A DNA stretch of 64,000 bases from Candidatus Poribacteria bacterium (GTDB lineage: Bacteria; Poribacteria; WGA-4E; WGA-3G): assembly GCA_965242965.1 (NCBI GenBank), contig OZ251518.1, positions 736,001-800,000 on the forward strand. Direction: 5' to 3'. Shown here one piece after another: positions 1 to 64,000 of the stretch. The position numbers and the translations under genes are program-made. The notes below the pieces were generated by a model, which searched no databases, was not told the origin of the DNA, and saw only the letters and a list, made by a program, of their open reading frames with translations. The first letter of the stretch is position 1, and each line of letters begins with the position of its first letter.

Positions 1-3000
1 CAGCAGCCCGGTATCCCAGAACAAGAACATCAGATTGTGCTGCCGAGCAACGGTATCTTTCTCGTCCAGGTTAAACCGTCAAATCGGCGAGACGGCACGC
101 CTTCAGACAAGATACCCGTGGTGACGAACGGCGTGAACACGAACCCGGCATTTAGCAGCGGGACCCAGTTCTGGATTCCCGAGCACCAGACTCGCGTATC
201 GAATTTCACTGCCGCTGCAACCGATGCCGATCCAGAAGACAGAAGGATACGTTATGAATTGAACACAACGTTCGGTGATGCCGCGCTGTTCCAAATCGAC
301 AGCACTACCGGTGCATTCTCTTTCCGTCAACCACCGGACTATGAAAACCCGCGCGACGTGAAGACAGTCTTAAGCAGCTTCCAGACATCCCCTGCGGGAG
401 ACAACGTCTATCTCGTCAAATTCAAAGCGACAGGCGATGTCCCGGATACCTACAAATCTTACACGGTAGGCTATAAACCGAGTCCTGACCGGGCGCGCAG
501 CACCGAGCAGCTAGTGACTATCACCGTTTTCGATGTAATAGAGCATCTCGGCACGCCTGACGCGCCAACGGTGACAGTGTCAGCTCAGGTGGACACGAAC
601 GGTAGGAATAAACTGCTCGTGCGTTGGGATGCCCCTGATAACACTGGCCCGCCGATTATCGGCTACGATCTGCAGTATCGCGATACTGCTACACTGCCAT
701 TCACCGGGAACGGCAACGATGTGGCTTTCACTGGTGCCGGCACCTCCCTCATCTACGCGCGCTCCAACGGCAATGTGAATTATCAGTTCCGCGTCAGGGC
801 GAAGAACAACGATGGCAAAAGCCTCTGGTCTGACTGGGGGAGCGTCGTCATTAATACGCCGCCAGTTTTCAGCAGTGCGAACACCGCCAACGTTGCTGAA
901 AATACGACAAGCACGGGCATCACGGTGACTGCCACCGATGCCGATACAGGCGATACTGCACCCCGTTATGCGATAACCGGTGGTGTTGATGCCGGGAAGT
1001 TTACGCTGGATAGCACCACCGGCGTGCTCACATTCACGAACGCACCCGACTATGATAACCCCACCGATCTGGCAAGCACGGATCCGGTGAATGCAGCGAA
1101 CAACAACGTCTATCTCGTCCAGGTGACAGCGACGAGTGGGGTGGCACCGCGCCTCGCCACTGCCTCGCAATTGATTACCGTGACGGTGACAAACGTGATT
1201 GAACCGCCCGGGACACCTGACGCGCCGACGGTAGTCTCAGGTTTTTCCGCCAACTCTATCCTGCTCCTGAACGTCACATGGACTGCTCCCTCCAATACGG
1301 GTCCGGCGATTGACGATTACGATGTCCGGTACCGCTTCAAAGTCACGAGTGGAAATCCGATTCCGTGGACAGATGCGGGACATACCGGCACCGCCACATC
1401 TCTGCAGCTCACGAATGCGCTGAATAACACCACTTATGAGGTGCAAGTGCGCGCACACAATACGGAAGGCTGGAGCCCCTGGTCTGACTCCGGGGAGGAG
1501 ACAGCCATTGACAATAATGCCCCGCGGTTTACGATGAGTAGCACCAGCTTCGAAGTGCCCGAGCATTACTACAAACCGTGGCGAAAAATTGCGCAACTTA
1601 CCGCCGTGGACGATGACAACTTGGATGACGTTCGCAGCTTCAGTATTGTCGGTGGTGCCGATGCACAGAAATTCAAATTATTTTCTTCTGGCCAGTTGTG
1701 GTGGGATTTTTTTATCAACAGACTCCCCGCGCCTGACTACGAAAATCCCGTGGATGCGGCGAGCACCACAGTGCCCAAAGCGACTGCAGGCGATAATGTC
1801 TATAGCATTGTTGTTCAAGTTGAGAGCGAGGGGATTGCGCCCGGGATGACCGCTCAACAACGAGTCGCAAGGCGCAGGAGCACACGCCAGACACTTACCA
1901 TCACGGTGACAGACGTGGATGAGCCACCCGGGGCACTTACCTCACTTGCGGCGCAACCTCATAGTTCTAATGAGACGCATCTGGATGTGTCTTGGCAGCC
2001 CCCGAACATGACAGGGAAACCGCCGATCACCGGCTATGATGTGCGGTATCGGAAGCAGGGCACTACTGCCTGGTCGATTGTCAGTGCGAAGTATGTTCCT
2101 CTCTTTGCAGGCGCGTCGCGGACGGGTGCCCTGTTGAACGTCGGCCAGGATACTGGCACCGGTGACAAATACATCGTGCTGGACAGGTTGACGAAAAGTA
2201 CCACGTATGAGGTGCAGCTGCGCGCCAAGAACGATGAAGGCAAGGGCCCTTGGTCTGACTCTGCAACCGCTACGACGAACGCGCAACCGACGGTTACCCC
2301 CACCAGTTTTACGGTGCAGGAAAATCAACGCAGTGTTGGAACGTTCTCAGTTACCGATAGCGACCAGCAAGACAACGCCTATATCACTTACGCTATCCCC
2401 GCGATCTCTGTCTCCCTCAGCCCAGACCACGCGCAATTCACGGTAGATGCGCAGGGCAATCTGCAAACGGTGTCGGCGAGTGGCTTGGACTATGAAAACC
2501 CGACATCTGCCAGCGGCACCAATACATATACCTTTACGTTGCAGGTGCGGAGCGGACCAGCTGCGAATCATAAGCGGAATCGCATAAGTTTGCCGACTAT
2601 CACCGTAACGGTAACGAACGGAAACGAACTCCCTGGGAAGCCTAGTCCACCCGGGGTGTCCCCTGCGCCTGCTAGTAATTCCAAGTTAGACGTGACTTGG
2701 AGTGCGCCGAGCAACCCGGGTCCTGCGATAAAATACTACAATCTGCGGTATCGGAAAGGCACCACAGGCAGTTTTACAGTGTTGAATGCCAACATTCTGC
2801 CTCCTAGCGGGGGAGCTGTTCCGGCGCGGCGGCTCACGGGTTTGCAGGCGGATAGCAGTTATGAGGTGCAAGTGCGCGCCGTGAACGGCGAGGGCAGCGG
2901 CCCCTGGTCTGACTCTGGGACCGGCAGGACGAATGCTGCTGGTGCAGATCCGCTAACGGATAATCAGGTACCGCGGTTTACCAGTAACGCGAGTTTTTCT

Positions 3001-6000
3001 GTCGTTGAGAATACGACAGCGGTAGGGACGGTGACGGCGACAGATGCGGATACACAGGATAACGTCACCGGCTATACCCTCGGTGGCGCGGATAGTTCAA
3101 AGTTCCAGATTACCGGCGGTGGTGTGTTAACTTTCATAACCGCACCCGACCATGAAGCCCCGGTCTCAACCGATAGCTCAAACCTCTATATCGTCACCGT
3201 CACTGCGTCAAGCGGTGTCGGGAATAGAGCGCGGACAGCGAGCCAGGTCGTTTCTGTAACGGTGACAGACGTGCCGCCTCCGACTGCCCCCGATTCCATT
3301 GATGTCAGACCTACTTCGGGCACCTCTTTGACTTTGAGTTGGAGTGCGGCTTCAACAACCGCCGGGTATGCTGTGACGGATTACGATGTTCGTTATAGTG
3401 GGGATAGTGGGACTACGTGGACAGATGTGGCGCACGACACTGACGCTAGAAGCGCGACGATCTCGTCGTTGTCTTCCAATATTGATTACTCGATACAAGT
3501 GCGTGCGACAAGTTATGAAGGCACGGGCCCCTGGTCTCCCTCCGCTACCGGGTGGACGAATGCGCCCCCGGTGGTAACCGCGGATAAACTCTACACGGTA
3601 GTCGAAAACAGTCCTCCGTCGACCACAATTGCGACGTTTACGGCTAGCGATGCGGATTCGCGGGATGGCACGCCGACGCTGGTGCTTGAGGGTGCCGATA
3701 AAAGTCAGTTCGTGCTTTCTTCGTCAGGGGTGTTAACCTTCAAGGTGGCACCTAATTTTGAAAGACCCACGGATGTGCTTAATACGGCTCCGACGGCACC
3801 GGCGGATCGTTCTGAGCATTGGGATAACGACTATAGTCTGCGGGTCAAGGCGACGAGTGGCACGGGGCAGCGGTTGGCAAGCACATATACCCCGTGGTTT
3901 AAAGTGCGTGTGACAAACATTCCGCCGCCGGAGAAACCGGCTGCCCCGACGCTCACGGCGGCTTCTGCCACGCCTAGCGAGTTGGGTGTGACCTGGACTG
4001 CGCCGACGACAACGAGTGGGTATCCGATAACCGACTACGATTTGCGGTTTCGGAGAGTCACCAGCGAGAACAACGGTATTTACGCGTATCCCCGGCACAG
4101 CGGGACTAGCAGAACAAAAACTTTGAGGTATTTGGCGACTGGGACAGCGTATGAGGTGCAGGTGCGCGCGAGAAATAGTGAGGGCACTGGCCCCTGGTCG
4201 GATGTTGCGCAGCGTTCGACCGCGGCGAATGCTGCACCTACGTTCAGCACCACTGCGTTCTCGGTAAACGAAGGGCTATCCACTGTCGGCACCGTGATTG
4301 CAACCGATTCGGATTCTGCCGATTCGGTTGTGAAGTATGAGATAGGTGGCGGTTCGGATAGCGCGAAGTTCTCCATCGTTGAAGAGGGGGAAAATGCCGG
4401 GAAGTTGACTTTCGTCTCGCTTCCCGATTTCGAGAATCCGACAGATATTGCGCATAGCGCGCCGACACCGACGAATGCTGCGGCGAACAACGAGTATATC
4501 GTTTTCATCGTGGCGACGAGCGGCACAGCCGCGCGCGAAGAGCAAACGTATCAGCGCATCACCGTGACGGTGAATGACGTGAACGAAGCACCTGTTTTAA
4601 GTCCCATCACGCTCAGCGCGGTTGAGGAGAATACCACGGCGGTGACGACAGTAACCGCAACAGACCCGGATGAGACATCGGGTGGAGAGGCGAGGGATGT
4701 CATCACCTATACGCTCAGCGGTGCCGATAGTGGGAAGTTTCAGATTACACCGGAGGGTGTGTTGACGTTCGTCACGGCACCGGATTTTGAGAACCCCGGC
4801 GATGTCCTCAGTACCACCCCGACGAATCCAGCATCGGATAACGAGTATGTTGTGGTTGTGACAGCGACGAGTGCGGCGGGAACGCCGCGGGAGTTATCTG
4901 CTCCATCGCGCACGCTGATCGTGGAGGTATCCGATGCCCTCGAGCCGCCGGCTGCACCCGATGCACCGTCGGTGTCCGCGGTGACAGGCTGGCCTGATAA
5001 GTTAGACGTGACATGGACTGCACCGGCGAACACCGGGAAGCCGGCGATACTGCATTACCATGTCCAGTATCAAAAGAGTGGTGCGGCGGATTGGACATCG
5101 CATAGTAGCGAGATAGCTGCAGCCACTACCACGTTGCGCATCACGGGGTTAGAGAGCGGTGCGTCCTATAACGTGCAGGTGCGCGCCGATAATGTCGAGG
5201 GTGAAGGCACCTGGTCGCGCTCGGGCACCGGCACAACAAACGCGCTGACATCGTGGCTGCCGCAGTTCGGTTCTGTCGATCCGACGTATCCGGTGGCAGA
5301 GAATACGACAGCGGTGGGGACAATCACGGCGACAGATGCCACGAATGCCGACGTGACATTCTCTATTCCGGGGACAGATACTGCTGGCGGCGTGGATAGA
5401 GCGAAGTTCTCCATTACCGCGGGCGGCGTGTTAACGTTCAATACCGCGCCGAATTATGAAGATGCGCAGGATGCTGAGAGCACATCGCCTGCTAATGCGG
5501 CGGGTAATAACGAATATATCGTCAAAGTGGAAGCGGCGGCGAGTGGCCGTGGAAGTGCCACGCAGACAGTCACCGTGCGCGTGACAGACGTTGATGAGGA
5601 ACCCGGCAAACCGCTTGCACCGACGGTGAGAGCAGCGACTGCCACGCCGACGAAATTAAGCGTCACCTGGACAGCACCTACAAACACGGGACCTGATATT
5701 AACGACTACGATGTGCAGTATCGCGCCGGTAGCACCGGGCAGTTCACCGATGCAAGTTACGATGGCACGGGCACTTCCACAACGTTGACAGGTTTGACGC
5801 AGGGGACAGCGTATGAGGTGCAGGTGCGCGCGACGAATCCTGAAGACACGGGCTCCTGGTCTGACAGCGGCAGCGCGACAACAGCGGGGAATGCGAAGCC
5901 GAGTTTTACTACGATGGCTTTCTCGGTCGTGGAGAACATCACCGGCGTAGGGACGGTAACAGCCACCGATAGTGATTCCGGTGATAGTATCACGCGATAT

Positions 6001-9000
6001 GCGATAACAGGTGGTGCGGATAGCACGAAGTTTTCGATAACGGAGACCGGCGCGAACATCGGGAAATTGGTGTTCAGTGCTGCGCCCGATTTTGAAGCGA
6101 ACGGTTCGGCGGCGAGTAATAACAGTTACAAGGTGGAAATTACGGCGACGAGCGGCACAGCAGACCGGCAGGCGACGACAGCGGCGACGTTCACCATCAC
6201 GGTGACAAACGCGGTGGAGAAGCCAATCGCACCGGGGAGGCCCACAGTGGAAGCGGTTACGACGAACCCGGCGGCGTTGAGTGTGAGTTGGAGTGCGCCT
6301 GCGAATGCAGGGAAGCCAGCGATAACCGGGTATCAGTTGCAGTATCGCAAGGGGAGCACGGGAACTTTCTCGTCAGCGGCGGGGACGGTGACAGGGACAT
6401 CGACGACGCTGCGAGGATTGGATACCGGCACCTCGTATCAGGTGCGGGTGCAGGCGACGAACGCCGATGGAGATAGCACCTGGTCTGACCCGGGCACCGG
6501 CACAACGGCGACGAATGTGAAACCCACTTTCTCATCGACAACCCTCTCGGTTGCGGAAAACGAAACGACGGTAGACACCGTCACTGCCACCGATAGCGAT
6601 GCGAGTGATAGCGTCACGCGGTATCAGATAACGGGTGGTGCAGACCGGGCGAAGTTTTCGATTACGGAGACAGGGACGAATATTGGGAAATTGGTATTTG
6701 ATTCGGCACCGGATTACGAGGCAAGTGCCTCGGCGGCGGGTAATAACACCTACAAGATCCACATTACGGTGACGAGCGGCACCGGTGCCCGGCAGTTGAC
6801 AACGGCTCGCGCGTTCACCATCACGGTGACAGACGCGCCGGAACCACCGGCTGCCCCCGGCACACCGTCGGTGTCCGCGGTGACAGGCTGGCCCGATAGG
6901 TTAGACGTGACATGGACAGCACCGGCAAACACCGGCAAGCCTGCGATACAACACTACCATGTGCGATATGGCGTGGATGAAGCCACGGTGAGTTGGACAG
7001 AGAAAACCGGGACAGCAGATGAGATTACGGGAACGCTGACAACGCGCCTAACGGGGTTATCGTCCGGCGAGACCTATCAGGTGCAGGTGCGTGCCGATAA
7101 TGCCGAGGGAACAGGCACCTGGTCGCGCTCGGGCAAAGGCACGACAACTGCGCTGACAGCGTTGCTGCCGCCGGCGTTCGGTTCTGTCAATCCTCTAACG
7201 TATGATGTAGAGGAGAATACGACAGCGGTGGGGACAATCACGCCGACGAATACCCGGGTGACGTTCTCTATTCCAACGACAGCTGCCACCGGCGGCGTGG
7301 ATAGAGCGAAGTTCTCCATTACGTCTAACGGCGTGTTGACGTTCGTTACCGCGCCGGATTATGAAAATGCGCAGGATCTTGCAAGCACCTCGCCTAGCAA
7401 TGCAGCGGGTAACAACGAATATATCGTGAAGGTGAAAGCGGCGGCGAGTGGCTGGGGGAGTGTCACGCAGACAGTCCTTGTAACGGTGACAAACGCGCTT
7501 GAACCACCGGCTGCCCCCGGCACACCGTCGGTGTCCGCGGTGGAAAACTGGCCCGATAGGTTAGACGTGACATGGATAGCACCGTTGAATACCGGCAAGC
7601 CGGCAATACAACACTACCATGTGCGTTATGGCGTAGATGGAGCCTCGGTGACTTGGACAGAGAAAACCGGGACAGCCGATGAGATTACGGGGACGCTGAC
7701 AACGCGCCTGACAGGGTTAGCATCTGGCGAGACATATCAGGTGCAGGTGCGCGCCGATAATGCCGAGGGGACAGGCACCTGGTCGCGCTCGGGCACGGGG
7801 ACAACAAACGCGCTGACATCGTGGCTGCCGCAGTTCGGCAGTGTAGATCCGACTTATGATGTGGCGGAGAATACGACAGCGGTGCAGACAATCACGGCAA
7901 CAGATGCCACGAATGCCCAAATAACGTTCTCTATTCCGGGGACGGATGCCACCGGTGGCGTGGATAGAGCCAAGTTCTCTATTACCGCGGGAGGTGTGTT
8001 GACATTTGTAGCCGCGCCGAATTATGAAGATGCGCAGGATGCTGAAAGCACATCGCCAGTTAACGCGGCGGGTAATAACGAATATATTGTGAAGGTGCAA
8101 GCCGCGGCGAGTGGTAGGGGGAGTGCCACGCAGACAGTCACCGTGCGCGTGACAAACGTTAGAGAGAAACCCGGCAAGCCGCTTGCACCGACGGTGAGGG
8201 CGGCGGATGCCACGCCGACGAAATTGAGTGTCACCTGGGCTGCACCTACAAACACGGGACCGGCAATTGACGACTACGATGTGCAGTATCGCGCCGGTAG
8301 CACAGGGTTATTCACCGATGCGAGTTACGATGGCACGGGCACTTCCACAACGCTGACAGGTTTGACGCAGGGGACACTGTATGAGGTGCAGGTGCGCGCG
8401 ACGAGTGATGAAGGCACGGGCTCCTGGTCTGACAGCGGCAGCGCGACGACAGCGGGGAATGCGAAGCCGAGTTTCACCACGACAGCCCTCTCCGTTGAGG
8501 AAAACCTCACCAGCGTAGGGACGGTAACAGCCACTGATAGCGATATCGGTGATAGCATCGCGGGGTATGCGATAACGGGTGGTGCGGATGAAACGAAGTT
8601 TTCGATAACGGCATCGACAGGCGCGTTGGTTTTCCAAACCGCACCGGATTTTGAGGCGAACGGTTCGGCGGCGAGTAATAACAGTTACAAGGTGGAAATT
8701 ACGGCGACGAGCGGCACCGGCGCGCGACTCGCAACGAAAGCGGCGACGTTTACCATCACGGTGACAAATGCAATGGAGAAGCCAATCGCACCGGGGATGC
8801 CCACAGTGAACGGGGTTGCGACGAATCCGGCGGCGTTGAGTGTGAGTTGGAGTGCACCTGCCAACGCGGGCAAGCCGGCGATAACCGGGTATCAGTTGCA
8901 GTATCGCAAGGGGAGCGAGAATTTCACGTTGGCGGCAGGAACGGTGACAGGGACATCAACGACGCTGCGCGGGTTGGATACCGGCACATCGTATGATGTG

Positions 9001-12000
9001 GAGGTGCGCGCCGTGAACGTCGATGGCGAGAGCCCCTGGTCTGACACCGGCACCGGCACAACGACGACGAATGTGAAGCCGAGTTTCACGAGTAGCGCGA
9101 CGTTCTCGGTTGTGGAAAATACCACAGCGGTAGGCACTGTCACTGCCACCGATAGCGATACCGATGATAGTGTCACGGGATATGCAGTCACCGGTGGTGC
9201 GGATAGCGCGAAGTTTTCGATAACGGCATCGACAGGCGCATTGGTATTCAGTGCTGCACCCGATTACGAGGCGAATGCCTCCGCCGCAGGGAATAATACC
9301 TACAAGGTCCAAGTCACGGCGACGAGCGGCACCGGTGCCCGGCAGACAACAGCCGCGCAGGCGATTACCGTGACGGTGACAGATGCCACCGAGAAGCCGT
9401 TAGTCCCCACCGGGCTTAAGATAACAGCGACGACGCTCACGAGTCTCACGGCTGGCTGGAATGCGCCGAATAATGTAGGGAGGCCCGCGCTGCGCGGTTA
9501 TGATGTTACGTATCGGCAAGGGAACAGCGGCGCATGGACAGATGCAGGGCACACCGGTGTCGGCACATCGCAGATGCTGAGTTCGTTGACATCGGGGAGG
9601 AGTTATCAGGTGCGGGTGCTCGCGAAAAATGACGATGGTTCAAGTGGTTGGACATCGCCTGTCACCGGCACCACGGAGACAGACACCGCCCCGAGTTTCA
9701 CCAGTGCGGCAAGTTTCTCGCTTGATGAAAACACGACAACTGTCGGCACGGTAGTCGCCACTGATAGCGATTCCGGTGATAGTATCTTGCGGTATGCGAT
9801 AACCGGTGGTGCAGATCAGGCGAAGTTTTCGATTACGGAGACCGGCGCGAACATCGGGAAATTGGTGTTCAGTGCTGCGCCGGATCACGAGGCGAAGGCC
9901 TCCGCCGCAGGAAACAATACCTACAAAGTCCAAGTCACGGCGACGAGCGGTCAGGGCACTCGCAGTCTTTCAACGGCGCAGAGCATTACTGTCACCGTTA
10001 ACAATGTCAACGAGCCGCCTGCGAAGCCTGGCACACCGGTAGTGCAAGCAGTCGCCTACTACGTCGATAAGTTAGATGTGAGTTGGGACCCACCAACGAA
10101 CACCGGGAAGCCGGCGATACTGCATTACCATGTCCAGTATCAAAAGAGTAGTGCGACGAATTGGACATTGCACAGTAGCGAGATAGCTGCAGGCACTACC
10201 ACGTTGCGCCTCACGGGGTTAGAGGCCAGTGCCACCTATAACGTGCAGGTGCGCGCCGATAATAACGAGGGAGAAGGCACCTGGTCTAATTCCGGGATTG
10301 GTACGACGAATGCGAATGCGGTGTTACTGCCGACGTTCGACCCGCCCGAAGGAACAGGCGGTGATGGGCCAACAATAGACCCGCCATCAGGCGTTGATGC
10401 CCTCTATACCGTTGCAGAGAATACGACAGCGGTGGCGACAATCACGGCGACAGATCGCACGAATGCCCAAGTGACATTCTCTATCCCAACGACAGATGCC
10501 ACCGGTGGCGTGGATAGAGAGAGGTTCTCCATTACTCGGCTGGGCGGCGTGTTGAGGTTCGTTGCCGCGCCGAATTATGAAAATCCGCAGGATGTTGCAA
10601 GCACATCGCCTGTTAATGCGGCGAATAACAACGAATATATTGTGAAGGTGACAGCGACGGCGAGTGGCAGGGGAAGTGCCACGCAGACGCTCCGTGTAAC
10701 GGTGACTGACGTTAGAGAGAAACCCGGCAAGCCGCTTGCACCGACGGTGAGGGCAGCGACTGCCACGCCAACGCAATTGAGTGTCACGTGGGCTGCACCT
10801 ACAAACACGGGCCCGGCGATAACCGACTACGATGTGCAGTATCGCGCCGGTAGCACAGGGACGTTCACCGATGCAAGTTACGATGGCACGGTTACCTCAA
10901 CAACGCTGACAGGTTTGACACAAGGGACAGCGTATGAGGTGCAGGTGCGCGCGACGAGTCCTGAAGACACGGGCTCCTGGTCTGACAGCGGCAGTGGAAC
11001 AACAGCGGGGAACGCGAAGCCGAGTTTCACCACGACAGCCCTCTCGGTTGAGGAAAACCTCACCAGCGTAGGGACGGTGACAGCCACCGATGCCGATGAT
11101 ACCGTCACGGGGTATGCGATAACGGGTGGTGCAGATGAGACGAAGTTTACGATTACAAAGACAGGGACGAACAAAGGCAAGTTAGTCTTTAATACTGCCC
11201 CCGATTACGAGGCGAACGGTTCTGACGCAGGGGACAATGCCTACAAGGTGGAAATTACGGCGACGAGCGGCACCGGCGCGCGACTCGCAACGACAGCGGC
11301 GACGTTCACCATCACGGTGACAAATGCAGTGGAGAAGCCAATCGCACCGGGGATGCCCACAGTGGAAGCGGTTGCGACGAACCCTGCCCAGTTGAGTGTG
11401 AGTTGGACTGCGCCTGCGAATGCAGGGAAGCCGGCGATAACCGGGTATCAGTTGCAGTATCGCAAGGGGAACACGGGGAATTTCACGTCAGCGGCAGGGA
11501 CGGTAACAAGGACATCGACGACGCTGCGCGGGTTAGATACCGGCACATCGTATCAGGTGCAGGTGCAGGCGAAGAATGACGATGGGAAGAGCCTCTGGTC
11601 TGCCTCGGGCACCGGCACAACGGCGACGAATGCTGCACCGAGTTTCTCAACGACATCCCCGTTCTCCGTTCCGGAAAACACGACAGCGGTAGGCACCGTC
11701 ACGGCGACAGATGCCGATACCGATGATACCGTCACGGGGTATGCGATAACGGGTGGTGCTGATGAGACGAAGTTTTCCATTACGGCGACGACAGGTGCAT
11801 TGGTTTTCCAAACCGCACCGGATTACGAGGCGAACGCCTCCGCCGCAGGAAACAATACCTACAAAGTAGAAGTCACGGCGACGAGCGGCACCGGTGCCCG
11901 CATTCTTTCAACGGCGCAGAGCATTACTGTCACCGTCGGCGATGTGGATGAGCCGCCTGCGAAGCCTGGCACACCGGTAGTGCAAGCAGTCGCCCACTAC

Positions 12001-15000
12001 GACGATAAGTTAAAGGTGAGTTGGACTGCACCGGCGAACACCGGCAAGCCGGCGATAACCGATTACGATGTGCAGTATCAGAAGAACGGCGCGGCATCGT
12101 GGGAAACCCATGCACATGATGGAACAGGCGTTACCACGCAGCTGACAGGTTTGGATGAGAACACGAAGTATTTCGTGAAGGTGCAGGCGATAAGCCACGA
12201 AGGAGAAACCTGGTCTGACGCTGGCAGCGGTAGAACGAATGTGAATGCGGTGTTGCTGCCGGAGTTCGAGCCGCCCGAAGGAACAGGCGGTGATGGGCCA
12301 ACAATAGACCCGCCATCAGGCATTGATGCCCTCTATACCGTTGCAGAGAATACGACAGCGGTGGCGACAATCACGGCGACAGATCGCACGAATGCCCAGG
12401 TGACATTCTCTATTCCGGGGACGGATGCCACCGGTGGCGTGGATAGAGAGAGGTTCTCCATTACTACGGGCGGCGTGTTGACGTTCAGTGCCGCGCCGGA
12501 TTATGAAAATCCGCAGGATGTTGCAAGCACCTCGCCTGTTAATGCGGCGAATAACAACGAATATATTGTGAAGGTCCAAGCGACGGCGACTGGCAGGGGA
12601 AGTGCCACGCAGACAGTCCGTGTAACGGTGACAGATGTCAACGAGGGCCCGGCTTTCAGTTCGGCGAGTGCTTTCTCGGTGCAAGAGAATATCACGGCGG
12701 TTACCACGGTGACAGCCACGGATCCGGATAGAGAAAGCGATGGCGCGACAGCCCGCGATAGCATCACCTACACAGTGGAGGGCACCGATGCCAGCCTCTT
12801 CTCTATTAGTTCTACCGGCGCGCTGTCATTCTCCACTGCGCCAAACTTTGAAGTTCCCGGTGACAAAGCGAGCATTGAACCGGAGAACGCCGCCGAGAAT
12901 AACGAATACCTTGTGACTGTCAAAGCGACGAGTGGTACGGTAGCGCGAGCGAAGTCTGCGAAACTCCCGCTGGTTGTCACCGTTACGGATATGCCGGAGA
13001 AACCCGGAAAACCCGCTAAGCCGACGGTGACTGCTGTCACCAACAGCGTAACGAAGTTGGACGTGAGTTGGAACCCGCCCGATAATACGGGGCCTCCTAT
13101 CAGCGGCTACAATGTGCAGTATAAGAAAAGCACGGCAGGTTCATTCACGGATATTAGTGGTGACATCACTACCGTATCAAAACGCCTCACCAGCCTCCTT
13201 CCGGAGACCTCTTATCAGGTGCGGGTGCGCGCGAAAAGTGTTGAAGGGATAGGTGCCTGGTCTGACCCGGAGACAGGAACAACGAATGCCTACTCTGACA
13301 TCAGCCCGAGTCAAGACAATCGCAGACCGCGTTTCACGACGAGCAATAGTTTCAGCGTTCCGGAAAATAGCACGGCAGTGACGACAGTGAATGCGGTAGA
13401 TGACGATTCCGGCGATGGGGCTCCCAGTTATGAAATCACCGGTGGTGCGGATAGCGCGAAGTTTTCGATTACGGCATCAACAGGCGCGTTGGTATTCAGT
13501 CCTGCACCCGATTACGAGGCGAAGGCCTCCGCCGCAGGAAACAATACCTACAAAGTGGAAATCACGGCGACAACCGGTGGTAATGGCGACAGGCGGTTAA
13601 CGGCATCGCAAAATCTGACGATTACCGTTACCAATGCAAACGAACCGCCGGATGCACCAACAGGCTTGACGGTGAACGGTTCCACGACTACGCCGATGCA
13701 ACTTGACGTGAGTTGGACTGCGCCTACTGTGCCGACCAGCATTCCCTCACTGAGCGGATATGATGTGGAGTATCGGAAAGGCGCAACTGGGAGCTGGTCT
13801 TCGTTAACACACACCGGCACTGGCAGGACAGCCGCCATTACTAGTTTGATGGCAGGTGCGAGTTATCAGGTGCGGGTGCGCGCGAAAAACAGTGAAGGCA
13901 AGAGCGGATGGGCACAAGAAAGTGGCACTACGGCGGGGAACGCGAAGCCCATTTTCTCAACGACAACCTTCTCCGTTGACGAAAACACGACAGCGGTAGG
14001 CACCGTCACTGCCACCGATAGCGATGATACCGTCACGGGGTATGCGATAACGGGTGGTGCTGATGAGACGAAGTTTTCCATTACTGCATCGACAGGCGCG
14101 TTGGTTTTTGATCCGGCACCAAATTACGAGGCGAAGGCCTCCGCCGCAGGAAACAATACCTACAAAGTGGAAATCACGGCGACGAGCGGCACCGGTGCCC
14201 GGCAGGCAACGAACGCGCAGCCGTTCACCATCACGGTGACAAATGTGCTTGAAGCACCGGAGAAACCGGAGAAACCGACGGTGACTGGTCTTCCTGAATA
14301 TCCAAAGCGGCTCAAGGTCAGTTGGACTGTGCCTACGAACACGGGCCCGGAGATAACCGAGTATCAGTTACAGTATCGTCAGGAGGGCGTGGTGGCTTTC
14401 ACGAAAGCTGCAGGTGCCGTAACAACAGGCACTTCGACGACGCTGCGCGGTTTCACGCCAGGGACAACTTATGAGGTGCAGGTGAAGGCGAAAAACGCCG
14501 AGGGCACCAGCACCTGGTCAGATACCGGCAGCGGCAGCACGGCGGCGAATGCCGACGCAGTGTTCGCAAACTCCGACACTGCCAGTGTGGACGAAAACAG
14601 TCCTATAACTACCAACATCCTCACGCTGAATGCCACGGATGCAGATGCCGGTGACAGCGTCAGTTATAGCCTTAGCGGTGGTGCAGATGCCGGCGCGTTT
14701 ACGATTGCGGATACCAATAAATTGCGATTCACAACGGTGCCTAATCATGAGAGTCCGACAGATGCGGCGAGCACATCGCCTAGCAACGCGGCGCGCAACA
14801 ACGAATACATCGTTGTCGTCAAGGCTACCAGTGGCACCGATGAACGCATGACCACGGCCAAACAAACGCTGACGATTACCGTCACGGATGTTCGCGAACC
14901 TCCCGATAAGCCGACAGCACCGAGTATCTCCGATGCTACCCTCACGACGCTAAAGGTGAGTTGGACTGCGCCAGCCAACGCGGGCAAGCCGACGATAGAC

Positions 15001-18000
15001 GATTACGATGTCCAGTATGCGAAGAACGTCGCGAATCCGACATGGGTATCACATATGCACGTGGGTGCCAGCAGGTCCACGACGCTGACAGGGTTGGATA
15101 CCGGCACGACATACCAAGTGCGGGTGATGGCGAAAAACGACGAGGGGAACAGCACCTGGTCTGACACTAGCACAGGCACGACAATCGTCAACCGCGGTCC
15201 GGCGTTCAGCAGTACCGCAGCCACTGCGAGTGTCGACGAGAATTCCGCAATCACGACAGACATATATACGTTTATTGATGGGACGGCCGCAACGGATGCC
15301 GATCCGCAAGACAGCGTCACCGGTTACACGGTGACAGGCGGTGCCGATAAGACGAAGTTTGAGATTCAGGATACGAACAAACTGCGGCTGAAGAATGTGC
15401 CGGATTATGAGGCGCAGTCCTCCTATGTGGTAGAAGTGAAAGCGACGAGCGGTGCCGGCGCGCGTGCACTCCAAAGTGATGCGCTGACAATTACCGTCAG
15501 CGTTACTGATGTCCCCGAGCCGCCCAATACGCCGGATGCACCACGCATCACGGAAACTGCGCTCACCACATTGAATGTGAGTTGGAGTGAGCCAGACAAC
15601 GACGGCAAGCCGCCGATAACCGACTATGATGTGCGGTATGGCAAAAACGGCGCGAATCCGATGGTGTGGGTGGCGCATACACACGTGGGAGCCGGCAGGT
15701 CCACGACGCTGAGAGACTTGGATACCGGCACGAATTATGATGTGCAAGTGCTGGCGAGAAACGACGAGGGTGCCAGCGACTGGTCCCCCTCCGGCAAAGG
15801 GATGACAATCGTCAACAAAGGTCCGAAGTTTGAGACATCTCAGGTACTGGGCATTGATGAAAATCAGGTGATTGTCGGCCTGTTAACTGCCATGGATCCG
15901 GACGCAGAAGTTGACAACACCTTTACCTACAAGATTGTTGGCGGTGCAGATGGAAACCTCTTTGTGATTGGGGCTAGCGTTAGCAACGCGGAGGGGCAGT
16001 TTGCCGCCGTGCGGGGTGCAGAAAGCAACGCTCAAGAAGCAAGCATCCCCGGCCTGCTGAAGTTTAAGAGCGGTATGGCACCGGACTATGAGAACCCTGA
16101 AGACTCCGATAAAAACAGAGAGTATATCGTCACCGTCGAAGTGACAAGTGGAACCGGGGCTCGCGCCATGTCAACAAGACAAGACTTCAAGGTGAACACG
16201 AGAGACGTGAGGCCACGCAACGTCGAACAGCCGATAGTCACACCTGTTGATGGCGACGGCACCAAGTTGAAAGTGGAGTGGGCAGCCCCGAGGAGGGAGA
16301 TCTCAGACCTGCCAGTCAACGGTTATCGTGTCCAGTATAGTGCCGATAAGTCGGGGCTATGGACAGAGCACGACTACGAAGGTGCTGAACCCCCAGACCC
16401 GGCACTGGTGCTCAGCGGGTTGAAACCGAGTACCGAGTATGAAGTCCAAGTCCAAGCGCGAAGTTTAGACAGAGGCTCCTGGGAGGACAGCGATTGGTCT
16501 GAATCTGGCGAAGCCACGACAGATTCCGCAGATCCGGCGCGGGATGGGAGTAATTCGCCGCCGCGCTTCATGAGCAAGGCGCAGCCGACTATTCCCGAAA
16601 ATACCATGCCGGTGATAACGCTCGTCGCCGTTGATGACGATGAACAAGACAAAATCATGGGCTTTGAAATCACCGGCGGCGCGGATGCAGCGATGTTTAT
16701 GATTGAAAATCACGACGAGCTGCGGTTCAAAAAAGCACCGGACTATGAAGCCATGATGGAGGACAGCAATAGCGAAGACGGTGATGACACCGAACCGACG
16801 AACGCCGACGAACTTGACGCATGTCTCGTGGAAGTCATGGCGACAAGCGGCACAGGGAAACGCGCGAAAACGGTGAAACAGATGCTGTCGGTGCGCGTCA
16901 CCGATGTTTCCGGTCCCGAAAGACCGGCGAAGCCGAAGGTTTCATCGGTTGCTGGCAGCACCAGCAAACTCCGCGTGAAATGGCGCGCCCCGGAAAGTTT
17001 CGGGCTCCCCATCAGCGATTACGATGTGCAGTATCGCGCCGATAGTGCGGGGGCATGGAAAAACGCGAAGTATGATGGCACCGGCACCAGCACCGATTTA
17101 ACGGGGTTGGAGGCGAAGGAAACCTATCTCGTGCAGGTGCGCGCGCGGAATAGCGAAGGCAGAAGCCCCTGGTCACCGAGCGGGAGCGGCTCCCCAAGTG
17201 CAGAGCCGACTGCCGATGCACCGGACACCGATTCCGGCGATCCTGACGAGGAAGGTGAATTGCCACCCGATGGCGCGCCCGCAGTGCCTGTCATCATCGA
17301 GCACAAAACCGTCGTCATCAACGAAATCGGCAACCGCACCGAGGATAAATACGACTGGGTGGAGTTGTTCAATCGCGCTTACGAGGACGTTAGTTTGAAG
17401 GACTGGAGTCTCAGCATCGTTGATAAGTCGGTTGTGCACGATGTGGCGCGGGACGCGCTGGAGTCAGCCGATGGTTCAATGCACGATGTGGAACTCGTTC
17501 ACTTCAAGACAGACATCACAATTCCGGCGCGCGGCTATTTACTCGTGATGCACAGCGATCCGCTGGCGAAAGAAAATCCGTTGGCGGGCGGCATCGCATT
17601 GGCAACCCCGCGGGAGAAGCCGCTGCCTGGGCAAGAACAATTAATGTCATCGCTGCCGTTGTCTCAGTGCTACATTGATACCGGGCTTTCGCTGCCGGAT
17701 GGCGACTTCCTGCTCATCCTGCGCGATAGCGCGACGGCGGAAGGCACCGACGAACACCTCCGCGATGTCGCCGGCAATTACTACAAACCCGCCCTGGTCG
17801 GCGCGGAACCGACGTTGATGTGGCCGCTGATACTAGATGTCCGCGATGTCTCCAACTTCAACTTCCGTAGCGATGAGGTGTGGGCGCGGGAGAACACGCG
17901 CATCGATGGATTCTGTGAGAACGCCTTCGTGCAGGCACCTTACACCGGGGTCGGCTATGACAGAGCGATTGCGCCGACGGATGCCGGTGGGAAGCATAGC

Positions 18001-19671
18001 GGCACTCCCGGCTATGCCAACGACGCACTCAAGACGAAAGCGGCGGATTTAGAGGATCCGAATTGCGTCTCCATCAGCGAGGTGATGTTTGCTACCGATA
18101 CCGTAGCGCGAGGGCCTGTCCCTCGCGATGCCGGCACTAACATCAACGGCCTCCCGCAATGGATAGAGGTATTCAACTGCTCGGAAACCGAGGCGGTGAG
18201 CATGGAAAATTGGCGGTTGGAGATTCGGAACCGTAGCAATGGCGGCGCGCGGGCGAAAGCGACGCTCATTTTCAACCAGGCACTGCTTATCCCGCCGCGT
18301 CAGACGGTGCTGCTTGTCTCCTCGTCAGAGCGCGCGATAAAACCGCGCACGGCAGGACGCGGACTCATCTCCAGCGAACCTTGGCCGACGAGTGAACATC
18401 TGCCTGAGGCGTATATCTACTCACTCTACGATGAAGCAGCCGCACAACTTCGGATGACATCCCGAAACGATAAGGTGCTGAGCCTCACCGGGTTCACGCT
18501 AACGTTGAAGGATATGACTGACGAGGTGGTAGATGTGATTGGTAATCATGTTGAAGGCGAGCCGATTGCGTGGCAGTTGCCAGTATCCAAGAGTGAATCG
18601 GGAGCGCGGAGTTCCATGCTGCGTCGTTATGTCGATGGAGACGCGGTTGATGGACAGTCGGCGGAGGCTTGGGTATCCGCCGCCGAGACGCATCTCGCCG
18701 GTGTCCAAAACGGGCTCTATTACGGTGATGCCACCGATATCAGCACACCGGGCTATCGGGGCAGCATGCTCACCACGTTTGAGATGGCGGCGACAGGCAC
18801 CAGCATCGAGCTCACCTGGCAGACCGCGTCTGAATCGAACACCGCAGGCTTTTATGTCCTCCGGTGTGACACGCGCGATGGCGAATTCGTGACGTGCAAC
18901 GATTTACTCATCCCGGGCGCAGGCACGACAAGCACACCGCAAACTTACGCATGGACAGATGCTAAGAAGACAGCCGGTGTCGCCTATTGGTATCGCTTGG
19001 AGGAAGAGTCGTTTGCGGGGGTGCGGCAAGTCTTGGCGAAGCGGCAATTGACGTTTGCTAAAGCAGATGTCAACGGCGATGGCGAGGTAAATGTGCAGGA
19101 CCTGGTTTTCGCCGCCGCCGGCAATGGACAGCCTGTCCCGCAGGCGCAAAAACAGAATCCCGATGTCAACGGTGATGGTATCGTCAATCCGCAGGATGTC
19201 CAAGCAGTGCTCGGTGTGTTAGAGGCGAAGCCGGGGGCTGCGCCAGCGTATCCGCGGCTCACGGCGAATCTCCTGCAACCGTGGATTGACGAAGCGAAGC
19301 GGCTGAATCTACCCGATGCGACTTTCCAGCGCGGTATTCGTGAATTGGAACGCCTCGCCGCTGCATTGGCAATTCCGAAGGAGACAGCACTCTTGCCGAA
19401 CTATCCGAATCCGTTCAACCCGGAGACGTGGATACCTTATGACTTGGCAGAGGCAGTCTCGGTGACGTTGACATTTTATGATGTGCGCGGTCGCGTGGTG
19501 CGGACATTGGCATTAGGGCATCGTCCGGCGGGTGTTTACCGCACTAAGGCGCGCGCAGCCTATTGGGATGGCAGAAATGCGCAAGGTGAGCGTGTGGCGA
19601 GTGGTATCTATTTCTACACCTTCACCGCTGGCGATTTCACTGCCACCGGCAAGTTAGTTGTTAGAAAGTAG
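1..19671 (+). CDS. Giant surface adhesin: alternating cadherin-like and fibronectin type III repeats, lamin-tail domains, dockerin-like pair, C-terminal FlgD/T9SS-like sorting domain (5' end lies outside the window)
   Basis: Frame is open from base 1. About 27 cadherin-like units (ATDxD...AxF.I...G.L.F...PDYE) and about 25 FN3 units (LxVxW..P...Y.VQY...Y.VQVRA.N..G...WS). LTD motifs INEIGN..DWVEL and ISEVMF..QWIE; DVNGDG twice; tail NYPNPFNPETWIPY...YWDGRN..GE.VASGIYFY. Confidence 0.9.
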   Translation, partial: QQPGIPEQEHQIVLPSNGIFLVQVKPSNRRDGTPSDKIPVVTNGVNTNPAFSSGTQFWIPEHQTRVSNFTAAATDADPEDRRIRYELNTTFGDAALFQIDSTTGAFSFRQPPDYENPRDVKTVLSSFQTSPAGDNVYLVKFKATGDVPDTYKSYTVGYKPSPDRARSTEQLVTITVFDVIEHLGTPDAPTVTVSAQVDTNGRNKLLVRWDAPDNTGPPIIGYDLQYRDTATLPFTGNGNDVAFTGAGTSLIYARSNGNVNYQFRVRAKNNDGKSLWSDWGSVVINTPPVFSSANTANVAENTTSTGITVTATDADTGDTAPRYAITGGVDAGKFTLDSTTGVLTFTNAPDYDNPTDLASTDPVNAANNNVYLVQVTATSGVAPRLATASQLITVTVTNVIEPPGTPDAPTVVSGFSANSILLLNVTWTAPSNTGPAIDDYDVRYRFKVTSGNPIPWTDAGHTGTATSLQLTNALNNTTYEVQVRAHNTEGWSPWSDSGEETAIDNNAPRFTMSSTSFEVPEHYYKPWRKIAQLTAVDDDNLDDVRSFSIVGGADAQKFKLFSSGQLWWDFFINRLPAPDYENPVDAASTTVPKATAGDNVYSIVVQVESEGIAPGMTAQQRVARRRSTRQTLTITVTDVDEPPGALTSLAAQPHSSNETHLDVSWQPPNMTGKPPITGYDVRYRKQGTTAWSIVSAKYVPLFAGASRTGALLNVGQDTGTGDKYIVLDRLTKSTTYEVQLRAKNDEGKGPWSDSATATTNAQPTVTPTSFTVQENQRSVGTFSVTDSDQQDNAYITYAIPAISVSLSPDHAQFTVDAQGNLQTVSASGLDYENPTSASGTNTYTFTLQVRSGPAANHKRNRISLPTITVTVTNGNELPGKPSPPGVSPAPASNSKLDVTWSAPSNPGPAIKYYNLRYRKGTTGSFTVLNANILPPSGGAVPARRLTGLQADSSYEVQVRAVNGEGSGPWSDSGTGRTNAAGADPLTDNQVPRFTSNASFSVVENTTAVGTVTATDADTQDNVTGYTLGGADSSKFQITGGGVLTFITAPDHEAPVSTDSSNLYIVTVTASSGVGNRARTASQVVSVTVTDVPPPTAPDSIDVRPTSGTSLTLSWSAASTTAGYAVTDYDVRYSGDSGTTWTDVAHDTDARSATISSLSSNIDYSIQVRATSYEGTGPWSPSATGWTNAPPVVTADKLYTVVENSPPSTTIATFTASDADSRDGTPTLVLEGADKSQFVLSSSGVLTFKVAPNFERPTDVLNTAPTAPADRSEHWDNDYSLRVKATSGTGQRLASTYTPWFKVRVTNIPPPEKPAAPTLTAASATPSELGVTWTAPTTTSGYPITDYDLRFRRVTSENNGIYAYPRHSGTSRTKTLRYLATGTAYEVQVRARNSEGTGPWSDVAQRSTAANAAPTFSTTAFSVNEGLSTVGTVIATDSDSADSVVKYEIGGGSDSAKFSIVEEGENAGKLTFVSLPDFENPTDIAHSAPTPTNAAANNEYIVFIVATSGTAAREEQTYQRITVTVNDVNEAPVLSPITLSAVEENTTAVTTVTATDPDETSGGEARDVITYTLSGADSGKFQITPEGVLTFVTAPDFENPGDVLSTTPTNPASDNEYVVVVTATSAAGTPRELSAPSRTLIVEVSDALEPPAAPDAPSVSAVTGWPDKLDVTWTAPANTGKPAILHYHVQYQKSGAADWTSHSSEIAAATTTLRITGLESGASYNVQVRADNVEGEGTWSRSGTGTTNALTSWLPQFGSVDPTYPVAENTTAVGTITATDATNADVTFSIPGTDTAGGVDRAKFSITAGGVLTFNTAPNYEDAQDAESTSPANAAGNNEYIVKVEAAASGRGSATQTVTVRVTDVDEEPGKPLAPTVRAATATPTKLSVTWTAPTNTGPDINDYDVQYRAGSTGQFTDASYDGTGTSTTLTGLTQGTAYEVQVRATNPEDTGSWSDSGSATTAGNAKPSFTTMAFSVVENITGVGTVTATDSDSGDSITRYAITGGADSTKFSITETGANIGKLVFSAAPDFEANGSAASNNSYKVEITATSGTADRQATTAATFTITVTNAVEKPIAPGRPTVEAVTTNPAALSVSWSAPANAGKPAITGYQLQYRKGSTGTFSSAAGTVTGTSTTLRGLDTGTSYQVRVQATNADGDSTWSDPGTGTTATNVKPTFSSTTLSVAENETTVDTVTATDSDASDSVTRYQITGGADRAKFSITETGTNIGKLVFDSAPDYEASASAAGNNTYKIHITVTSGTGARQLTTARAFTITVTDAPEPPAAPGTPSVSAVTGWPDRLDVTWTAPANTGKPAIQHYHVRYGVDEATVSWTEKTGTADEITGTLTTRLTGLSSGETYQVQVRADNAEGTGTWSRSGKGTTTALTALLPPAFGSVNPLTYDVEENTTAVGTITPTNTRVTFSIPTTAATGGVDRAKFSITSNGVLTFVTAPDYENAQDLASTSPSNAAGNNEYIVKVKAAASGWGSVTQTVLVTVTNALEPPAAPGTPSVSAVENWPDRLDVTWIAPLNTGKPAIQHYHVRYGVDGASVTWTEKTGTADEITGTLTTRLTGLASGETYQVQVRADNAEGTGTWSRSGTGTTNALTSWLPQFGSVDPTYDVAENTTAVQTITATDATNAQITFSIPGTDATGGVDRAKFSITAGGVLTFVAAPNYEDAQDAESTSPVNAAGNNEYIVKVQAAASGRGSATQTVTVRVTNVREKPGKPLAPTVRAADATPTKLSVTWAAPTNTGPAIDDYDVQYRAGSTGLFTDASYDGTGTSTTLTGLTQGTLYEVQVRATSDEGTGSWSDSGSATTAGNAKPSFTTTALSVEENLTSVGTVTATDSDIGDSIAGYAITGGADETKFSITASTGALVFQTAPDFEANGSAASNNSYKVEITATSGTGARLATKAATFTITVTNAMEKPIAPGMPTVNGVATNPAALSVSWSAPANAGKPAITGYQLQYRKGSENFTLAAGTVTGTSTTLRGLDTGTSYDVEVRAVNVDGESPWSDTGTGTTTTNVKPSFTSSATFSVVENTTAVGTVTATDSDTDDSVTGYAVTGGADSAKFSITASTGALVFSAAPDYEANASAAGNNTYKVQVTATSGTGARQTTAAQAITVTVTDATEKPLVPTGLKITATTLTSLTAGWNAPNNVGRPALRGYDVTYRQGNSGAWTDAGHTGVGTSQMLSSLTSGRSYQVRVLAKNDDGSSGWTSPVTGTTETDTAPSFTSAASFSLDENTTTVGTVVATDSDSGDSILRYAITGGADQAKFSITETGANIGKLVFSAAPDHEAKASAAGNNTYKVQVTATSGQGTRSLSTAQSITVTVNNVNEPPAKPGTPVVQAVAYYVDKLDVSWDPPTNTGKPAILHYHVQYQKSSATNWTLHSSEIAAGTTTLRLTGLEASATYNVQVRADNNEGEGTWSNSGIGTTNANAVLLPTFDPPEGTGGDGPTIDPPSGVDALYTVAENTTAVATITATDRTNAQVTFSIPTTDATGGVDRERFSITRLGGVLRFVAAPNYENPQDVASTSPVNAANNNEYIVKVTATASGRGSATQTLRVTVTDVREKPGKPLAPTVRAATATPTQLSVTWAAPTNTGPAITDYDVQYRAGSTGTFTDASYDGTVTSTTLTGLTQGTAYEVQVRATSPEDTGSWSDSGSGTTAGNAKPSFTTTALSVEENLTSVGTVTATDADDTVTGYAITGGADETKFTITKTGTNKGKLVFNTAPDYEANGSDAGDNAYKVEITATSGTGARLATTAATFTITVTNAVEKPIAPGMPTVEAVATNPAQLSVSWTAPANAGKPAITGYQLQYRKGNTGNFTSAAGTVTRTSTTLRGLDTGTSYQVQVQAKNDDGKSLWSASGTGTTATNAAPSFSTTSPFSVPENTTAVGTVTATDADTDDTVTGYAITGGADETKFSITATTGALVFQTAPDYEANASAAGNNTYKVEVTATSGTGARILSTAQSITVTVGDVDEPPAKPGTPVVQAVAHYDDKLKVSWTAPANTGKPAITDYDVQYQKNGAASWETHAHDGTGVTTQLTGLDENTKYFVKVQAISHEGETWSDAGSGRTNVNAVLLPEFEPPEGTGGDGPTIDPPSGIDALYTVAENTTAVATITATDRTNAQVTFSIPGTDATGGVDRERFSITTGGVLTFSAAPDYENPQDVASTSPVNAANNNEYIVKVQATATGRGSATQTVRVTVTDVNEGPAFSSASAFSVQENITAVTTVTATDPDRESDGATARDSITYTVEGTDASLFSISSTGALSFSTAPNFEVPGDKASIEPENAAENNEYLVTVKATSGTVARAKSAKLPLVVTVTDMPEKPGKPAKPTVTAVTNSVTKLDVSWNPPDNTGPPISGYNVQYKKSTAGSFTDISGDITTVSKRLTSLLPETSYQVRVRAKSVEGIGAWSDPETGTTNAYSDISPSQDNRRPRFTTSNSFSVPENSTAVTTVNAVDDDSGDGAPSYEITGGADSAKFSITASTGALVFSPAPDYEAKASAAGNNTYKVEITATTGGNGDRRLTASQNLTITVTNANEPPDAPTGLTVNGSTTTPMQLDVSWTAPTVPTSIPSLSGYDVEYRKGATGSWSSLTHTGTGRTAAITSLMAGASYQVRVRAKNSEGKSGWAQESGTTAGNAKPIFSTTTFSVDENTTAVGTVTATDSDDTVTGYAITGGADETKFSITASTGALVFDPAPNYEAKASAAGNNTYKVEITATSGTGARQATNAQPFTITVTNVLEAPEKPEKPTVTGLPEYPKRLKVSWTVPTNTGPEITEYQLQYRQEGVVAFTKAAGAVTTGTSTTLRGFTPGTTYEVQVKAKNAEGTSTWSDTGSGSTAANADAVFANSDTASVDENSPITTNILTLNATDADAGDSVSYSLSGGADAGAFTIADTNKLRFTTVPNHESPTDAASTSPSNAARNNEYIVVVKATSGTDERMTTAKQTLTITVTDVREPPDKPTAPSISDATLTTLKVSWTAPANAGKPTIDDYDVQYAKNVANPTWVSHMHVGASRSTTLTGLDTGTTYQVRVMAKNDEGNSTWSDTSTGTTIVNRGPAFSSTAATASVDENSAITTDIYTFIDGTAATDADPQDSVTGYTVTGGADKTKFEIQDTNKLRLKNVPDYEAQSSYVVEVKATSGAGARALQSDALTITVSVTDVPEPPNTPDAPRITETALTTLNVSWSEPDNDGKPPITDYDVRYGKNGANPMVWVAHTHVGAGRSTTLRDLDTGTNYDVQVLARNDEGASDWSPSGKGMTIVNKGPKFETSQVLGIDENQVIVGLLTAMDPDAEVDNTFTYKIVGGADGNLFVIGASVSNAEGQFAAVRGAESNAQEASIPGLLKFKSGMAPDYENPEDSDKNREYIVTVEVTSGTGARAMSTRQDFKVNTRDVRPRNVEQPIVTPVDGDGTKLKVEWAAPRREISDLPVNGYRVQYSADKSGLWTEHDYEGAEPPDPALVLSGLKPSTEYEVQVQARSLDRGSWEDSDWSESGEATTDSADPARDGSNSPPRFMSKAQPTIPENTMPVITLVAVDDDEQDKIMGFEITGGADAAMFMIENHDELRFKKAPDYEAMMEDSNSEDGDDTEPTNADELDACLVEVMATSGTGKRAKTVKQMLSVRVTDVSGPERPAKPKVSSVAGSTSKLRVKWRAPESFGLPISDYDVQYRADSAGAWKNAKYDGTGTSTDLTGLEAKETYLVQVRARNSEGRSPWSPSGSGSPSAEPTADAPDTDSGDPDEEGELPPDGAPAVPVIIEHKTVVINEIGNRTEDKYDWVELFNRAYEDVSLKDWSLSIVDKSVVHDVARDALESADGSMHDVELVHFKTDITIPARGYLLVMHSDPLAKENPLAGGIALATPREKPLPGQEQLMSSLPLSQCYIDTGLSLPDGDFLLILRDSATAEGTDEHLRDVAGNYYKPALVGAEPTLMWPLILDVRDVSNFNFRSDEVWARENTRIDGFCENAFVQAPYTGVGYDRAIAPTDAGGKHSGTPGYANDALKTKAADLEDPNCVSISEVMFATDTVARGPVPRDAGTNINGLPQWIEVFNCSETEAVSMENWRLEIRNRSNGGARAKATLIFNQALLIPPRQTVLLVSSSERAIKPRTAGRGLISSEPWPTSEHLPEAYIYSLYDEAAAQLRMTSRNDKVLSLTGFTLTLKDMTDEVVDVIGNHVEGEPIAWQLPVSKSESGARSSMLRRYVDGDAVDGQSAEAWVSAAETHLAGVQNGLYYGDATDISTPGYRGSMLTTFEMAATGTSIELTWQTASESNTAGFYVLRCDTRDGEFVTCNDLLIPGAGTTSTPQTYAWTDAKKTAGVAYWYRLEEESFAGVRQVLAKRQLTFAKADVNGDGEVNVQDLVFAAAGNGQPVPQAQKQNPDVNGDGIVNPQDVQAVLGVLEAKPGAAPAYPRLTANLLQPWIDEAKRLNLPDATFQRGIRELERLAAALAIPKETALLPNYPNPFNPETWIPYDLAEAVSVTLTFYDVRGRVVRTLALGHRPAGVYRTKARAAYWDGRNAQGERVASGIYFYTFTAGDFTATGKLVVRK

Positions 19672-19687
19672 TGGTCGGCTCCCGGCC

Positions 19688-20553
19688 CCCGTAGCGCGAG
19701 GGCCTGTCCCTCGCGATCGCATCGGTAGGGCGCGGCTCTGTAGTTCGGGATCGCCTGATCCCGAACGGGCAAGATGGCCGTTTCCGTAGCGCGAGGGCCT
19801 GTCCCTCGCGATTGTATCGGTGAAAAAAAACGGTTTTTGTTCTCTTCAGGTCCTTTAGGTCCTGCATGTCTATAGCACGCCGCGACATGAAGAGCCCTAA
19901 GGTCCTTTAGGTCCTTAATAGCTTTTGACGCGCCGCGTGTTTTCCGATTAAGGTCCTAACGGACCTTGAAAAGGGGGGAGCGCGTGTATCTATAGACATT
20001 TAGGTCCTAACGGACCTAGAAACGGCATCGTGACGCTAGCGATCGCGGGGGACAGGCCCCCGCGCTACAATAAAAAAGACGGTGCTCGTTATCGTAGGGC
20101 GTGGGCCTGTCCCGCGCCGTGCTGAGGATACTCAATACGCTAGCGATCGCGGGGGACAGGCCCCCGCGCTACGATGAAAAAGACGGTGCTCGTTATCGTA
20201 GGGCGTGGGCCTGTCCCGCGCCGTGCTGAGGATACTCAATACGCTAGCGATCGCGGGGGACAGGCCCCCGCGCTACGATAAAAGAGACGGTGCTCGTTAC
20301 CGTAGGGCGCGGGCCTGTCCCGCGCCGTGCTGAGGATACTCGATATGCCGTAGGGCGCGGGCCTGTCCCGCGCCAGGCCGCATGACGAAAAACGCTCTTC
20401 AGGTCCTTTAGGTCCTGCATGTCTAGAGCACGCCGCATCACGAAAAACTAAGGTCCGTAGGACCTTAATCGCCGAGGTATTGCATCGAGACCGGGAGGTC
20501 TCTCCTACGGGGTGCCCGCTGGCCCCGTAGCGCGAGGGCCTGTCCCTCGCGAT
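19688..20553. repeat. REP/BIME-like cluster including three tandem 104-bp units and a four-hairpin AGGTCC/GGACCT module
   Basis: Multiple GTAGCGCGAGGGCCTGTCCCTCGCGA and related palindromes; tandem units start at 20033, 20137 and 20241. Confidence 0.9.
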
Positions 20554-20570
20554 CGAAAAGGAGAAAATAA

Positions 20571-23500
20571 ATGAAACAGACTTTTAAAACCAGTATCCAC
20601 AATTGTTTAACATCCCTGTGCATTGCAGGTATTATCACCGCGTTGGCTCTCCCGATGCCGACGCACGCCCAAGAAATAATAGAGAGCCCCACCATCAGTG
20701 CTATTCGCATCTATACCCCGAAAAACGGGGTTACCGTGGCGGTCAGCGACACAAATGAGTTAATTGCAAGTGGCGATGAAACCGAGGAGTCTCCAGTTGA
20801 CGAGGTAACCGAGAATACCTACATCACTGTCGGCACAGACATCTGGATTGAGGTAGTCTTTGACCCGGGCATCGATGCCGCTACCGCAATGCCTGTGGGG
20901 GATGCTGAGCCCGAAATTGACGCAGCGGCGGCAGCAATAGGAATGAGACTAGACCGGGGTGGTCCCGTCGATTCCGTGCGCGGACGCGACTATCTGAAAC
21001 CCGCGGTGCCTTATCCCAATAAACCTAAACCAGGAGAAAGTGACCCGAATCCTGTCTATACCAGCATCTTCTACAAATACACGGTTCAGGAAGGGGATTT
21101 GGATTTGGATGGCGGCTGGTTTGACGAAACCCCCTTTCAGGGAGGAAAACTCTACACTGAGGACAGTAGCGATCCCCTGGAGCTAAAACCTATTGACTTT
21201 GACAGCGGCGAACAACTTGCTAATTTCACTGAAACTGTCATCTACCCCAAAATCGCCGCTGTGCCTACCGAGATTACCGATATTAGAATCTACACCGGTG
21301 ATGTTCAGGTTGATGATAAGGGACAGCGGATAACGGATCCCAACACCGGCACCGAGATAATCAATGAGGATACCACCGTAGGCGTTGACGAACATATCTG
21401 GATTGAGATAGCGTTTAACATTCCAATCCATTCAACGAATGCCGCCATCCGCGCAGCGTTTGACAGGGGCGGGCCCAATAACGAGGATCCAGCCCGGGGA
21501 CGCGGCTTTCTCGGTCTGGACTCAGAAAAGGGGCATGATTACACCAAAACGGTTGCTGGAGGCTATCCTACCCTTCTCTACAAATACACTGTGCAAGAAG
21601 GAGACATGGATCTGGATGGCGGTTGGATGGACGAAACCCCTTTTGAGTGGGACAAGATGCGATTCGGCGGCGTTACTGATAAGACTTATAGGGAGAATCC
21701 CACTGATTTTACGCGGCATGGAAGCGGCGTTTTGCTGCCGCCCTACACGAAACGTATTTGGTATCCTACAATTGACGGCACCGCTGCTTTTGATGGCATC
21801 ATCGATTTAAGCGGGACGATTTTCAAGAACGATTTCCTTGTTGTGCATCCCTTCTCTCTTGACACGGGCGGCCTGGAAATTCTCGCCGCCCAGAGTTTAG
21901 AAACCGACGGTGAGTGGGAGAATTTAGAGGTATTTTTCCGCAACAGCGGCACGATTGAACTTCTCGCGCCACAAGGGTTGGGGATAAAGGAACGCGCCGT
22001 AGTCATCAGCGAAGTAATGTGGGGACTCGATGCCGCCGCCACGCCGGAGACAGCCAGCCAATGGATTGAGCTCTATAACATGGGTTTCGCGGGGACAGGG
22101 AATACCCTCTCTCTTGGTGAGTGGAAACTGCACTTTGTCAAAGGCGATTTTATCGTCCGTTCGGAAGTGAGCCTAAGTAGTGGAGACTACGATGTCATCG
22201 ATCAGGTGAGTAATGCGGGGTTCGGGTGGAATAGTTTCGTTGGGAATGTGCCTGGGCAGAATGGGCGTAGCGAGCGCGGTGAGTTGAACAATCAAGATGT
22301 CAAAGCCATCATTTCCATGTATCGTGAAATTGATTATGATACCGCTAGTCGCGCAAATGCAACCGATGACGATAAGTTCACGGCGGCGAAAGATGGCACG
22401 AACGGTGCGAATTGGAGTGCGGCTGCGCCACCCTCGAAGAACCTCGCCGACCCGAGAGTCGGCACCCCTGGTGACATTCCTCCGCCGCAGCCGGTGTTTG
22501 ACGCGACCCCTGTCCCGCGCACACCCGTTATCTTCAACGAAATCGGCAACGCGAACGGCAGCGACGGCGATTGGATAGAACTCCGCAACGTTACCAACCG
22601 AGAGGTAAACGTCGGCAAGTGGGAGATTAGCCTGCTGAACGCGAATAAGAGGGATGTCCGATTGGCAGTGATCCCCGAAGGCGAAGAGTTTGTCATCCCG
22701 GCGAGAGGTGTGTTGCTCATCGTGGCCACGCCGCCCGAAGAAAGTAGGCTCGCGCGCGGCATCGAATTCGGCGTTGAAGCACGAGATATTGAGCGCGCCG
22801 GCCTCGCGCACCTGTATCACGTCGCCGATGAATCAGACGATGAGTTGGCTCTTCCTGACTCTGGCAAATACCTCCTCATTCTCCGCAGCGAGAGCGATAA
22901 GCGCGCCACGCATGAAGCCATTATTGATGTTGCCGGAAATTACTTTGAGGACAAGGACGCGGACACTTACCGCACAAAGGTCTGGCCACTCCACGGCACC
23001 CTCGCTCCAAGAACTAACGACAAGGAAGAGGATTTGGATGCCCCCACCGTCTGGCGGCGCGCCAACCCGAATAGGGTGGGATACCACAAAGATGCTTGGA
23101 GAGAAGCGGCATGGACAGGACTCGGCTACGATAGAGCCGTCAAAGATACCCGCGCCAATGGCGGCACACCCGGGTATCCCAACGATGCCATTAAGAATCG
23201 AACCACCGAATTTGCAAACGATGTCTACGTCACTATCAGCGAGATTATGTTTGCTTCTGGCGATGGCAAATTGCCGCAGTGGATCGAACTCTATAACAGT
23301 TCCGAAACGCAGGCTGTCAACTTGAAGGACTGGCGATTGGACATTGAGAATTATGATTCTGAAGATTTGGGCTATCGGTTGAACGCCACACTCATCTTGG
23401 GTGAGAAGACGCTTTATCCGAACCAGACGCTTCTCATCGTCTCCCGCCGCGGGCAAAACTCCGAGGCGGATCACTTCCCCAATGAACGCATCTATAACTT

Positions 23501-24236
23501 ATGGGCAAATGCGGCACATCGCAAAGAACTACAGATGGTAAACCAGCGAGATCCGGTGCTGAGTGAAGTCGGTTTTTCGCTGCGGCTGAGCGATAGCAAG
23601 CAGGTGCCGATAGATGTCGTGGGCAATCTTGATGGCAATAAGCGCACCCGTAATGATAAACCCACGTGGGATTTGCCATCTGGTTGGACCAAGGATGACG
23701 AACGCCAGTCGATGATTCGCCGGTATGTGCAAGGCACGCGTGTCGCGCTAGATGGCACGGAGCCGGATGGATGGATACCCGCCGGTGCCACAAAGTTCCG
23801 GTATGTGCCGCTGTCCTATTACTACGGGCATGTTGACGACTTAGGCACACCTCTGTTCCGCAGTGGCGGGCCCTTGCCCGTTGAATTGGAGCACTTCGGC
23901 GTTTCGAGATGGACCTCAGACGGCGTGGTGATAACCTGGGCAACCGCATCGGAGATGGATAATGCCGGTTTCAACATTCTGCGACGCGAGGGACTTGAAG
24001 GCGTATTCCGCGTGGTGACACCGGTGTTGATTCCGGGTGCAGGCACGACAGGCGAGCGTAGCACCTATACCTTCACCGATAACACCGCCAAGGCTGGCGT
24101 GCTTTACTTCTATCAAATCGAAGATGTCTCCTTTGACGGCATGCATCAGGTATTAGCGACGCGTCGAATGAAAGGGCATGTCACGCCTGCGCATCGCGCG
24201 GTTACCACCTTCGGGGAAGTCAAGAAAGGGAATTGA
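20571..24236 (+). CDS. Secreted lamin-tail-domain protein with a duplicated N-terminal domain
   Basis: SD AAGGAG upstream; signal peptide ending THA-Q; motif YKYTVQEGDxDLDGGW twice; three LTD motifs (ISEVMW, FNEIGN, ISEIMF); C-terminal PLPVEL..W.TASE.DNAGFNI domain and TTFGEVK tail. Confidence 0.85.
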   Translation: MKQTFKTSIHNCLTSLCIAGIITALALPMPTHAQEIIESPTISAIRIYTPKNGVTVAVSDTNELIASGDETEESPVDEVTENTYITVGTDIWIEVVFDPGIDAATAMPVGDAEPEIDAAAAAIGMRLDRGGPVDSVRGRDYLKPAVPYPNKPKPGESDPNPVYTSIFYKYTVQEGDLDLDGGWFDETPFQGGKLYTEDSSDPLELKPIDFDSGEQLANFTETVIYPKIAAVPTEITDIRIYTGDVQVDDKGQRITDPNTGTEIINEDTTVGVDEHIWIEIAFNIPIHSTNAAIRAAFDRGGPNNEDPARGRGFLGLDSEKGHDYTKTVAGGYPTLLYKYTVQEGDMDLDGGWMDETPFEWDKMRFGGVTDKTYRENPTDFTRHGSGVLLPPYTKRIWYPTIDGTAAFDGIIDLSGTIFKNDFLVVHPFSLDTGGLEILAAQSLETDGEWENLEVFFRNSGTIELLAPQGLGIKERAVVISEVMWGLDAAATPETASQWIELYNMGFAGTGNTLSLGEWKLHFVKGDFIVRSEVSLSSGDYDVIDQVSNAGFGWNSFVGNVPGQNGRSERGELNNQDVKAIISMYREIDYDTASRANATDDDKFTAAKDGTNGANWSAAAPPSKNLADPRVGTPGDIPPPQPVFDATPVPRTPVIFNEIGNANGSDGDWIELRNVTNREVNVGKWEISLLNANKRDVRLAVIPEGEEFVIPARGVLLIVATPPEESRLARGIEFGVEARDIERAGLAHLYHVADESDDELALPDSGKYLLILRSESDKRATHEAIIDVAGNYFEDKDADTYRTKVWPLHGTLAPRTNDKEEDLDAPTVWRRANPNRVGYHKDAWREAAWTGLGYDRAVKDTRANGGTPGYPNDAIKNRTTEFANDVYVTISEIMFASGDGKLPQWIELYNSSETQAVNLKDWRLDIENYDSEDLGYRLNATLILGEKTLYPNQTLLIVSRRGQNSEADHFPNERIYNLWANAAHRKELQMVNQRDPVLSEVGFSLRLSDSKQVPIDVVGNLDGNKRTRNDKPTWDLPSGWTKDDERQSMIRRYVQGTRVALDGTEPDGWIPAGATKFRYVPLSYYYGHVDDLGTPLFRSGGPLPVELEHFGVSRWTSDGVVITWATASEMDNAGFNILRREGLEGVFRVVTPVLIPGAGTTGERSTYTFTDNTAKAGVLYFYQIEDVSFDGMHQVLATRRMKGHVTPAHRAVTTFGEVKKGN

Positions 24237-24266
24237 GTCCTGTGCTACAGTCTGGTAGGCTGAGTG

Positions 24267-24806
24267 CTCGCGGGGGACAGGCCCCCGCGCTATTGATAGG
24301 TTGAGCCATCGCGGGGGACAGGCCCCCGCGCTACGGTGTAGAGAGCGATTCTCTCCTATAGGGGATGGCCGGTTACCGTAGCGCGAGGGCCTGTCCCTCG
24401 CGATCTCCATCGTTAAGAGATGGCGTTTTAGGTCCTTTAGGACCTAAGAGACGTTTTTTTCGTAATGCGGGGGCCCTCGGATGCCACACGTGCATCCGAG
24501 TGGGTTTCCCCCGCGATCGTTGGAGTGCGCGGACGATGGCGAGGGACAGGCCCTCGCCCTACGATGAATACCGTTTTTTTTTTTTTCGTTTTCCCCTCTC
24601 TGTAGTTTGTGATCGCCTGATCACAAACGGGTCAAGATCAGGCGATCTTGACCTACAGGGCCTGGCGCGTGCATGAACGATGGCGAGGGACAGGCCCTCG
24701 CCCTACGATGAAGGGGGGCTTTCTGCCGCCGCGCCCCCAGTAGGAGAGACCTCCCGGTCTCGATTTCTGCCGGGCGATCGCGGGGGACAGGCCCCCGCGC
24801 TACGGT
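24267..24806. repeat. REP palindrome cluster
   Basis: GTAG-led palindromes in both orientations. Confidence 0.9.
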
Positions 24807-24848
24807 GTAAAAAACATTGCACCCTCTCTCCAAAACACAACAAAAAAA

Positions 24849-24877
24849 TTGCCAAAAACGTTGAAATATGCTATAAT
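24849..24877 (+). promoter_or_regulatory. Sigma70-type promoter, probably leaderless transcript
   Basis: TTGCCA-17 bp-TATAAT with TG extension; ATG begins 7 nt after the -10 box; no SD. Confidence 0.7.
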
Positions 24878-24883
24878 AGTCTC

Positions 24884-25249
24884 ATGAAAGACTTTTTACT
24901 TCTCTTTTTCAACGTTTTATTAACTGTCATAGGGCAAATCTTGTTCAAACAGGGGATGAACTTGGTTGGCCGTATCGACAACGTTCGGAACGCACTCCCG
25001 AAACTAACGCAGGCGTTCCTGAACCCCTATATCCTCAGCGGCATCGCGATATATGGGTTCACGACACTCGTCTGGCTAGTAATTCTGTCCCGCGTCAAAC
25101 TCAGCATCGCCTATCCAATGCTGAGCTCCGGGTATGTGCTGTCCATCTTGTTTTCGTGGTTGCTTTTCAAAGAGTCCATCCCCAGAGTCCGCGTCATTGG
25201 TGCCCTGGTGATATGCATCGGTGTTTACCTCGTAGCGCAAGGAGATTAA
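24884..25249 (+). CDS. EamA/SMR-like small 4-TM transporter (ArnE/F-like)
   Basis: GQILFKQG...WL..LSRV.LSIAYP.LS.GYV pattern. The longer ORF-track start is REP-derived. Confidence 0.8.
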   Translation: MKDFLLLFFNVLLTVIGQILFKQGMNLVGRIDNVRNALPKLTQAFLNPYILSGIAIYGFTTLVWLVILSRVKLSIAYPMLSSGYVLSILFSWLLFKESIPRVRVIGALVICIGVYLVAQGD

Positions 25250-25255
25250 CGAGAA

Positions 25256-27034
25256 ATGCCTGTTAAACCGGTGCCCCGTTCAACCGGCAGTTGCTTCATC
25301 GCCTCATGTTTATCGGCGATGCTGCCAGGGCTTGGACAACTCTACTTGTCACAATTCGTGAAAGGCGCGGTGTTGCTCTTTGTTTTCGGCACCGCCGCCG
25401 GGCTCTTCTACATCAATTCGCTACCCGTGACAGAATGGCGCGATTTATTGCGATTCCAACCTCCCCCAGTAGCCGAGACCTCGGGGGAAGCCGATGACGA
25501 GCCAGAGGAGACTGGCTACGCCATTCACCTCTGGACGTTTGACGATGGCGAAAAGTTGATGTTTCGGCCCCTCTGGTATCTGAAGATCAGCGCGCTCATT
25601 CAGGCTGGGCTCTGTTGGCTGTATGCTGTCCTCAATGTATGGAGCGGACGGAGCGGTGATCCCGGTGAACCGCGACAGCGCGGGCGCGCCTACCTCATCC
25701 CTATTTTAATGTGTCTCGCCGTATTCGCGCTCGGCTGCCAAGATATGGGAAACCGAGGGCTCGGAAAGGCAGAAAAACTTCTGCAAACCGGGATGTCGCA
25801 GGAAGCCGCTGATCAGTTAGAGGCGTTCATTGCAGCCCAACCAGAACATCCAAAGGCACGAATGTTGCTCGGTGAGGCTTACGATGAACTGGGCCGCTAT
25901 AACGATGCGCTGGAGCAGTTCCGGATGGCATCGCAACTTTATGTGGCGCAACCGACGGAACGGGTGGAAGCGCGCTTGCGTTTGGCACGCACCTACCTCA
26001 AGTTCGGCGATAGAGACTCCGCTTTTCAGGTTCTCCGGCTCATCCTACACGGCACATCAGATGCCGATGTCTTGCGCGATATCACGTCCCTCGTCGGTGA
26101 TAGTTACCGGGCGAAGCAGTTGACTCACGGCGACTCCGACAACTATTCGCCTACCTTTTCGCCGGACGGCACACAGATTGCCTTCGCATCGTTCCGGCTG
26201 GACAACGGCGAAATCTATCTGATGGATTTAAACGGGCGCATCCGCAAGCGCGTCACCTTCACCACCGATTTTAACGATAGTTCGCCGGCGTTCCTGAAAG
26301 CACCCAACCATCTCTTCTATAGCAGTGCGCCGAAGTCTTCACGGGAAGTGAAGGTGCTTCTCCAGAGCAGCGGCTCAACGCCGATTTATTCCGCGTTTAA
26401 CGTGACGCACATTCATAGTAAGGTGACCCGGGCCGTTTTGCCGATGAGTTTCGGTGCGCGTGTGCCGCGCGCATCCCCTACCGCAAATCAGGTAGTTTAC
26501 GAATCGAACGCCGATGGCAACCTTGAGTTGTATCTGCTTAATCTAGATGGGCTTGACCTGGGTAAAATCACCCCCGAGCAAGTTCAGCCGAAACGCATCA
26601 CTATCAACGAAAGGGACGATGGCAGTCCGGCATTCTTTCCCGATGGCAAGCGAATTATCTTTGTCTCCTCAAGGAATGAGTCCCCAGGAAATGAGGTCTA
26701 CCAACTCTACACGATAGACATTGATGGGAAAAACGAGAGGCATTTCAACCCGAACCGTTACGATTGCTATAATCCCACCGTATCCCCCGATGGCAAGACG
26801 ATTGCGTATGTCTGGGCGCGGGATGGTGACATGGAGATTTACCTCATCGATGCCGATGGCAAGAATGCGCGGCGGGTAACTGGCGATATCGGTGTATCCA
26901 TTCATCCTGCCTTCTCGCCTGATGGCCGCCACCTCGCTTTCGTTTCAGATAGAAGTGATACGTTTCACATCTACCTGATGTCATTTGATGAACCTGTCAC
27001 ACGTGAGGAGTTAGTCGCGCGGTTGCAACGGTAA
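25256..27034 (+). CDS. Membrane-anchored TPR + TolB-like (PD40) beta-propeller protein
   Basis: N-terminal TM segments, TPR helices (ARMLLGEAYDELGRYNDALEQF), repeated P.FSPDG..IAF motifs. Confidence 0.85.
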   Translation: MPVKPVPRSTGSCFIASCLSAMLPGLGQLYLSQFVKGAVLLFVFGTAAGLFYINSLPVTEWRDLLRFQPPPVAETSGEADDEPEETGYAIHLWTFDDGEKLMFRPLWYLKISALIQAGLCWLYAVLNVWSGRSGDPGEPRQRGRAYLIPILMCLAVFALGCQDMGNRGLGKAEKLLQTGMSQEAADQLEAFIAAQPEHPKARMLLGEAYDELGRYNDALEQFRMASQLYVAQPTERVEARLRLARTYLKFGDRDSAFQVLRLILHGTSDADVLRDITSLVGDSYRAKQLTHGDSDNYSPTFSPDGTQIAFASFRLDNGEIYLMDLNGRIRKRVTFTTDFNDSSPAFLKAPNHLFYSSAPKSSREVKVLLQSSGSTPIYSAFNVTHIHSKVTRAVLPMSFGARVPRASPTANQVVYESNADGNLELYLLNLDGLDLGKITPEQVQPKRITINERDDGSPAFFPDGKRIIFVSSRNESPGNEVYQLYTIDIDGKNERHFNPNRYDCYNPTVSPDGKTIAYVWARDGDMEIYLIDADGKNARRVTGDIGVSIHPAFSPDGRHLAFVSDRSDTFHIYLMSFDEPVTREELVARLQR

Positions 27035-27056
27035 TTCACACATCGCTCCCAGTATC

Positions 27057-27730
27057 TGTAGTTCGGGAGCGCCCGCTCCCGAACGGGTCAGGATCAGGCG
27101 ATCCTGAACTACAGGGGGGATGCGGTCTGCTGGCAAAACGATGGCGAGGGACAGGCCCTCGCCCTACGGTGTAGGGGCGGCGTTTTTTCCCGTAGCGCGG
27201 GGGCCTGTCCCCCGCGATGGTTCAAGAACCGTTTTTTATCGTAGCGCGGGGGCCTGTCCCCCGCGATCGTTGGAGTGCGCGGACGATGTCGAGACCAGGA
27301 GGTCTCTCCTATCGGGGACATCGTCAAGCGACGTTTTTCCCGTAGCGCGAGCGATGGCGAGGGACAGGCCCTCGCCCTACGGTGAAGGGGATGCGTTTTT
27401 TTATCGTAGCGCGGGGGCCTGTCCCCCGCGATTGTTGGAGTGCGCGTGCATGCAGCATGGCGAGGGACAGGCCCTCGCCCTACGTGAAAGGGCGGCGTTT
27501 TTTTCACCGTTACCAGAAGGCATCGGGCCCACTGTAGTTCGGGAGCACCTGCTCCCGAACGGGTCAGGATCAGGCGATCCTGAACTACAGAGGGGATGCG
27601 GTCTGCTGGCAAAACGATGGCGAGGGACAGGCCCTCGCCCTACGGTGAAGTACCGTTTTTTTCAAGAGAAAGAGCGACGTTTTTCCCGTAGCGCGAGCGA
27701 TGGCGAGGGACAGGCCCTCGCCCTACGGTG
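27057..27730. repeat. REP palindrome cluster
   Basis: Repeated ATGGCGAGGGACAGGCCCTCGCCCTAC and GTAGTTCGGGA...TCCCGAAC units. Confidence 0.9.
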
Positions 27731-27768
27731 AAGTACCGTTTTTTTTTTCGGATAAACAGGAACCAAAA

Positions 27769-28740
27769 ATGCCAAACATGATTCGCGTAACAAAACCCGA
27801 AGGATTCGGCAACATCCAACTCGAAGAAGTGCCGATACCCCCAATAACCGCGCGCCAACTCCGCGTCAAAACCGATACGACGTTAATTAGCCGCGGCTCT
27901 GAACTCTTTCGGCGATACATCCGCGAAGAGGCTGTCTCTCCCGCAATTATGGGATATTCCCTCACCGGCGTAGTGAACGAAATCGGTGCCGAGGTAACAG
28001 GCTATCACGTCGGCGCGCGCGTCATGGCGGTGGCACCGCACGCGCAATATGCCATCGCAGAACCTAATGATACCGATGGCCGCATCGTCCCCCTTCCCGA
28101 CGATGTCTCCTTTGAAGAGGGGACATTTTTGCCGCTGGCGACAAGCGCAGTCGCTTGGGCTGATTCGTCCGGTGTGAAGCCCGGCGATACCGTCGTTATT
28201 TTAGGACAAGGCTTAGTCGGCAGCCTGATGCTGCAAGTCATGCGCGGTTATCAGCCGGCGCGTATTATCACCGTTGACGCGCTCCCGTTCCGCTGTGAGA
28301 TGTCGCTTAAACTCGGCGCGGATGCCACTGTTAACGCTAGTGACGAATCCCCAGTTCAAGCTGTGCGTCGCCTCACCGATGGAAAAGGCGCGGAATTAGT
28401 CATAGACTGCGTCGGTGGTTACGCCGGTGTCAAATCGTTTCCGCAGGCACAGGAAATGACGCGGCGAATGGGCACAATCCAACTCATCGCGCTTTATCAG
28501 CAAGCACCGCTTACGTTAGATGCGTCAAAGATGATGAGCAAACGTCTCGTCGCCGGTATCTTGACAGAGGAACCGCGTTCACAAATTGCGGCGCGTGCCT
28601 TGCGGAAAATCCAGAACGGCGAAATCCGTGCCGCCGAGATGATCACGCATCGGTTTCACTACACCGAAGCGAAAGCGGCGTTTGACTTACTCTGGAACTC
28701 ACCCGGCGATGCCCTCGGAGTCCTTATCAAATGGGAGTAG
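27769..28740 (+). CDS. Medium-chain (zinc-binding type) dehydrogenase/reductase
   Basis: ISRGSE, MGYS, Rossmann GQGLVG, ITHRF motifs. Start placed after the REP-derived extension. Confidence 0.85.
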   Translation: MPNMIRVTKPEGFGNIQLEEVPIPPITARQLRVKTDTTLISRGSELFRRYIREEAVSPAIMGYSLTGVVNEIGAEVTGYHVGARVMAVAPHAQYAIAEPNDTDGRIVPLPDDVSFEEGTFLPLATSAVAWADSSGVKPGDTVVILGQGLVGSLMLQVMRGYQPARIITVDALPFRCEMSLKLGADATVNASDESPVQAVRRLTDGKGAELVIDCVGGYAGVKSFPQAQEMTRRMGTIQLIALYQQAPLTLDASKMMSKRLVAGILTEEPRSQIAARALRKIQNGEIRAAEMITHRFHYTEAKAAFDLLWNSPGDALGVLIKWE

Positions 28741-29291
28741 AAGAAATTACATTTGATACCGAATTGCGCGGCATGCCGATGCGTTTTTCAGCAACGTGGG
28801 GACTTTTCTCGCCGAGAGGCATTGACGCTGGCACGCAGTTGCTCATCGAATATCTTGATGTTCGAGAAGGCGATACCTGCCTTGATTTGGGCTGCGGCTA
28901 TGGTGTCATCGGTATTACCATGGCGAAGTGCGCGCCGACAGCGAATGTCTATATGGTGGACAAAGATTTCGTCGCGGTAGACTATGCGCGCAGGAACGTT
29001 AAGCAAAACGGACTTCAGAATTGTCACGTCTTTTTGAGCAATGGGTTTAGCCATCTCCCTGATATCCGGTTTGATGTCATCGCGTCTAATCTGCCTGCGA
29101 ATGTCGGCAAGGAGCTCTTACACATTTTTTTTACCGATGCGAAAACGCGGCTGAAACCGGGTGGTAGGTTTTATGTCGTTACTATCTCTGGGCTTCGTGA
29201 GTTTATCAAGCGACATTTTCGGGACATTTTCGGGAACTATCGCAAACTGAAACAGCGGCACACGCATACGGTTGCGATGGCAGTTGTGTAA
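28731..29291 (+). CDS. Class I SAM-dependent methyltransferase, RsmC/MTS-like
   Basis: GLFS...ID.GT.LL, LDLGCGYG, ASNLP motifs; overlaps the upstream stop. Confidence 0.85.
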   Translation: MGVEEITFDTELRGMPMRFSATWGLFSPRGIDAGTQLLIEYLDVREGDTCLDLGCGYGVIGITMAKCAPTANVYMVDKDFVAVDYARRNVKQNGLQNCHVFLSNGFSHLPDIRFDVIASNLPANVGKELLHIFFTDAKTRLKPGGRFYVVTISGLREFIKRHFRDIFGNYRKLKQRHTHTVAMAVV

Positions 29292-29329
29292 TATAAAATT
29301 CATGGGATTTCCGCAGCCGTTCCGCTATT

Positions 29330-29686
29330 CGTAGGGCGAGGGCCTGTCCCTCGCCATGCTGCGATCGCGGAGGACAGGCCCCCGCGCTACGGTTTGCAAG
29401 GCCGCCTCCGTTTCACCGTAGGGCGAGGGCCTGTCCCTTGCCATGCTGTGATCGCGGGTGCCCCGTTCGGGATCAGGCGATCCCGAACTACAGTGTCTGT
29501 TTCTCGCCATTTGACGCTCGCGGGGGCCTGTCCCCCGCGCTACGGTATCCCGAGCGGCTTCTTTTACCGTAGTGCGAGGGCCTGTCCCTCGCCATGTTTC
29601 GGTGCGCGAAGGCCTCGCGGGGGACAGGCCCCCGCGCTACGTGCGATACCGTATCTGTTCCGTAGTGCGAGGGCCTATCCCTCGCC
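29330..29686. repeat. REP palindrome cluster
   Basis: GTAGGGCGAGGGCCTGTCCCTCGCC and inverse copies. Confidence 0.9.
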
Positions 29687-29707
29687 GTGTGTTTTTTTAT
29701 TCTAAAT

Positions 29708-29736
29708 TTGACATCGGCGGAGATATTGGGTATAAT
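29708..29736 (+). promoter_or_regulatory. Consensus sigma70 promoter
   Basis: TTGACA-17 bp-TATAAT, followed by SD AAGGAG before the ATG at 29785. Confidence 0.85.
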
Positions 29737-29784
29737 TAACGTAGTTCGAAATGCACACCCAACTATACAAAAGGAGACACACTC

Positions 29785-31287
29785 ATGCAATTCGCAAAAT
29801 TTTATCTGCTGTGCTGCTTCGTTACAGTATGGATTGTAGCGATGGCGGCGGCAACGGCACACGCAGCAGACCAGGGGCAAAATGCCTTTCAAAAAATGTC
29901 ACAATACCCGCGAGAACATTGGCATAACATCACCCTCATGGGCACCAAGATCGGCTATATGCATACCTATCGTGGAAACGCCGTTTATCAAGGCGAAGCC
30001 GTACAGCGCAGCAAAGTTGATATGGTGATGAGCCTGAAAGGATTCGGGACAGACGTGAAGATTGAGACGACGCGTCTTGAATACATCGGCGCAGATCTGG
30101 TGCCGCGCTACTTTCTTTCAACCTCTAATGAAGCCGGTTCAAAACAGCTGGAAGGCAGGATTGTAGACGGTGTCGCCTACATCAAGGTGACGCTCAACGG
30201 AGAAACGATGGAAACCGAAACCCCTATCCCACCAGAAACAGTTTCCGAATTCATGTTCGCAGGCGCGCTGTTGTCTCAAAAACCGATTCGCATCGGCGAT
30301 AAAAAGACCTTTCAGGTGTTCAACTCCGATCTCCTCAAAACAGTCAAGACAGAACTTGAAGTCATCGCCGAAGAAACCTTAACCTATCAGGGAGAGGAGA
30401 AACAGGTTTACGTCCTCAAGCAGAAAACCGATGTGATGGGCGGCATTACCGCACAAGTATGGATGGACAGCGATGTGGTAATCTACCGCACCGAAGTGCC
30501 GTTAATGGGACTCTCCATGGCGATGACGAAAACCGACAGAGAAACCGCGCTCGGCGACATTGGAGAGGTTGACATCATTCTGCGAACCCGTATCCTCCCT
30601 GGCGGTAAACGTCCAACGCCGGAAGCAGAACGCCTCGTCGCCTATATCAAACTCACTGAAGGTAGCATCGCCAAAGCGGTGATGTCTACTGCCTTCCAGC
30701 AACTCGCGGTTACCTCGGAACAGGCAGGCACCCTTTCAATTCAGGTGCCGACAATAGATGCAGAGAGTTGTCCTGATTTACCGATTCAGGACGAAGAAAG
30801 CGCGTTTCTCGGTTCAAGTGCCTATATTCAGACAGGCCACCCCGAAATCCACGCGAAGGCAGTCGAAATTTTAGCAGGCGAAACCAATTCATGGCGTGCA
30901 GCAGAACAGTTGTGCAAATGGGTTTACACCGCCATCACCGATAAAACATTGAGCGGCGGCTTCAACTCCTCACTGACAACGTTAGGTTCACGTTCCGGGG
31001 ATTGCACGGAGCATACCGTGCTGTTTATCGCGCTGGCGCGTTCGGTCGGCATTCCAGCACGAATCTGTTCCGGACTCATCTTCTCGCGGGATGCGTTCTA
31101 TTACCACTTCTGGCCCGAGGTCTACGTAGGACGCTGGGTGCAGATGGATCCGACGCTAGGACAGACTCTCGCCGATGCAAATCACATCCAACTCGGTGGT
31201 GGCACTGTGGAGTCGGATACGCTGCTAGAATTCGCGGAAGGTGTCTTTCGGACGCTGAATCAATTGGAAATTGTCGTCATTGAATAA
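29785..31287 (+). CDS. Secreted transglutaminase-like domain protein
   Basis: Signal peptide; GDCTEH...ALARSVGIPAR...YHFWPEVY...W..MDPT Cys-His-Asp triad. Confidence 0.9.
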   Translation: MQFAKFYLLCCFVTVWIVAMAAATAHAADQGQNAFQKMSQYPREHWHNITLMGTKIGYMHTYRGNAVYQGEAVQRSKVDMVMSLKGFGTDVKIETTRLEYIGADLVPRYFLSTSNEAGSKQLEGRIVDGVAYIKVTLNGETMETETPIPPETVSEFMFAGALLSQKPIRIGDKKTFQVFNSDLLKTVKTELEVIAEETLTYQGEEKQVYVLKQKTDVMGGITAQVWMDSDVVIYRTEVPLMGLSMAMTKTDRETALGDIGEVDIILRTRILPGGKRPTPEAERLVAYIKLTEGSIAKAVMSTAFQQLAVTSEQAGTLSIQVPTIDAESCPDLPIQDEESAFLGSSAYIQTGHPEIHAKAVEILAGETNSWRAAEQLCKWVYTAITDKTLSGGFNSSLTTLGSRSGDCTEHTVLFIALARSVGIPARICSGLIFSRDAFYYHFWPEVYVGRWVQMDPTLGQTLADANHIQLGGGTVESDTLLEFAEGVFRTLNQLEIVVIE

Positions 31288-31289
31288 TT

Positions 31290-31480
31290 GAGGGGTGTTT
31301 CATAAATCGTTCAACTAGGAGATATCGCTTGCATCGAGACCGGAAGGCATTGGGCCCACCTCTGTAGTTCGGGATCGCCTGATCCCGAACGGGTCAGGAT
31401 CAGGCGATCCTGACCTACAGGGGTGACACGGTTTGGCAGCCAAACGCATGGCGAGGGACAGGCCCTCGCCCTACGGTGAA
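31290..31480. repeat. REP cluster starting with a TIR-like motif
   Basis: GAGGGGTGTTTCATAAAT followed by REP palindromes. Confidence 0.8.
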
Positions 31481-31614
31481 GGGGCCCGTTTTTTCCCGGA
31501 AGGACGAAAAGAATATCCTCAAAAACGTAGTCATTGACAACGTCAATGACGGACCTGGCAAGAAAACTTTATTGATAAAGTAACGCTGTCCGAACGCCTT
31601 GCGAACAACAAAAA

Positions 31615-33735
31615 ATGGCATTTCTTAATCCACTTTTCCTCTTTGGACTACTCGCCGCCGGCATTCCATTGCTTATCCATCTCTGGAATCGCCGGCGCGT
31701 GGTGACAATAGATTTTAGCAGCCTAATGTTCCTCGTAGCGGCGCATCGCCAAAATGTCCGCCGCGTCCAACTCAAAAACCTCCTGATTCTGCTCCTGCGG
31801 ATGCTCATCATCGCGCTTATCGCATTAGCGTTAGCGCGTCCGTTTTTAACGCTAGGTTTACCGCTGTCCGCTGTCCGCGCGAAAACCGATGTCGTCGTTA
31901 TCCTAGACAACTCCTACAGCATGGCGTATGAAGGCGTTGACGGCGTGGCGTTTGAAAAGGCGAAGGCGTTAGGCACCGAAGTTCTCCGCTCCCTCCGGCA
32001 CGGCGATAGTGCGTCGCTCATCCTCATGTCCGATGTTGCGCAGCCTGTCTTTCGGCGGCTCACCCCTGATATTGAAAGCGTTATCACCGCTGTTGACGCA
32101 GCGGCAGTCTCTTATCGCGCGACAAACGTGCAACCGAGTTTGGAATTCGCGCACGAGATGTTTAACGGTGAAGACGGTGAAGGAGGACAACCAACCGCAA
32201 GCAGCGCGTTAAATCGGGAAATCTACCTGATCTCGGATTTCGCTGAGAACGGATGGGAAAACTGGGGACGCGTGCCGAATCTCTCCGGTGCGCGTATTTT
32301 CCTGCTGCCTGTCACCGAACAAAATCCACACAACACGAATATTGAAGAAATTGCCGCCTCGAATCAACTAATTGGCATGAATCTATCGTTCCAAATGTCT
32401 ACGACAGCGACGAATCATGCGGCGGCACCGTTAGAACAAAGCACGTTGACACTATTTATCGGCGGGCAAAAACGGCGCGCCATAACTTTTTCCGCGGCAG
32501 CAGGTGAATCGCTGACGACACCTTTAACGCACCGTTTCTCTACACCCGGCACGCATACCGGCTATTTCACGCTGACACCAGACCGGCTGAACGTGGATAA
32601 TCGACGCTATTTTGCTTTTGAGGCACTCGGAGAAGTGCGCGTCTTGTGCATCGGTGAACAAACACAAACGCTCACGTTAGCACTCAATCCCGACAACGGC
32701 ACGATGCTGCTGCCAACGGCATGCACGCCTGCTGAATTTGAGACATTGCCGCTTGAGGATTATGACGTTATCATCCTCGCGGATGTCCCGGAGGTAACTG
32801 CATCGATGCGCGCGCAACTCCAAACGGGCATCCGACTCGGAAAAAGTATCATCGCGTTTATCGGTGGCGGCTACGCGCAACTCCGCGATATTTTACCGGC
32901 GCAACTCGGCACACCGCTCACGTGGACACCGCCGCAACAGATTGCGACATACCAAACGACGCACCCGATCTTTGACATATTTCCTCGCGAGGGGTTTCCG
33001 GAACAATATGCCCCACAATTTCACGACGGTATTGAACTTATCCCGACAACTGGGGCGAACGTCATTGCCCGCTTCGGCGATGGAACTCCGTTTCTGATTG
33101 AAAAAGGACAGGTGTTACTCTATAATTGCAGGCTTCAAACGCAACTCCTCAACCCCTATTTTCTCCCGCTCCTCCAACAAAGTGTGCTTTACGCGCGGGT
33201 GATGACTGGACAGGGACGCGCTTCTCTTCAATCCGATGTTCAGGTAGGTGAACCTTGGATGGCGCGCTATCCGCGCAGTGCCGGCGCAACAGCCACGATA
33301 AAACGGACAGAGGCATCGGAAGTAGACGTGGACAATAGCGAACCTACGCCTGCTGTCGTGCCGATTGCAGAAGACGGCACCCTCCGGTTTGAGGGGACAG
33401 AACACCCTGGCATCTATCAGGTGGAAGTCCGAACGCAAGGACAACTCCAGCGAGACTTCTTCGCCGTTAACGTCAACACCGTCGAATCCGATTTAGCACC
33501 TATTGACATGGCGAGGGCCGCCGCACGAATCGGCGCGCAAACACCGGCAGCCGATGAAACCGCTGAAACAGACGCAGATGCCTACGATATCCAACGACAC
33601 GGCAGAGAAATCTGGGGCGAATTGCTGATACTTGCTGTCAGTCTGCTGTTCATTGAAAGTTTCGTCTCAAACCGCGGCAGCGCGTCTGCGACAGGTAACG
33701 GAGGGAGTTTCATAAATCGTTCAACGTCGCGGTGA
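31615..33735 (+). CDS. BatA domain + vWA domain membrane protein
   Basis: MAFLNPLFLFGL..AGIPLLIHLW...LLLLLR...LALARP; MIDAS-like DNSYSM; C-terminal TM. Confidence 0.9.
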   Translation: MAFLNPLFLFGLLAAGIPLLIHLWNRRRVVTIDFSSLMFLVAAHRQNVRRVQLKNLLILLLRMLIIALIALALARPFLTLGLPLSAVRAKTDVVVILDNSYSMAYEGVDGVAFEKAKALGTEVLRSLRHGDSASLILMSDVAQPVFRRLTPDIESVITAVDAAAVSYRATNVQPSLEFAHEMFNGEDGEGGQPTASSALNREIYLISDFAENGWENWGRVPNLSGARIFLLPVTEQNPHNTNIEEIAASNQLIGMNLSFQMSTTATNHAAAPLEQSTLTLFIGGQKRRAITFSAAAGESLTTPLTHRFSTPGTHTGYFTLTPDRLNVDNRRYFAFEALGEVRVLCIGEQTQTLTLALNPDNGTMLLPTACTPAEFETLPLEDYDVIILADVPEVTASMRAQLQTGIRLGKSIIAFIGGGYAQLRDILPAQLGTPLTWTPPQQIATYQTTHPIFDIFPREGFPEQYAPQFHDGIELIPTTGANVIARFGDGTPFLIEKGQVLLYNCRLQTQLLNPYFLPLLQQSVLYARVMTGQGRASLQSDVQVGEPWMARYPRSAGATATIKRTEASEVDVDNSEPTPAVVPIAEDGTLRFEGTEHPGIYQVEVRTQGQLQRDFFAVNVNTVESDLAPIDMARAAARIGAQTPAADETAETDADAYDIQRHGREIWGELLILAVSLLFIESFVSNRGSASATGNGGSFINRSTSR

Positions 33736-33932
33736 CATGCACCCGCGCTACGGTAAAAAAACGCCTTCCCTTCACGTAGGGCGAGGGCCTGTCCCTCGCC
33801 ATCGCTGGCGCGCCAGGCCCTGTAGGTCAGGATCGCCTGATCCTGACCCGTTCGGGAGCGGGCGCTCCCGAACTACAGAGCTGGGCCCAATGCGCCCTCC
33901 CCTCAAGGGGGATAAATTTATGAAACACTTTC
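33701..33932. mobile_element. MITE-like TIR-bounded REP cassette
   Basis: GAGGGAGTTTCATAAAT ... ATTTATGAAACACTTTC flanking REP palindromes. Confidence 0.6.
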
Positions 33933-33944
33933 AGGTAACAACTA

Positions 33945-35954
33945 ATGTTTTTCGTATTTCCTAGCGGTATTTCAACTGCGAGTCGCCAAAAGCGGTTGAC
34001 GCATCAAGCCGTCTTGACATTGCCAAGACTTGCAACGCTTTTTTTTCTGAGCGTTGTTTTTACTGTGCAGTTTGCCTTCGGAGAGGAAGTGCCTCTGCAA
34101 ACCGCGCGAAATCAGAATGCCGCGAGTGTTGTCCGCAGTCTTGTCATTTCCGGTAACGAGTCCTTTCCGGAAGCCCAACTCCGCTCCTTGATGCAGACAG
34201 ATGTCTGGGGGACTTATGACGAAGCGGTGCTGAAGCAGGATTTTGATGCCATCGTCCGTTTCTATCACGCCGAAGGGTTTCTCTTCGCCCGCGTGCCAAT
34301 GGAGAAACTCGCTGTCAAACAATTCGGAGACGGCGTTTATATCCGGTTTGAGATAGACGAAGGCATCATCGGCAAAATCACCCTCGATGGGAATACGAAA
34401 ACTAGAGATGCCGTTATCCTCCGAGAACTGCTGTTTGCAGTCGGCGATGTCTACACCGAAGCAGACAAGGAGGAAAGCGAGCAAATTCTGCGCAGAAAAC
34501 GATACATCGGCGACCCGAGTATTGAAGCGCACTGGGATGAATTTTCGCAAACGGTGTCCGTCCACGTTACCGTCAAAGATCTTTGGACGCTCCTCGGTGC
34601 CTTAGAACCGAATTTCAACAGCCAACGTGGATATTTCCTTGCGCGCGTCCGAGAATCGAACCTCTCCGGGACAGGACATGCGACACAAGTGAGTTATGAG
34701 CGCATCAGCGAAGTTGACGAAAAAACGCGGAGTCTTTTTCGTGGGCAATATGAATTGCCGCGCCTTTTCAATTCGCATTGGAATTTTGACGGTGAATATA
34801 CACAGGAACGCATCGGGGATTCGTGGCGGGTGCTACTTGAACGTCCGCAATACAGCCTCAAAAGTCGATGGAGCGCGCGGTTTCAATTATTGGAGGCGAT
34901 TGATACCCTCTCGTGGTTTGAAGGCGCGACGCGGACCGATACTTTTGAACGGCATCACCGCGGGGCATCCGGCCACATCCGCCGCTACTTCGGTGACCGG
35001 CAGAAGCAAACCTACATCGGGCTTTGGGCAACCGCGCGCCGCTCAACTTATGAATTAGTAGAGAAAAACGGCATTTCCGCAGCCGCACTACGGAACCGCG
35101 ACATCAAACGCTTCGGCATCACCGTCGGAAGGCAGCACGTCGCATATCACAAGACTCGGTTCCTCAGACGAATGGGACAGACAGAAAACTTTTTCATCGG
35201 CTCTCAATACGGACTCTCCCTCGGACATGCATCGCCGCTCTACGGTTCAGACAGAGAGGAATCTTACGCAGAGCTGGCTCTTGGCAACGGATGGATGCGC
35301 GGACAACGCCTCTTCGGCACAACGACGGTAGCCGTCAATGCTAACTTCACTAGCCGAATTGAACGTTCGATTATTGAAGCGCGGACCACGCTGTTTTACA
35401 CGGATGTCTTCAACGCGGGGGATATTTATACGCTTGAAGATGGCTTTCGAGAGGATGGGCTTTTTGATTTCCATCAAACCTTCGTCGCGCAATTCAAAAC
35501 GGCGATGCAATTTGGATGGCACGGCGAAAGCCAAGTTATCCTCGGGGCTGCCACTGGGTTGCGCGGCTATGCCTACCGCGAATTTAACGGCGAAAAAATG
35601 ATGCTCCTCCGACTGGAATCTAGGACTGTCTTCGGCGGCACGGTCTTCCGCAAAATTGACGAGGCACTCGCCGCGGTTGCAACGTTCTGCGCGCAGCCCT
35701 TTACTGACAGCCCGGTAAGCCTTGGGCTTGTCTTAAGCGGCACCGCCTTCGCCGATATCGGGTATATCTGGAATGGACAGCAGACGTTCAACATCGGTGA
35801 ACCCAAACGCAGCCTTGGCTTTGGCATCCGGGGCAGTTTCTCACAAGTCGGCGGCACCGGCATTATTCGCGTTGAGTGTGCCTTTCCGCTTGATTCGTCA
35901 ACATCGAATGGATTCAGTCCCACGCTTTTTTACGGCTTGGAACGCGCTTTTTAG
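33945..35954 (+). CDS. POTRA-domain Omp85/BamA-TamA family outer-membrane protein
   Basis: Two POTRA units (ISGN..F...L; LDGNTKTRDAVILREL); GLRGY motif; C-terminal Phe. Start uncertain. Confidence 0.85.
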   Translation: MFFVFPSGISTASRQKRLTHQAVLTLPRLATLFFLSVVFTVQFAFGEEVPLQTARNQNAASVVRSLVISGNESFPEAQLRSLMQTDVWGTYDEAVLKQDFDAIVRFYHAEGFLFARVPMEKLAVKQFGDGVYIRFEIDEGIIGKITLDGNTKTRDAVILRELLFAVGDVYTEADKEESEQILRRKRYIGDPSIEAHWDEFSQTVSVHVTVKDLWTLLGALEPNFNSQRGYFLARVRESNLSGTGHATQVSYERISEVDEKTRSLFRGQYELPRLFNSHWNFDGEYTQERIGDSWRVLLERPQYSLKSRWSARFQLLEAIDTLSWFEGATRTDTFERHHRGASGHIRRYFGDRQKQTYIGLWATARRSTYELVEKNGISAAALRNRDIKRFGITVGRQHVAYHKTRFLRRMGQTENFFIGSQYGLSLGHASPLYGSDREESYAELALGNGWMRGQRLFGTTTVAVNANFTSRIERSIIEARTTLFYTDVFNAGDIYTLEDGFREDGLFDFHQTFVAQFKTAMQFGWHGESQVILGAATGLRGYAYREFNGEKMMLLRLESRTVFGGTVFRKIDEALAAVATFCAQPFTDSPVSLGLVLSGTAFADIGYIWNGQQTFNIGEPKRSLGFGIRGSFSQVGGTGIIRVECAFPLDSSTSNGFSPTLFYGLERAF

Positions 35955-35974
35955 TCATAAGTTGTCATCGCATC

Positions 35975-36570
35975 CTTCCCGGTCTCGATGCGTCACCCAA
36001 TACCGTAGCGCGAGGGCCTGTCCCTCGCGATCGTTCGATAACCCAATCACCTTCCCCATACCGTAGCGCGAGGGCCTGTCCCTCGCGAGGTTTCGGGAGA
36101 CCGCAGCATGGCGGGGGACAGGCCCCCGCCCTACGATAAAACGGAAAATGCTTGTCCTCGCGCCCAAACCCCGTCCGTATACCGTAGCGCGAGGGCCTGT
36201 CCCTCGCGATCGTTCGGTAGACCGCAGCATGGCGGGGGACAGGCCCCCGCCCTACGATAAAAAAAACGGTTCTTAGGTCCGTAGGACCTTAATGTCTATA
36301 GCACGCGCAAACGCGAAGAATCCTAAGGTCCTTTAGGTCCTTAATGTATTTTGCCAGGGCCGCGCGTGTTTTTATTAAGGACCTAAAGGCCCTTGAAAAC
36401 GTAACAACACGTTTTTCTATAGACATGTAGGTCCTACGGACCTAAAAACGCCATTCTTGCCGATGGCGATCGCGGGGGACAGGCCCCGCCCTACGATGAA
36501 ACGAAAAATCTTCTACCCCGTAGCGCGCGAACTTATCCTTTCCCGTAGGAGAGCCCTCCCGGTCTCGATG
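35975..36570. repeat. REP cluster with four-hairpin module
   Basis: REP palindromes plus AGGTCC/GGACCT module at 36273-36444. Confidence 0.9.
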
Positions 36571-36588
36571 CATCACTCTTGATTTTCC

Positions 36589-36617
36589 TTGACATTTCAA
36601 TTTTTAGAGGGTAAAAT
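36589..36617 (+). promoter_or_regulatory. Sigma70 promoter, probably leaderless transcript
   Basis: TTGACA-17 bp-TAAAAT; ATG at 36625. Confidence 0.75.
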
Positions 36618-36624
36618 AATAAGT

Positions 36625-37107
36625 ATGAAAAGACAACTACGCATTTACATTGAAACATCGATTCCGAGTTTCTACTATACGTTGCGTACCGATACCGCAT
36701 CGCTTGCCATGCAGCATTGGACTCGGAAATGGTGGGCCGAATACAGTCAGGAATTCAGCCTTGTTGCGAGTCCCGTAGTGATTGCGGAACTTAGTGCCGG
36801 CACGGGAAAAATGACGCAGGCTCGGATTGAATTAGTTGAAACGCTTGAAATGTTGTCGATTCATCCGGATATTCGTCACATCGCGCAAACCTATATTGAT
36901 AGGCTAATCATGCCGCAGAATGCATCCGGTGACGCGCTTCACTTGGCAATTGCTTCGTTTCATCAGGTAGATATCCTCTTAACGTGGAATTGCCGACATC
37001 TTGCGAATGCTAACAAGTTTGGTATCATCCGGCGGATAAATCGAGAATTGGCGTTACCAACGCCGGAATTGGTGACACCGCTGAACTTTTTAGGAATGGA
37101 GGACTGA
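36625..37107 (+). CDS. PIN-domain (VapC-like) nuclease/toxin
   Basis: IYIETSIPS...DALHLAIA...DILLTWNCRHLAN acidic PIN motifs. Confidence 0.85.
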   Translation: MKRQLRIYIETSIPSFYYTLRTDTASLAMQHWTRKWWAEYSQEFSLVASPVVIAELSAGTGKMTQARIELVETLEMLSIHPDIRHIAQTYIDRLIMPQNASGDALHLAIASFHQVDILLTWNCRHLANANKFGIIRRINRELALPTPELVTPLNFLGMED

Positions 37108-37110
37108 AAA

Positions 37111-37311
37111 ATGGAACGCAGTGAACTTGCCGAAATTCGCAGAATCCGACACGAAATTTCTGCCCAGTTTAACCACGATGTAGGGAAATTAGTTGCGCAT
37201 TACCAAGCATTTGAGCAGGAAATGCGGAAGTCTCAGAAATACAAATTCGCAGAGCCGCCATCGGAAACGCACAAACGCGTTGAAACAGAGAAAACCGAGG
37301 CGGCTGGTTAA
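37111..37311 (+). CDS. Small protein, putative antitoxin
   Basis: 66 aa; SD GGAGG; 3 bp after the PIN gene; EIRRIRHEIS helix. Confidence 0.65.
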   Translation: MERSELAEIRRIRHEISAQFNHDVGKLVAHYQAFEQEMRKSQKYKFAEPPSETHKRVETEKTEAAG

Positions 37312-37344
37312 TCGTTTCATAAGCGCACGGACCGCGGAAAAATT

Positions 37345-37476
37345 CGTAGCGCGAGGGCCTGTCCCTCGCGAGCGTTGGATGGCCCAAACCCCTTCCCCAT
37401 ACCGTAGCGCGAGGGCCTGTCCCTCGCGAGGTTTCGGTAGACCGGAGCATGGCGGGGGACAGGCCCCCGCCCTACG
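37345..37476. repeat. REP cluster
   Basis: Three REP palindromes. Confidence 0.9.
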
Positions 37477-37494
37477 ATGAAATGGATTTTTTCC

Positions 37495-37523
37495 TTGCAA
37501 TACGAATAAAACTATGCTAAACT
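37495..37523 (+). promoter_or_regulatory. Sigma70 promoter, probably leaderless transcript
   Basis: TTGCAA-17 bp-TAAACT with TG extension; ATG at 37531; no SD. Confidence 0.65.
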
Positions 37524-37530
37524 TACCATC

Positions 37531-40500
37531 ATGCCAACACTCAACATCAAACCCACACATAAAGCGATAACCGCCTATTACGCCGCCCTCGACAGGTATC
37601 GTCAACACGGCATTTCGCACGAAACCGCTGTCCGCGCCGCCTTTCAAGCACTCCTCGAAGTTGGCGCGCGACAATTGAATTGGACGCTCGTTTGTGAATA
37701 TACGCTAAACATCGGTAGGCGAGACCTCCCGGTCTCGATGCAATCGCGGGGGACAGGCCCCCGCGCTACGGTGCGTCCGGGAACGATTCGTCTTGACGGT
37801 GCCCTACTTGATGCCTACAGTCTCCCGCGCGGCACCTGGGAGGCAAAAGGCGTTCACGGAAACCTCCGCGCCGAAATCGAGAAGAAATTTGACGCGGGCT
37901 ATCCCCAGGACAACATCCTTTTCCAAACTCCCGAACGCGCGATTTTGTATCAAAACGGCCGCGAAGTAATGGACGCGGACATCACCGAACCGGCTCCCCT
38001 CGTCGCTGTCCTCAAGGCGTTCTTCGGCTATGAGCGCGCACACGCCGCCGAGTGGGAAGCCGCTGTCACCGCCTTCAGAGCCCTCGTCCCCGAACTGAAA
38101 CGGGAAGCCAAGGCACTCATTCAGACGCGCCACCGCGAGAGTGCGCGCTTCCGCAACGCCTTCGCCGACTTCCATCAACTCTGCCAAAACGCGATTCACC
38201 CCGCGCTCGCCGAATCCGCCGTGGAAGAGATGCTGCTCCAACACCTCTTGACAGAACGAACGTTTCGCACCGTCTTTGACAATCCTGACTTCGCACAGCG
38301 GAACATCATCGCACGCGAAATAGAGAAGGTTATCAACGCGCTCATTGAGAACGCATATAGCCGCGACGCATTCCTCGAAAACCTGAAGCCGTTCTATCGG
38401 GAAATCGAACGCGAAGCGGCAACTCTCGTCGATTTCTCGCAGAAACAGCATTTTCTGAATACCGTCTACGAACAGTTTTTTCAGGGAGATTCCGCCGACG
38501 TTGCCGATACGCACGGTATCGTTTATACACCGCAACCTATCGTCGATTTCATGGTGCAGAGCGTAAATCATCTCCTCAAAACCGAATTCGACAGGTCTCT
38601 TTCCGATGAAGGCGTTCACATCATCGATGCGTTTGTCGGCACCGGCAACTTCATCGTCCGCCTGATGCGCGAGATAGAACCCCTCAAACTCAACGCCAAA
38701 TACCGTTCAGAATTGTGGTGCAACGAAGTGCTGTTATTGCCCTACTACATCGCCAGTCTCAACATCGAACACGAATTTTACGAGGCCACCGGCGAATACC
38801 TCCCCTTTGAAGGCATTTCCCTCGTGGATACCTTCGATCTGGCGGAAGACCGGCAGTTGTCCCTTTTAACGCAGGAGAACACCGCTCGCGTCGAAAAGCA
38901 GAAGGCATCGCCGATGTTCGTCGTCATCGGCAATCCGCCTTACAACGTCGGGCAGGCGAATGAGCATGATCAGAATCAAAACCGAAAGTATGCGGCGTTG
39001 GATAAACTCATCCAAGAGACATACGCGAAGGATTCGTTAGCGACAAACAAAAAATCGCTCTACGATCTCTACGTGAAGGCACTCAAATGGGCATCCGAAC
39101 GCATCGGCGAGGAAGGCATCGTCGCGCTCGTCACGAACAACAGCTTCCTCGATGCAAAGGCATTTGACGGCATGCGCAAACATCTCGCCCAAGATTTCGA
39201 CCGGCTCTATATCGTCGACCTTGGCGGCAACGCGCGAAAAGACACCCTCGTCTCCGATGCCAGCGTCTTCGGCATCCAAGTCGGCGTGAGTATCAATTTC
39301 TTCGTCAAAGGGCCGTCCTCCACCGTAGCGCGGGGGCCTGTCCCCCGCGATCGTTCCGCAGAAGAACCGTCCTCCACCGTAGCGCGGGGGCCTGTCCCCC
39401 GCGATCGTTCCATCGACGATAACGCCCACATCTTCTACTTCCGCACCGACGACACCTGGAACAAAAACCAAAAATTCGACTTCCTCGCGCAAACCGAACA
39501 CATCGGCAACGTCCCCTGGCAAACGCTGCAACCCGACGCGCGACACACATGGCTCACCGAAGGACTCAACACCGAATTTTTGACCTTCATCCCGATGGGC
39601 ACCAAAACCGCCAGACGCGCCAAAGGCGACGTTGAAAATGTCATTTTCCAACTCTACAGCAACGGCGTGAACACCACTCGCGATGCATGGACTTGCAACT
39701 TTAACCGAAACACCCTCGCTGAAAACATGCAAGTGATGTATGATTTCTACAATTCGCAGTTGCGCGAATGGAACGGCACCGAAGACAAATCCGGGCTCAC
39801 GGTTGATGATTTTGTCACCTATGCCGATACGAAAATCAAATGGACAATGGATTTGAGGGCAAAGTTGAGGCGCGGGCGCGTCGCTGAATACGATGACAGC
39901 AAAATTCGGCACTCGCTTTACCGTCCCTTCACCAAAACGCATCTCTACTTTGACAGGCACTTCAATGACAGGGTGTATCGGTTCCCCTTTATTTTTCCGA
40001 CGCGAGAGACAGAAGCGGAAAATCGGGTGATTTGCGTGAGTCAATCCAATAGGCAAGATTTCGCGGTGCTAGCATCCAAATTCATCCCGAACAGTGCACT
40101 TTACATAGAGCCGCTGCAGGCTTTTCCCTTCTATGCCTACGATGAAGACGGCACGAACCGCCGAGAAAACATCACCGATTGGGCATTGCGAAACTTCCGC
40201 GCGCATTACGGCGACGATACCATCACCAAATGGGAGATTTTCCATTATACTTATGGGCTTCTGCATCATCCTGATTATCGCGAACGTTACGCCGCCGATC
40301 TCAAGCGCGACTTGCCGCACATCCCCTTCGTCAAGGATTTCTGGGCATTTGCGGATGCTGGCGCGCAACTTGCAGAACTCCACGTCAATTATGAATCGCA
40401 GCCGCAATATGAATTGACATCTATCACGAAGGAACGCGCGCTCGATTTGCGTGTGGAACGGATGAAGTTGTCGAAAGACAAGACATCGCTCATCTACAAC

Positions 40501-40743
40501 GATTCCCTCACTTTGGACGGCATTCCGCCAGAGGTTTTTGAGTATCGGTTGGGTAAACGTTCGGCATTAGAGTGGGTGCTGGATCAGTATCGGGTCAAGA
40601 CAGACGATCGAAGTCAAATCACCAACTCCCCGAACGATGCTGAGTCCCCGCAGGGAATTGTAGATCTCATCGGTTCGGTAATTACGGTAAGTTTGAAGAC
40701 GGTGGAGATTGTGTCGGGGTTGCCGCCCTTCCCGTTCCCGTAG
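37531..40743 (+). CDS. Single-chain restriction-modification enzyme: N6-adenine MTase with Type ISP (LlaBIII-like) C-terminal specificity domain, no helicase
   Basis: N-terminal DG...WEAK nuclease-like motif; GIVYTP, DAFVGTG (motif I), GNPPY (motif IV); YRPF.K..LYF and IFHY.YGLLH.PDYRERY..DLKRDLPHIP. Confidence 0.85.
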   Translation: MPTLNIKPTHKAITAYYAALDRYRQHGISHETAVRAAFQALLEVGARQLNWTLVCEYTLNIGRRDLPVSMQSRGTGPRATVRPGTIRLDGALLDAYSLPRGTWEAKGVHGNLRAEIEKKFDAGYPQDNILFQTPERAILYQNGREVMDADITEPAPLVAVLKAFFGYERAHAAEWEAAVTAFRALVPELKREAKALIQTRHRESARFRNAFADFHQLCQNAIHPALAESAVEEMLLQHLLTERTFRTVFDNPDFAQRNIIAREIEKVINALIENAYSRDAFLENLKPFYREIEREAATLVDFSQKQHFLNTVYEQFFQGDSADVADTHGIVYTPQPIVDFMVQSVNHLLKTEFDRSLSDEGVHIIDAFVGTGNFIVRLMREIEPLKLNAKYRSELWCNEVLLLPYYIASLNIEHEFYEATGEYLPFEGISLVDTFDLAEDRQLSLLTQENTARVEKQKASPMFVVIGNPPYNVGQANEHDQNQNRKYAALDKLIQETYAKDSLATNKKSLYDLYVKALKWASERIGEEGIVALVTNNSFLDAKAFDGMRKHLAQDFDRLYIVDLGGNARKDTLVSDASVFGIQVGVSINFFVKGPSSTVARGPVPRDRSAEEPSSTVARGPVPRDRSIDDNAHIFYFRTDDTWNKNQKFDFLAQTEHIGNVPWQTLQPDARHTWLTEGLNTEFLTFIPMGTKTARRAKGDVENVIFQLYSNGVNTTRDAWTCNFNRNTLAENMQVMYDFYNSQLREWNGTEDKSGLTVDDFVTYADTKIKWTMDLRAKLRRGRVAEYDDSKIRHSLYRPFTKTHLYFDRHFNDRVYRFPFIFPTRETEAENRVICVSQSNRQDFAVLASKFIPNSALYIEPLQAFPFYAYDEDGTNRRENITDWALRNFRAHYGDDTITKWEIFHYTYGLLHHPDYRERYAADLKRDLPHIPFVKDFWAFADAGAQLAELHVNYESQPQYELTSITKERALDLRVERMKLSKDKTSLIYNDSLTLDGIPPEVFEYRLGKRSALEWVLDQYRVKTDDRSQITNSPNDAESPQGIVDLIGSVITVSLKTVEIVSGLPPFPFP

Positions 40744-41060
40744 GAGAGACCTCCCGGTCTCGATTTCTGCCGCCCGCGTCTCGATGCGTCATCCTCTACC
40801 GTAGCGCGAGGGCCTGTCCCTCGCGAGGTTTCGGTAGACCGCAGCATGGCGGGGGACAGGCCCCCGCCCTACGGTGGCACGGAGACATCTTCTATACCGT
40901 AGCGCGAGGGCCTGTCCCTCGCGATCGTTCGAGGGCCAGATCGCCGTCCCCATACCGTAGCGCGAGGGCCTGTCCCTCGCGAGGTTTCGGTAGACCGGAG
41001 CATGGCGGGGGACAGGCCCCCGCCCTACGATGAAATGGAAACATCCTGTCCCTCGCGATC
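40739..41060. repeat. REP cluster; the first REP supplies the R-M gene's TAG stop
   Basis: CCG TAG GAGAGACCTCCCGGTCTCGAT followed by inverted REP pairs. Confidence 0.9.
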
Positions 41061-41112
41061 ATTCGATGGCCCCGGGCATAACCGAAAAAAAACATACTAA
41101 ACCCAAATTCCC

Positions 41113-43014
41113 ATGCGAACCCCTGCCTCCGCCGAAAACATCACATGGCGCGCCATCCTCATCGGACTCCTGACGCTCCCACTCAATATCTACCTCGTCG
41201 TTCAGACAGAGACGGTGTGGACAACGCAGTATCCGACGACGATGGCGATTTTCTTTAACGCCGTCTTCACGCTATTTCTCGTCGCAATGCTCAACCTCCT
41301 ATTCACGCGTTACCTTCCGAAATGGCAGCTAACGCAGGCGGAGATGCTCACCGTTTACCTGATGGGGACACTGGCATGCGTCGTTTGTGGACATGACCTT
41401 TTGCAAGCAACGATGTGCGTTTTGGGACACGCAACGTGGTTCGCCACACCCGAAAACGAATGGCAATCCCTCTTCTTCCGATACATTCCCGATTGGATTG
41501 CGGTACTGGATAGGCGCGCCTTGACCGGTTATTATGAAGGCACCTCAACGCTGTTTGAGATTGAGCATGTCCGCGCGTGGTTGACACCCGTGTTATGCTG
41601 GACACTTTTCTTTTCCGCGCTTGCATTCTCGATGCTGATGCTCAACGTCATTCTGCGCAAGCAGTGGATCGAACATGAAAAACTGAGTTATCCTATCATC
41701 CTGCTCCCTTATGAGATGACGAAAAGCCCCAGTTTTTACCAGAATCGGCTCCTCTGGCTCGGCTTCGCCATCGGGTGCGGACTTGATTTACTCAACGGCA
41801 TCAGTTTCCTTTACCCTTACGTGCCGAGCATTCCTATTCGCCACGACATCGGGAGGCTCTTCACGGAGAAACCGCTGAGTGCGATAGGTTCAACGCCTAT
41901 CCATCTTAACCCTTACGCGATCGGTATCGGGTTTTTGATGCCCTTGGATCTTTCGCTTTCTTGTTGGCTGTTCTATCTTTTTTGGAAGGCGCAGCTTGTC
42001 TTCGGCGCGATGTCCGGGATGAATCAAACCCCCGGCTATCCGCATATTGACATGCAGTCGCTCGGCGCGTATTTCGGGCTCTGTTTCTTCGCGCTTTGGA
42101 TAACGCACAAGCATTTGTGGCAGGTCTTCCGTAATATTCTGGGCATTAAAAGCCGTGTAGATCCTTCAAATGAACCGATGGGGTATCGCGCCGCGTTCAT
42201 CGGGTTTCTCGTCAGCATCGCAATTGTGTTTGGATTTTGCTTGCGCGCGGGGATGTCGTGGTGGGGTGTGCTTGGATTTTTCAGCGTCCACTTTATCCTC
42301 GTGTTAGCGTTCACGCGGATGCGCGCCGAGCTCGGGACACCTACGCAGGATTTCTATCGGGCGGGTCCCGGGTTTTTCCTCACCTCACTTGTTGGTTCAA
42401 GAAAGATTGGCGCGCCGACGCTCACCGGCTTCGCTTTCCTCTACGGCTTCACGCGCAACTACCGTTCGCAACCGATGCCGAATCAATTGGAAGGGTTTAA
42501 ATTGGCGGACCGGGGTGGCATCAACGCGCGTCAACTTTTGTGGGTGATGTGGGGCGCGACGGTCATCGGGCTGCTCATCGGGTTCACGGCGTTCTTGCAT
42601 GCAGGCTACAAGCACGGCAGTTTAGGCACGTGGCGCGGACAAGAAGCGTTCAGCGATTTACAGCGATGGCTCACCTTCCCAAGCGATACGGATTGGCGGC
42701 ACCTCGGCTTCTTCGGCTTTGGAATATCGCTGACCTTAGGCACGCTTTTCATGCGGTTGCGGTTTATCTGGTGGCAACTGCATCCGCTTGCGTATCCCCT
42801 TGCAGGAAATTGGAACTTTGGTCGGCTTTGGTTTCCGGTGTTTCTTGCTTGGGCGATCAAATCTATTCTGATTCGGCACGGCGGTCTGGGTGCGTATCGC
42901 CGGGCGTTGCCGTTCTTCTTGGGCACCATGCTCGGCGAATTTGTGATGGGCAGTCTCTGGGCGATCTTGGGGTTGTTTTTGGAGCAGCGGATGTATTCGT
43001 TCAAGCATTGGTGA
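41113..43014 (+). CDS. Polytopic membrane protein (DUF6785/DUF6784-like putative transporter)
   Basis: ITWRAILIG, WFATPENEW, RKQW.E.EKLSYP, RMRAELG, WWQLHPLAY, PFFLG motifs; paralog at 55626. Confidence 0.75.
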   Translation: MRTPASAENITWRAILIGLLTLPLNIYLVVQTETVWTTQYPTTMAIFFNAVFTLFLVAMLNLLFTRYLPKWQLTQAEMLTVYLMGTLACVVCGHDLLQATMCVLGHATWFATPENEWQSLFFRYIPDWIAVLDRRALTGYYEGTSTLFEIEHVRAWLTPVLCWTLFFSALAFSMLMLNVILRKQWIEHEKLSYPIILLPYEMTKSPSFYQNRLLWLGFAIGCGLDLLNGISFLYPYVPSIPIRHDIGRLFTEKPLSAIGSTPIHLNPYAIGIGFLMPLDLSLSCWLFYLFWKAQLVFGAMSGMNQTPGYPHIDMQSLGAYFGLCFFALWITHKHLWQVFRNILGIKSRVDPSNEPMGYRAAFIGFLVSIAIVFGFCLRAGMSWWGVLGFFSVHFILVLAFTRMRAELGTPTQDFYRAGPGFFLTSLVGSRKIGAPTLTGFAFLYGFTRNYRSQPMPNQLEGFKLADRGGINARQLLWVMWGATVIGLLIGFTAFLHAGYKHGSLGTWRGQEAFSDLQRWLTFPSDTDWRHLGFFGFGISLTLGTLFMRLRFIWWQLHPLAYPLAGNWNFGRLWFPVFLAWAIKSILIRHGGLGAYRRALPFFLGTMLGEFVMGSLWAILGLFLEQRMYSFKHW

Positions 43015-43022
43015 CGTGCAGG

Positions 43023-43250
43023 ATAGGAGCAGGATTATCACGATTTAGAGCAGGATTTACACGATTATCACGATTTAGAGCAGGATTATCACGATTATCA
43101 CGATTTCCAGGATTAGGTTTCTGAGGCACCGGCGTGGTTGTGGCCTGCCGCAGGCGGTTGGGTGCCGCGCCAAACGTAATCTTGCTAAATCTTGAAAAAT
43201 CGTGTAAATCCTGCTCCTATCTTGCTAAATCTTGTAAATCCTGCTCCTAC
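43023..43250. repeat. Inverted pair of 9-bp microsatellite arrays
   Basis: (CAGGATTAT/CACGATTTA)n at 43023-43114 and its complement at 43178-43250. Confidence 0.85.
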
Positions 43251-43266
43251 GGTTTGCTGGCCGGAT

Positions 43267-43545
43267 ACCGTAACGCGAGGGCCTGTCCCTCGCGATCGTT
43301 CGATGGTCCCGAGCATGGCGGGGGACAGGCCCCCGCCCTACGATGGCGCGGAAACTTCTTCTATACCGTAGCGCGAGGGCCTGTCCCTCGCGATCGTTCG
43401 ATGGCACGGAAACATCTTCTACGCCGTAGCGCGAGGGCCTGTCCCTCGCGAGCGTCCGATGGTCCCAGGCACGGCGGGGGACAGGCCCCCGCCCTACGAT
43501 GGCGCGGAGACATCTTCTATTCCGTAGCGCGAGGGCCTGTCCCTC
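43267..43545. repeat. REP cluster
   Basis: Six REP palindromes. Confidence 0.9.
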
Positions 43546-43554
43546 TACCGCGTG

Positions 43555-44109
43555 CTACGCCTCATCATTCTCAACCTGTCGTGCACGAAGTTCTTGGAGA
43601 ATCTCCACCACGGTCTCCATCTGTCCCTCTAGTTTCTCGACGCGCTGCGCGACAGAGACGGCTTCTTCACCAGCCTCATCTTCGTCAGAGGTGACTTCGA
43701 CGGTTTCGTGCGGCGTTTCGTCAGCCGGGCCGCCCCAGACTTCTTTCAGGAACGATGGCATCGATTGCTTCACCGCTTCGCTGACATCTTTCAGTTCATC
43801 GCCGATAGTCTTTCTGACCTGGGCGAAGTCAAAATCGTCACAGACTCCCTCTTTGAGGTAGCCTGCAACCTGATGGCAGGCGAAGCCGATATCCCCCAAA
43901 GAAGTGCTGGACTCCACTGGCTCAAACAGGCCTTCCGGCACTGCCCCCAATTCGGTGAGTCGGCTGAGCGCGTTATTAAACTGCCGGGCGCACCGCGCCT
44001 CGCTTTCATCCGCATCCACGAGATGCGAAGTTTCGACAACGTGCGCTGTCGTCTCCAACAGCCGCACGACGCGCCGGATTTCTTTTTGCGTTTCATGTTC
44101 GGTAGACAT
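43555..44109 (-). CDS. Hypothetical protein with C-terminal coiled coil
   Basis: 184-aa ORF with SD AAGGAG; no motif recognised. Confidence 0.7.
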   Translation of the reverse strand: MSTEHETQKEIRRVVRLLETTAHVVETSHLVDADESEARCARQFNNALSRLTELGAVPEGLFEPVESSTSLGDIGFACHQVAGYLKEGVCDDFDFAQVRKTIGDELKDVSEAVKQSMPSFLKEVWGGPADETPHETVEVTSDEDEAGEEAVSVAQRVEKLEGQMETVVEILQELRARQVENDEA

Positions 44110-44280
44110 GGTTATCTCCTTTTCCGTTTTCTACTGCAGGACTGACGCGGTAGGCATGCACCCGCCCCTGCGGGAAAATGTTGCATCGCGTCTGTCCTAT
44201 ATGGTTTGTTTATATAGAGTCCCTTAAGGCGAAAAAGGATAGTAAAAAAATACGATTTTTTTTGATACGCGCGATGTCGG

Positions 44281-44808
44281 GGTAGAAGAGACCTCCTGGT
44301 CTCGATTTTCCCATAGCGCGGGGGACAGGCCCCCGCGTTGGCCATCGGCAAGATGCTGTCTTAGGTCCTTTAGGACCTTAATGTCTATAGAAAAACGTAT
44401 CGTTCCGTTATCAAGGTCCGTAGGACCTTAATAAAACACGCGTGGCCCTGGCAGAAACTATTAAGGACCTAAAGGACCTTAGAGCCTTTTACTTTTCGGC
44501 TGCTATAGACATTCAGGTCCTACAGACCTGAAGAGAACAAGAGACGTTTTTTCCGTAGCGCGAACGGAGGCTTTTCTCCTACCGTAGCGCGGGGGCCTGT
44601 CCCCCGCGATCGTCGTCGGTAGGGGAGCCCTCCCGGTCTCAATTTTTTCGCGATGTCTCTGTGGAGATCGAACGATGGCGAGGGGAACCCGCTCGCATGC
44701 GCGTGTGGCATGCGAGGGCCCTCGCCCTACGGTGAAGGGGGAGCTTTCTGCCGCCCTATTGCATCGAGACCGGGAGGGCTCTCCTACGGGGATTTATGAA
44801 ACCCCCTC
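44281..44808. repeat. REP cluster with four-hairpin module, ending in a TIR
   Basis: Module at 44361-44538; ATTTATGAAACCCCCTC at 44792-44808. Confidence 0.85.
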
Positions 44809-46011
44809 CGTTAATTGACCAACGTTCCGGCGCACCTTGATTGCCGCCTTAATGATGTCCTCCATATCTTCTTCGCTACCCATTAAAACGTTTTGACTCA
44901 GGGAGAGCCCTGTCTGACACACTTTCTCCGTTTCCGGGCAATGCACTTCGGCATAGTCAACGTTTTGCCCGAAAAGGTCTGATGCCAAGAACGCCTCGCG
45001 ATACATCGGCGTGGTATACCAATAGCCCATCGGGATGCCCTCGGCGCGCATGGCTTTGAGGAACGTCTCACGTGAGATGCCTTCAAACTCCTCGGAGTCG
45101 AAAATCGCTTTGTAGCCGTGACACCCGCCGCGCGTCGCGCGAGGATCGAGAGGCGTTATTTTGATGCCCGGAATCTCGCCGAACCAGCCGTCTAGCCACC
45201 GCATGTTCATGTGCCGATAGTTCGTCTCTTCCTCAAGCCGTGTCAATCGGGAGAGCAGCAGCCCCGCCTGCCATTCTGTCATGCGGAAGTTGCCGCCGAA
45301 GGGTTCTATGTTACCGAACTCGGCATCGGGAGGCGTGCGGCCACAGTTGTGCAGTGCCCAGACGCGTTCATACGCCTCCCTGTCGTTCGTCAAAATGATG
45401 CCGCCTTCTCCAGCGCATAAGTTTTTAGAAGATTGGAAACTGAAGCATCCGAAATCTCCCCAACTTCCGACACCGCGCCCGCGCCACTCGGCACCGTGCG
45501 CCTGCGCGCAATCCTCAATTATTTTCAGATTGTGACGGCGCGCGACCGCGATAAGCGCGTCCATATCCGCCGGATAGCCCGCGATGTGGACAGGCAAGAT
45601 GGCCTTCGTCTTGTCCGTTATCGCCGCCGCCACTTTGGTAACATCTAACAGGAAAGTATCCGGCGCAGTGTCCACAAACACCGGCACGGCGTGCGTCATC
45701 AGAATGGCAACAACCGTGGCTTGGAAGGTGTAGGCGGTGGTGATGACTTCGTCGCCGGGACACACACCGGCGGCTTTCAAGGCGATGTAAAGTGCGGATG
45801 TGCCGCTATTGACGCAAACGCCGTTCTGCGCGCCCTGAAATTCAGCGAATTGCCTCGCAAATTCCGGTACCATTGGGCCGCCAATACCCCACTGGCCGCT
45901 CTCATAAATGCGCGTGAATGCTTCCATATCGGCTGCATCAAGCGTGGGCCAGGGGGGAAAGGGTTTGGTGCGGACAGGTTCGCCGCCGTTTATTGCTAGT
46001 TTGGTTGCCAT
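44794..46011 (-). CDS. DegT/DnrJ/EryC1/StrS family PLP-dependent aminotransferase
   Basis: LAINGG.PVR, NSGTSAL, IEDCAQAHGA, FSFQSSKNL.AGEGG. Confidence 0.95.
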   Translation of the reverse strand: MATKLAINGGEPVRTKPFPPWPTLDAADMEAFTRIYESGQWGIGGPMVPEFARQFAEFQGAQNGVCVNSGTSALYIALKAAGVCPGDEVITTAYTFQATVVAILMTHAVPVFVDTAPDTFLLDVTKVAAAITDKTKAILPVHIAGYPADMDALIAVARRHNLKIIEDCAQAHGAEWRGRGVGSWGDFGCFSFQSSKNLCAGEGGIILTNDREAYERVWALHNCGRTPPDAEFGNIEPFGGNFRMTEWQAGLLLSRLTRLEEETNYRHMNMRWLDGWFGEIPGIKITPLDPRATRGGCHGYKAIFDSEEFEGISRETFLKAMRAEGIPMGYWYTTPMYREAFLASDLFGQNVDYAEVHCPETEKVCQTGLSLSQNVLMGSEEDMEDIIKAAIKVRRNVGQLTEGVS

Positions 46012-46036
46012 TTTGAGGTATTCCTTAAATTGTTGC

Positions 46037-46443
46037 CTGGCGAGGGACAGGTTTCCTGCGCCCTACGGTGAAACCGCCATGTTACCGTAGCGCGGGGGCC
46101 TGTCCCCCGCGAGTTTTCAGTAGACCGAAGCATGGCGAGGGACAGGCCCTCGCCCTACGGTATATCGGGCCTGTCCCCCGCGATTGACGAGAAAACCGCC
46201 ATGTTACCGTAGCGCGGGGGCCTGTCCCCCGCGATCTTTCAGTGGACCGAAGCCTGGCGAGGGACAGGCCCTCGCCCTACGGTATATCGGGCCTGTCCCC
46301 CGCGCGTGACAAGAAAACCGCCGCGTTACCGTAGCGCGGGGGCCTGTCCCCCGCGATCGTTGGCCTGGCGAGGGACAGGCCCTCGCCCTACGGTATATCG
46401 GATGCCCTTCGGCATGGCGAGGGACAGGCCCTCGCCCTACGGT
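46037..46443. repeat. REP cluster
   Basis: Alternating GTAGCGCGGGGGCCTGTCCCCCGCG and inverse GTAGGGCGAGG units. Confidence 0.9.
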
Positions 46444-46486
46444 ATGTCGGGGGCATTCTCGACATGCCAGACGATGCCCGCGCAAA

Positions 46487-49400
46487 TTACTCATTCCGGA
46501 TGGTAAGAAGACTCGTTTCCTGTTCGGCAGAGAGACGCACGCCTCGGATCATATTCAACGAGACACCTGCGAACCGCTTCAACATCCGTTCCTGCTGCAT
46601 GTTCGCCAACTCTGTCAGACTCCCATCCGTCCGGAACAAGTGATACGGTTCAAGCACCGCTATCACCTCGGCAGTTTTCTCAGCGGCGATCGGATCGTTC
46701 GCGCAATCGCGTCTATCGCAAATTTCGCCGAGGGCGTAAATGCCGTTCCGTTTGACATCCTTATGCACATCGCCGCGCAGCTGATCTATGAGGATGTGGA
46801 TAACCGGGTCGAGTTGCGTGATAGGTAACGGCTGTTCATGCTCCCGACTCCCCATCTTCCCGAACGCCCAGTTGATGGCAATCCGGTCTGCCGCTACGCC
46901 ATACTCGATCAGTTGCTTCAAGTGCTCAAGCGCGTTCACGCTGTGGCAGCACTTGCCGATGGAATAAACGGCGTTCGGACGGACGGCTACGGGGGTATCC
47001 CGCGTAATCAGGTTAATCAGGTGCGATTCGGCGATGGGGAGCCCCGTTTTCCCGATTGCTTCCACCGCATACCGGACCACCGTTTTGATAACCTGCGGGT
47101 GCTTGTGCCCGAGTTCATCCGGGTTGCTCAGCGCAATACCGGCATCGCAAATGTCATAAAGGAGATCCGTGTCCGACGTTTTGGATGCCAAGTCACCGAG
47201 AAGCACCATCACCCGCGCCTTCCCGTAGTTGTTCACATAGGGGATATTTTCGAGGAGCGGACCGATGAACTCCTCGGCGTTCGTGGCGTGGGCGATTTTT
47301 TGACGCTGCCGGATAACCTGATCCATAATCGTCTTCTTGCGGTTCATCTGATACGTGCGCATGTAATGGGAGAAGTTTTTCTTCATCTCCGCGATTTCAT
47401 ACTGCACATCAAGCGTGGCACCCTCGCTCGGGGCACCGGGCCGGAATGAAGACGCGCCTGCTCTCGGACGAGTGCTCACTACACTGGGAGAGCGCGGTGG
47501 GGACGTGGACAGAGACGGAGACCTGGGCGCGGACATGGAACCGCGCTCGGTAGGCGTGTAAGCAGGGGGCCTGAAACTCGGCTGCTGAACGTTGCTTGCT
47601 TCAACCGCCGGACGGCTTCTCTCCACAGGTTCTTGTTCTTGTTCTTCCCCGGCAGAGCGGGTTGAATCAACGCTGACCGCGAACCGCTCATTAGGATTCG
47701 CCCTGGGCCAGCCTTCAACATTCATGATGCCGCGTTCGTCCACCTGCACTTGGAGGTAGATAGGCTCATTTTTCAGGAGTGGCCGCCGAAACCGCACGTT
47801 CCGCTCAAGGATACGGCGATTCGGGGGTTTCGTATCGTGCCGGCTGCCGAGGTAAAACGGAAGCCGCAAGGAAGGTGCCCCATCGCTGACTTGCAAGCCT
47901 TCGATAGGCTGTGGTTCCGACAACGGCAGAATCGTCCCTGCTTCCACGAGAGGTTTGACTCTCCCCCCGGCGATTTCAATGCCGATAGTGTCGTTGAGGA
48001 TGCGTGCAGGCTTGATGCCCCTGTGCAAGTCATAGTGATACACAACGGCACCGCGCGCGACAGCTTTGTCCGCGTCACCTGCGGTAATAGGTGGGAAGCC
48101 GAAGAACGTCTCCAACCGTTTTTGGATGGGATGGAGTTTCGTCATCCCGCCGTTGAGGAGGACAGCATCTACCTGCGGCATCGTTCCGAGTTTCCGTTCC
48201 GCTTTTCTTAAGACATCGAGGATAGGATAGATGATGTTATCACAGGCGGGCAGCGAGTCCAGTTGCGCGACAGAATCCAGCGTGAGTTGATTCGCGAGGA
48301 GCGGTTCAACGATGTCTTCGTATTCAGACAGCGTCAAATCGTATTGAAACACCTGATTTTCAAACGGCGTTTGCATCACCATCGTCTCAACTGTTTCCGC
48401 ATCAAAGTGCCTCATTAACTTGCTCGTCTCAATCTCGCTGCTCAGATCGATTTTGGCTTGTTCAGCGTATTCGCGGAAGTTACTCTTGAGCAGGTTCATT
48501 TGGAACTCATCCAAGTTATTGGGGAGCCTGTTCTCGTAAGCCGCGAAGAAATGGTCGGCGAGTTTCTGGTCGAAGTCATCTCCACCAATTTGCGTATACC
48601 GTGAGACAGCCAGGTCTTCGATGTTCAGGCGGAATTCGCTGTGTTCATAAGAGACTCTGTGTAAAGAGACATCTAATGTGCCGCCGCCCAGGTCAAACAC
48701 GAGGATGAGTTTCGGTATGTGGAAATTGATGAGGGTTTCCGGAATTTCCCCTTTGTCCTGTCTATTGATGAAATCGTAGAGCGCGGCGCGCGGTTCATCA
48801 AGCAAAATGTTGCGTGGGGTTCCATCGTCTTCGTGCGTTCGGAATCCGGCGAGTCGCGCGGCTTCAACCGTAGCTGCCCGCATATCAGAGTCAAAGGAGG
48901 CAGGGACGGTGATGACAACATCTTGGGGCATGAAGCCGAACAACGTCTTGGCACTCGCGGCGAGATGTGTGAGAATCTGCGATGAGATATCCGCTGCGCT
49001 ATAAGTGTTATTATCAAACTCATACTGCTTCGGTGTGCCCATTTCGCTTTTAACAGATTTCACTACCCGGCTCGTCTGCCGTCCTATCATCGTCTTTGCG
49101 TATTCGCCGACAATCGGCGGGCTGCTTTCTTTGAAATAGACGCACGAGGGTAACAACTCCTTTTTGCCCATGCCGCCCCGCTCAATCATCATGTTAATCT
49201 CCACGACTTTGGGCTCTAACTTGTTTGTCTGTGGATTGAGCGTTCCCCATCCCATGACAGAATTGGTTGTGCCTAAATCAATGCCGATGTAATAGTTCGG
49301 ATGCGCGGGTTCAGTCGGCGCGCTCGGCGCACTTGGTGCACTTGAGGCAATCGTTGGCACCGTAGCACGAGGCCCTGTTCCGCGCGAACCTTGCGGTAAA

Positions 49401-50155
49401 ATCGCCCTCGGCCCCGTCGGACGGTTAAAGGCAGGTGCCTGCATCTGTGACGTTTCTGACGTTGACGTATCCTGCGGTTGTGCAGTAGGAGGAGGTGCCT
49501 CGCGCGGTGTTACAGCCGCGTGTGGCTGAATTGTCTCTGGCGTGTCAGCAGGTGCCGCTTCAAGGTTCAAACTTGCCAGCACTTCGTGAAATTGCTCGTC
49601 GCTGATTTCCTGAACACTGCGTCTCCATGCCAATTTGATAGGGAATTCACCGGTATGCTCCCAGTTGACTTCAATAAATCGCGGACGCACGTGAGGATAG
49701 ATTACATCAGCAATAGGCAGTGATGTGCCGAGTCGCGTTATCGCCTGCGTCCAGTCGTAATAAGCGGTTTTGGTAACGGTGCCGATGCCGAGAATCTTGC
49801 TTAATCCGTGCCGTGCGATAACCTTGTCCCCTACCTGAATTTCGCGATGGAATTCCCAAACGATCTTCGCTGCCCGCGGTCCCCAGTCAAGTTGACATTC
49901 TTCGTTAAAATCGTCAAAGTGCGTCTGGAAATCTTCAAACGTCTCGTAGGTGTCTAAATGCCCTAACTGTTCACTCGGTGACACCTGTCCTCGGACTGCA
50001 GGCGGGATGCCTGCAGGCGAGATGACGGTGCCGTGTTGCGTATGGACTGCCCACCCTACGGCGATTGTTCCATGTTCTCTGTCGTGCTGCCAAGCATTCT
50101 GGAACAACTCGTCCGGTATCGTGGATTCCATAGGTGCGATAACCCAATACTTCAT
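46487..50155 (-). CDS. Atypical Hsp70-family protein: N-terminal McrB/Mrr-type (EVE/PUA-like) domain, Hsp70 ATPase, C-terminal HEAT-like repeats
   Basis: GIDLGTTNS, VITVPASF, DEPRAA, FDLGGGTLDVS, GGDDFD, NGGMTK, AVARGA. N-terminus YWVIAP...IAVGW...WEF..EIQVGDKVIA.....ILGIGTV...YYD...VNW. Repeated A..A(I/L)G(K/E) helices at the C-terminus. Confidence 0.9.
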   Translation of the reverse strand: MKYWVIAPMESTIPDELFQNAWQHDREHGTIAVGWAVHTQHGTVISPAGIPPAVRGQVSPSEQLGHLDTYETFEDFQTHFDDFNEECQLDWGPRAAKIVWEFHREIQVGDKVIARHGLSKILGIGTVTKTAYYDWTQAITRLGTSLPIADVIYPHVRPRFIEVNWEHTGEFPIKLAWRRSVQEISDEQFHEVLASLNLEAAPADTPETIQPHAAVTPREAPPPTAQPQDTSTSETSQMQAPAFNRPTGPRAILPQGSRGTGPRATVPTIASSAPSAPSAPTEPAHPNYYIGIDLGTTNSVMGWGTLNPQTNKLEPKVVEINMMIERGGMGKKELLPSCVYFKESSPPIVGEYAKTMIGRQTSRVVKSVKSEMGTPKQYEFDNNTYSAADISSQILTHLAASAKTLFGFMPQDVVITVPASFDSDMRAATVEAARLAGFRTHEDDGTPRNILLDEPRAALYDFINRQDKGEIPETLINFHIPKLILVFDLGGGTLDVSLHRVSYEHSEFRLNIEDLAVSRYTQIGGDDFDQKLADHFFAAYENRLPNNLDEFQMNLLKSNFREYAEQAKIDLSSEIETSKLMRHFDAETVETMVMQTPFENQVFQYDLTLSEYEDIVEPLLANQLTLDSVAQLDSLPACDNIIYPILDVLRKAERKLGTMPQVDAVLLNGGMTKLHPIQKRLETFFGFPPITAGDADKAVARGAVVYHYDLHRGIKPARILNDTIGIEIAGGRVKPLVEAGTILPLSEPQPIEGLQVSDGAPSLRLPFYLGSRHDTKPPNRRILERNVRFRRPLLKNEPIYLQVQVDERGIMNVEGWPRANPNERFAVSVDSTRSAGEEQEQEPVERSRPAVEASNVQQPSFRPPAYTPTERGSMSAPRSPSLSTSPPRSPSVVSTRPRAGASSFRPGAPSEGATLDVQYEIAEMKKNFSHYMRTYQMNRKKTIMDQVIRQRQKIAHATNAEEFIGPLLENIPYVNNYGKARVMVLLGDLASKTSDTDLLYDICDAGIALSNPDELGHKHPQVIKTVVRYAVEAIGKTGLPIAESHLINLITRDTPVAVRPNAVYSIGKCCHSVNALEHLKQLIEYGVAADRIAINWAFGKMGSREHEQPLPITQLDPVIHILIDQLRGDVHKDVKRNGIYALGEICDRRDCANDPIAAEKTAEVIAVLEPYHLFRTDGSLTELANMQQERMLKRFAGVSLNMIRGVRLSAEQETSLLTIRNE

Positions 50156-51408
50156 GAGAGAACCTCCTGAACTTTTGGTTTGTTAATAACGATAGGCTCA
50201 CTCTCATCGTCGAGGAGCGCGCCTTCGTAAATCCAACCGGCGGAGATTACCTCCACCGTCTTCGTTTCCCCCGGGTCTTCCCAGTCCGAACCGATGTAGT
50301 CGTATGCATCGGATTCGCTGAGGGTTATCTCTATTTTGGACCCGACGGCCGCTTGCGGGCGAACGCCTTGCGTCTTGAGGAAACGGGTAAACATGCGAAT
50401 GGTAATGGGAATGAGTTCAAGTTCCTGCGGAACCTCTATCTCGCTTTTCCTTAAACCCTTGGCGAGTTCCTCCGCCTTGAGAAACTGGTCTAACAGGTTG
50501 CTGTGCTTCCCTGAGTTCATCTCGTGGAAGAAGGCGACGGTTGCCTCGTGTTTCGCTTCCTCACGGACGCGCACCAGTTCTTCGTTGACAGCTTCGAGCT
50601 GCTGCAGCGCGCTTTCCGCGGAGGCGCGCAAGTCGGCGTTTTCGAGGAGTGCTTCTTCAGCCGCTATCATATTTTCGTCTTCAATGAGGTCAAACGGGAT
50701 GTCGTCCTCAGGCGGAGAAGGCGAGGTACTTGGGGCGGCGCGTGATTCGGTGCGCGGCGCACTCTCACGCTGCGTCAAGGATTTGAGGAGCCCCTGTGCG
50801 TCGGTGTCGCCGAGGGCGCGCTCTTGTGCGGACTTTTTAGGCCGGAGTCCGCGCTCTATCGCGACGAGTTCGACGAGTTCATCCAAGAGTGTCTTAGACT
50901 GCTTAAAGTTCGCCAATCTCGCGGTATCGTGAAGGATGCCTTTATAGCCCACTGAGTCGGGGAGTTCGATATAAAAGGCATAGAGAATCGCCTTGGGTTC
51001 AATCGGCCGCGTATCCTGCGGTGAGAGGTGCGCGTATTCCTCTAACGGGTATGCGGCGAGGTAATTTTTCGCCTGCGCATACAATGCCCCGTAGTCGCTG
51101 TCGCCCGGGTCACCGGTTACGAATTCGGAGAGGCATTCGCCGATTTCGCCAATCTGTATCGCCCACGAAACGCGTTTCCTGGGCCCGAGATGATACTTGT
51201 CCAGTTCGTCTACGACGCGAAAAGGCAGGCGGCTCACACCCATGTCCTTTTTGAGTCGCGAGACGAGTTCGTTGGGACGGCTTTCGGGTGAATGTAATAC
51301 GGCGCGCGCCAAGTAGTAGGCGTTGAGTTGCCGCTCAACGAGGTATTTCTCTTGACTTCTACCCTTATGCCGATATTTCTTTATCAGCTCGCTGATTTTC
51401 AATTCCAC
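50152..51408 (-). CDS. Protein with coiled coil and C-terminal GrpE-like domain
   Basis: FLKTQGVRP...VG...VEVISAGW.YEG...INKPKV resembles the GrpE beta domain; ATGA overlap with the Hsp70 gene. Confidence 0.65.
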   Translation of the reverse strand: MELKISELIKKYRHKGRSQEKYLVERQLNAYYLARAVLHSPESRPNELVSRLKKDMGVSRLPFRVVDELDKYHLGPRKRVSWAIQIGEIGECLSEFVTGDPGDSDYGALYAQAKNYLAAYPLEEYAHLSPQDTRPIEPKAILYAFYIELPDSVGYKGILHDTARLANFKQSKTLLDELVELVAIERGLRPKKSAQERALGDTDAQGLLKSLTQRESAPRTESRAAPSTSPSPPEDDIPFDLIEDENMIAAEEALLENADLRASAESALQQLEAVNEELVRVREEAKHEATVAFFHEMNSGKHSNLLDQFLKAEELAKGLRKSEIEVPQELELIPITIRMFTRFLKTQGVRPQAAVGSKIEITLSESDAYDYIGSDWEDPGETKTVEVISAGWIYEGALLDDESEPIVINKPKVQEVLS

Positions 51409-51557
51409 GTAAGGTTACCTCTGTTATCTATCGGTAATATTTTAGAACGTTGGTAATTCTTTTAGACTGGACGCAGCACTAAACCCGTAAGCGCGGTTGC
51501 AAACCGAAGAATTGTGACATCTGCGTCAAGCCTATTTTCTTCATTCCGAAGCTTTCG

Positions 51558-52928
51558 CTAGAAATAGATAGGTGTGCCGTTGGTGGCTTGATACACCTCT
51601 ATATCCTTGCCGAACCTTCGGAAGGTTTCGCTATAAACGTTCACCAGAGTTCGCTGTTGCGGGTATCCGTGAACGAAAACGACTTTCTTGGGATAGACTT
51701 TCTCAATAAGCGAAAGTATCCCCTCGCTGTCCGTGTGCGCGGAGAGGCGGTATGTGTCGACATTAGCGTGGACAGGGACGCTTCTGTCATTAAGTCTGAA
51801 CCGTTCTCCTTTGCTCCGATATAACCGTTCTAGTCGCCGCCCGGGGCTTTCTTCGTCAAGGTAGCCGCTAAAGAAAATGGCATTCCTTGCATCGGGAAGC
51901 AATTTTTCGGCATAGCGTGCCGAGGCACTTTTATCAAGTAACATGCCGGAGCTGGCGATGAGAACACCGTTGAAGGTGTCAAGGTTGTCGATGAGTCCCC
52001 GCGGTGCTTTACCTACCTGATACCCGAAAACCCGCACGCCGTTATTTTGATAAATCTCACAAGCGTTTTGAGCGAGTCCATCAATGTAAATGGTAAACGG
52101 TGCCAATCGCCCAGTGTGTATGAGATGCTGCAAGATGAGGGCGAGCTCTTGGCTTCTGCCTATCGCAAACGCGGGGATAAGCACACTGCCCCTGTTATTA
52201 AGGCATCGCTCGATTTTCCGCGCGAAAATTTCGCGTTCTTCAACGACTTTTCCGGCGTAAGCACCCTCCTGATACCCGTATGTTGATTCAGCAATGAGTA
52301 AGTCAACTTCCAAATTGTCTGGAATCTGATACTTGGGCACAGTCATCTGGTCAAACGGTGTAAAGTCGCCGCTGAACAGAATATTGCCGGCATCGGACTG
52401 CACGTAAATCATGCTTGCGCCGAGGATGTGCCCTGCCGGATAGAACGTGACTTGCACAGGGGGGTATAACGCGCTTCCCTGATGTTCTAGCAGAAAAGGG
52501 TTATTCCATTCAACGCATTGGATGTTTTCTAGTGCGTGTTCGACCCGAGTTGCGTTGAATTGCTGCACCTCTCGAAAATCCTGCAAAGTTGCATCAGGCG
52601 GCGCGTCGCCCCCGGCTTGGCTCAGTTGCATCTCCATGATATCGTGCGTCGCCTGCGTCGCGTAAATCGGAACATCCGGTGCCTCGGCGACGACAGTAGG
52701 AAGTGAACCAACGTGGTCCAAGTGTCCGTGAGAGAGTAGGATGCTTTCCAGCTCCCACAAGCCGTCAAGTAGGTTTTGGGCATAAAGCGAATCGAAGCGA
52801 GGAAACGTAGAATCAGCATGCAAGCGAATGCCGGAATCCAAGAGCAGTTTCGTGTCGTTTAACCGAATAAAATAGCAGCTTGCACCGATTTCATTTCCGC
52901 CTCCGATTGGGTAAAAGAGGTTCTTCGT
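51558..52928 (-). CDS. MBL-fold beta-CASP nuclease (CPSF73/YSH1-like), probable ACG start
   Basis: PIGGGNEIGASCY..LLDSG, SHGHLDH, AGHILGA, SGDF, ESTYG, PAFAIGRSQE, SSGML, SAHTD, VHG. Conserved N-terminus extends upstream of the ORF-track TTG at 52841. Confidence 0.9.
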   Translation of the reverse strand, partial: TKNLFYPIGGGNEIGASCYFIRLNDTKLLLDSGIRLHADSTFPRFDSLYAQNLLDGLWELESILLSHGHLDHVGSLPTVVAEAPDVPIYATQATHDIMEMQLSQAGGDAPPDATLQDFREVQQFNATRVEHALENIQCVEWNNPFLLEHQGSALYPPVQVTFYPAGHILGASMIYVQSDAGNILFSGDFTPFDQMTVPKYQIPDNLEVDLLIAESTYGYQEGAYAGKVVEEREIFARKIERCLNNRGSVLIPAFAIGRSQELALILQHLIHTGRLAPFTIYIDGLAQNACEIYQNNGVRVFGYQVGKAPRGLIDNLDTFNGVLIASSGMLLDKSASARYAEKLLPDARNAIFFSGYLDEESPGRRLERLYRSKGERFRLNDRSVPVHANVDTYRLSAHTDSEGILSLIEKVYPKKVVFVHGYPQQRTLVNVYSETFRRFGKDIEVYQATNGTPIYF

Positions 52929-52997
52929 CGTTCTGCCTCCGCGCTAAAGTTGTTTCCTAAATAGTGAGACAACGGGGTGTTCTGTTTCGTTGTATCT

Positions 52998-53027
52998 ATT
53001 ATACGATTAATTGCAAATAAATAGCAA
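52998..53027 (-). promoter_or_regulatory. Sigma70-type promoter for the nuclease-GrpE-Hsp70 unit
   Basis: TTGCTA-18 bp-TATAAT on the minus strand. Confidence 0.55.
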
Positions 53028-53037
53028 CATGTTATTT

Positions 53038-53257
53038 AAGGATGTTTCATAACTCGTTGGCGCGCCCTCCTGGGGCGCGGCAGAAAGCCCGTTTCATCGT
53101 AGGGCGAGGGCCTGTCCCTCGCCATTGTCCGCGCAATCTGACGCTCGCGGGGGACAGGCCCCCGCGCTACGAAAAAAAACGGCACTTCACCGTAGGGCGA
53201 GGGCCTGTCCCTCGCCATCGTCATCCTACCGAACACTTTGAAATATAAAACACCCTC
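53038..53257. mobile_element. MITE-like TIR-bounded REP cassette
   Basis: AAGGATGTTTCATA ... TATAAAACACCCTC. Confidence 0.55.
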
Positions 53258-53759
53258 ATCTTATTTTCCACTGTTCTCCACTAACTATTTTCGGTGGAAA
53301 TTCTCCCGATTCCACTTGCGCGATGAGAGCGTTAAGTGCCTCGCGCGCTTTTCGGGCCAAATCGGTGTCAATCGCCCCGGCCTGAATTGCCGCTTCAAAC
53401 TCGTCCTCATCCTGAATCTCATAACTGCCATCCGGATATACCCAAAGATCCAAGAACAAATCGGTTATTTCAAAACGGCTTGCTGTCCGTATCACCGGCA
53501 CAATAATATCACAATAATAGCCTGTCCACTCGTTATTAAGGTTGTAGATTTTCCCGATGTCATACCACTGCCCCCTAAATACGAACCAGACGGCGGTGAA
53601 GTTTTCTCCCAACACCGTTTCACCGTTATGCACAATCGGCGATGATGGGTTCACTCGCTGCGATGTGATGATGACGTTTTCGTCTTCATAGAGCAATCGC
53701 TGCTGAAAGTGCGAAACCCGTTCTGGCAGTCTTTTATATGTGAGTGTTACCGTTTCCAT
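53256..53759 (-). CDS. DUF402 domain protein
   Basis: GYYCDI..P......DLFLDLWV.PDG.Y...DEDEF..A. Confidence 0.85.
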   Translation of the reverse strand: METVTLTYKRLPERVSHFQQRLLYEDENVIITSQRVNPSSPIVHNGETVLGENFTAVWFVFRGQWYDIGKIYNLNNEWTGYYCDIIVPVIRTASRFEITDLFLDLWVYPDGSYEIQDEDEFEAAIQAGAIDTDLARKAREALNALIAQVESGEFPPKIVSGEQWKIR

Positions 53760-53773
53760 TTTTCGCGTTGCGC

Positions 53774-54754
53774 CTATTTATTATCGATGCGTTCGCGGAA
53801 GGCTTTGATATGCGCGGGCGTTGTCCCGCAGCATCCGCCGATGAGATATGCCCCTGCTTCAATAAGCGTTGGGACGTAACTCGCCATTTCTTCGGGTTTT
53901 TGTGCGTAAACGGTTTGCATGTTTTCGTCAAGTTGCGGCATTCCGGCATTCGGATACGCCATCACCCGTTTGTCACGGATGTGCCTTTCGGCGAGTGTTG
54001 CGCGGAGTTGCTGCGTACCGGTAATCGCATACGGCATACCGGTATGTTCAACACGCCGGGTTTCTGCGCCGCAGTTAATGCCGATGATGTCAACGGCATC
54101 CAACAGCGAGTCGTCTCCGAGGATGTCAAGCAAATCTCGCGGAGAATGCCCCCAGTCGGTTCGGTAAATCACTTCACCGGTGCGCCGATTTTTCGTCCAT
54201 TTGTATGTCATATTGACAGCAATCGGCAGTCCTGTTTCGCTAGCAATATTGACAGCGATGGCGGCTTCTTTGGCGGAAAACATCGTCTCTAGGCAGAGAA
54301 AATCGACACCTTCTTCGGCGAGCGTATGGATAACGAGTCGATGCGCTTCCCAAACTTCGGCGTTTGCGATGCCGAAGGTTGTATCGCCGCTGTCTGCTTC
54401 AATAGCACCGGGCGAAGGGCCGATTGAACCGGCGATGTATACCTGCTCAGATTCGGTTTGCTCAACGGCAGTTTTCGCGTGCTGCACGGCGAGCCGCGTC
54501 AGTCTTTGGGCACCCGATTTGTCCTGTCCTGCCATTTGCAGATGGAGTGGGGAGGCGACAAAGGTATTCGTGCCGATTGCCTCCGCGCCGGCGCGAATAT
54601 ACGCCGCGTGAATATCTGTGATAGCGGTAGGATGCAATTCGTTAGCAAGCGCGCTGTTGGCGAGCTCTATGCCGCGGTTGAACAGCTGCGTGCCGAACCC
54701 ACCGTCGTAGAGTATTGGTTCGTCAGAGGTTAATCGTTCCCGAAAAGTTTTCAC
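53774..54754 (-). CDS. Homocysteine S-methyltransferase family protein (stand-alone MetH N-terminal domain)
   Basis: DGGFGTQL, AGSIGP, LETMFS, GINCG, YPNAGMP, IGGCCGTTPAHI. Confidence 0.92.
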   Translation of the reverse strand: MKTFRERLTSDEPILYDGGFGTQLFNRGIELANSALANELHPTAITDIHAAYIRAGAEAIGTNTFVASPLHLQMAGQDKSGAQRLTRLAVQHAKTAVEQTESEQVYIAGSIGPSPGAIEADSGDTTFGIANAEVWEAHRLVIHTLAEEGVDFLCLETMFSAKEAAIAVNIASETGLPIAVNMTYKWTKNRRTGEVIYRTDWGHSPRDLLDILGDDSLLDAVDIIGINCGAETRRVEHTGMPYAITGTQQLRATLAERHIRDKRVMAYPNAGMPQLDENMQTVYAQKPEEMASYVPTLIEAGAYLIGGCCGTTPAHIKAFRERIDNK

Positions 54755-55011
54755 TGTTCCTTGCGTTCCCCGCTCAATTCTTCAATGAGTGCATCCAAAA
54801 CGGTTTGAGGTGCGCCGGGCATTTCTTGTTTCTCGCTCCAGTGCCACTGCTCCAAGTATGCGTCACTACCGACGATATTCTCCTGCATCGCAACTTTGTC
54901 GATGCGGTTCTGAAAGCGTTGCGGTAGTTGTTGCGAGATGCGCCGCTTCCCGTCATAAACCCTCACCTGCGCAGGAATATCTCTCCAATACAAAATTTGG
55001 TATGTTGCCAT
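54751..55011 (-). CDS. Small 'virulence factor' family protein (split methionine synthase-associated)
   Basis: YQILYWRDIPAQV...LP.RFQ..ID.VAM.....SDAYLEQW; GTGA overlap with the methyltransferase gene. Confidence 0.8.
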   Translation of the reverse strand: MATYQILYWRDIPAQVRVYDGKRRISQQLPQRFQNRIDKVAMQENIVGSDAYLEQWHWSEKQEMPGAPQTVLDALIEELSGERKEQ

Positions 55012-55051
55012 TTGCGTTCTGATTTCTGCCGATGTTATGAGACTCTATTAT

Positions 55052-55080
55052 ATTATACCAAAATTTTCGTAAAAAGTCAA
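55052..55080 (-). promoter_or_regulatory. Sigma70 promoter
   Basis: TTGACT-17 bp-TATAAT on the minus strand. Confidence 0.75.
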
Positions 55081-55092
55081 GTAAAAAATGAC

Positions 55093-55121
55093 TTGCATCA
55101 AGAAACTGAATCAGGTATAAT
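55093..55121 (+). promoter_or_regulatory. Divergent sigma70 promoter firing into a repeat cassette
   Basis: TTGCAT-17 bp-TATAAT. Confidence 0.7.
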
Positions 55122-55128
55122 GTTAAGT

Positions 55129-55576
55129 GAGGGTGTTTCATATTTCGATGCGTTCGGTAGGAGAGCCCTCGGGTCTCAATGTCTTCCCGGTAGGAGAGTC
55201 TCGATGTGCCCGTAGCGCGGGGGCCTGTCCCCCGCGAGCGTTGGAGTGCACCGACGATGGCGAGGGACAGGCCCTCGCCCTACGGTGAAGTGGCGTTTTT
55301 TCCCCGTAGCGCGGGGGCCCTCGGATGCCACACGCGCATCCGAGCGGGTTTCCCCCGCGATGGCTCAAGAACCGTTGTTTTTATCGTAGCGCGGGGGCCT
55401 GTCCCCCGCGAGTGCCATTGTCACGATGTGTGTTTCCCCCACTGTAGTTTGTGATCGCCTGATCACAAACAGTTCAGGATCTGGCGATCCTGCCCTACAG
55501 AGCCTGGCGCACGAGGATTCCGCGGACGATATCAAAACCGGGAGGGCTCTTCTACACGGATTTATGAAACACCCTG
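55129..55576. mobile_element. MITE-like TIR-bounded REP cassette
   Basis: GAGGGTGTTTCATA ... TATGAAACACCCTG. Confidence 0.7.
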
Positions 55577-55625
55577 AATTTTACGTGAACTTATTCTCTT
55601 CTTTTTTTCTTCTTTGACGAGGCTT

Positions 55626-57569
55626 ATGCAAAACAACACTGAGCTCCACGCGCAACATCCACAATCTCAAAAGCGTCACCCCGGTGTCACCTTTCGCGCC
55701 ATTCTCCTCGGGGTGCTCCTGATACCGCCGAACACCTATTTTATCATGGCAAACCATCTCCGTTATTGGAGCACTTTGCCGACTACCATGTCGCTGATTT
55801 ACAATGTGGTAGTGACGTTAACGGTGTTGACATGCCTCAATTTCCTGCTCAGATGGTTGCTGCCGCGGTTTGCCCTCCGGCAGGGCGAATTGCTCACTAT
55901 CTATGTTATTTTGTCCCTTTCGTCGGCGATTGCGGGGCACGACATGATGCAGACTGTCGTGCCCGTTATTCCGAACGGCTTCTGGTTCGCTACGCCTGAA
56001 AACGAATGGCAGCAACTCTTCTGGCGATACCTCCCCAATTGGATGACGCTCAGCGAGCTCTCCGTCTTGCAAGACTTTTACGATGGCGATACCACCTTTT
56101 ACACGAAAAGGTATCTGTCGGCGTGGTGGGAACCGATTTTATGGTGGACTATTTTTCTCTCAGTGCTGATGTGGGTGATGGTTTGCATCGATTTGCTCCT
56201 GCGCAAACAGTGGATTGAACGGGAACGGTTGACATACCCTATTGTCCGCCTGCCGATAGAGATGACGCACTCGGATGGGCGGCTCTTCAAAAACAAAATG
56301 TTGTGGATAGGGTTCGCGATTGCCGGCAGCATCGATTTGATTAACGGCATCCACGCCTTCTTTCCCGCGTTTCCCGAAATCCCGGTGCGCAAGGCAGACT
56401 TGGGTATCTATTTCACCGAAAAACCGTGGGATGCGATGGGGTGGACACCTGTCTATATCCTCTCATTCGGCGTGGGATTGGCATTCTTGATGCCGCTGGA
56501 GATGTCGTTTTCGTTGTGGTTTTTTTATCTCTTCTGGAAAGGCGAGCGTATCCTCGGTAGAGCGATGGGCTTACAAGTTTTGCCGGGGTTTCCTTACGAT
56601 GGGCCACAGGGAGTCGGCGCGTATCTCGCCATCGCCTGTTTTGGGCTTTATGGGGGCAGGAAGCATTTCTATGCCATGTTCAAAAGCCTCATCGGCAAAA
56701 AACAGCAAAATCTCTCGCCGGAGATGCAAGATACAACCGACTACCGGTGGCCGGTGGCAGGGTTAATCGGCGGCGTGCTTTTCCTCTTCATTTTCTCGCA
56801 TCAGGGCGGCATGGCAGTTTGGATGATAGCCCTCTATTTCGGCATCTATTATCTGCTTGCGCTCGGCATCACGCGCGTGCGCGCCGAAGTCGGCCCGCCA
56901 ACACATGAGATGTTTGTTGCGAACCCGCGGCAATTCATCATCGACTCGCTCGGCTCGCGTCCGATTCCGCCGCCGAGTTTGACGATGATGTCGCTCTATT
57001 TTGCGTTCAATCGCGGGTATCGCGCGCATCCGATGCCCCATACTTTAGAAGGCTTCAAACTGGTTGAGGTCGCGAATATGCGCGCCGGACGCATGGTAAT
57101 AGCGATGATGTGCGCCATCTTTTTCGGTATCCTCGCCTCGTTTTGGGCGTATCTCGTTGTCTCCTATAACATCGGCGCGAATCCGGGATTAGGCAGCGGC
57201 GGCTACAACATGCTCCGTTCGTGGCTCTATTATCCTACCGAGACAAATATCCCTGCCGTTACTTTCATGGGTGTCGGCTTTCTGTTTACCGGATTGCTTT
57301 GGTGGCTGCGCACCCGTTTCCCGATGTTCCCGTTTCATCCCACCGGCTATGCCGTTGCGAGTAGTATATGGACGTTCGGCTGGCTTTGGTTCTCTGTGCT
57401 TATCAGTTGGGCGATTAAGAACATCATTTTACGCTTTGGCGGCATCCGCTTGTATCATCGGGTGTTACCCCTTTTCTTGGGGTTGATTCTAGGACAATTT
57501 ATTGTCGGCGGCGGCTGGGTGCTGATTCGGTTAATTTGGGGTGTCTCGGTTTATTCGTTTTATCGATGA
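55626..57569 (+). CDS. Polytopic membrane protein (DUF6785/DUF6784-like), paralog of 41113-43014
   Basis: VTFRAILLG, WFATPENEW, RKQWIERERLTYP, RVRAEVG, PFHPTGY. Start may instead be the TTG at 55614. Confidence 0.75.
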   Translation: MQNNTELHAQHPQSQKRHPGVTFRAILLGVLLIPPNTYFIMANHLRYWSTLPTTMSLIYNVVVTLTVLTCLNFLLRWLLPRFALRQGELLTIYVILSLSSAIAGHDMMQTVVPVIPNGFWFATPENEWQQLFWRYLPNWMTLSELSVLQDFYDGDTTFYTKRYLSAWWEPILWWTIFLSVLMWVMVCIDLLLRKQWIERERLTYPIVRLPIEMTHSDGRLFKNKMLWIGFAIAGSIDLINGIHAFFPAFPEIPVRKADLGIYFTEKPWDAMGWTPVYILSFGVGLAFLMPLEMSFSLWFFYLFWKGERILGRAMGLQVLPGFPYDGPQGVGAYLAIACFGLYGGRKHFYAMFKSLIGKKQQNLSPEMQDTTDYRWPVAGLIGGVLFLFIFSHQGGMAVWMIALYFGIYYLLALGITRVRAEVGPPTHEMFVANPRQFIIDSLGSRPIPPPSLTMMSLYFAFNRGYRAHPMPHTLEGFKLVEVANMRAGRMVIAMMCAIFFGILASFWAYLVVSYNIGANPGLGSGGYNMLRSWLYYPTETNIPAVTFMGVGFLFTGLLWWLRTRFPMFPFHPTGYAVASSIWTFGWLWFSVLISWAIKNIILRFGGIRLYHRVLPLFLGLILGQFIVGGGWVLIRLIWGVSVYSFYR

Positions 57570-57577
57570 GATAAATT

Positions 57578-58159
57578 GAGGGTGTTTCATATCTCAATTT
57601 CTTCGGGTAGGAGAGACCTCCTGGTCTCGATGTTCCCGTAGCGCGTGGGCCCTCGGATGCCACACGCGCATCCGAGAGGGTTTCCCCCGCAATCGTTGGA
57701 TGACGCGTGCACGGCGAGGGACAGGCCCTCGCCCTACGGTGAGAGGAGCGTTTTTTATCGTAGCGCGGGGGCCTGTCCCCCGCGATCTCCATCGTCACGA
57801 TGCAGTCTTAGGTCCTTTAGGACCTACATGTCTATAGAAAAACGTGTCAGTCCCATGTCAAGGTCCTTTAGGTCCTTAATAGGAAACCACGCGGACCTGT
57901 CAAAGCATATTAAGGACCTAAAGGACCTTAGAGCCTTTTGCGTTTCGGCTGCTATAGACATTCAGGTCCTACAGACCTGAAGAGAACGAGAGACGTTTTT
58001 TCCGCAGCGGGAACGATGGCGAGGGCCTGTCCCTCGCCCTACGGTAAAACGGGCGGTTTTGGATACCGTAGCGCGGGGGCCTGTCCCCCGCGATCGTTGG
58101 AGTGCGCGGACGAGATCAAGACTGGGAGGGCTCTCCTAACAGATTTATGAAACACCCTC
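57578..58159. mobile_element. MITE-like TIR-bounded REP cassette with four-hairpin module
   Basis: Perfect 14-bp TIR GAGGGTGTTTCATA / TATGAAACACCCTC. Confidence 0.7.
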
Positions 58160-58957
58160 TTACAAATACGCAGCAAACTGCTCCTTGACGCGCGCCTTAT
58201 CGGCATCATCGCCGAAGCCGAGGCTGAACCACCCCGAATACCCGCGCGCCTGCAATTCTGTGAATAACGCCTCAAAATTAATCGTCCCCTCGCCGGGGAC
58301 GAGATGCACTTCGTAATCACCGCGGTTGTCATTGAGGCGAACCTGCCCGATATTCGCTACGCCGAATGCATCCAAGAAACCTTGCCATCCTTCCGGCACC
58401 AGATGCCCATGCGCAACGTTAAACGCCCACTTGAAATAAGGCGACTGAATCGCATCGAAAAACCATCGCGTTTCAGCAACGTTATGCGGAATATAGTGCA
58501 TTTCGGAAAGTTCCGGCTCCCGATTGTGGTTCTCGAAGAATATGGTAATTTCGGCTTGTGTCGCGCTGTCTACTAATCGCTGTAGCCGCGCAATCGCCGC
58601 TGCGCGCCGTTGCTGCACATCCCCGAAATGATAGCCACCATGTCCGATGAGCCAGCCGCACCCTAGCCGCGCCGCAAATTCCAAATTCGCATGGAGATAT
58701 TTATCCACCGCTTCCGACATTATCGGCACATACTCGGCGTTGTTAATTGCTGAAGAGGGATGGATGCCGAGTGCCACGTCGTGTTTTTCACACAGATTTC
58801 GCACGGTGCGGACGCGCGCTGCGTCAAAGGCGGCAATATCGTTCGGCGGGACATCGGCTTGGAAATCGATGTATCCAAACCCGTTATCCGCCGCCCATTG
58901 AATAGATGCTTCAATTGGTTTGTGTTTCGGCGCATCAAACCCAAATCGGTTTTTCAT
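58160..58957 (-). CDS. Sugar phosphate isomerase/epimerase (xylose isomerase-like TIM barrel)
   Basis: FENHN, FNVAHGHL, L.DNRG..EVHLVPGEGTINF; SD GGAG. The ORF-track extension is REP-derived. Confidence 0.85.
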   Translation of the reverse strand: MKNRFGFDAPKHKPIEASIQWAADNGFGYIDFQADVPPNDIAAFDAARVRTVRNLCEKHDVALGIHPSSAINNAEYVPIMSEAVDKYLHANLEFAARLGCGWLIGHGGYHFGDVQQRRAAAIARLQRLVDSATQAEITIFFENHNREPELSEMHYIPHNVAETRWFFDAIQSPYFKWAFNVAHGHLVPEGWQGFLDAFGVANIGQVRLNDNRGDYEVHLVPGEGTINFEALFTELQARGYSGWFSLGFGDDADKARVKEQFAAYL

Positions 58958-59019
58958 GTTATTCTCCACTCGTTGTTGTAAAAATGGTTTCGTGATCCCT
59001 TGAACGCTTCCGTTTTCCC

Positions 59020-59411
59020 GGTAGGAGAGACCTCCTGGTCTCGATGTTCCCGTAGCGCGGGGGCCCTCGGATGCCATACGCGCATCCGAGCGGGTTTCCC
59101 CCGCGAGCGTTGGATTGCGCGTGCCTGAACGATGGCGAGGGACAGGCCCTCGCCCTACGGTAACGGACACCGTTTTTTAGGATGCATCGTTTTAGGTCCT
59201 TTAGGACCTAAGAGACGTTTTTTCATCGTAGCGCGGGGGCCCTCGGATGCCATACGCGCATCCGAGCGGGTTTCCCCCGCGAGCGTCGGGGTGCGCGTGC
59301 ATGAACGATGGCGAGGGACAGGCCCTCGCCCTACGGTGAGGGGCGGCGTTTTTTTCACCGTAGCGCGGGGGCCTGTCCCCCGCGATGTTGAGCGATATAT
59401 GAAACACTCTC
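59020..59411. repeat. REP cluster ending in a TIR
   Basis: REP units and TATGAAACACTCTC at 59398-59411. Confidence 0.85.
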
Positions 59412-59417
59412 ATTAGA

Positions 59418-62358
59418 CTATAGCACGACGCGAGACTTCTTTGCGCCGTGAATACTCGGCTCGGCGCACAGACGTTCACGCAACAGACGCAGCCCTTCAT
59501 GCACCTCCGGATGCGTATCTTCGCCGAAACCGAGCACTTCCGCTAACAGCCGCCGATCCAACTTCTGGCGCACCGCGTCCTCGTCCATCTGATGAAACCG
59601 CAGCATCACTTCATCTTTCATCGCCTCAAAGATGTTCTTGGCGTTTTCCAGCGCGGTTTGGTCTAGTTCGCGGACATCTAGGGTTGGCATTGAGCGAAAA
59701 GCTGTCAGCCGAATCCACCCGCGCCCAGTCTGCCGTTTCGCAGCGTGCACCCAATAGCATAGCAAACCCAGTGTTGAATTGCCCCACAGCGTCCAGACAT
59801 AATCATACAACGGGTTGTCAAATGTGACACTGGGCAGCAGATTGACACCGAGTGTCGGCTGCTCCGTGAAAAGAACAGCTAAGGAATTCGTGTTGAAGTG
59901 TAAGGCTACGTTGTGGTGCACCCGGCTCCTTTTGTCTAAGATTTCCTGGGCCCTGTCCCAAGAACCGGAACGAATAATACCGTGGCAGTCTGGGGCGACT
60001 TCCATGGTTCGTTGGTTCTCGGATTTGACATGCCATAGGCCAGGATATAAGTCTTCGTCGGATGCCCCTTCTTCTATATCAAAGGGGCCCCTTGAATTCC
60101 TGCGATGATCATAGGAATGGATTGTCGCAATTTTCCCCGCTAAAGTCATCGGAATTTCAACTTTATCCCGCTGAGTGGGCAACCAGAGATGTCCATCCAT
60201 GAGCCGGTAGGCACTTTGGAGTAGCGAAAAATTCCTCATACGCGATGCCGCCCAAACTTCTCGTAGTGGGCAATTTAAAGCGGAGCCGCTTTCTGCATCG
60301 CCGACTTTGATGAGATTTCCCCCTATCGGCGCATCTTCAAAACGTCTGACATTTTCAAGCCGCTGGATGCTTTTCGCTATCTCCATACCTTCTAGGTAAC
60401 TCCCAGGTCTTCGGTGTAGACAGGCAAATGTGCCGCGGCCCGTGTTTTCCGCTGCGCCTTTGGTAGCTACGACGAGACATTCTCCCATATTCGTATCGGC
60501 GGAGAAGGCACAGTTTGCAATGTCTGCAGCCGCGATGGTAATAACCAACACATCGTGATATTCCTGAGACAGCAGTTCTCGCACTTGCTGCCATAGAGGA
60601 GAAGTCAAGGCGATGATAGGAAGCACAAATCCCATAACCCCACCCGGCTTTAGCATCCTATCCGCTAAGTCAACGAAGTAGGAACCGAGGCCGGCATTGG
60701 TATTCCCGATGGAACTAATTTCTCCAAGGCCTCTTTGCATCTCCTCAGCGACATCCGGCTCTCTATCCCCAAATACTGTTGTAGGAACATCAGGCGCGCG
60801 GGAACTATTATCTGCTCCGACGCGCGTAAACGGCGGATTATCCACAACAATATCCATCTCGCCGTGCCGAAATTCCGGGATTTCATCGGTATCACCGGTG
60901 CCATCCCCCTGCACCCTCTCCGTATTGATTAAGCCCAACGGCAAAGTCGCTTGCGGATTTTCCAGCAAATCCAACGCGCCTAACGCATACTGCCCATCCG
61001 AACGTTGCGAACCGTATGCCATCGTGTGAATGCGCGTTTTTCCAATCTTGATGTCGGGGTTAGCACTCGCAATAATGGCGGCTGTCAGATGACTCGCATT
61101 CGGCATAATGTCGCACCCGACGAGATTATTTTCTACCATGTGCCGATGGATGTCGCGTCCATTGCCACCTGCCTGTTCGTGCTGTGCCAAGATGCGTTGG
61201 TAAACGCCATTCAGCAACGCGCCTGTCCCGCAGGCGAAGTCTGCCACCTTAATGTCGGATAAGCGCGACACGCCGTGACTCGCCGACCCCCCCCTTCTTA
61301 ACGCGCGTTAATTGATTAGTGGGGGTTGCCAGATGGCGTTGGACGACAAGCGTGGAGAGCAACGCCACCGATTCCGGGCGCGTGTAGTAAGTCTTGATAA
61401 ACTTCCTATCCACAATTAGCCGTTGGAAGACAATGCCTGCCAATTCGTGGACTTGCGCTAAGCCTCTATCCACCAATTTTTGCGCGGTGTTCCGCAGCAG
61501 ATACAACACTCTACCGACGAGGCTATCGTCTGTCGCTAAGGCGAGGATGAGTTCATACGCGACATCGAAGATGGGACGGTAGTTCACTTTGCGAATGGTG
61601 TCCCATGCGACAAGGATGTCATCGGAGTTGAGTCGTTCTTCCACTGTCCGAAGTTGTCGGAGGGAAGGCACACGTTCCATTTCGGCGGTGCCGGCGAGTG
61701 TGCTTTGAAAGACAAAAGCGTTCGTGATAATCAGCATCGCCATCCGATACGTTTGTTCGCCTGCTTCTTGGTAGAGGATGCGCTGCACATTTTCGGCGAG
61801 GCCGGGGCGCGTCGCCGCAGCGGCGGCGAGGAGTGTGGCGGCTTCGTTCACGCCGTGCTCTAAATCGTAAGCGGCTTGGGCAACTCTGGCGTTCGGAATA
61901 GCACCGATGCGGATGGCTGTCGCGACATCGGTGAGCCCGCCTTTTGCCCAGCCTATCTTTGGAAAACGGTGGACATTCGCGTGTTCATCATCAAGGCTGA
62001 GGAGCACATAATGGAGTGCATCGGTTTGGCGGAGGCGCGCTTCCAATTCGCGATGCGATGTGAGCCGCAGTTCATGCGGCAAGCGCAACGCCATCGCGGT
62101 TGTCACCTGTTCATAAGAGGAGAGTTGTCTGCCCAAATGCGCCCGTGCCTGTGGTTCGCCGCTGAGGTTGTCGGCGTTCGGTTCGTCAATCTTCACCTCA
62201 ATGACGACAGGGTTTCTGCCGTCCTCTTTGACGGTAATATCCGGTCGTTGGCTTTCGCGCAGGAAGGTCTGCGTATCCTGCGGTTCTACATTCCATGCGC
62301 TGTGCATCTGTTCAAGGATGTCCACCAGTTTGCTGGTGATGGTATCTTCGTGTCGCAT
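59418..62358 (-). pseudogene. Type IIG-like restriction-modification/N6-MTase gene, frameshifted at a G8 tract (ORFs 61249-62358 and 59418-61271)
   Basis: Upstream ORF has a PD-(D/E)xK motif (RPDI...IEVK) and YYTRP; downstream ORF has DFACGTG and DNPPF. Deleting one G at 61287-61294 fuses them without stops. Confidence 0.8.
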
Positions 62359-62372
62359 GTAAGTTCTCCTAT

Positions 62373-62887
62373 CTGTTTCAAATCATCTCCTTCCCTTGAC
62401 GTAGGGCGAGGGCCTGTCCCTCGTCGTGCGTTTTGCCGGCAGACTTCCTCACCCCTGTAGGTCAGGATCGCCTGATCCTGACCTGTTTGTGATCAGGCGA
62501 TCACAAACTACAGAAGGGGAAACACACATCGGGACGATGGAGATCGCGGGGGAAACCCGCTCGGATGCGCGTGGGGCATCCGAGGGCCCACGCGCTACGA
62601 TAAAAAACGCCCCCCCCTCACCGTAGGGCGAGGGCCTGTCCCTCGCCAGTGCTCGTGCACTCCAACGATCGCGGGGGACAGGCCCCCGCGCTACGATAAA
62701 AAAAACGCCGCCCCTCACCGTAGGGCGAGGGCCTGTCCCTCGCCATCGTTCACGCGCCAGGCCCTGTAGTTCAGGATCCCCTGATCCTGACCCGTTCGGG
62801 AGCGGGCGCTCCCGAACTACAGAGGTGGGGACGATGCGCCCCATCAAGGGGGGGATAACTACCGAAACGGATTTATGAAATACCCTC
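62373..62887. mobile_element. REP cassette with TIR (right end clear, left end degenerate)
   Basis: ATTTATGAAATACCCTC at 62871-62887; REP palindromes inside. Confidence 0.6.
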
Positions 62888-62895
62888 ATATAAAT

Positions 62896-62925
62896 AGAAT
62901 ACCTTATCGCAGCGAATTTTGTCAA
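62896..62925 (-). promoter_or_regulatory. Sigma70 promoter firing through the cassette toward the R-M gene
   Basis: TTGACA-18 bp-TATTCT on the minus strand. Confidence 0.6.
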
Positions 62926-62955
62926 GAATTTTTGTAAAGATGCAGCATTTTTCCC

Positions 62956-62985
62956 TTGCACATTTACCACGCAATATGTTATGAT
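62956..62985 (+). promoter_or_regulatory. Sigma70-type promoter
   Basis: TTGCAC-18 bp-TATGAT with TG extension. Confidence 0.5.
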
Positions 62986-63021
62986 AATTTCATCACAACT
63001 ACTGACAAGGAGAGAATGCAG

Positions 63022-63822
63022 ATGCAAAACGAACTCACCTCCGAACAAATCGCGTCTTATCGGGAAAACGGGTTTCTCGTCATCGAAAACTTTCTCGATG
63101 CAGACGAACTCGCCGAATGGCGACGATGCACCGATGAAGCTGTCACCGAACGACTCGGCAATTCTGTCGAGTTTATGACGAACCAGATGGATGCGAAGCA
63201 GTTTTATGCGCGCGTCTTTACGCAATGCCTCCGTCTCGCAGATACGCACGCCGGCATGCGCACCCTAGTCTATGATTCAAAACTTGGCCGCATGGCGACG
63301 CAACTCGCTGGCGTTGACGGGATGCGGATATGGCACGATCAGGCGTTGATTAAACCGCCGCACGGTAACCCCACCGCTTGGCACCTCGATGTCCCTTACT
63401 GGTCCTTCGACTCGCGGGACACGCTCTCGTTTTGGATGGCGTTAGACGATGCGACGCTGGCGAACGGCTGTATGTGGTATCTCCCCGGCACGCACAAAAC
63501 GGCGCGGTTTGATAACGTCGGCATCGGTGTGAACATCGGCGAACTGTTTACAGTCTATCCGGAATGGAAGCAGATCGAACCGCAGGCGGCACCTTGCCCG
63601 GCCGGGTCACTTGTGTGGCATAACGGTTTAACGGCACACGGCGCGGGCGCGAACATGACGCTCGCGCACCGCAGAGCGATGACCTGCGGCTTCATGCCCG
63701 ATGGATGCACTTTCAACGGGAAGAAGAACATCCTCCCCGAAGACTACTTTAACTCGCTTGAAATCGGAGACGTGCTTGACAATGATACGCAGAATCCGCT
63801 TGTCTGGCACAACAATTGGTAG
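63022..63822 (+). CDS. Phytanoyl-CoA dioxygenase (PhyH) family Fe(II)/2-OG oxygenase
   Basis: YRENGFLVIENFL, WHLD, W.ALDDAT..NGCM..LPGTH, HGAG.N....RR; SD AGGAG. Confidence 0.92.
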   Translation: MQNELTSEQIASYRENGFLVIENFLDADELAEWRRCTDEAVTERLGNSVEFMTNQMDAKQFYARVFTQCLRLADTHAGMRTLVYDSKLGRMATQLAGVDGMRIWHDQALIKPPHGNPTAWHLDVPYWSFDSRDTLSFWMALDDATLANGCMWYLPGTHKTARFDNVGIGVNIGELFTVYPEWKQIEPQAAPCPAGSLVWHNGLTAHGAGANMTLAHRRAMTCGFMPDGCTFNGKKNILPEDYFNSLEIGDVLDNDTQNPLVWHNNW

Positions 63823-63903
63823 GCGCAATCACTCCTACCGAAGCATCTGTTGCGCGGGATACCCAGTCTCGCCAACTACGAACGATTGGAGAATTCATAG
63901 ATT

Positions 63904-64000
63904 ATGGGAACAAAACATCCGAATATTGTCTTGATGGGCGTTGACTCGCTGCTCGCCACGCACATGAGCTGCTACGGGTATCACCGCCTGACGACACCGC
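63904..64000 (+). CDS. Sulfatase, N-terminal fragment (runs off the window)
   Basis: MGTKHPNIVLMGVDSLLATHMSCYGYHRLTTP matches the sulfatase N-terminus PN.....D.L...H.SCYGY.R.TTP. Confidence 0.8.
   Translation, partial: MGTKHPNIVLMGVDSLLATHMSCYGYHRLTTP

Follow-up and report, generated by a model that had tools for sequence, protein, structure and literature searches.

Hsp70s are usually viewed as protein chaperones. To our knowledge, an Hsp70 has so far been placed in restriction-like systems by comparative genomics alone, in the case of CnuD. CnuD belongs to the Type III CoCoNuT systems and is described as carrying HEAT-like repeats after an Hsp70-like NBD/SBD (Bell et al., eLife 2024, PMC11090510). 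The same authors place it with CnuB/McrB and CnuC (DUF2357), by linkage or by fusion, where restriction or RNA targeting is predicted; its Walker A-like motifs are given as degenerate and its ATPase activity as probably poor (PMC11090510). In McrBC, a Type IV system, the N-terminal reader of McrB (solved for archaeal proteins, 6p0g and 6n0s) goes with an AAA+ GTPase, and the nuclease is McrC. The EVE-HNH protein VcaM4I and the PADLOC candidate PDC-S02 carry reader and nuclease on one polypeptide.

Literature searches on Hsp70 with EVE/McrB, beta-CASP/defence, Poribacteria and PUA/YTH/restriction/GrpE returned the CoCoNuT paper and preprint as the only relevant items. We found no published description of a reader-Hsp70 fusion or of its GrpE-like or beta-CASP partner, and the supplements of papers could list such fusions. 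The main text of an EVE census contains no 'DnaK', 'chaperone' or 'HEAT' (PMC7641849). The first-pass annotation of this locus had called the fusion of a reader-like module to an Hsp70 unexpected. This holds for the reader fusion, which is undescribed in the literature found; a link between Hsp70 and restriction is less unexpected, since CnuD, an Hsp70 with HEAT-like repeats, had already been placed in Type IV contexts by the CoCoNuT paper (PMC11090510).

The locus examined here is a cassette of three genes, roughly 6.7 kb, that lies between a DUF402 and a DegT gene in the order beta-CASP nuclease, P0002 and DUF8426-Hsp70-HEAT (Table 1). Positions refer to the window, which is the whole stretch of 64,000 nucleotides that was analysed. 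The last gene of the cassette is a single uninterrupted ORF of 1222 amino acids on the minus strand (46487-50155) that encodes an N-terminal head, an Hsp70 part and a HEAT-like domain. A domain of about 195 amino acids at the N-terminus of an Hsp70, joined to it by a Pro/Ala/Ser-rich linker, had been claimed from the sequence alone. Both observations were borne out, as all the quoted motifs are present in the translation and belong to a conserved domain, and the high Pro/Ala/Ser/Thr content of linker 1 compares to 22-25% for the folded parts. This linker also differs in length and sequence between orthologues (alignment columns 250-400). The C-terminal domain gave a weak match to Pfam HEAT_2 at residues 1026-1091 (E 1.7e-4, under the cut-off), and HEAT_2 was also matched in relatives of the protein. 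This domain is strongly conserved, for example at GKCC and EICDRR.

Table 1. Features of the three-gene cassette and its flanking repeats, in window coordinates
Feature	Position	Strand	Description
C-terminal HEAT-like helical repeat domain	46487..47419	-	aa 913-1222 and stop codon
Linker 2	47420..47680	-	aa 826-912, Ser/Pro/Arg/Ala-rich (composition)
Hsp70 NBD and beta substrate-binding domain	47681..49300	-	about aa 286-825
Linker 1	49301..49570	-	aa 196-285, 60% Pro/Ala/Ser/Thr
DUF8426 (PF28530) domain	49571..50155	-	aa 1-195, PUA-like EVE/YTH-type fold, putative modified-base reader
P0002, GrpE-like partner	50152..51408	-	418 aa; from ORF and fold of C-terminal half
Beta-CASP metallo-beta-lactamase-fold nuclease	51558..52841	-	427 aa; HGHLDH motif; first cassette gene
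REP-like palindromic repeat cluster	46018..46467		intergenic, cassette-DegT; genome-wide, not cassette-specific
REP-like repeat cluster, same type	53087..53232		between beta-CASP gene and DUF402

The head was modelled with AF2 (pLDDT 85.8), with an insertion of low confidence at about residues 37-62 that is specific to the lineage. In a structure search of 48,161 PDB chains, conducted independently of Foldseek, the model was a PUA-like beta-barrel that superposes on solved EVE/YTH domains. The fold is therefore not an unrelated one, and the PUA/EVE-like module proposed by the first-pass annotation is supported. The isolated head scored 24.6 bits against Pfam EVE (PF01878; E 2.8e-5, cut-off 23), compared to 19.8 for the whole protein, which is below the cut-off, and just 2 of 42 DUF8426 members reached Pfam EVE at E<=0.01. 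Sequence comparison of the head to PDB chains, as a single sequence and as a profile, gave chance-level matches only (JBP3, E 1.5; Pelota, E 0.41). The assignment to DUF8426 comes from the precomputed annotation of close homologues (Pfam 38.1) rather than from a direct model score; PF28530.1 is recorded on P0004, a homologue with 99% identity, and on other long relatives. Among the Atlas feature matches to the head, 29 of 30 were DUF8426 clusters (best score 0.95). By sequence and model, the head belongs to a family of its own, DUF8426, within the EVE/YTH branch of the PUA-like superfamily. This uncharacterised family, on which no literature was found, now has a PUA-like fold and a likely function as a modified-base reader.

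A phmmer search with the head against 1.84 billion representatives returned 203 proteins with E<=1e-3, of which 48 reached E<=1e-10, and 44 of the 203 were scanned for domain architecture. An McrB-like GTPase (AAA_5) lies downstream of the head domain in 8 of the 44, and one of these homologues, P0130, matches the NCBIfam McrB model NF008457 at 1.3e-53. A nuclease domain is found downstream in 10 more: NucS_C/YhcG PD-(D/E)xK in four, HNH in three, HSDR_N in two and GmrSD with HNH in one. The earlier proposal that this module precedes McrB GTPases and Mrr nucleases was thus borne out for McrB; for Mrr, no fusion to Mrr_cat was seen among the 44. Residues 62-136 of the head also match positions 31-106 of the 334-position PADLOC profile PDC-S02 (E 2.5e-7). 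There was no full-length match, and the nuclease half of PDC-S02 is absent from the Hsp70 fusion protein. The literature on PDC-S02, in the parts available to us, yielded nothing on a DUF8426 domain. The aromatic and acidic positions conserved in the family (W4, P8, W22, W35, F102, D110 and W165) are all intact in this protein; W35 is near-invariant among standalone DUF8426 proteins and varies in a second fused subclade. The head shares homology with the modules found at the N-terminus of McrB-like GTPases and of nucleases of the modification-dependent type, and we infer that it binds a modified base. DUF8426 heads many McrB-like GTPases as well as many nucleases of the restriction type, with PDC-S02 included.

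The Hsp70 part matches PF00012 over residues 290-845 (E 2.7e-45, profile positions 2-512 of 599). It contains the canonical Hsp70 ATPase motifs IGIDLGTTNS, DEP.AA, FDLGGGTLDVS, GGDDFD and NGGMTK, which align with those of the genome's own DnaK and are invariant across 14 relatives. As in DnaK, the ATPase motifs are canonical and the beta substrate-binding domain is retained. In contrast to DnaK, the helical lid is absent and is replaced by a linker and the HEAT domain, and the scores fall far under the NCBIfam equivalog cut-offs (DnaK, 148.7 bits and a cut-off of 648; HscA, 122.1 and 708), so the protein is neither equivalog. A search of the genome contigs for the Hsp70-HEAT patterns GIDLGTTNS and VLLNG[GS]MTK returned ordinary DnaK genes (80 loci, 26-32% identical). 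The arrangement of an Hsp70 NBD/SBD with HEAT-like repeats resembles CnuD, a likeness drawn from the published description. By that description, the present protein differs from CnuD in its canonical ATPase motifs, its N-terminal PUA-like reader, its GrpE-like and beta-CASP partners and the lack of CnuB/McrB and CnuC.

P0002 consists of a helical N-terminal domain (residues 1-185), a disordered linker and a GrpE-like C-terminal half (residues ~237-418; window 50155-50700). The C-terminal half has the fold of GrpE, with a long helix, a helical bundle and a C-terminal beta domain, so that the gene upstream of the Hsp70 gene recalls the DnaK-GrpE pair. The stop codon of P0002 and the start codon of the Hsp70 gene share an ATGA, with an AGGAGG upstream, and the Hsp70 gene is translationally coupled to P0002 through this overlap. 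Unlike GrpE, P0002 carries the extra helical domain and is undetectable by sequence. Pfam GrpE (PF01025) gave nothing on it at E<=1, a genome-wide PF01025 search found two other GrpE genes and not P0002, and hhalign to those two was negative (E 0.32 and 0.14). No Pfam, NCBIfam or PADLOC family matched P0002. Complex prediction of the Hsp70 NBD (residues 283-712) with residues 237-418 of P0002 scored 0.20 and 0.19, where the mark is 0.32; it was run without controls and is neutral on binding. Also unlike DnaK-GrpE, the cassette has no J-domain protein, as Pfam found no J-domain in its three products.

The product of the first gene matches the Pfam families Beta-Casp (1e-12), Lactamase_B_2 (5.6e-9) and RMMBL (2.6e-8). 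By its metallo-beta-lactamase HxHxDH motif and beta-CASP domain, it is a predicted beta-CASP nuclease. These domains are shared with aCPSF1/RNase J and with Cas14 of type VII CRISPR-Cas. Its best NCBIfam scores were to aCPSF1 (7.4e-49) and Cas14 (1.1e-44); neither comes anywhere near its curated cut-off (166.5 and a cut-off of 580; 152.8 and 800). No CRISPR array and no Cas7 or Cas5 genes were seen in the cassette, in contrast to the Cas14 systems. PADLOC has no model for either this protein or P0002.

The cassette is restricted to some Poribacteria: of the 176 genomes surveyed in this phylum, 16 carry it, and these belong to a single family. The organism that carries the gene is described as a sponge symbiont. 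In related loci with enough flanking sequence, the three genes were adjacent in 7 of 7 and 4 of 4 cases. Of 61 genomes, the 8 that hold a beta-CASP orthologue (at least 68% identity) are precisely those with the Hsp70-HEAT gene. The gap between DUF402 and DegT is 41-182 nt in 5 of 5 cassette-free genomes. The three genes come and go as a unit, between one and the same pair of housekeeping genes. Part of this co-occurrence reflects shared descent, because the locus is syntenic among relatives; the surveys covered the phylum to which the window belongs, and the genomes in them are related to each other and not independent. No AAA_5 or McrC-type domain was found in the cassette or in neighbouring ORFs (of at least 150 aa at 36-64 kb, and at least 200 aa at 20-37 kb), and no McrB or McrC relatives were noticed in related loci, which were screened with the window proteins only. 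Pfam identified no methyltransferase or other classical partner in the cassette.

The head may be the sensor of this accessory cassette. We give about an even chance to the reading that the cassette is a modification-sensing, Hsp70-driven module, either Type IV restriction-like or for RNA surveillance, in which Hsp70 replaces the AAA+ GTPase of McrB as the switch. The head would bind a flipped modified base, in DNA or RNA, in a pocket of the aromatics W4, W22, W35, F102 and W165, and binding would be coupled to the ATP/ADP cycle of the Hsp70. P0002 would reset this cycle through nucleotide exchange. The HEAT domain, the substrate-binding domain or both may hold and release the beta-CASP nuclease, which would cut the marked nucleic acid. 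Compared to McrBC, an Hsp70 would take the place of the AAA+ GTPase, and a beta-CASP nuclease from a separate gene that of McrC; a GrpE-like factor is present, and neither McrB nor McrC is in the cassette. Compared to VcaM4I and PDC-S02, an ATPase and an exchange factor would stand between sensing and cutting. The novelty of the cassette lies in intact Hsp70 catalytic motifs, a dedicated GrpE-like partner and a fused predicted reader with a neighbouring nuclease. We counted for this reading the precedent of CnuD, the head shared with PDC-S02 and a RAMP domain N-terminal to DUF8426 in P0095, a distant relative and the sole one with such a domain. Orthologues without a head, the variable W35 of subclade 2, the lack of PADLOC models for the partners, the lack of a classical partner, and synteny and kinship were counted against it. 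A further claim, which we consider tentative and somewhat unlikely, is that this is an unrecognised class of modification-dependent restriction or defence system. In such a class, an Hsp70 cycle with a cryptic GrpE-type exchange factor would stand in for McrB as motor or switch, DUF8426 would detect modified DNA or RNA of foreign origin and the beta-CASP protein would cleave it, and a sister system (subclade 2) would combine this reader-Hsp70-HEAT protein with three NBD-only Hsp70 paralogues. As a compact three-protein system, the cassette makes the coupling of an Hsp70 ATPase cycle to nucleic-acid recognition directly testable.

The fusion could also be an annotation or assembly artefact. Two genes could have been merged by a sequencing error in linker 1, which is of low complexity and variable, and in one relative (genome G160, locus L150) the Hsp70-HEAT gene is split in two frames. 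We regard this as extremely improbable, as the ORF is uninterrupted and the same fused frame (1116-1278 aa) recurs in six other genomes, with the head on 25 further database proteins as well. The comparison of related loci showed the fusion in a further four genomes of this bacterial family, which indicates that it is not an assembly artefact. Within the bacterial family, DUF8426 occurs in 7 of 112 genomes, solely inside Hsp70-HEAT ORFs and never as a separate gene, and the fusion is kept across paralogues that are merely about 40% identical. A head profile from standalone homologues, which had the query domain itself among its sequences, matched all 26 long Hsp70-HEAT relatives and none of the 33 short ones. 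The head is missing from orthologues in another genus (3 of 7 related loci, plus a short clade of nine rows), suggesting that it is dispensable for whatever the core of the cassette does. That one clade lost the head and kept the cassette, and that W35 varies in the second fused subclade, could also mean that the PUA-like fold is reused here for protein or small-ligand binding or for oligomerisation. The head would then recruit clients or regulators for an Hsp70 chaperone with a specialised role, and the neighbouring nuclease would be unrelated or loosely linked. The same fold is no proof of the same ligand, and some head homologues have CBS, kinase, TPR or Sel1 domains as fusion partners instead of nucleases. 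We consider this quite improbable, given the intact family positions, the McrB-like GTPase or nuclease fusions in 18 of the 44 scanned homologues, and a beta-CASP gene that adjoins the Hsp70 gene and fully co-occurs with it.

A role outside defence, in accessory RNA metabolism or ribosome-associated quality control, would leave the head as a reader. It would recognise a mark on rRNA, tRNA or mRNA of the cell itself, the Hsp70 would remodel a ribonucleoprotein, and the beta-CASP protein would be a nuclease of the RNase J/aCPSF1 type that serves in processing or decay. The best scores of the nuclease were indeed to a ribonuclease, aCPSF1, and to the RNA-cleaving Cas14, and it carries RMMBL, an 'RNA specificity' domain. 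Bell et al. also argue that the Hsp70-like domains of CoCoNuT bind RNA or ribosomes (PMC11090510). In addition, the locus is vertically syntenic amid housekeeping genes and itself lacks the hallmarks of a mobile element. The patchy distribution in the phylum, with clean absence from close relatives, fits an accessory or conflict role better, and the fusions of head homologues are mostly to GTPases and DNases of the restriction type. On balance, we find the RNA role unlikely, and the modification-sensing module remains our preferred reading.

The region of the cassette showed no excess of regulatory signals. Scanned for promoters and terminators, the stretch at 44-54 kb gave 8 and 13 hits, which is not above the 6.8+/-2.6 and 11.9+/-3.8 obtained in shuffles. 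Inverted arms of 85 nt (46086-46170 and 53087-53171) were considered as the ends of a mobile element. They were rejected as such because the unit is a REP-like palindrome that occurs 55 times in the window and in 2160 copies genome-wide.

The segment at 49570-50155 was found to be the 5' end of one unbroken minus-strand ORF, which runs from 50155 to 46487 and encodes 1222 aa. The first-pass annotation had described an N-terminal domain of about 195 residues fused to an Hsp70 through a Pro/Ala/Ser-rich linker. The translation bears this out, as all the quoted motifs were found in residues 1-195, and the linker and Hsp70 follow in the same ORF.

The ATPase motifs of the Hsp70 part (IGIDLGTTNS, DEPRAA, FDLGGGTLDVS, GGDDFD, and NGGMTK) were canonical when aligned with the genome's own DnaK, to which the beta domain could also be aligned. 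The motif columns were invariant or nearly so across an alignment of 14 fused relatives, and a conserved lysine, K369, would be the counterpart of DnaK K70. The helical lid is absent, with a second low-complexity linker and a strongly conserved HEAT-like domain in its place. The protein scored far under both the DnaK and HscA equivalog cut-offs in NCBIfam and is not a DnaK. Its family is single copy in the genome, beside a normal DnaK and further Hsp70 paralogues, including an atypical 928-aa ORF on contig C1 (L004) whose N-terminal domain is Ig-like and which matches SrfB weakly.

Features of the fused ORF, its upstream partner, and the repeat element
Feature	Window position	Residues	Strand	Evidence
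EVE match		81-193		Pfam; 24.6 bits as isolated domain, 19.8 bits within whole protein, cut-off 23 bits
Linker 1		196-285	minus	60% Pro/Ala/Ser/Thr vs 22-25% in folded parts
Hsp70 NBD and beta substrate-binding domain		290-845		Pfam HSP70, E 2.7e-45, profile positions 2-512 of 599
HEAT-like domain		1026-1091		Pfam HEAT_2, sub-threshold
P0002, 418 aa	50152-51408		minus	Upstream of the Hsp70 gene
REP-like element, example sites	46134-46160, 53190-53216, 27143-27169

A phmmer search with the 195-residue head against 1.84 billion representative proteins gave 203 matches at E<=1e-3, 48 of them at E<=1e-10. Standalone proteins some 150-220 aa long account for many of these and align well with the head; compared with them, the window's head has an extra insertion at about residues 37-62. 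Positions W4, P8, W22, I31, G34, W35, F102, D110, A114, G117, G125, and W165 were near-invariant. Precomputed annotation on close relatives assigns the family to DUF8426 (PF28530, Pfam 38.1), and DUF8426 clusters made up 29/30 of the head's matches in the Atlas. Since only 2/42 members reached Pfam EVE at E<=0.01, DUF8426 is a separate family in which the EVE signal is faint.

The AlphaFold model of the head (42-row alignment; pLDDT 85.8, pTM 0.82) was poor only at the insertion, residues 39-56. Judged by their titles, the PDB chains it matched included YTH domains, the EVE proteins VcaM4I and THYN1 with 5mC DNA, and ASCH. Also among them were a chain of DrmAB and a small number of structural-genomics proteins, the latter classed as EVE/PUA-like. 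The PUA/EVE-like fold proposed earlier is upheld, and the head is, by its predicted structure, a PUA-like domain of the EVE/YTH type.

The domain partners of head homologues were surveyed by a Pfam scan of 44 of the 150 listed matches, a non-random sample hand-picked from the top and mainly from longer proteins. Downstream of the head domain were AAA_5 (McrB-like) in 8/44, Hsp70 in 5, NucS_C/YhcG PD-(D/E)xK in 4, HNH in 3, HSDR_N in 2, and GmrSD_N+HNH in 1, while 9 had no other domain. The other 12 had assorted partners: CBS (2), TPR/Sel1 (2), HTH-type (2), a truncated P-loop (2), a kinase, a beta-helix, a second canonical EVE, and a low-complexity oddity. The AAA_5 cases, one of which (P0130) matched NCBIfam McrB at 1.3e-53, confirm that such domains stand ahead of McrB-type GTPases. 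Two proteins pairing the reader with PD-(D/E)xK (P0131 and P0151) were full-length matches to PADLOC PDC-S02; the window's head matched its N-terminal part (E 2.5e-7), but the Hsp70-HEAT protein is not a member. The head is homologous to the McrB-type and MDRE-type reader modules and may work like them. We infer ligand binding by the head from this family context.

The TGA stop codon of P0002, the gene directly upstream, overlaps the ATG start of the Hsp70 gene (ATGA), with AGGAGG 9-10 nt upstream. P0002 matched no Pfam, NCBIfam, or PADLOC model, and its 85 detectable relatives were all from Poribacteria wherever the source was named. Its AlphaFold model (pLDDT 73.7) starts with a helical N-domain (1-185), followed after a disordered segment by a helix of 59 residues, two further helices, and a small beta domain. 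GrpE chains came first in Foldseek, yet at E>=0.03, but all sequence-level tests for GrpE were negative, so we call P0002 GrpE-like with moderate confidence. Elsewhere in the genome (L023, C1:327160-327894 and downstream), a second, divergent GrpE (47.9 bits) lies directly upstream of another Hsp70 paralogue, giving at least three GrpE-type/Hsp70 gene pairs.

Upstream of P0002 is a gene for a 427-aa beta-CASP metallo-beta-lactamase nuclease, whose top NCBIfam scores, both sub-threshold, were aCPSF1 and type VII CRISPR Cas14. The order beta-CASP, P0002-like, Hsp70-HEAT was kept in 7/7 related loci and in 4/4 further loci with enough flank. The Hsp70-HEAT gene occurred in 8/61 sampled relatives, and beta-CASP orthologues (>=68% identity) in exactly those 8, other matches being 33-38% paralogues. 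DUF402 and DegT, which flank the three genes, were separated by 41-182 nt in 5/5 genomes without the cassette. Across the phylum, the Hsp70-HEAT family was found in 16/176 genomes, all belonging to a single bacterial family. All these counts come from kin genomes with a syntenic locus, so their independence is overstated; even so, genes that are so cleanly either present or absent identify the cassette as an accessory one.

Within the family to which the window belongs, DUF8426 was found in 7/112 genomes, each time within an Hsp70-HEAT ORF. A quick ML tree of 59 proteins was computed on their Hsp70-HEAT part (60 were picked from 120 listed; the relative P0110 was lost at trimming, which relied on a motif that it did not show). 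Of the 59, all 26 long proteins carry DUF8426, against 0/33 short ones. At least two changes in the presence of the head are needed on this tree. The head-bearing P0014 is basal to the query clade and a clade of 9 head-less proteins, which suggests secondary head loss in the latter. A second clade holds 18 proteins, all fused and about 40-46% identical to the query. At two of its loci, L147 (G119, 9085-16466) and L117 (G115), three tandem NBD-only Hsp70 genes (413-439 aa) precede the fused gene, and no beta-CASP or P0002 relative was found; this may be a distinct system. One member of this clade, the metagenomic P0095 (1373 aa), has a RAMP-superfamily domain (PF03787, aa 8-207, E 6.3e-11) before DUF8426 (aa 262-445), Hsp70, and HEAT, which hints at a connection with RNA-guided or RNA-binding machinery. 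In another genome (L150, G160, about 8406-11062), the orthologue is in two frames of 515 and 424 aa and may be decaying or have suffered a frameshift.

The best-supported reading, to which we give an even chance, is that the cassette works as a sensor-switch-effector module. Its DUF8426 head would recognise a modified base, either of DNA or of RNA. The Hsp70 cycle, with the GrpE-like P0002 resetting it, would pass this signal on, so that the beta-CASP nuclease is recruited or released by way of the SBD and/or the HEAT domain. Such logic would resemble that of McrBC and CoCoNuT systems. Counted against it are that one clade can dispense with the head, that W35 is variable among the proteins of the second fused clade, and that the GrpE call comes from fold alone.

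A weaker contender, which we consider rather unlikely, is that the cassette is accessory and serves RNA processing or quality control by reading modified RNA of the cell itself; in its favour, the nuclease's top scores are to aCPSF1 and Cas14. That the head no longer reads nucleic acids is more doubtful still; in favour of this, W35 varies in the second clade but is near-invariant in standalone DUF8426 proteins. An artefactual fusion seems extremely improbable.

Bell et al. (PMC11090510) describe CnuD of CoCoNuT as an Hsp70 NBD/SBD protein with HEAT repeats. The window's protein is not CnuD in the defining sense since a McrB or McrC partner is absent. A literature search of titles, abstracts, and main texts found nothing on DUF8426, nor on an Hsp70 that has a PUA-like reader fused to it and is accompanied by its own GrpE-like factor and a beta-CASP partner.

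Repeats flanking the cassette were considered as mobile-element ends and ruled out, as they are genome-wide REP-like palindromes (2160 copies at <=2 mismatches, mostly in intergenic clusters). The core, GGCGAGGGACAGGCCCTCGCCCTACGG, has 55 window sites at <=3 mismatches, with 0 expected by chance, and small ORFs on both strands at 53036-53248 are read-throughs of it. Within the linker 1 coding sequence, 49356-49392 is a 65%-identical copy of the unit, and its peptide, GSRGTGPRA, resembles translated REP units. Linker 1 may derive from a former intergenic REP, or the match may be due to chance.

Two paralogous DUF6785+DUF6784 proteins lie either side of the region, at 41113-43014 (633 aa) and 55614-57569 (651 aa). 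A 1070-aa ORF at 37531-40743 combines Type_ISP_C (E 1.5e-101) with Type ISP coupler and N6-methylase/Eco57I domains. It does not have the nuclease-helicase half found at the N-terminus of full Type ISP enzymes. At 59418-61271 there is an ORF with weak similarity to Eco57I. Positions 1-19671, where AT and GC skew are both strongly positive, are taken up by a giant ORF that is at least 6556 aa long and runs off the 5' end of the window. The cassette's DNA occurs in sponge metagenome runs, and four runs of one study contain 55-59% of the sampled words.
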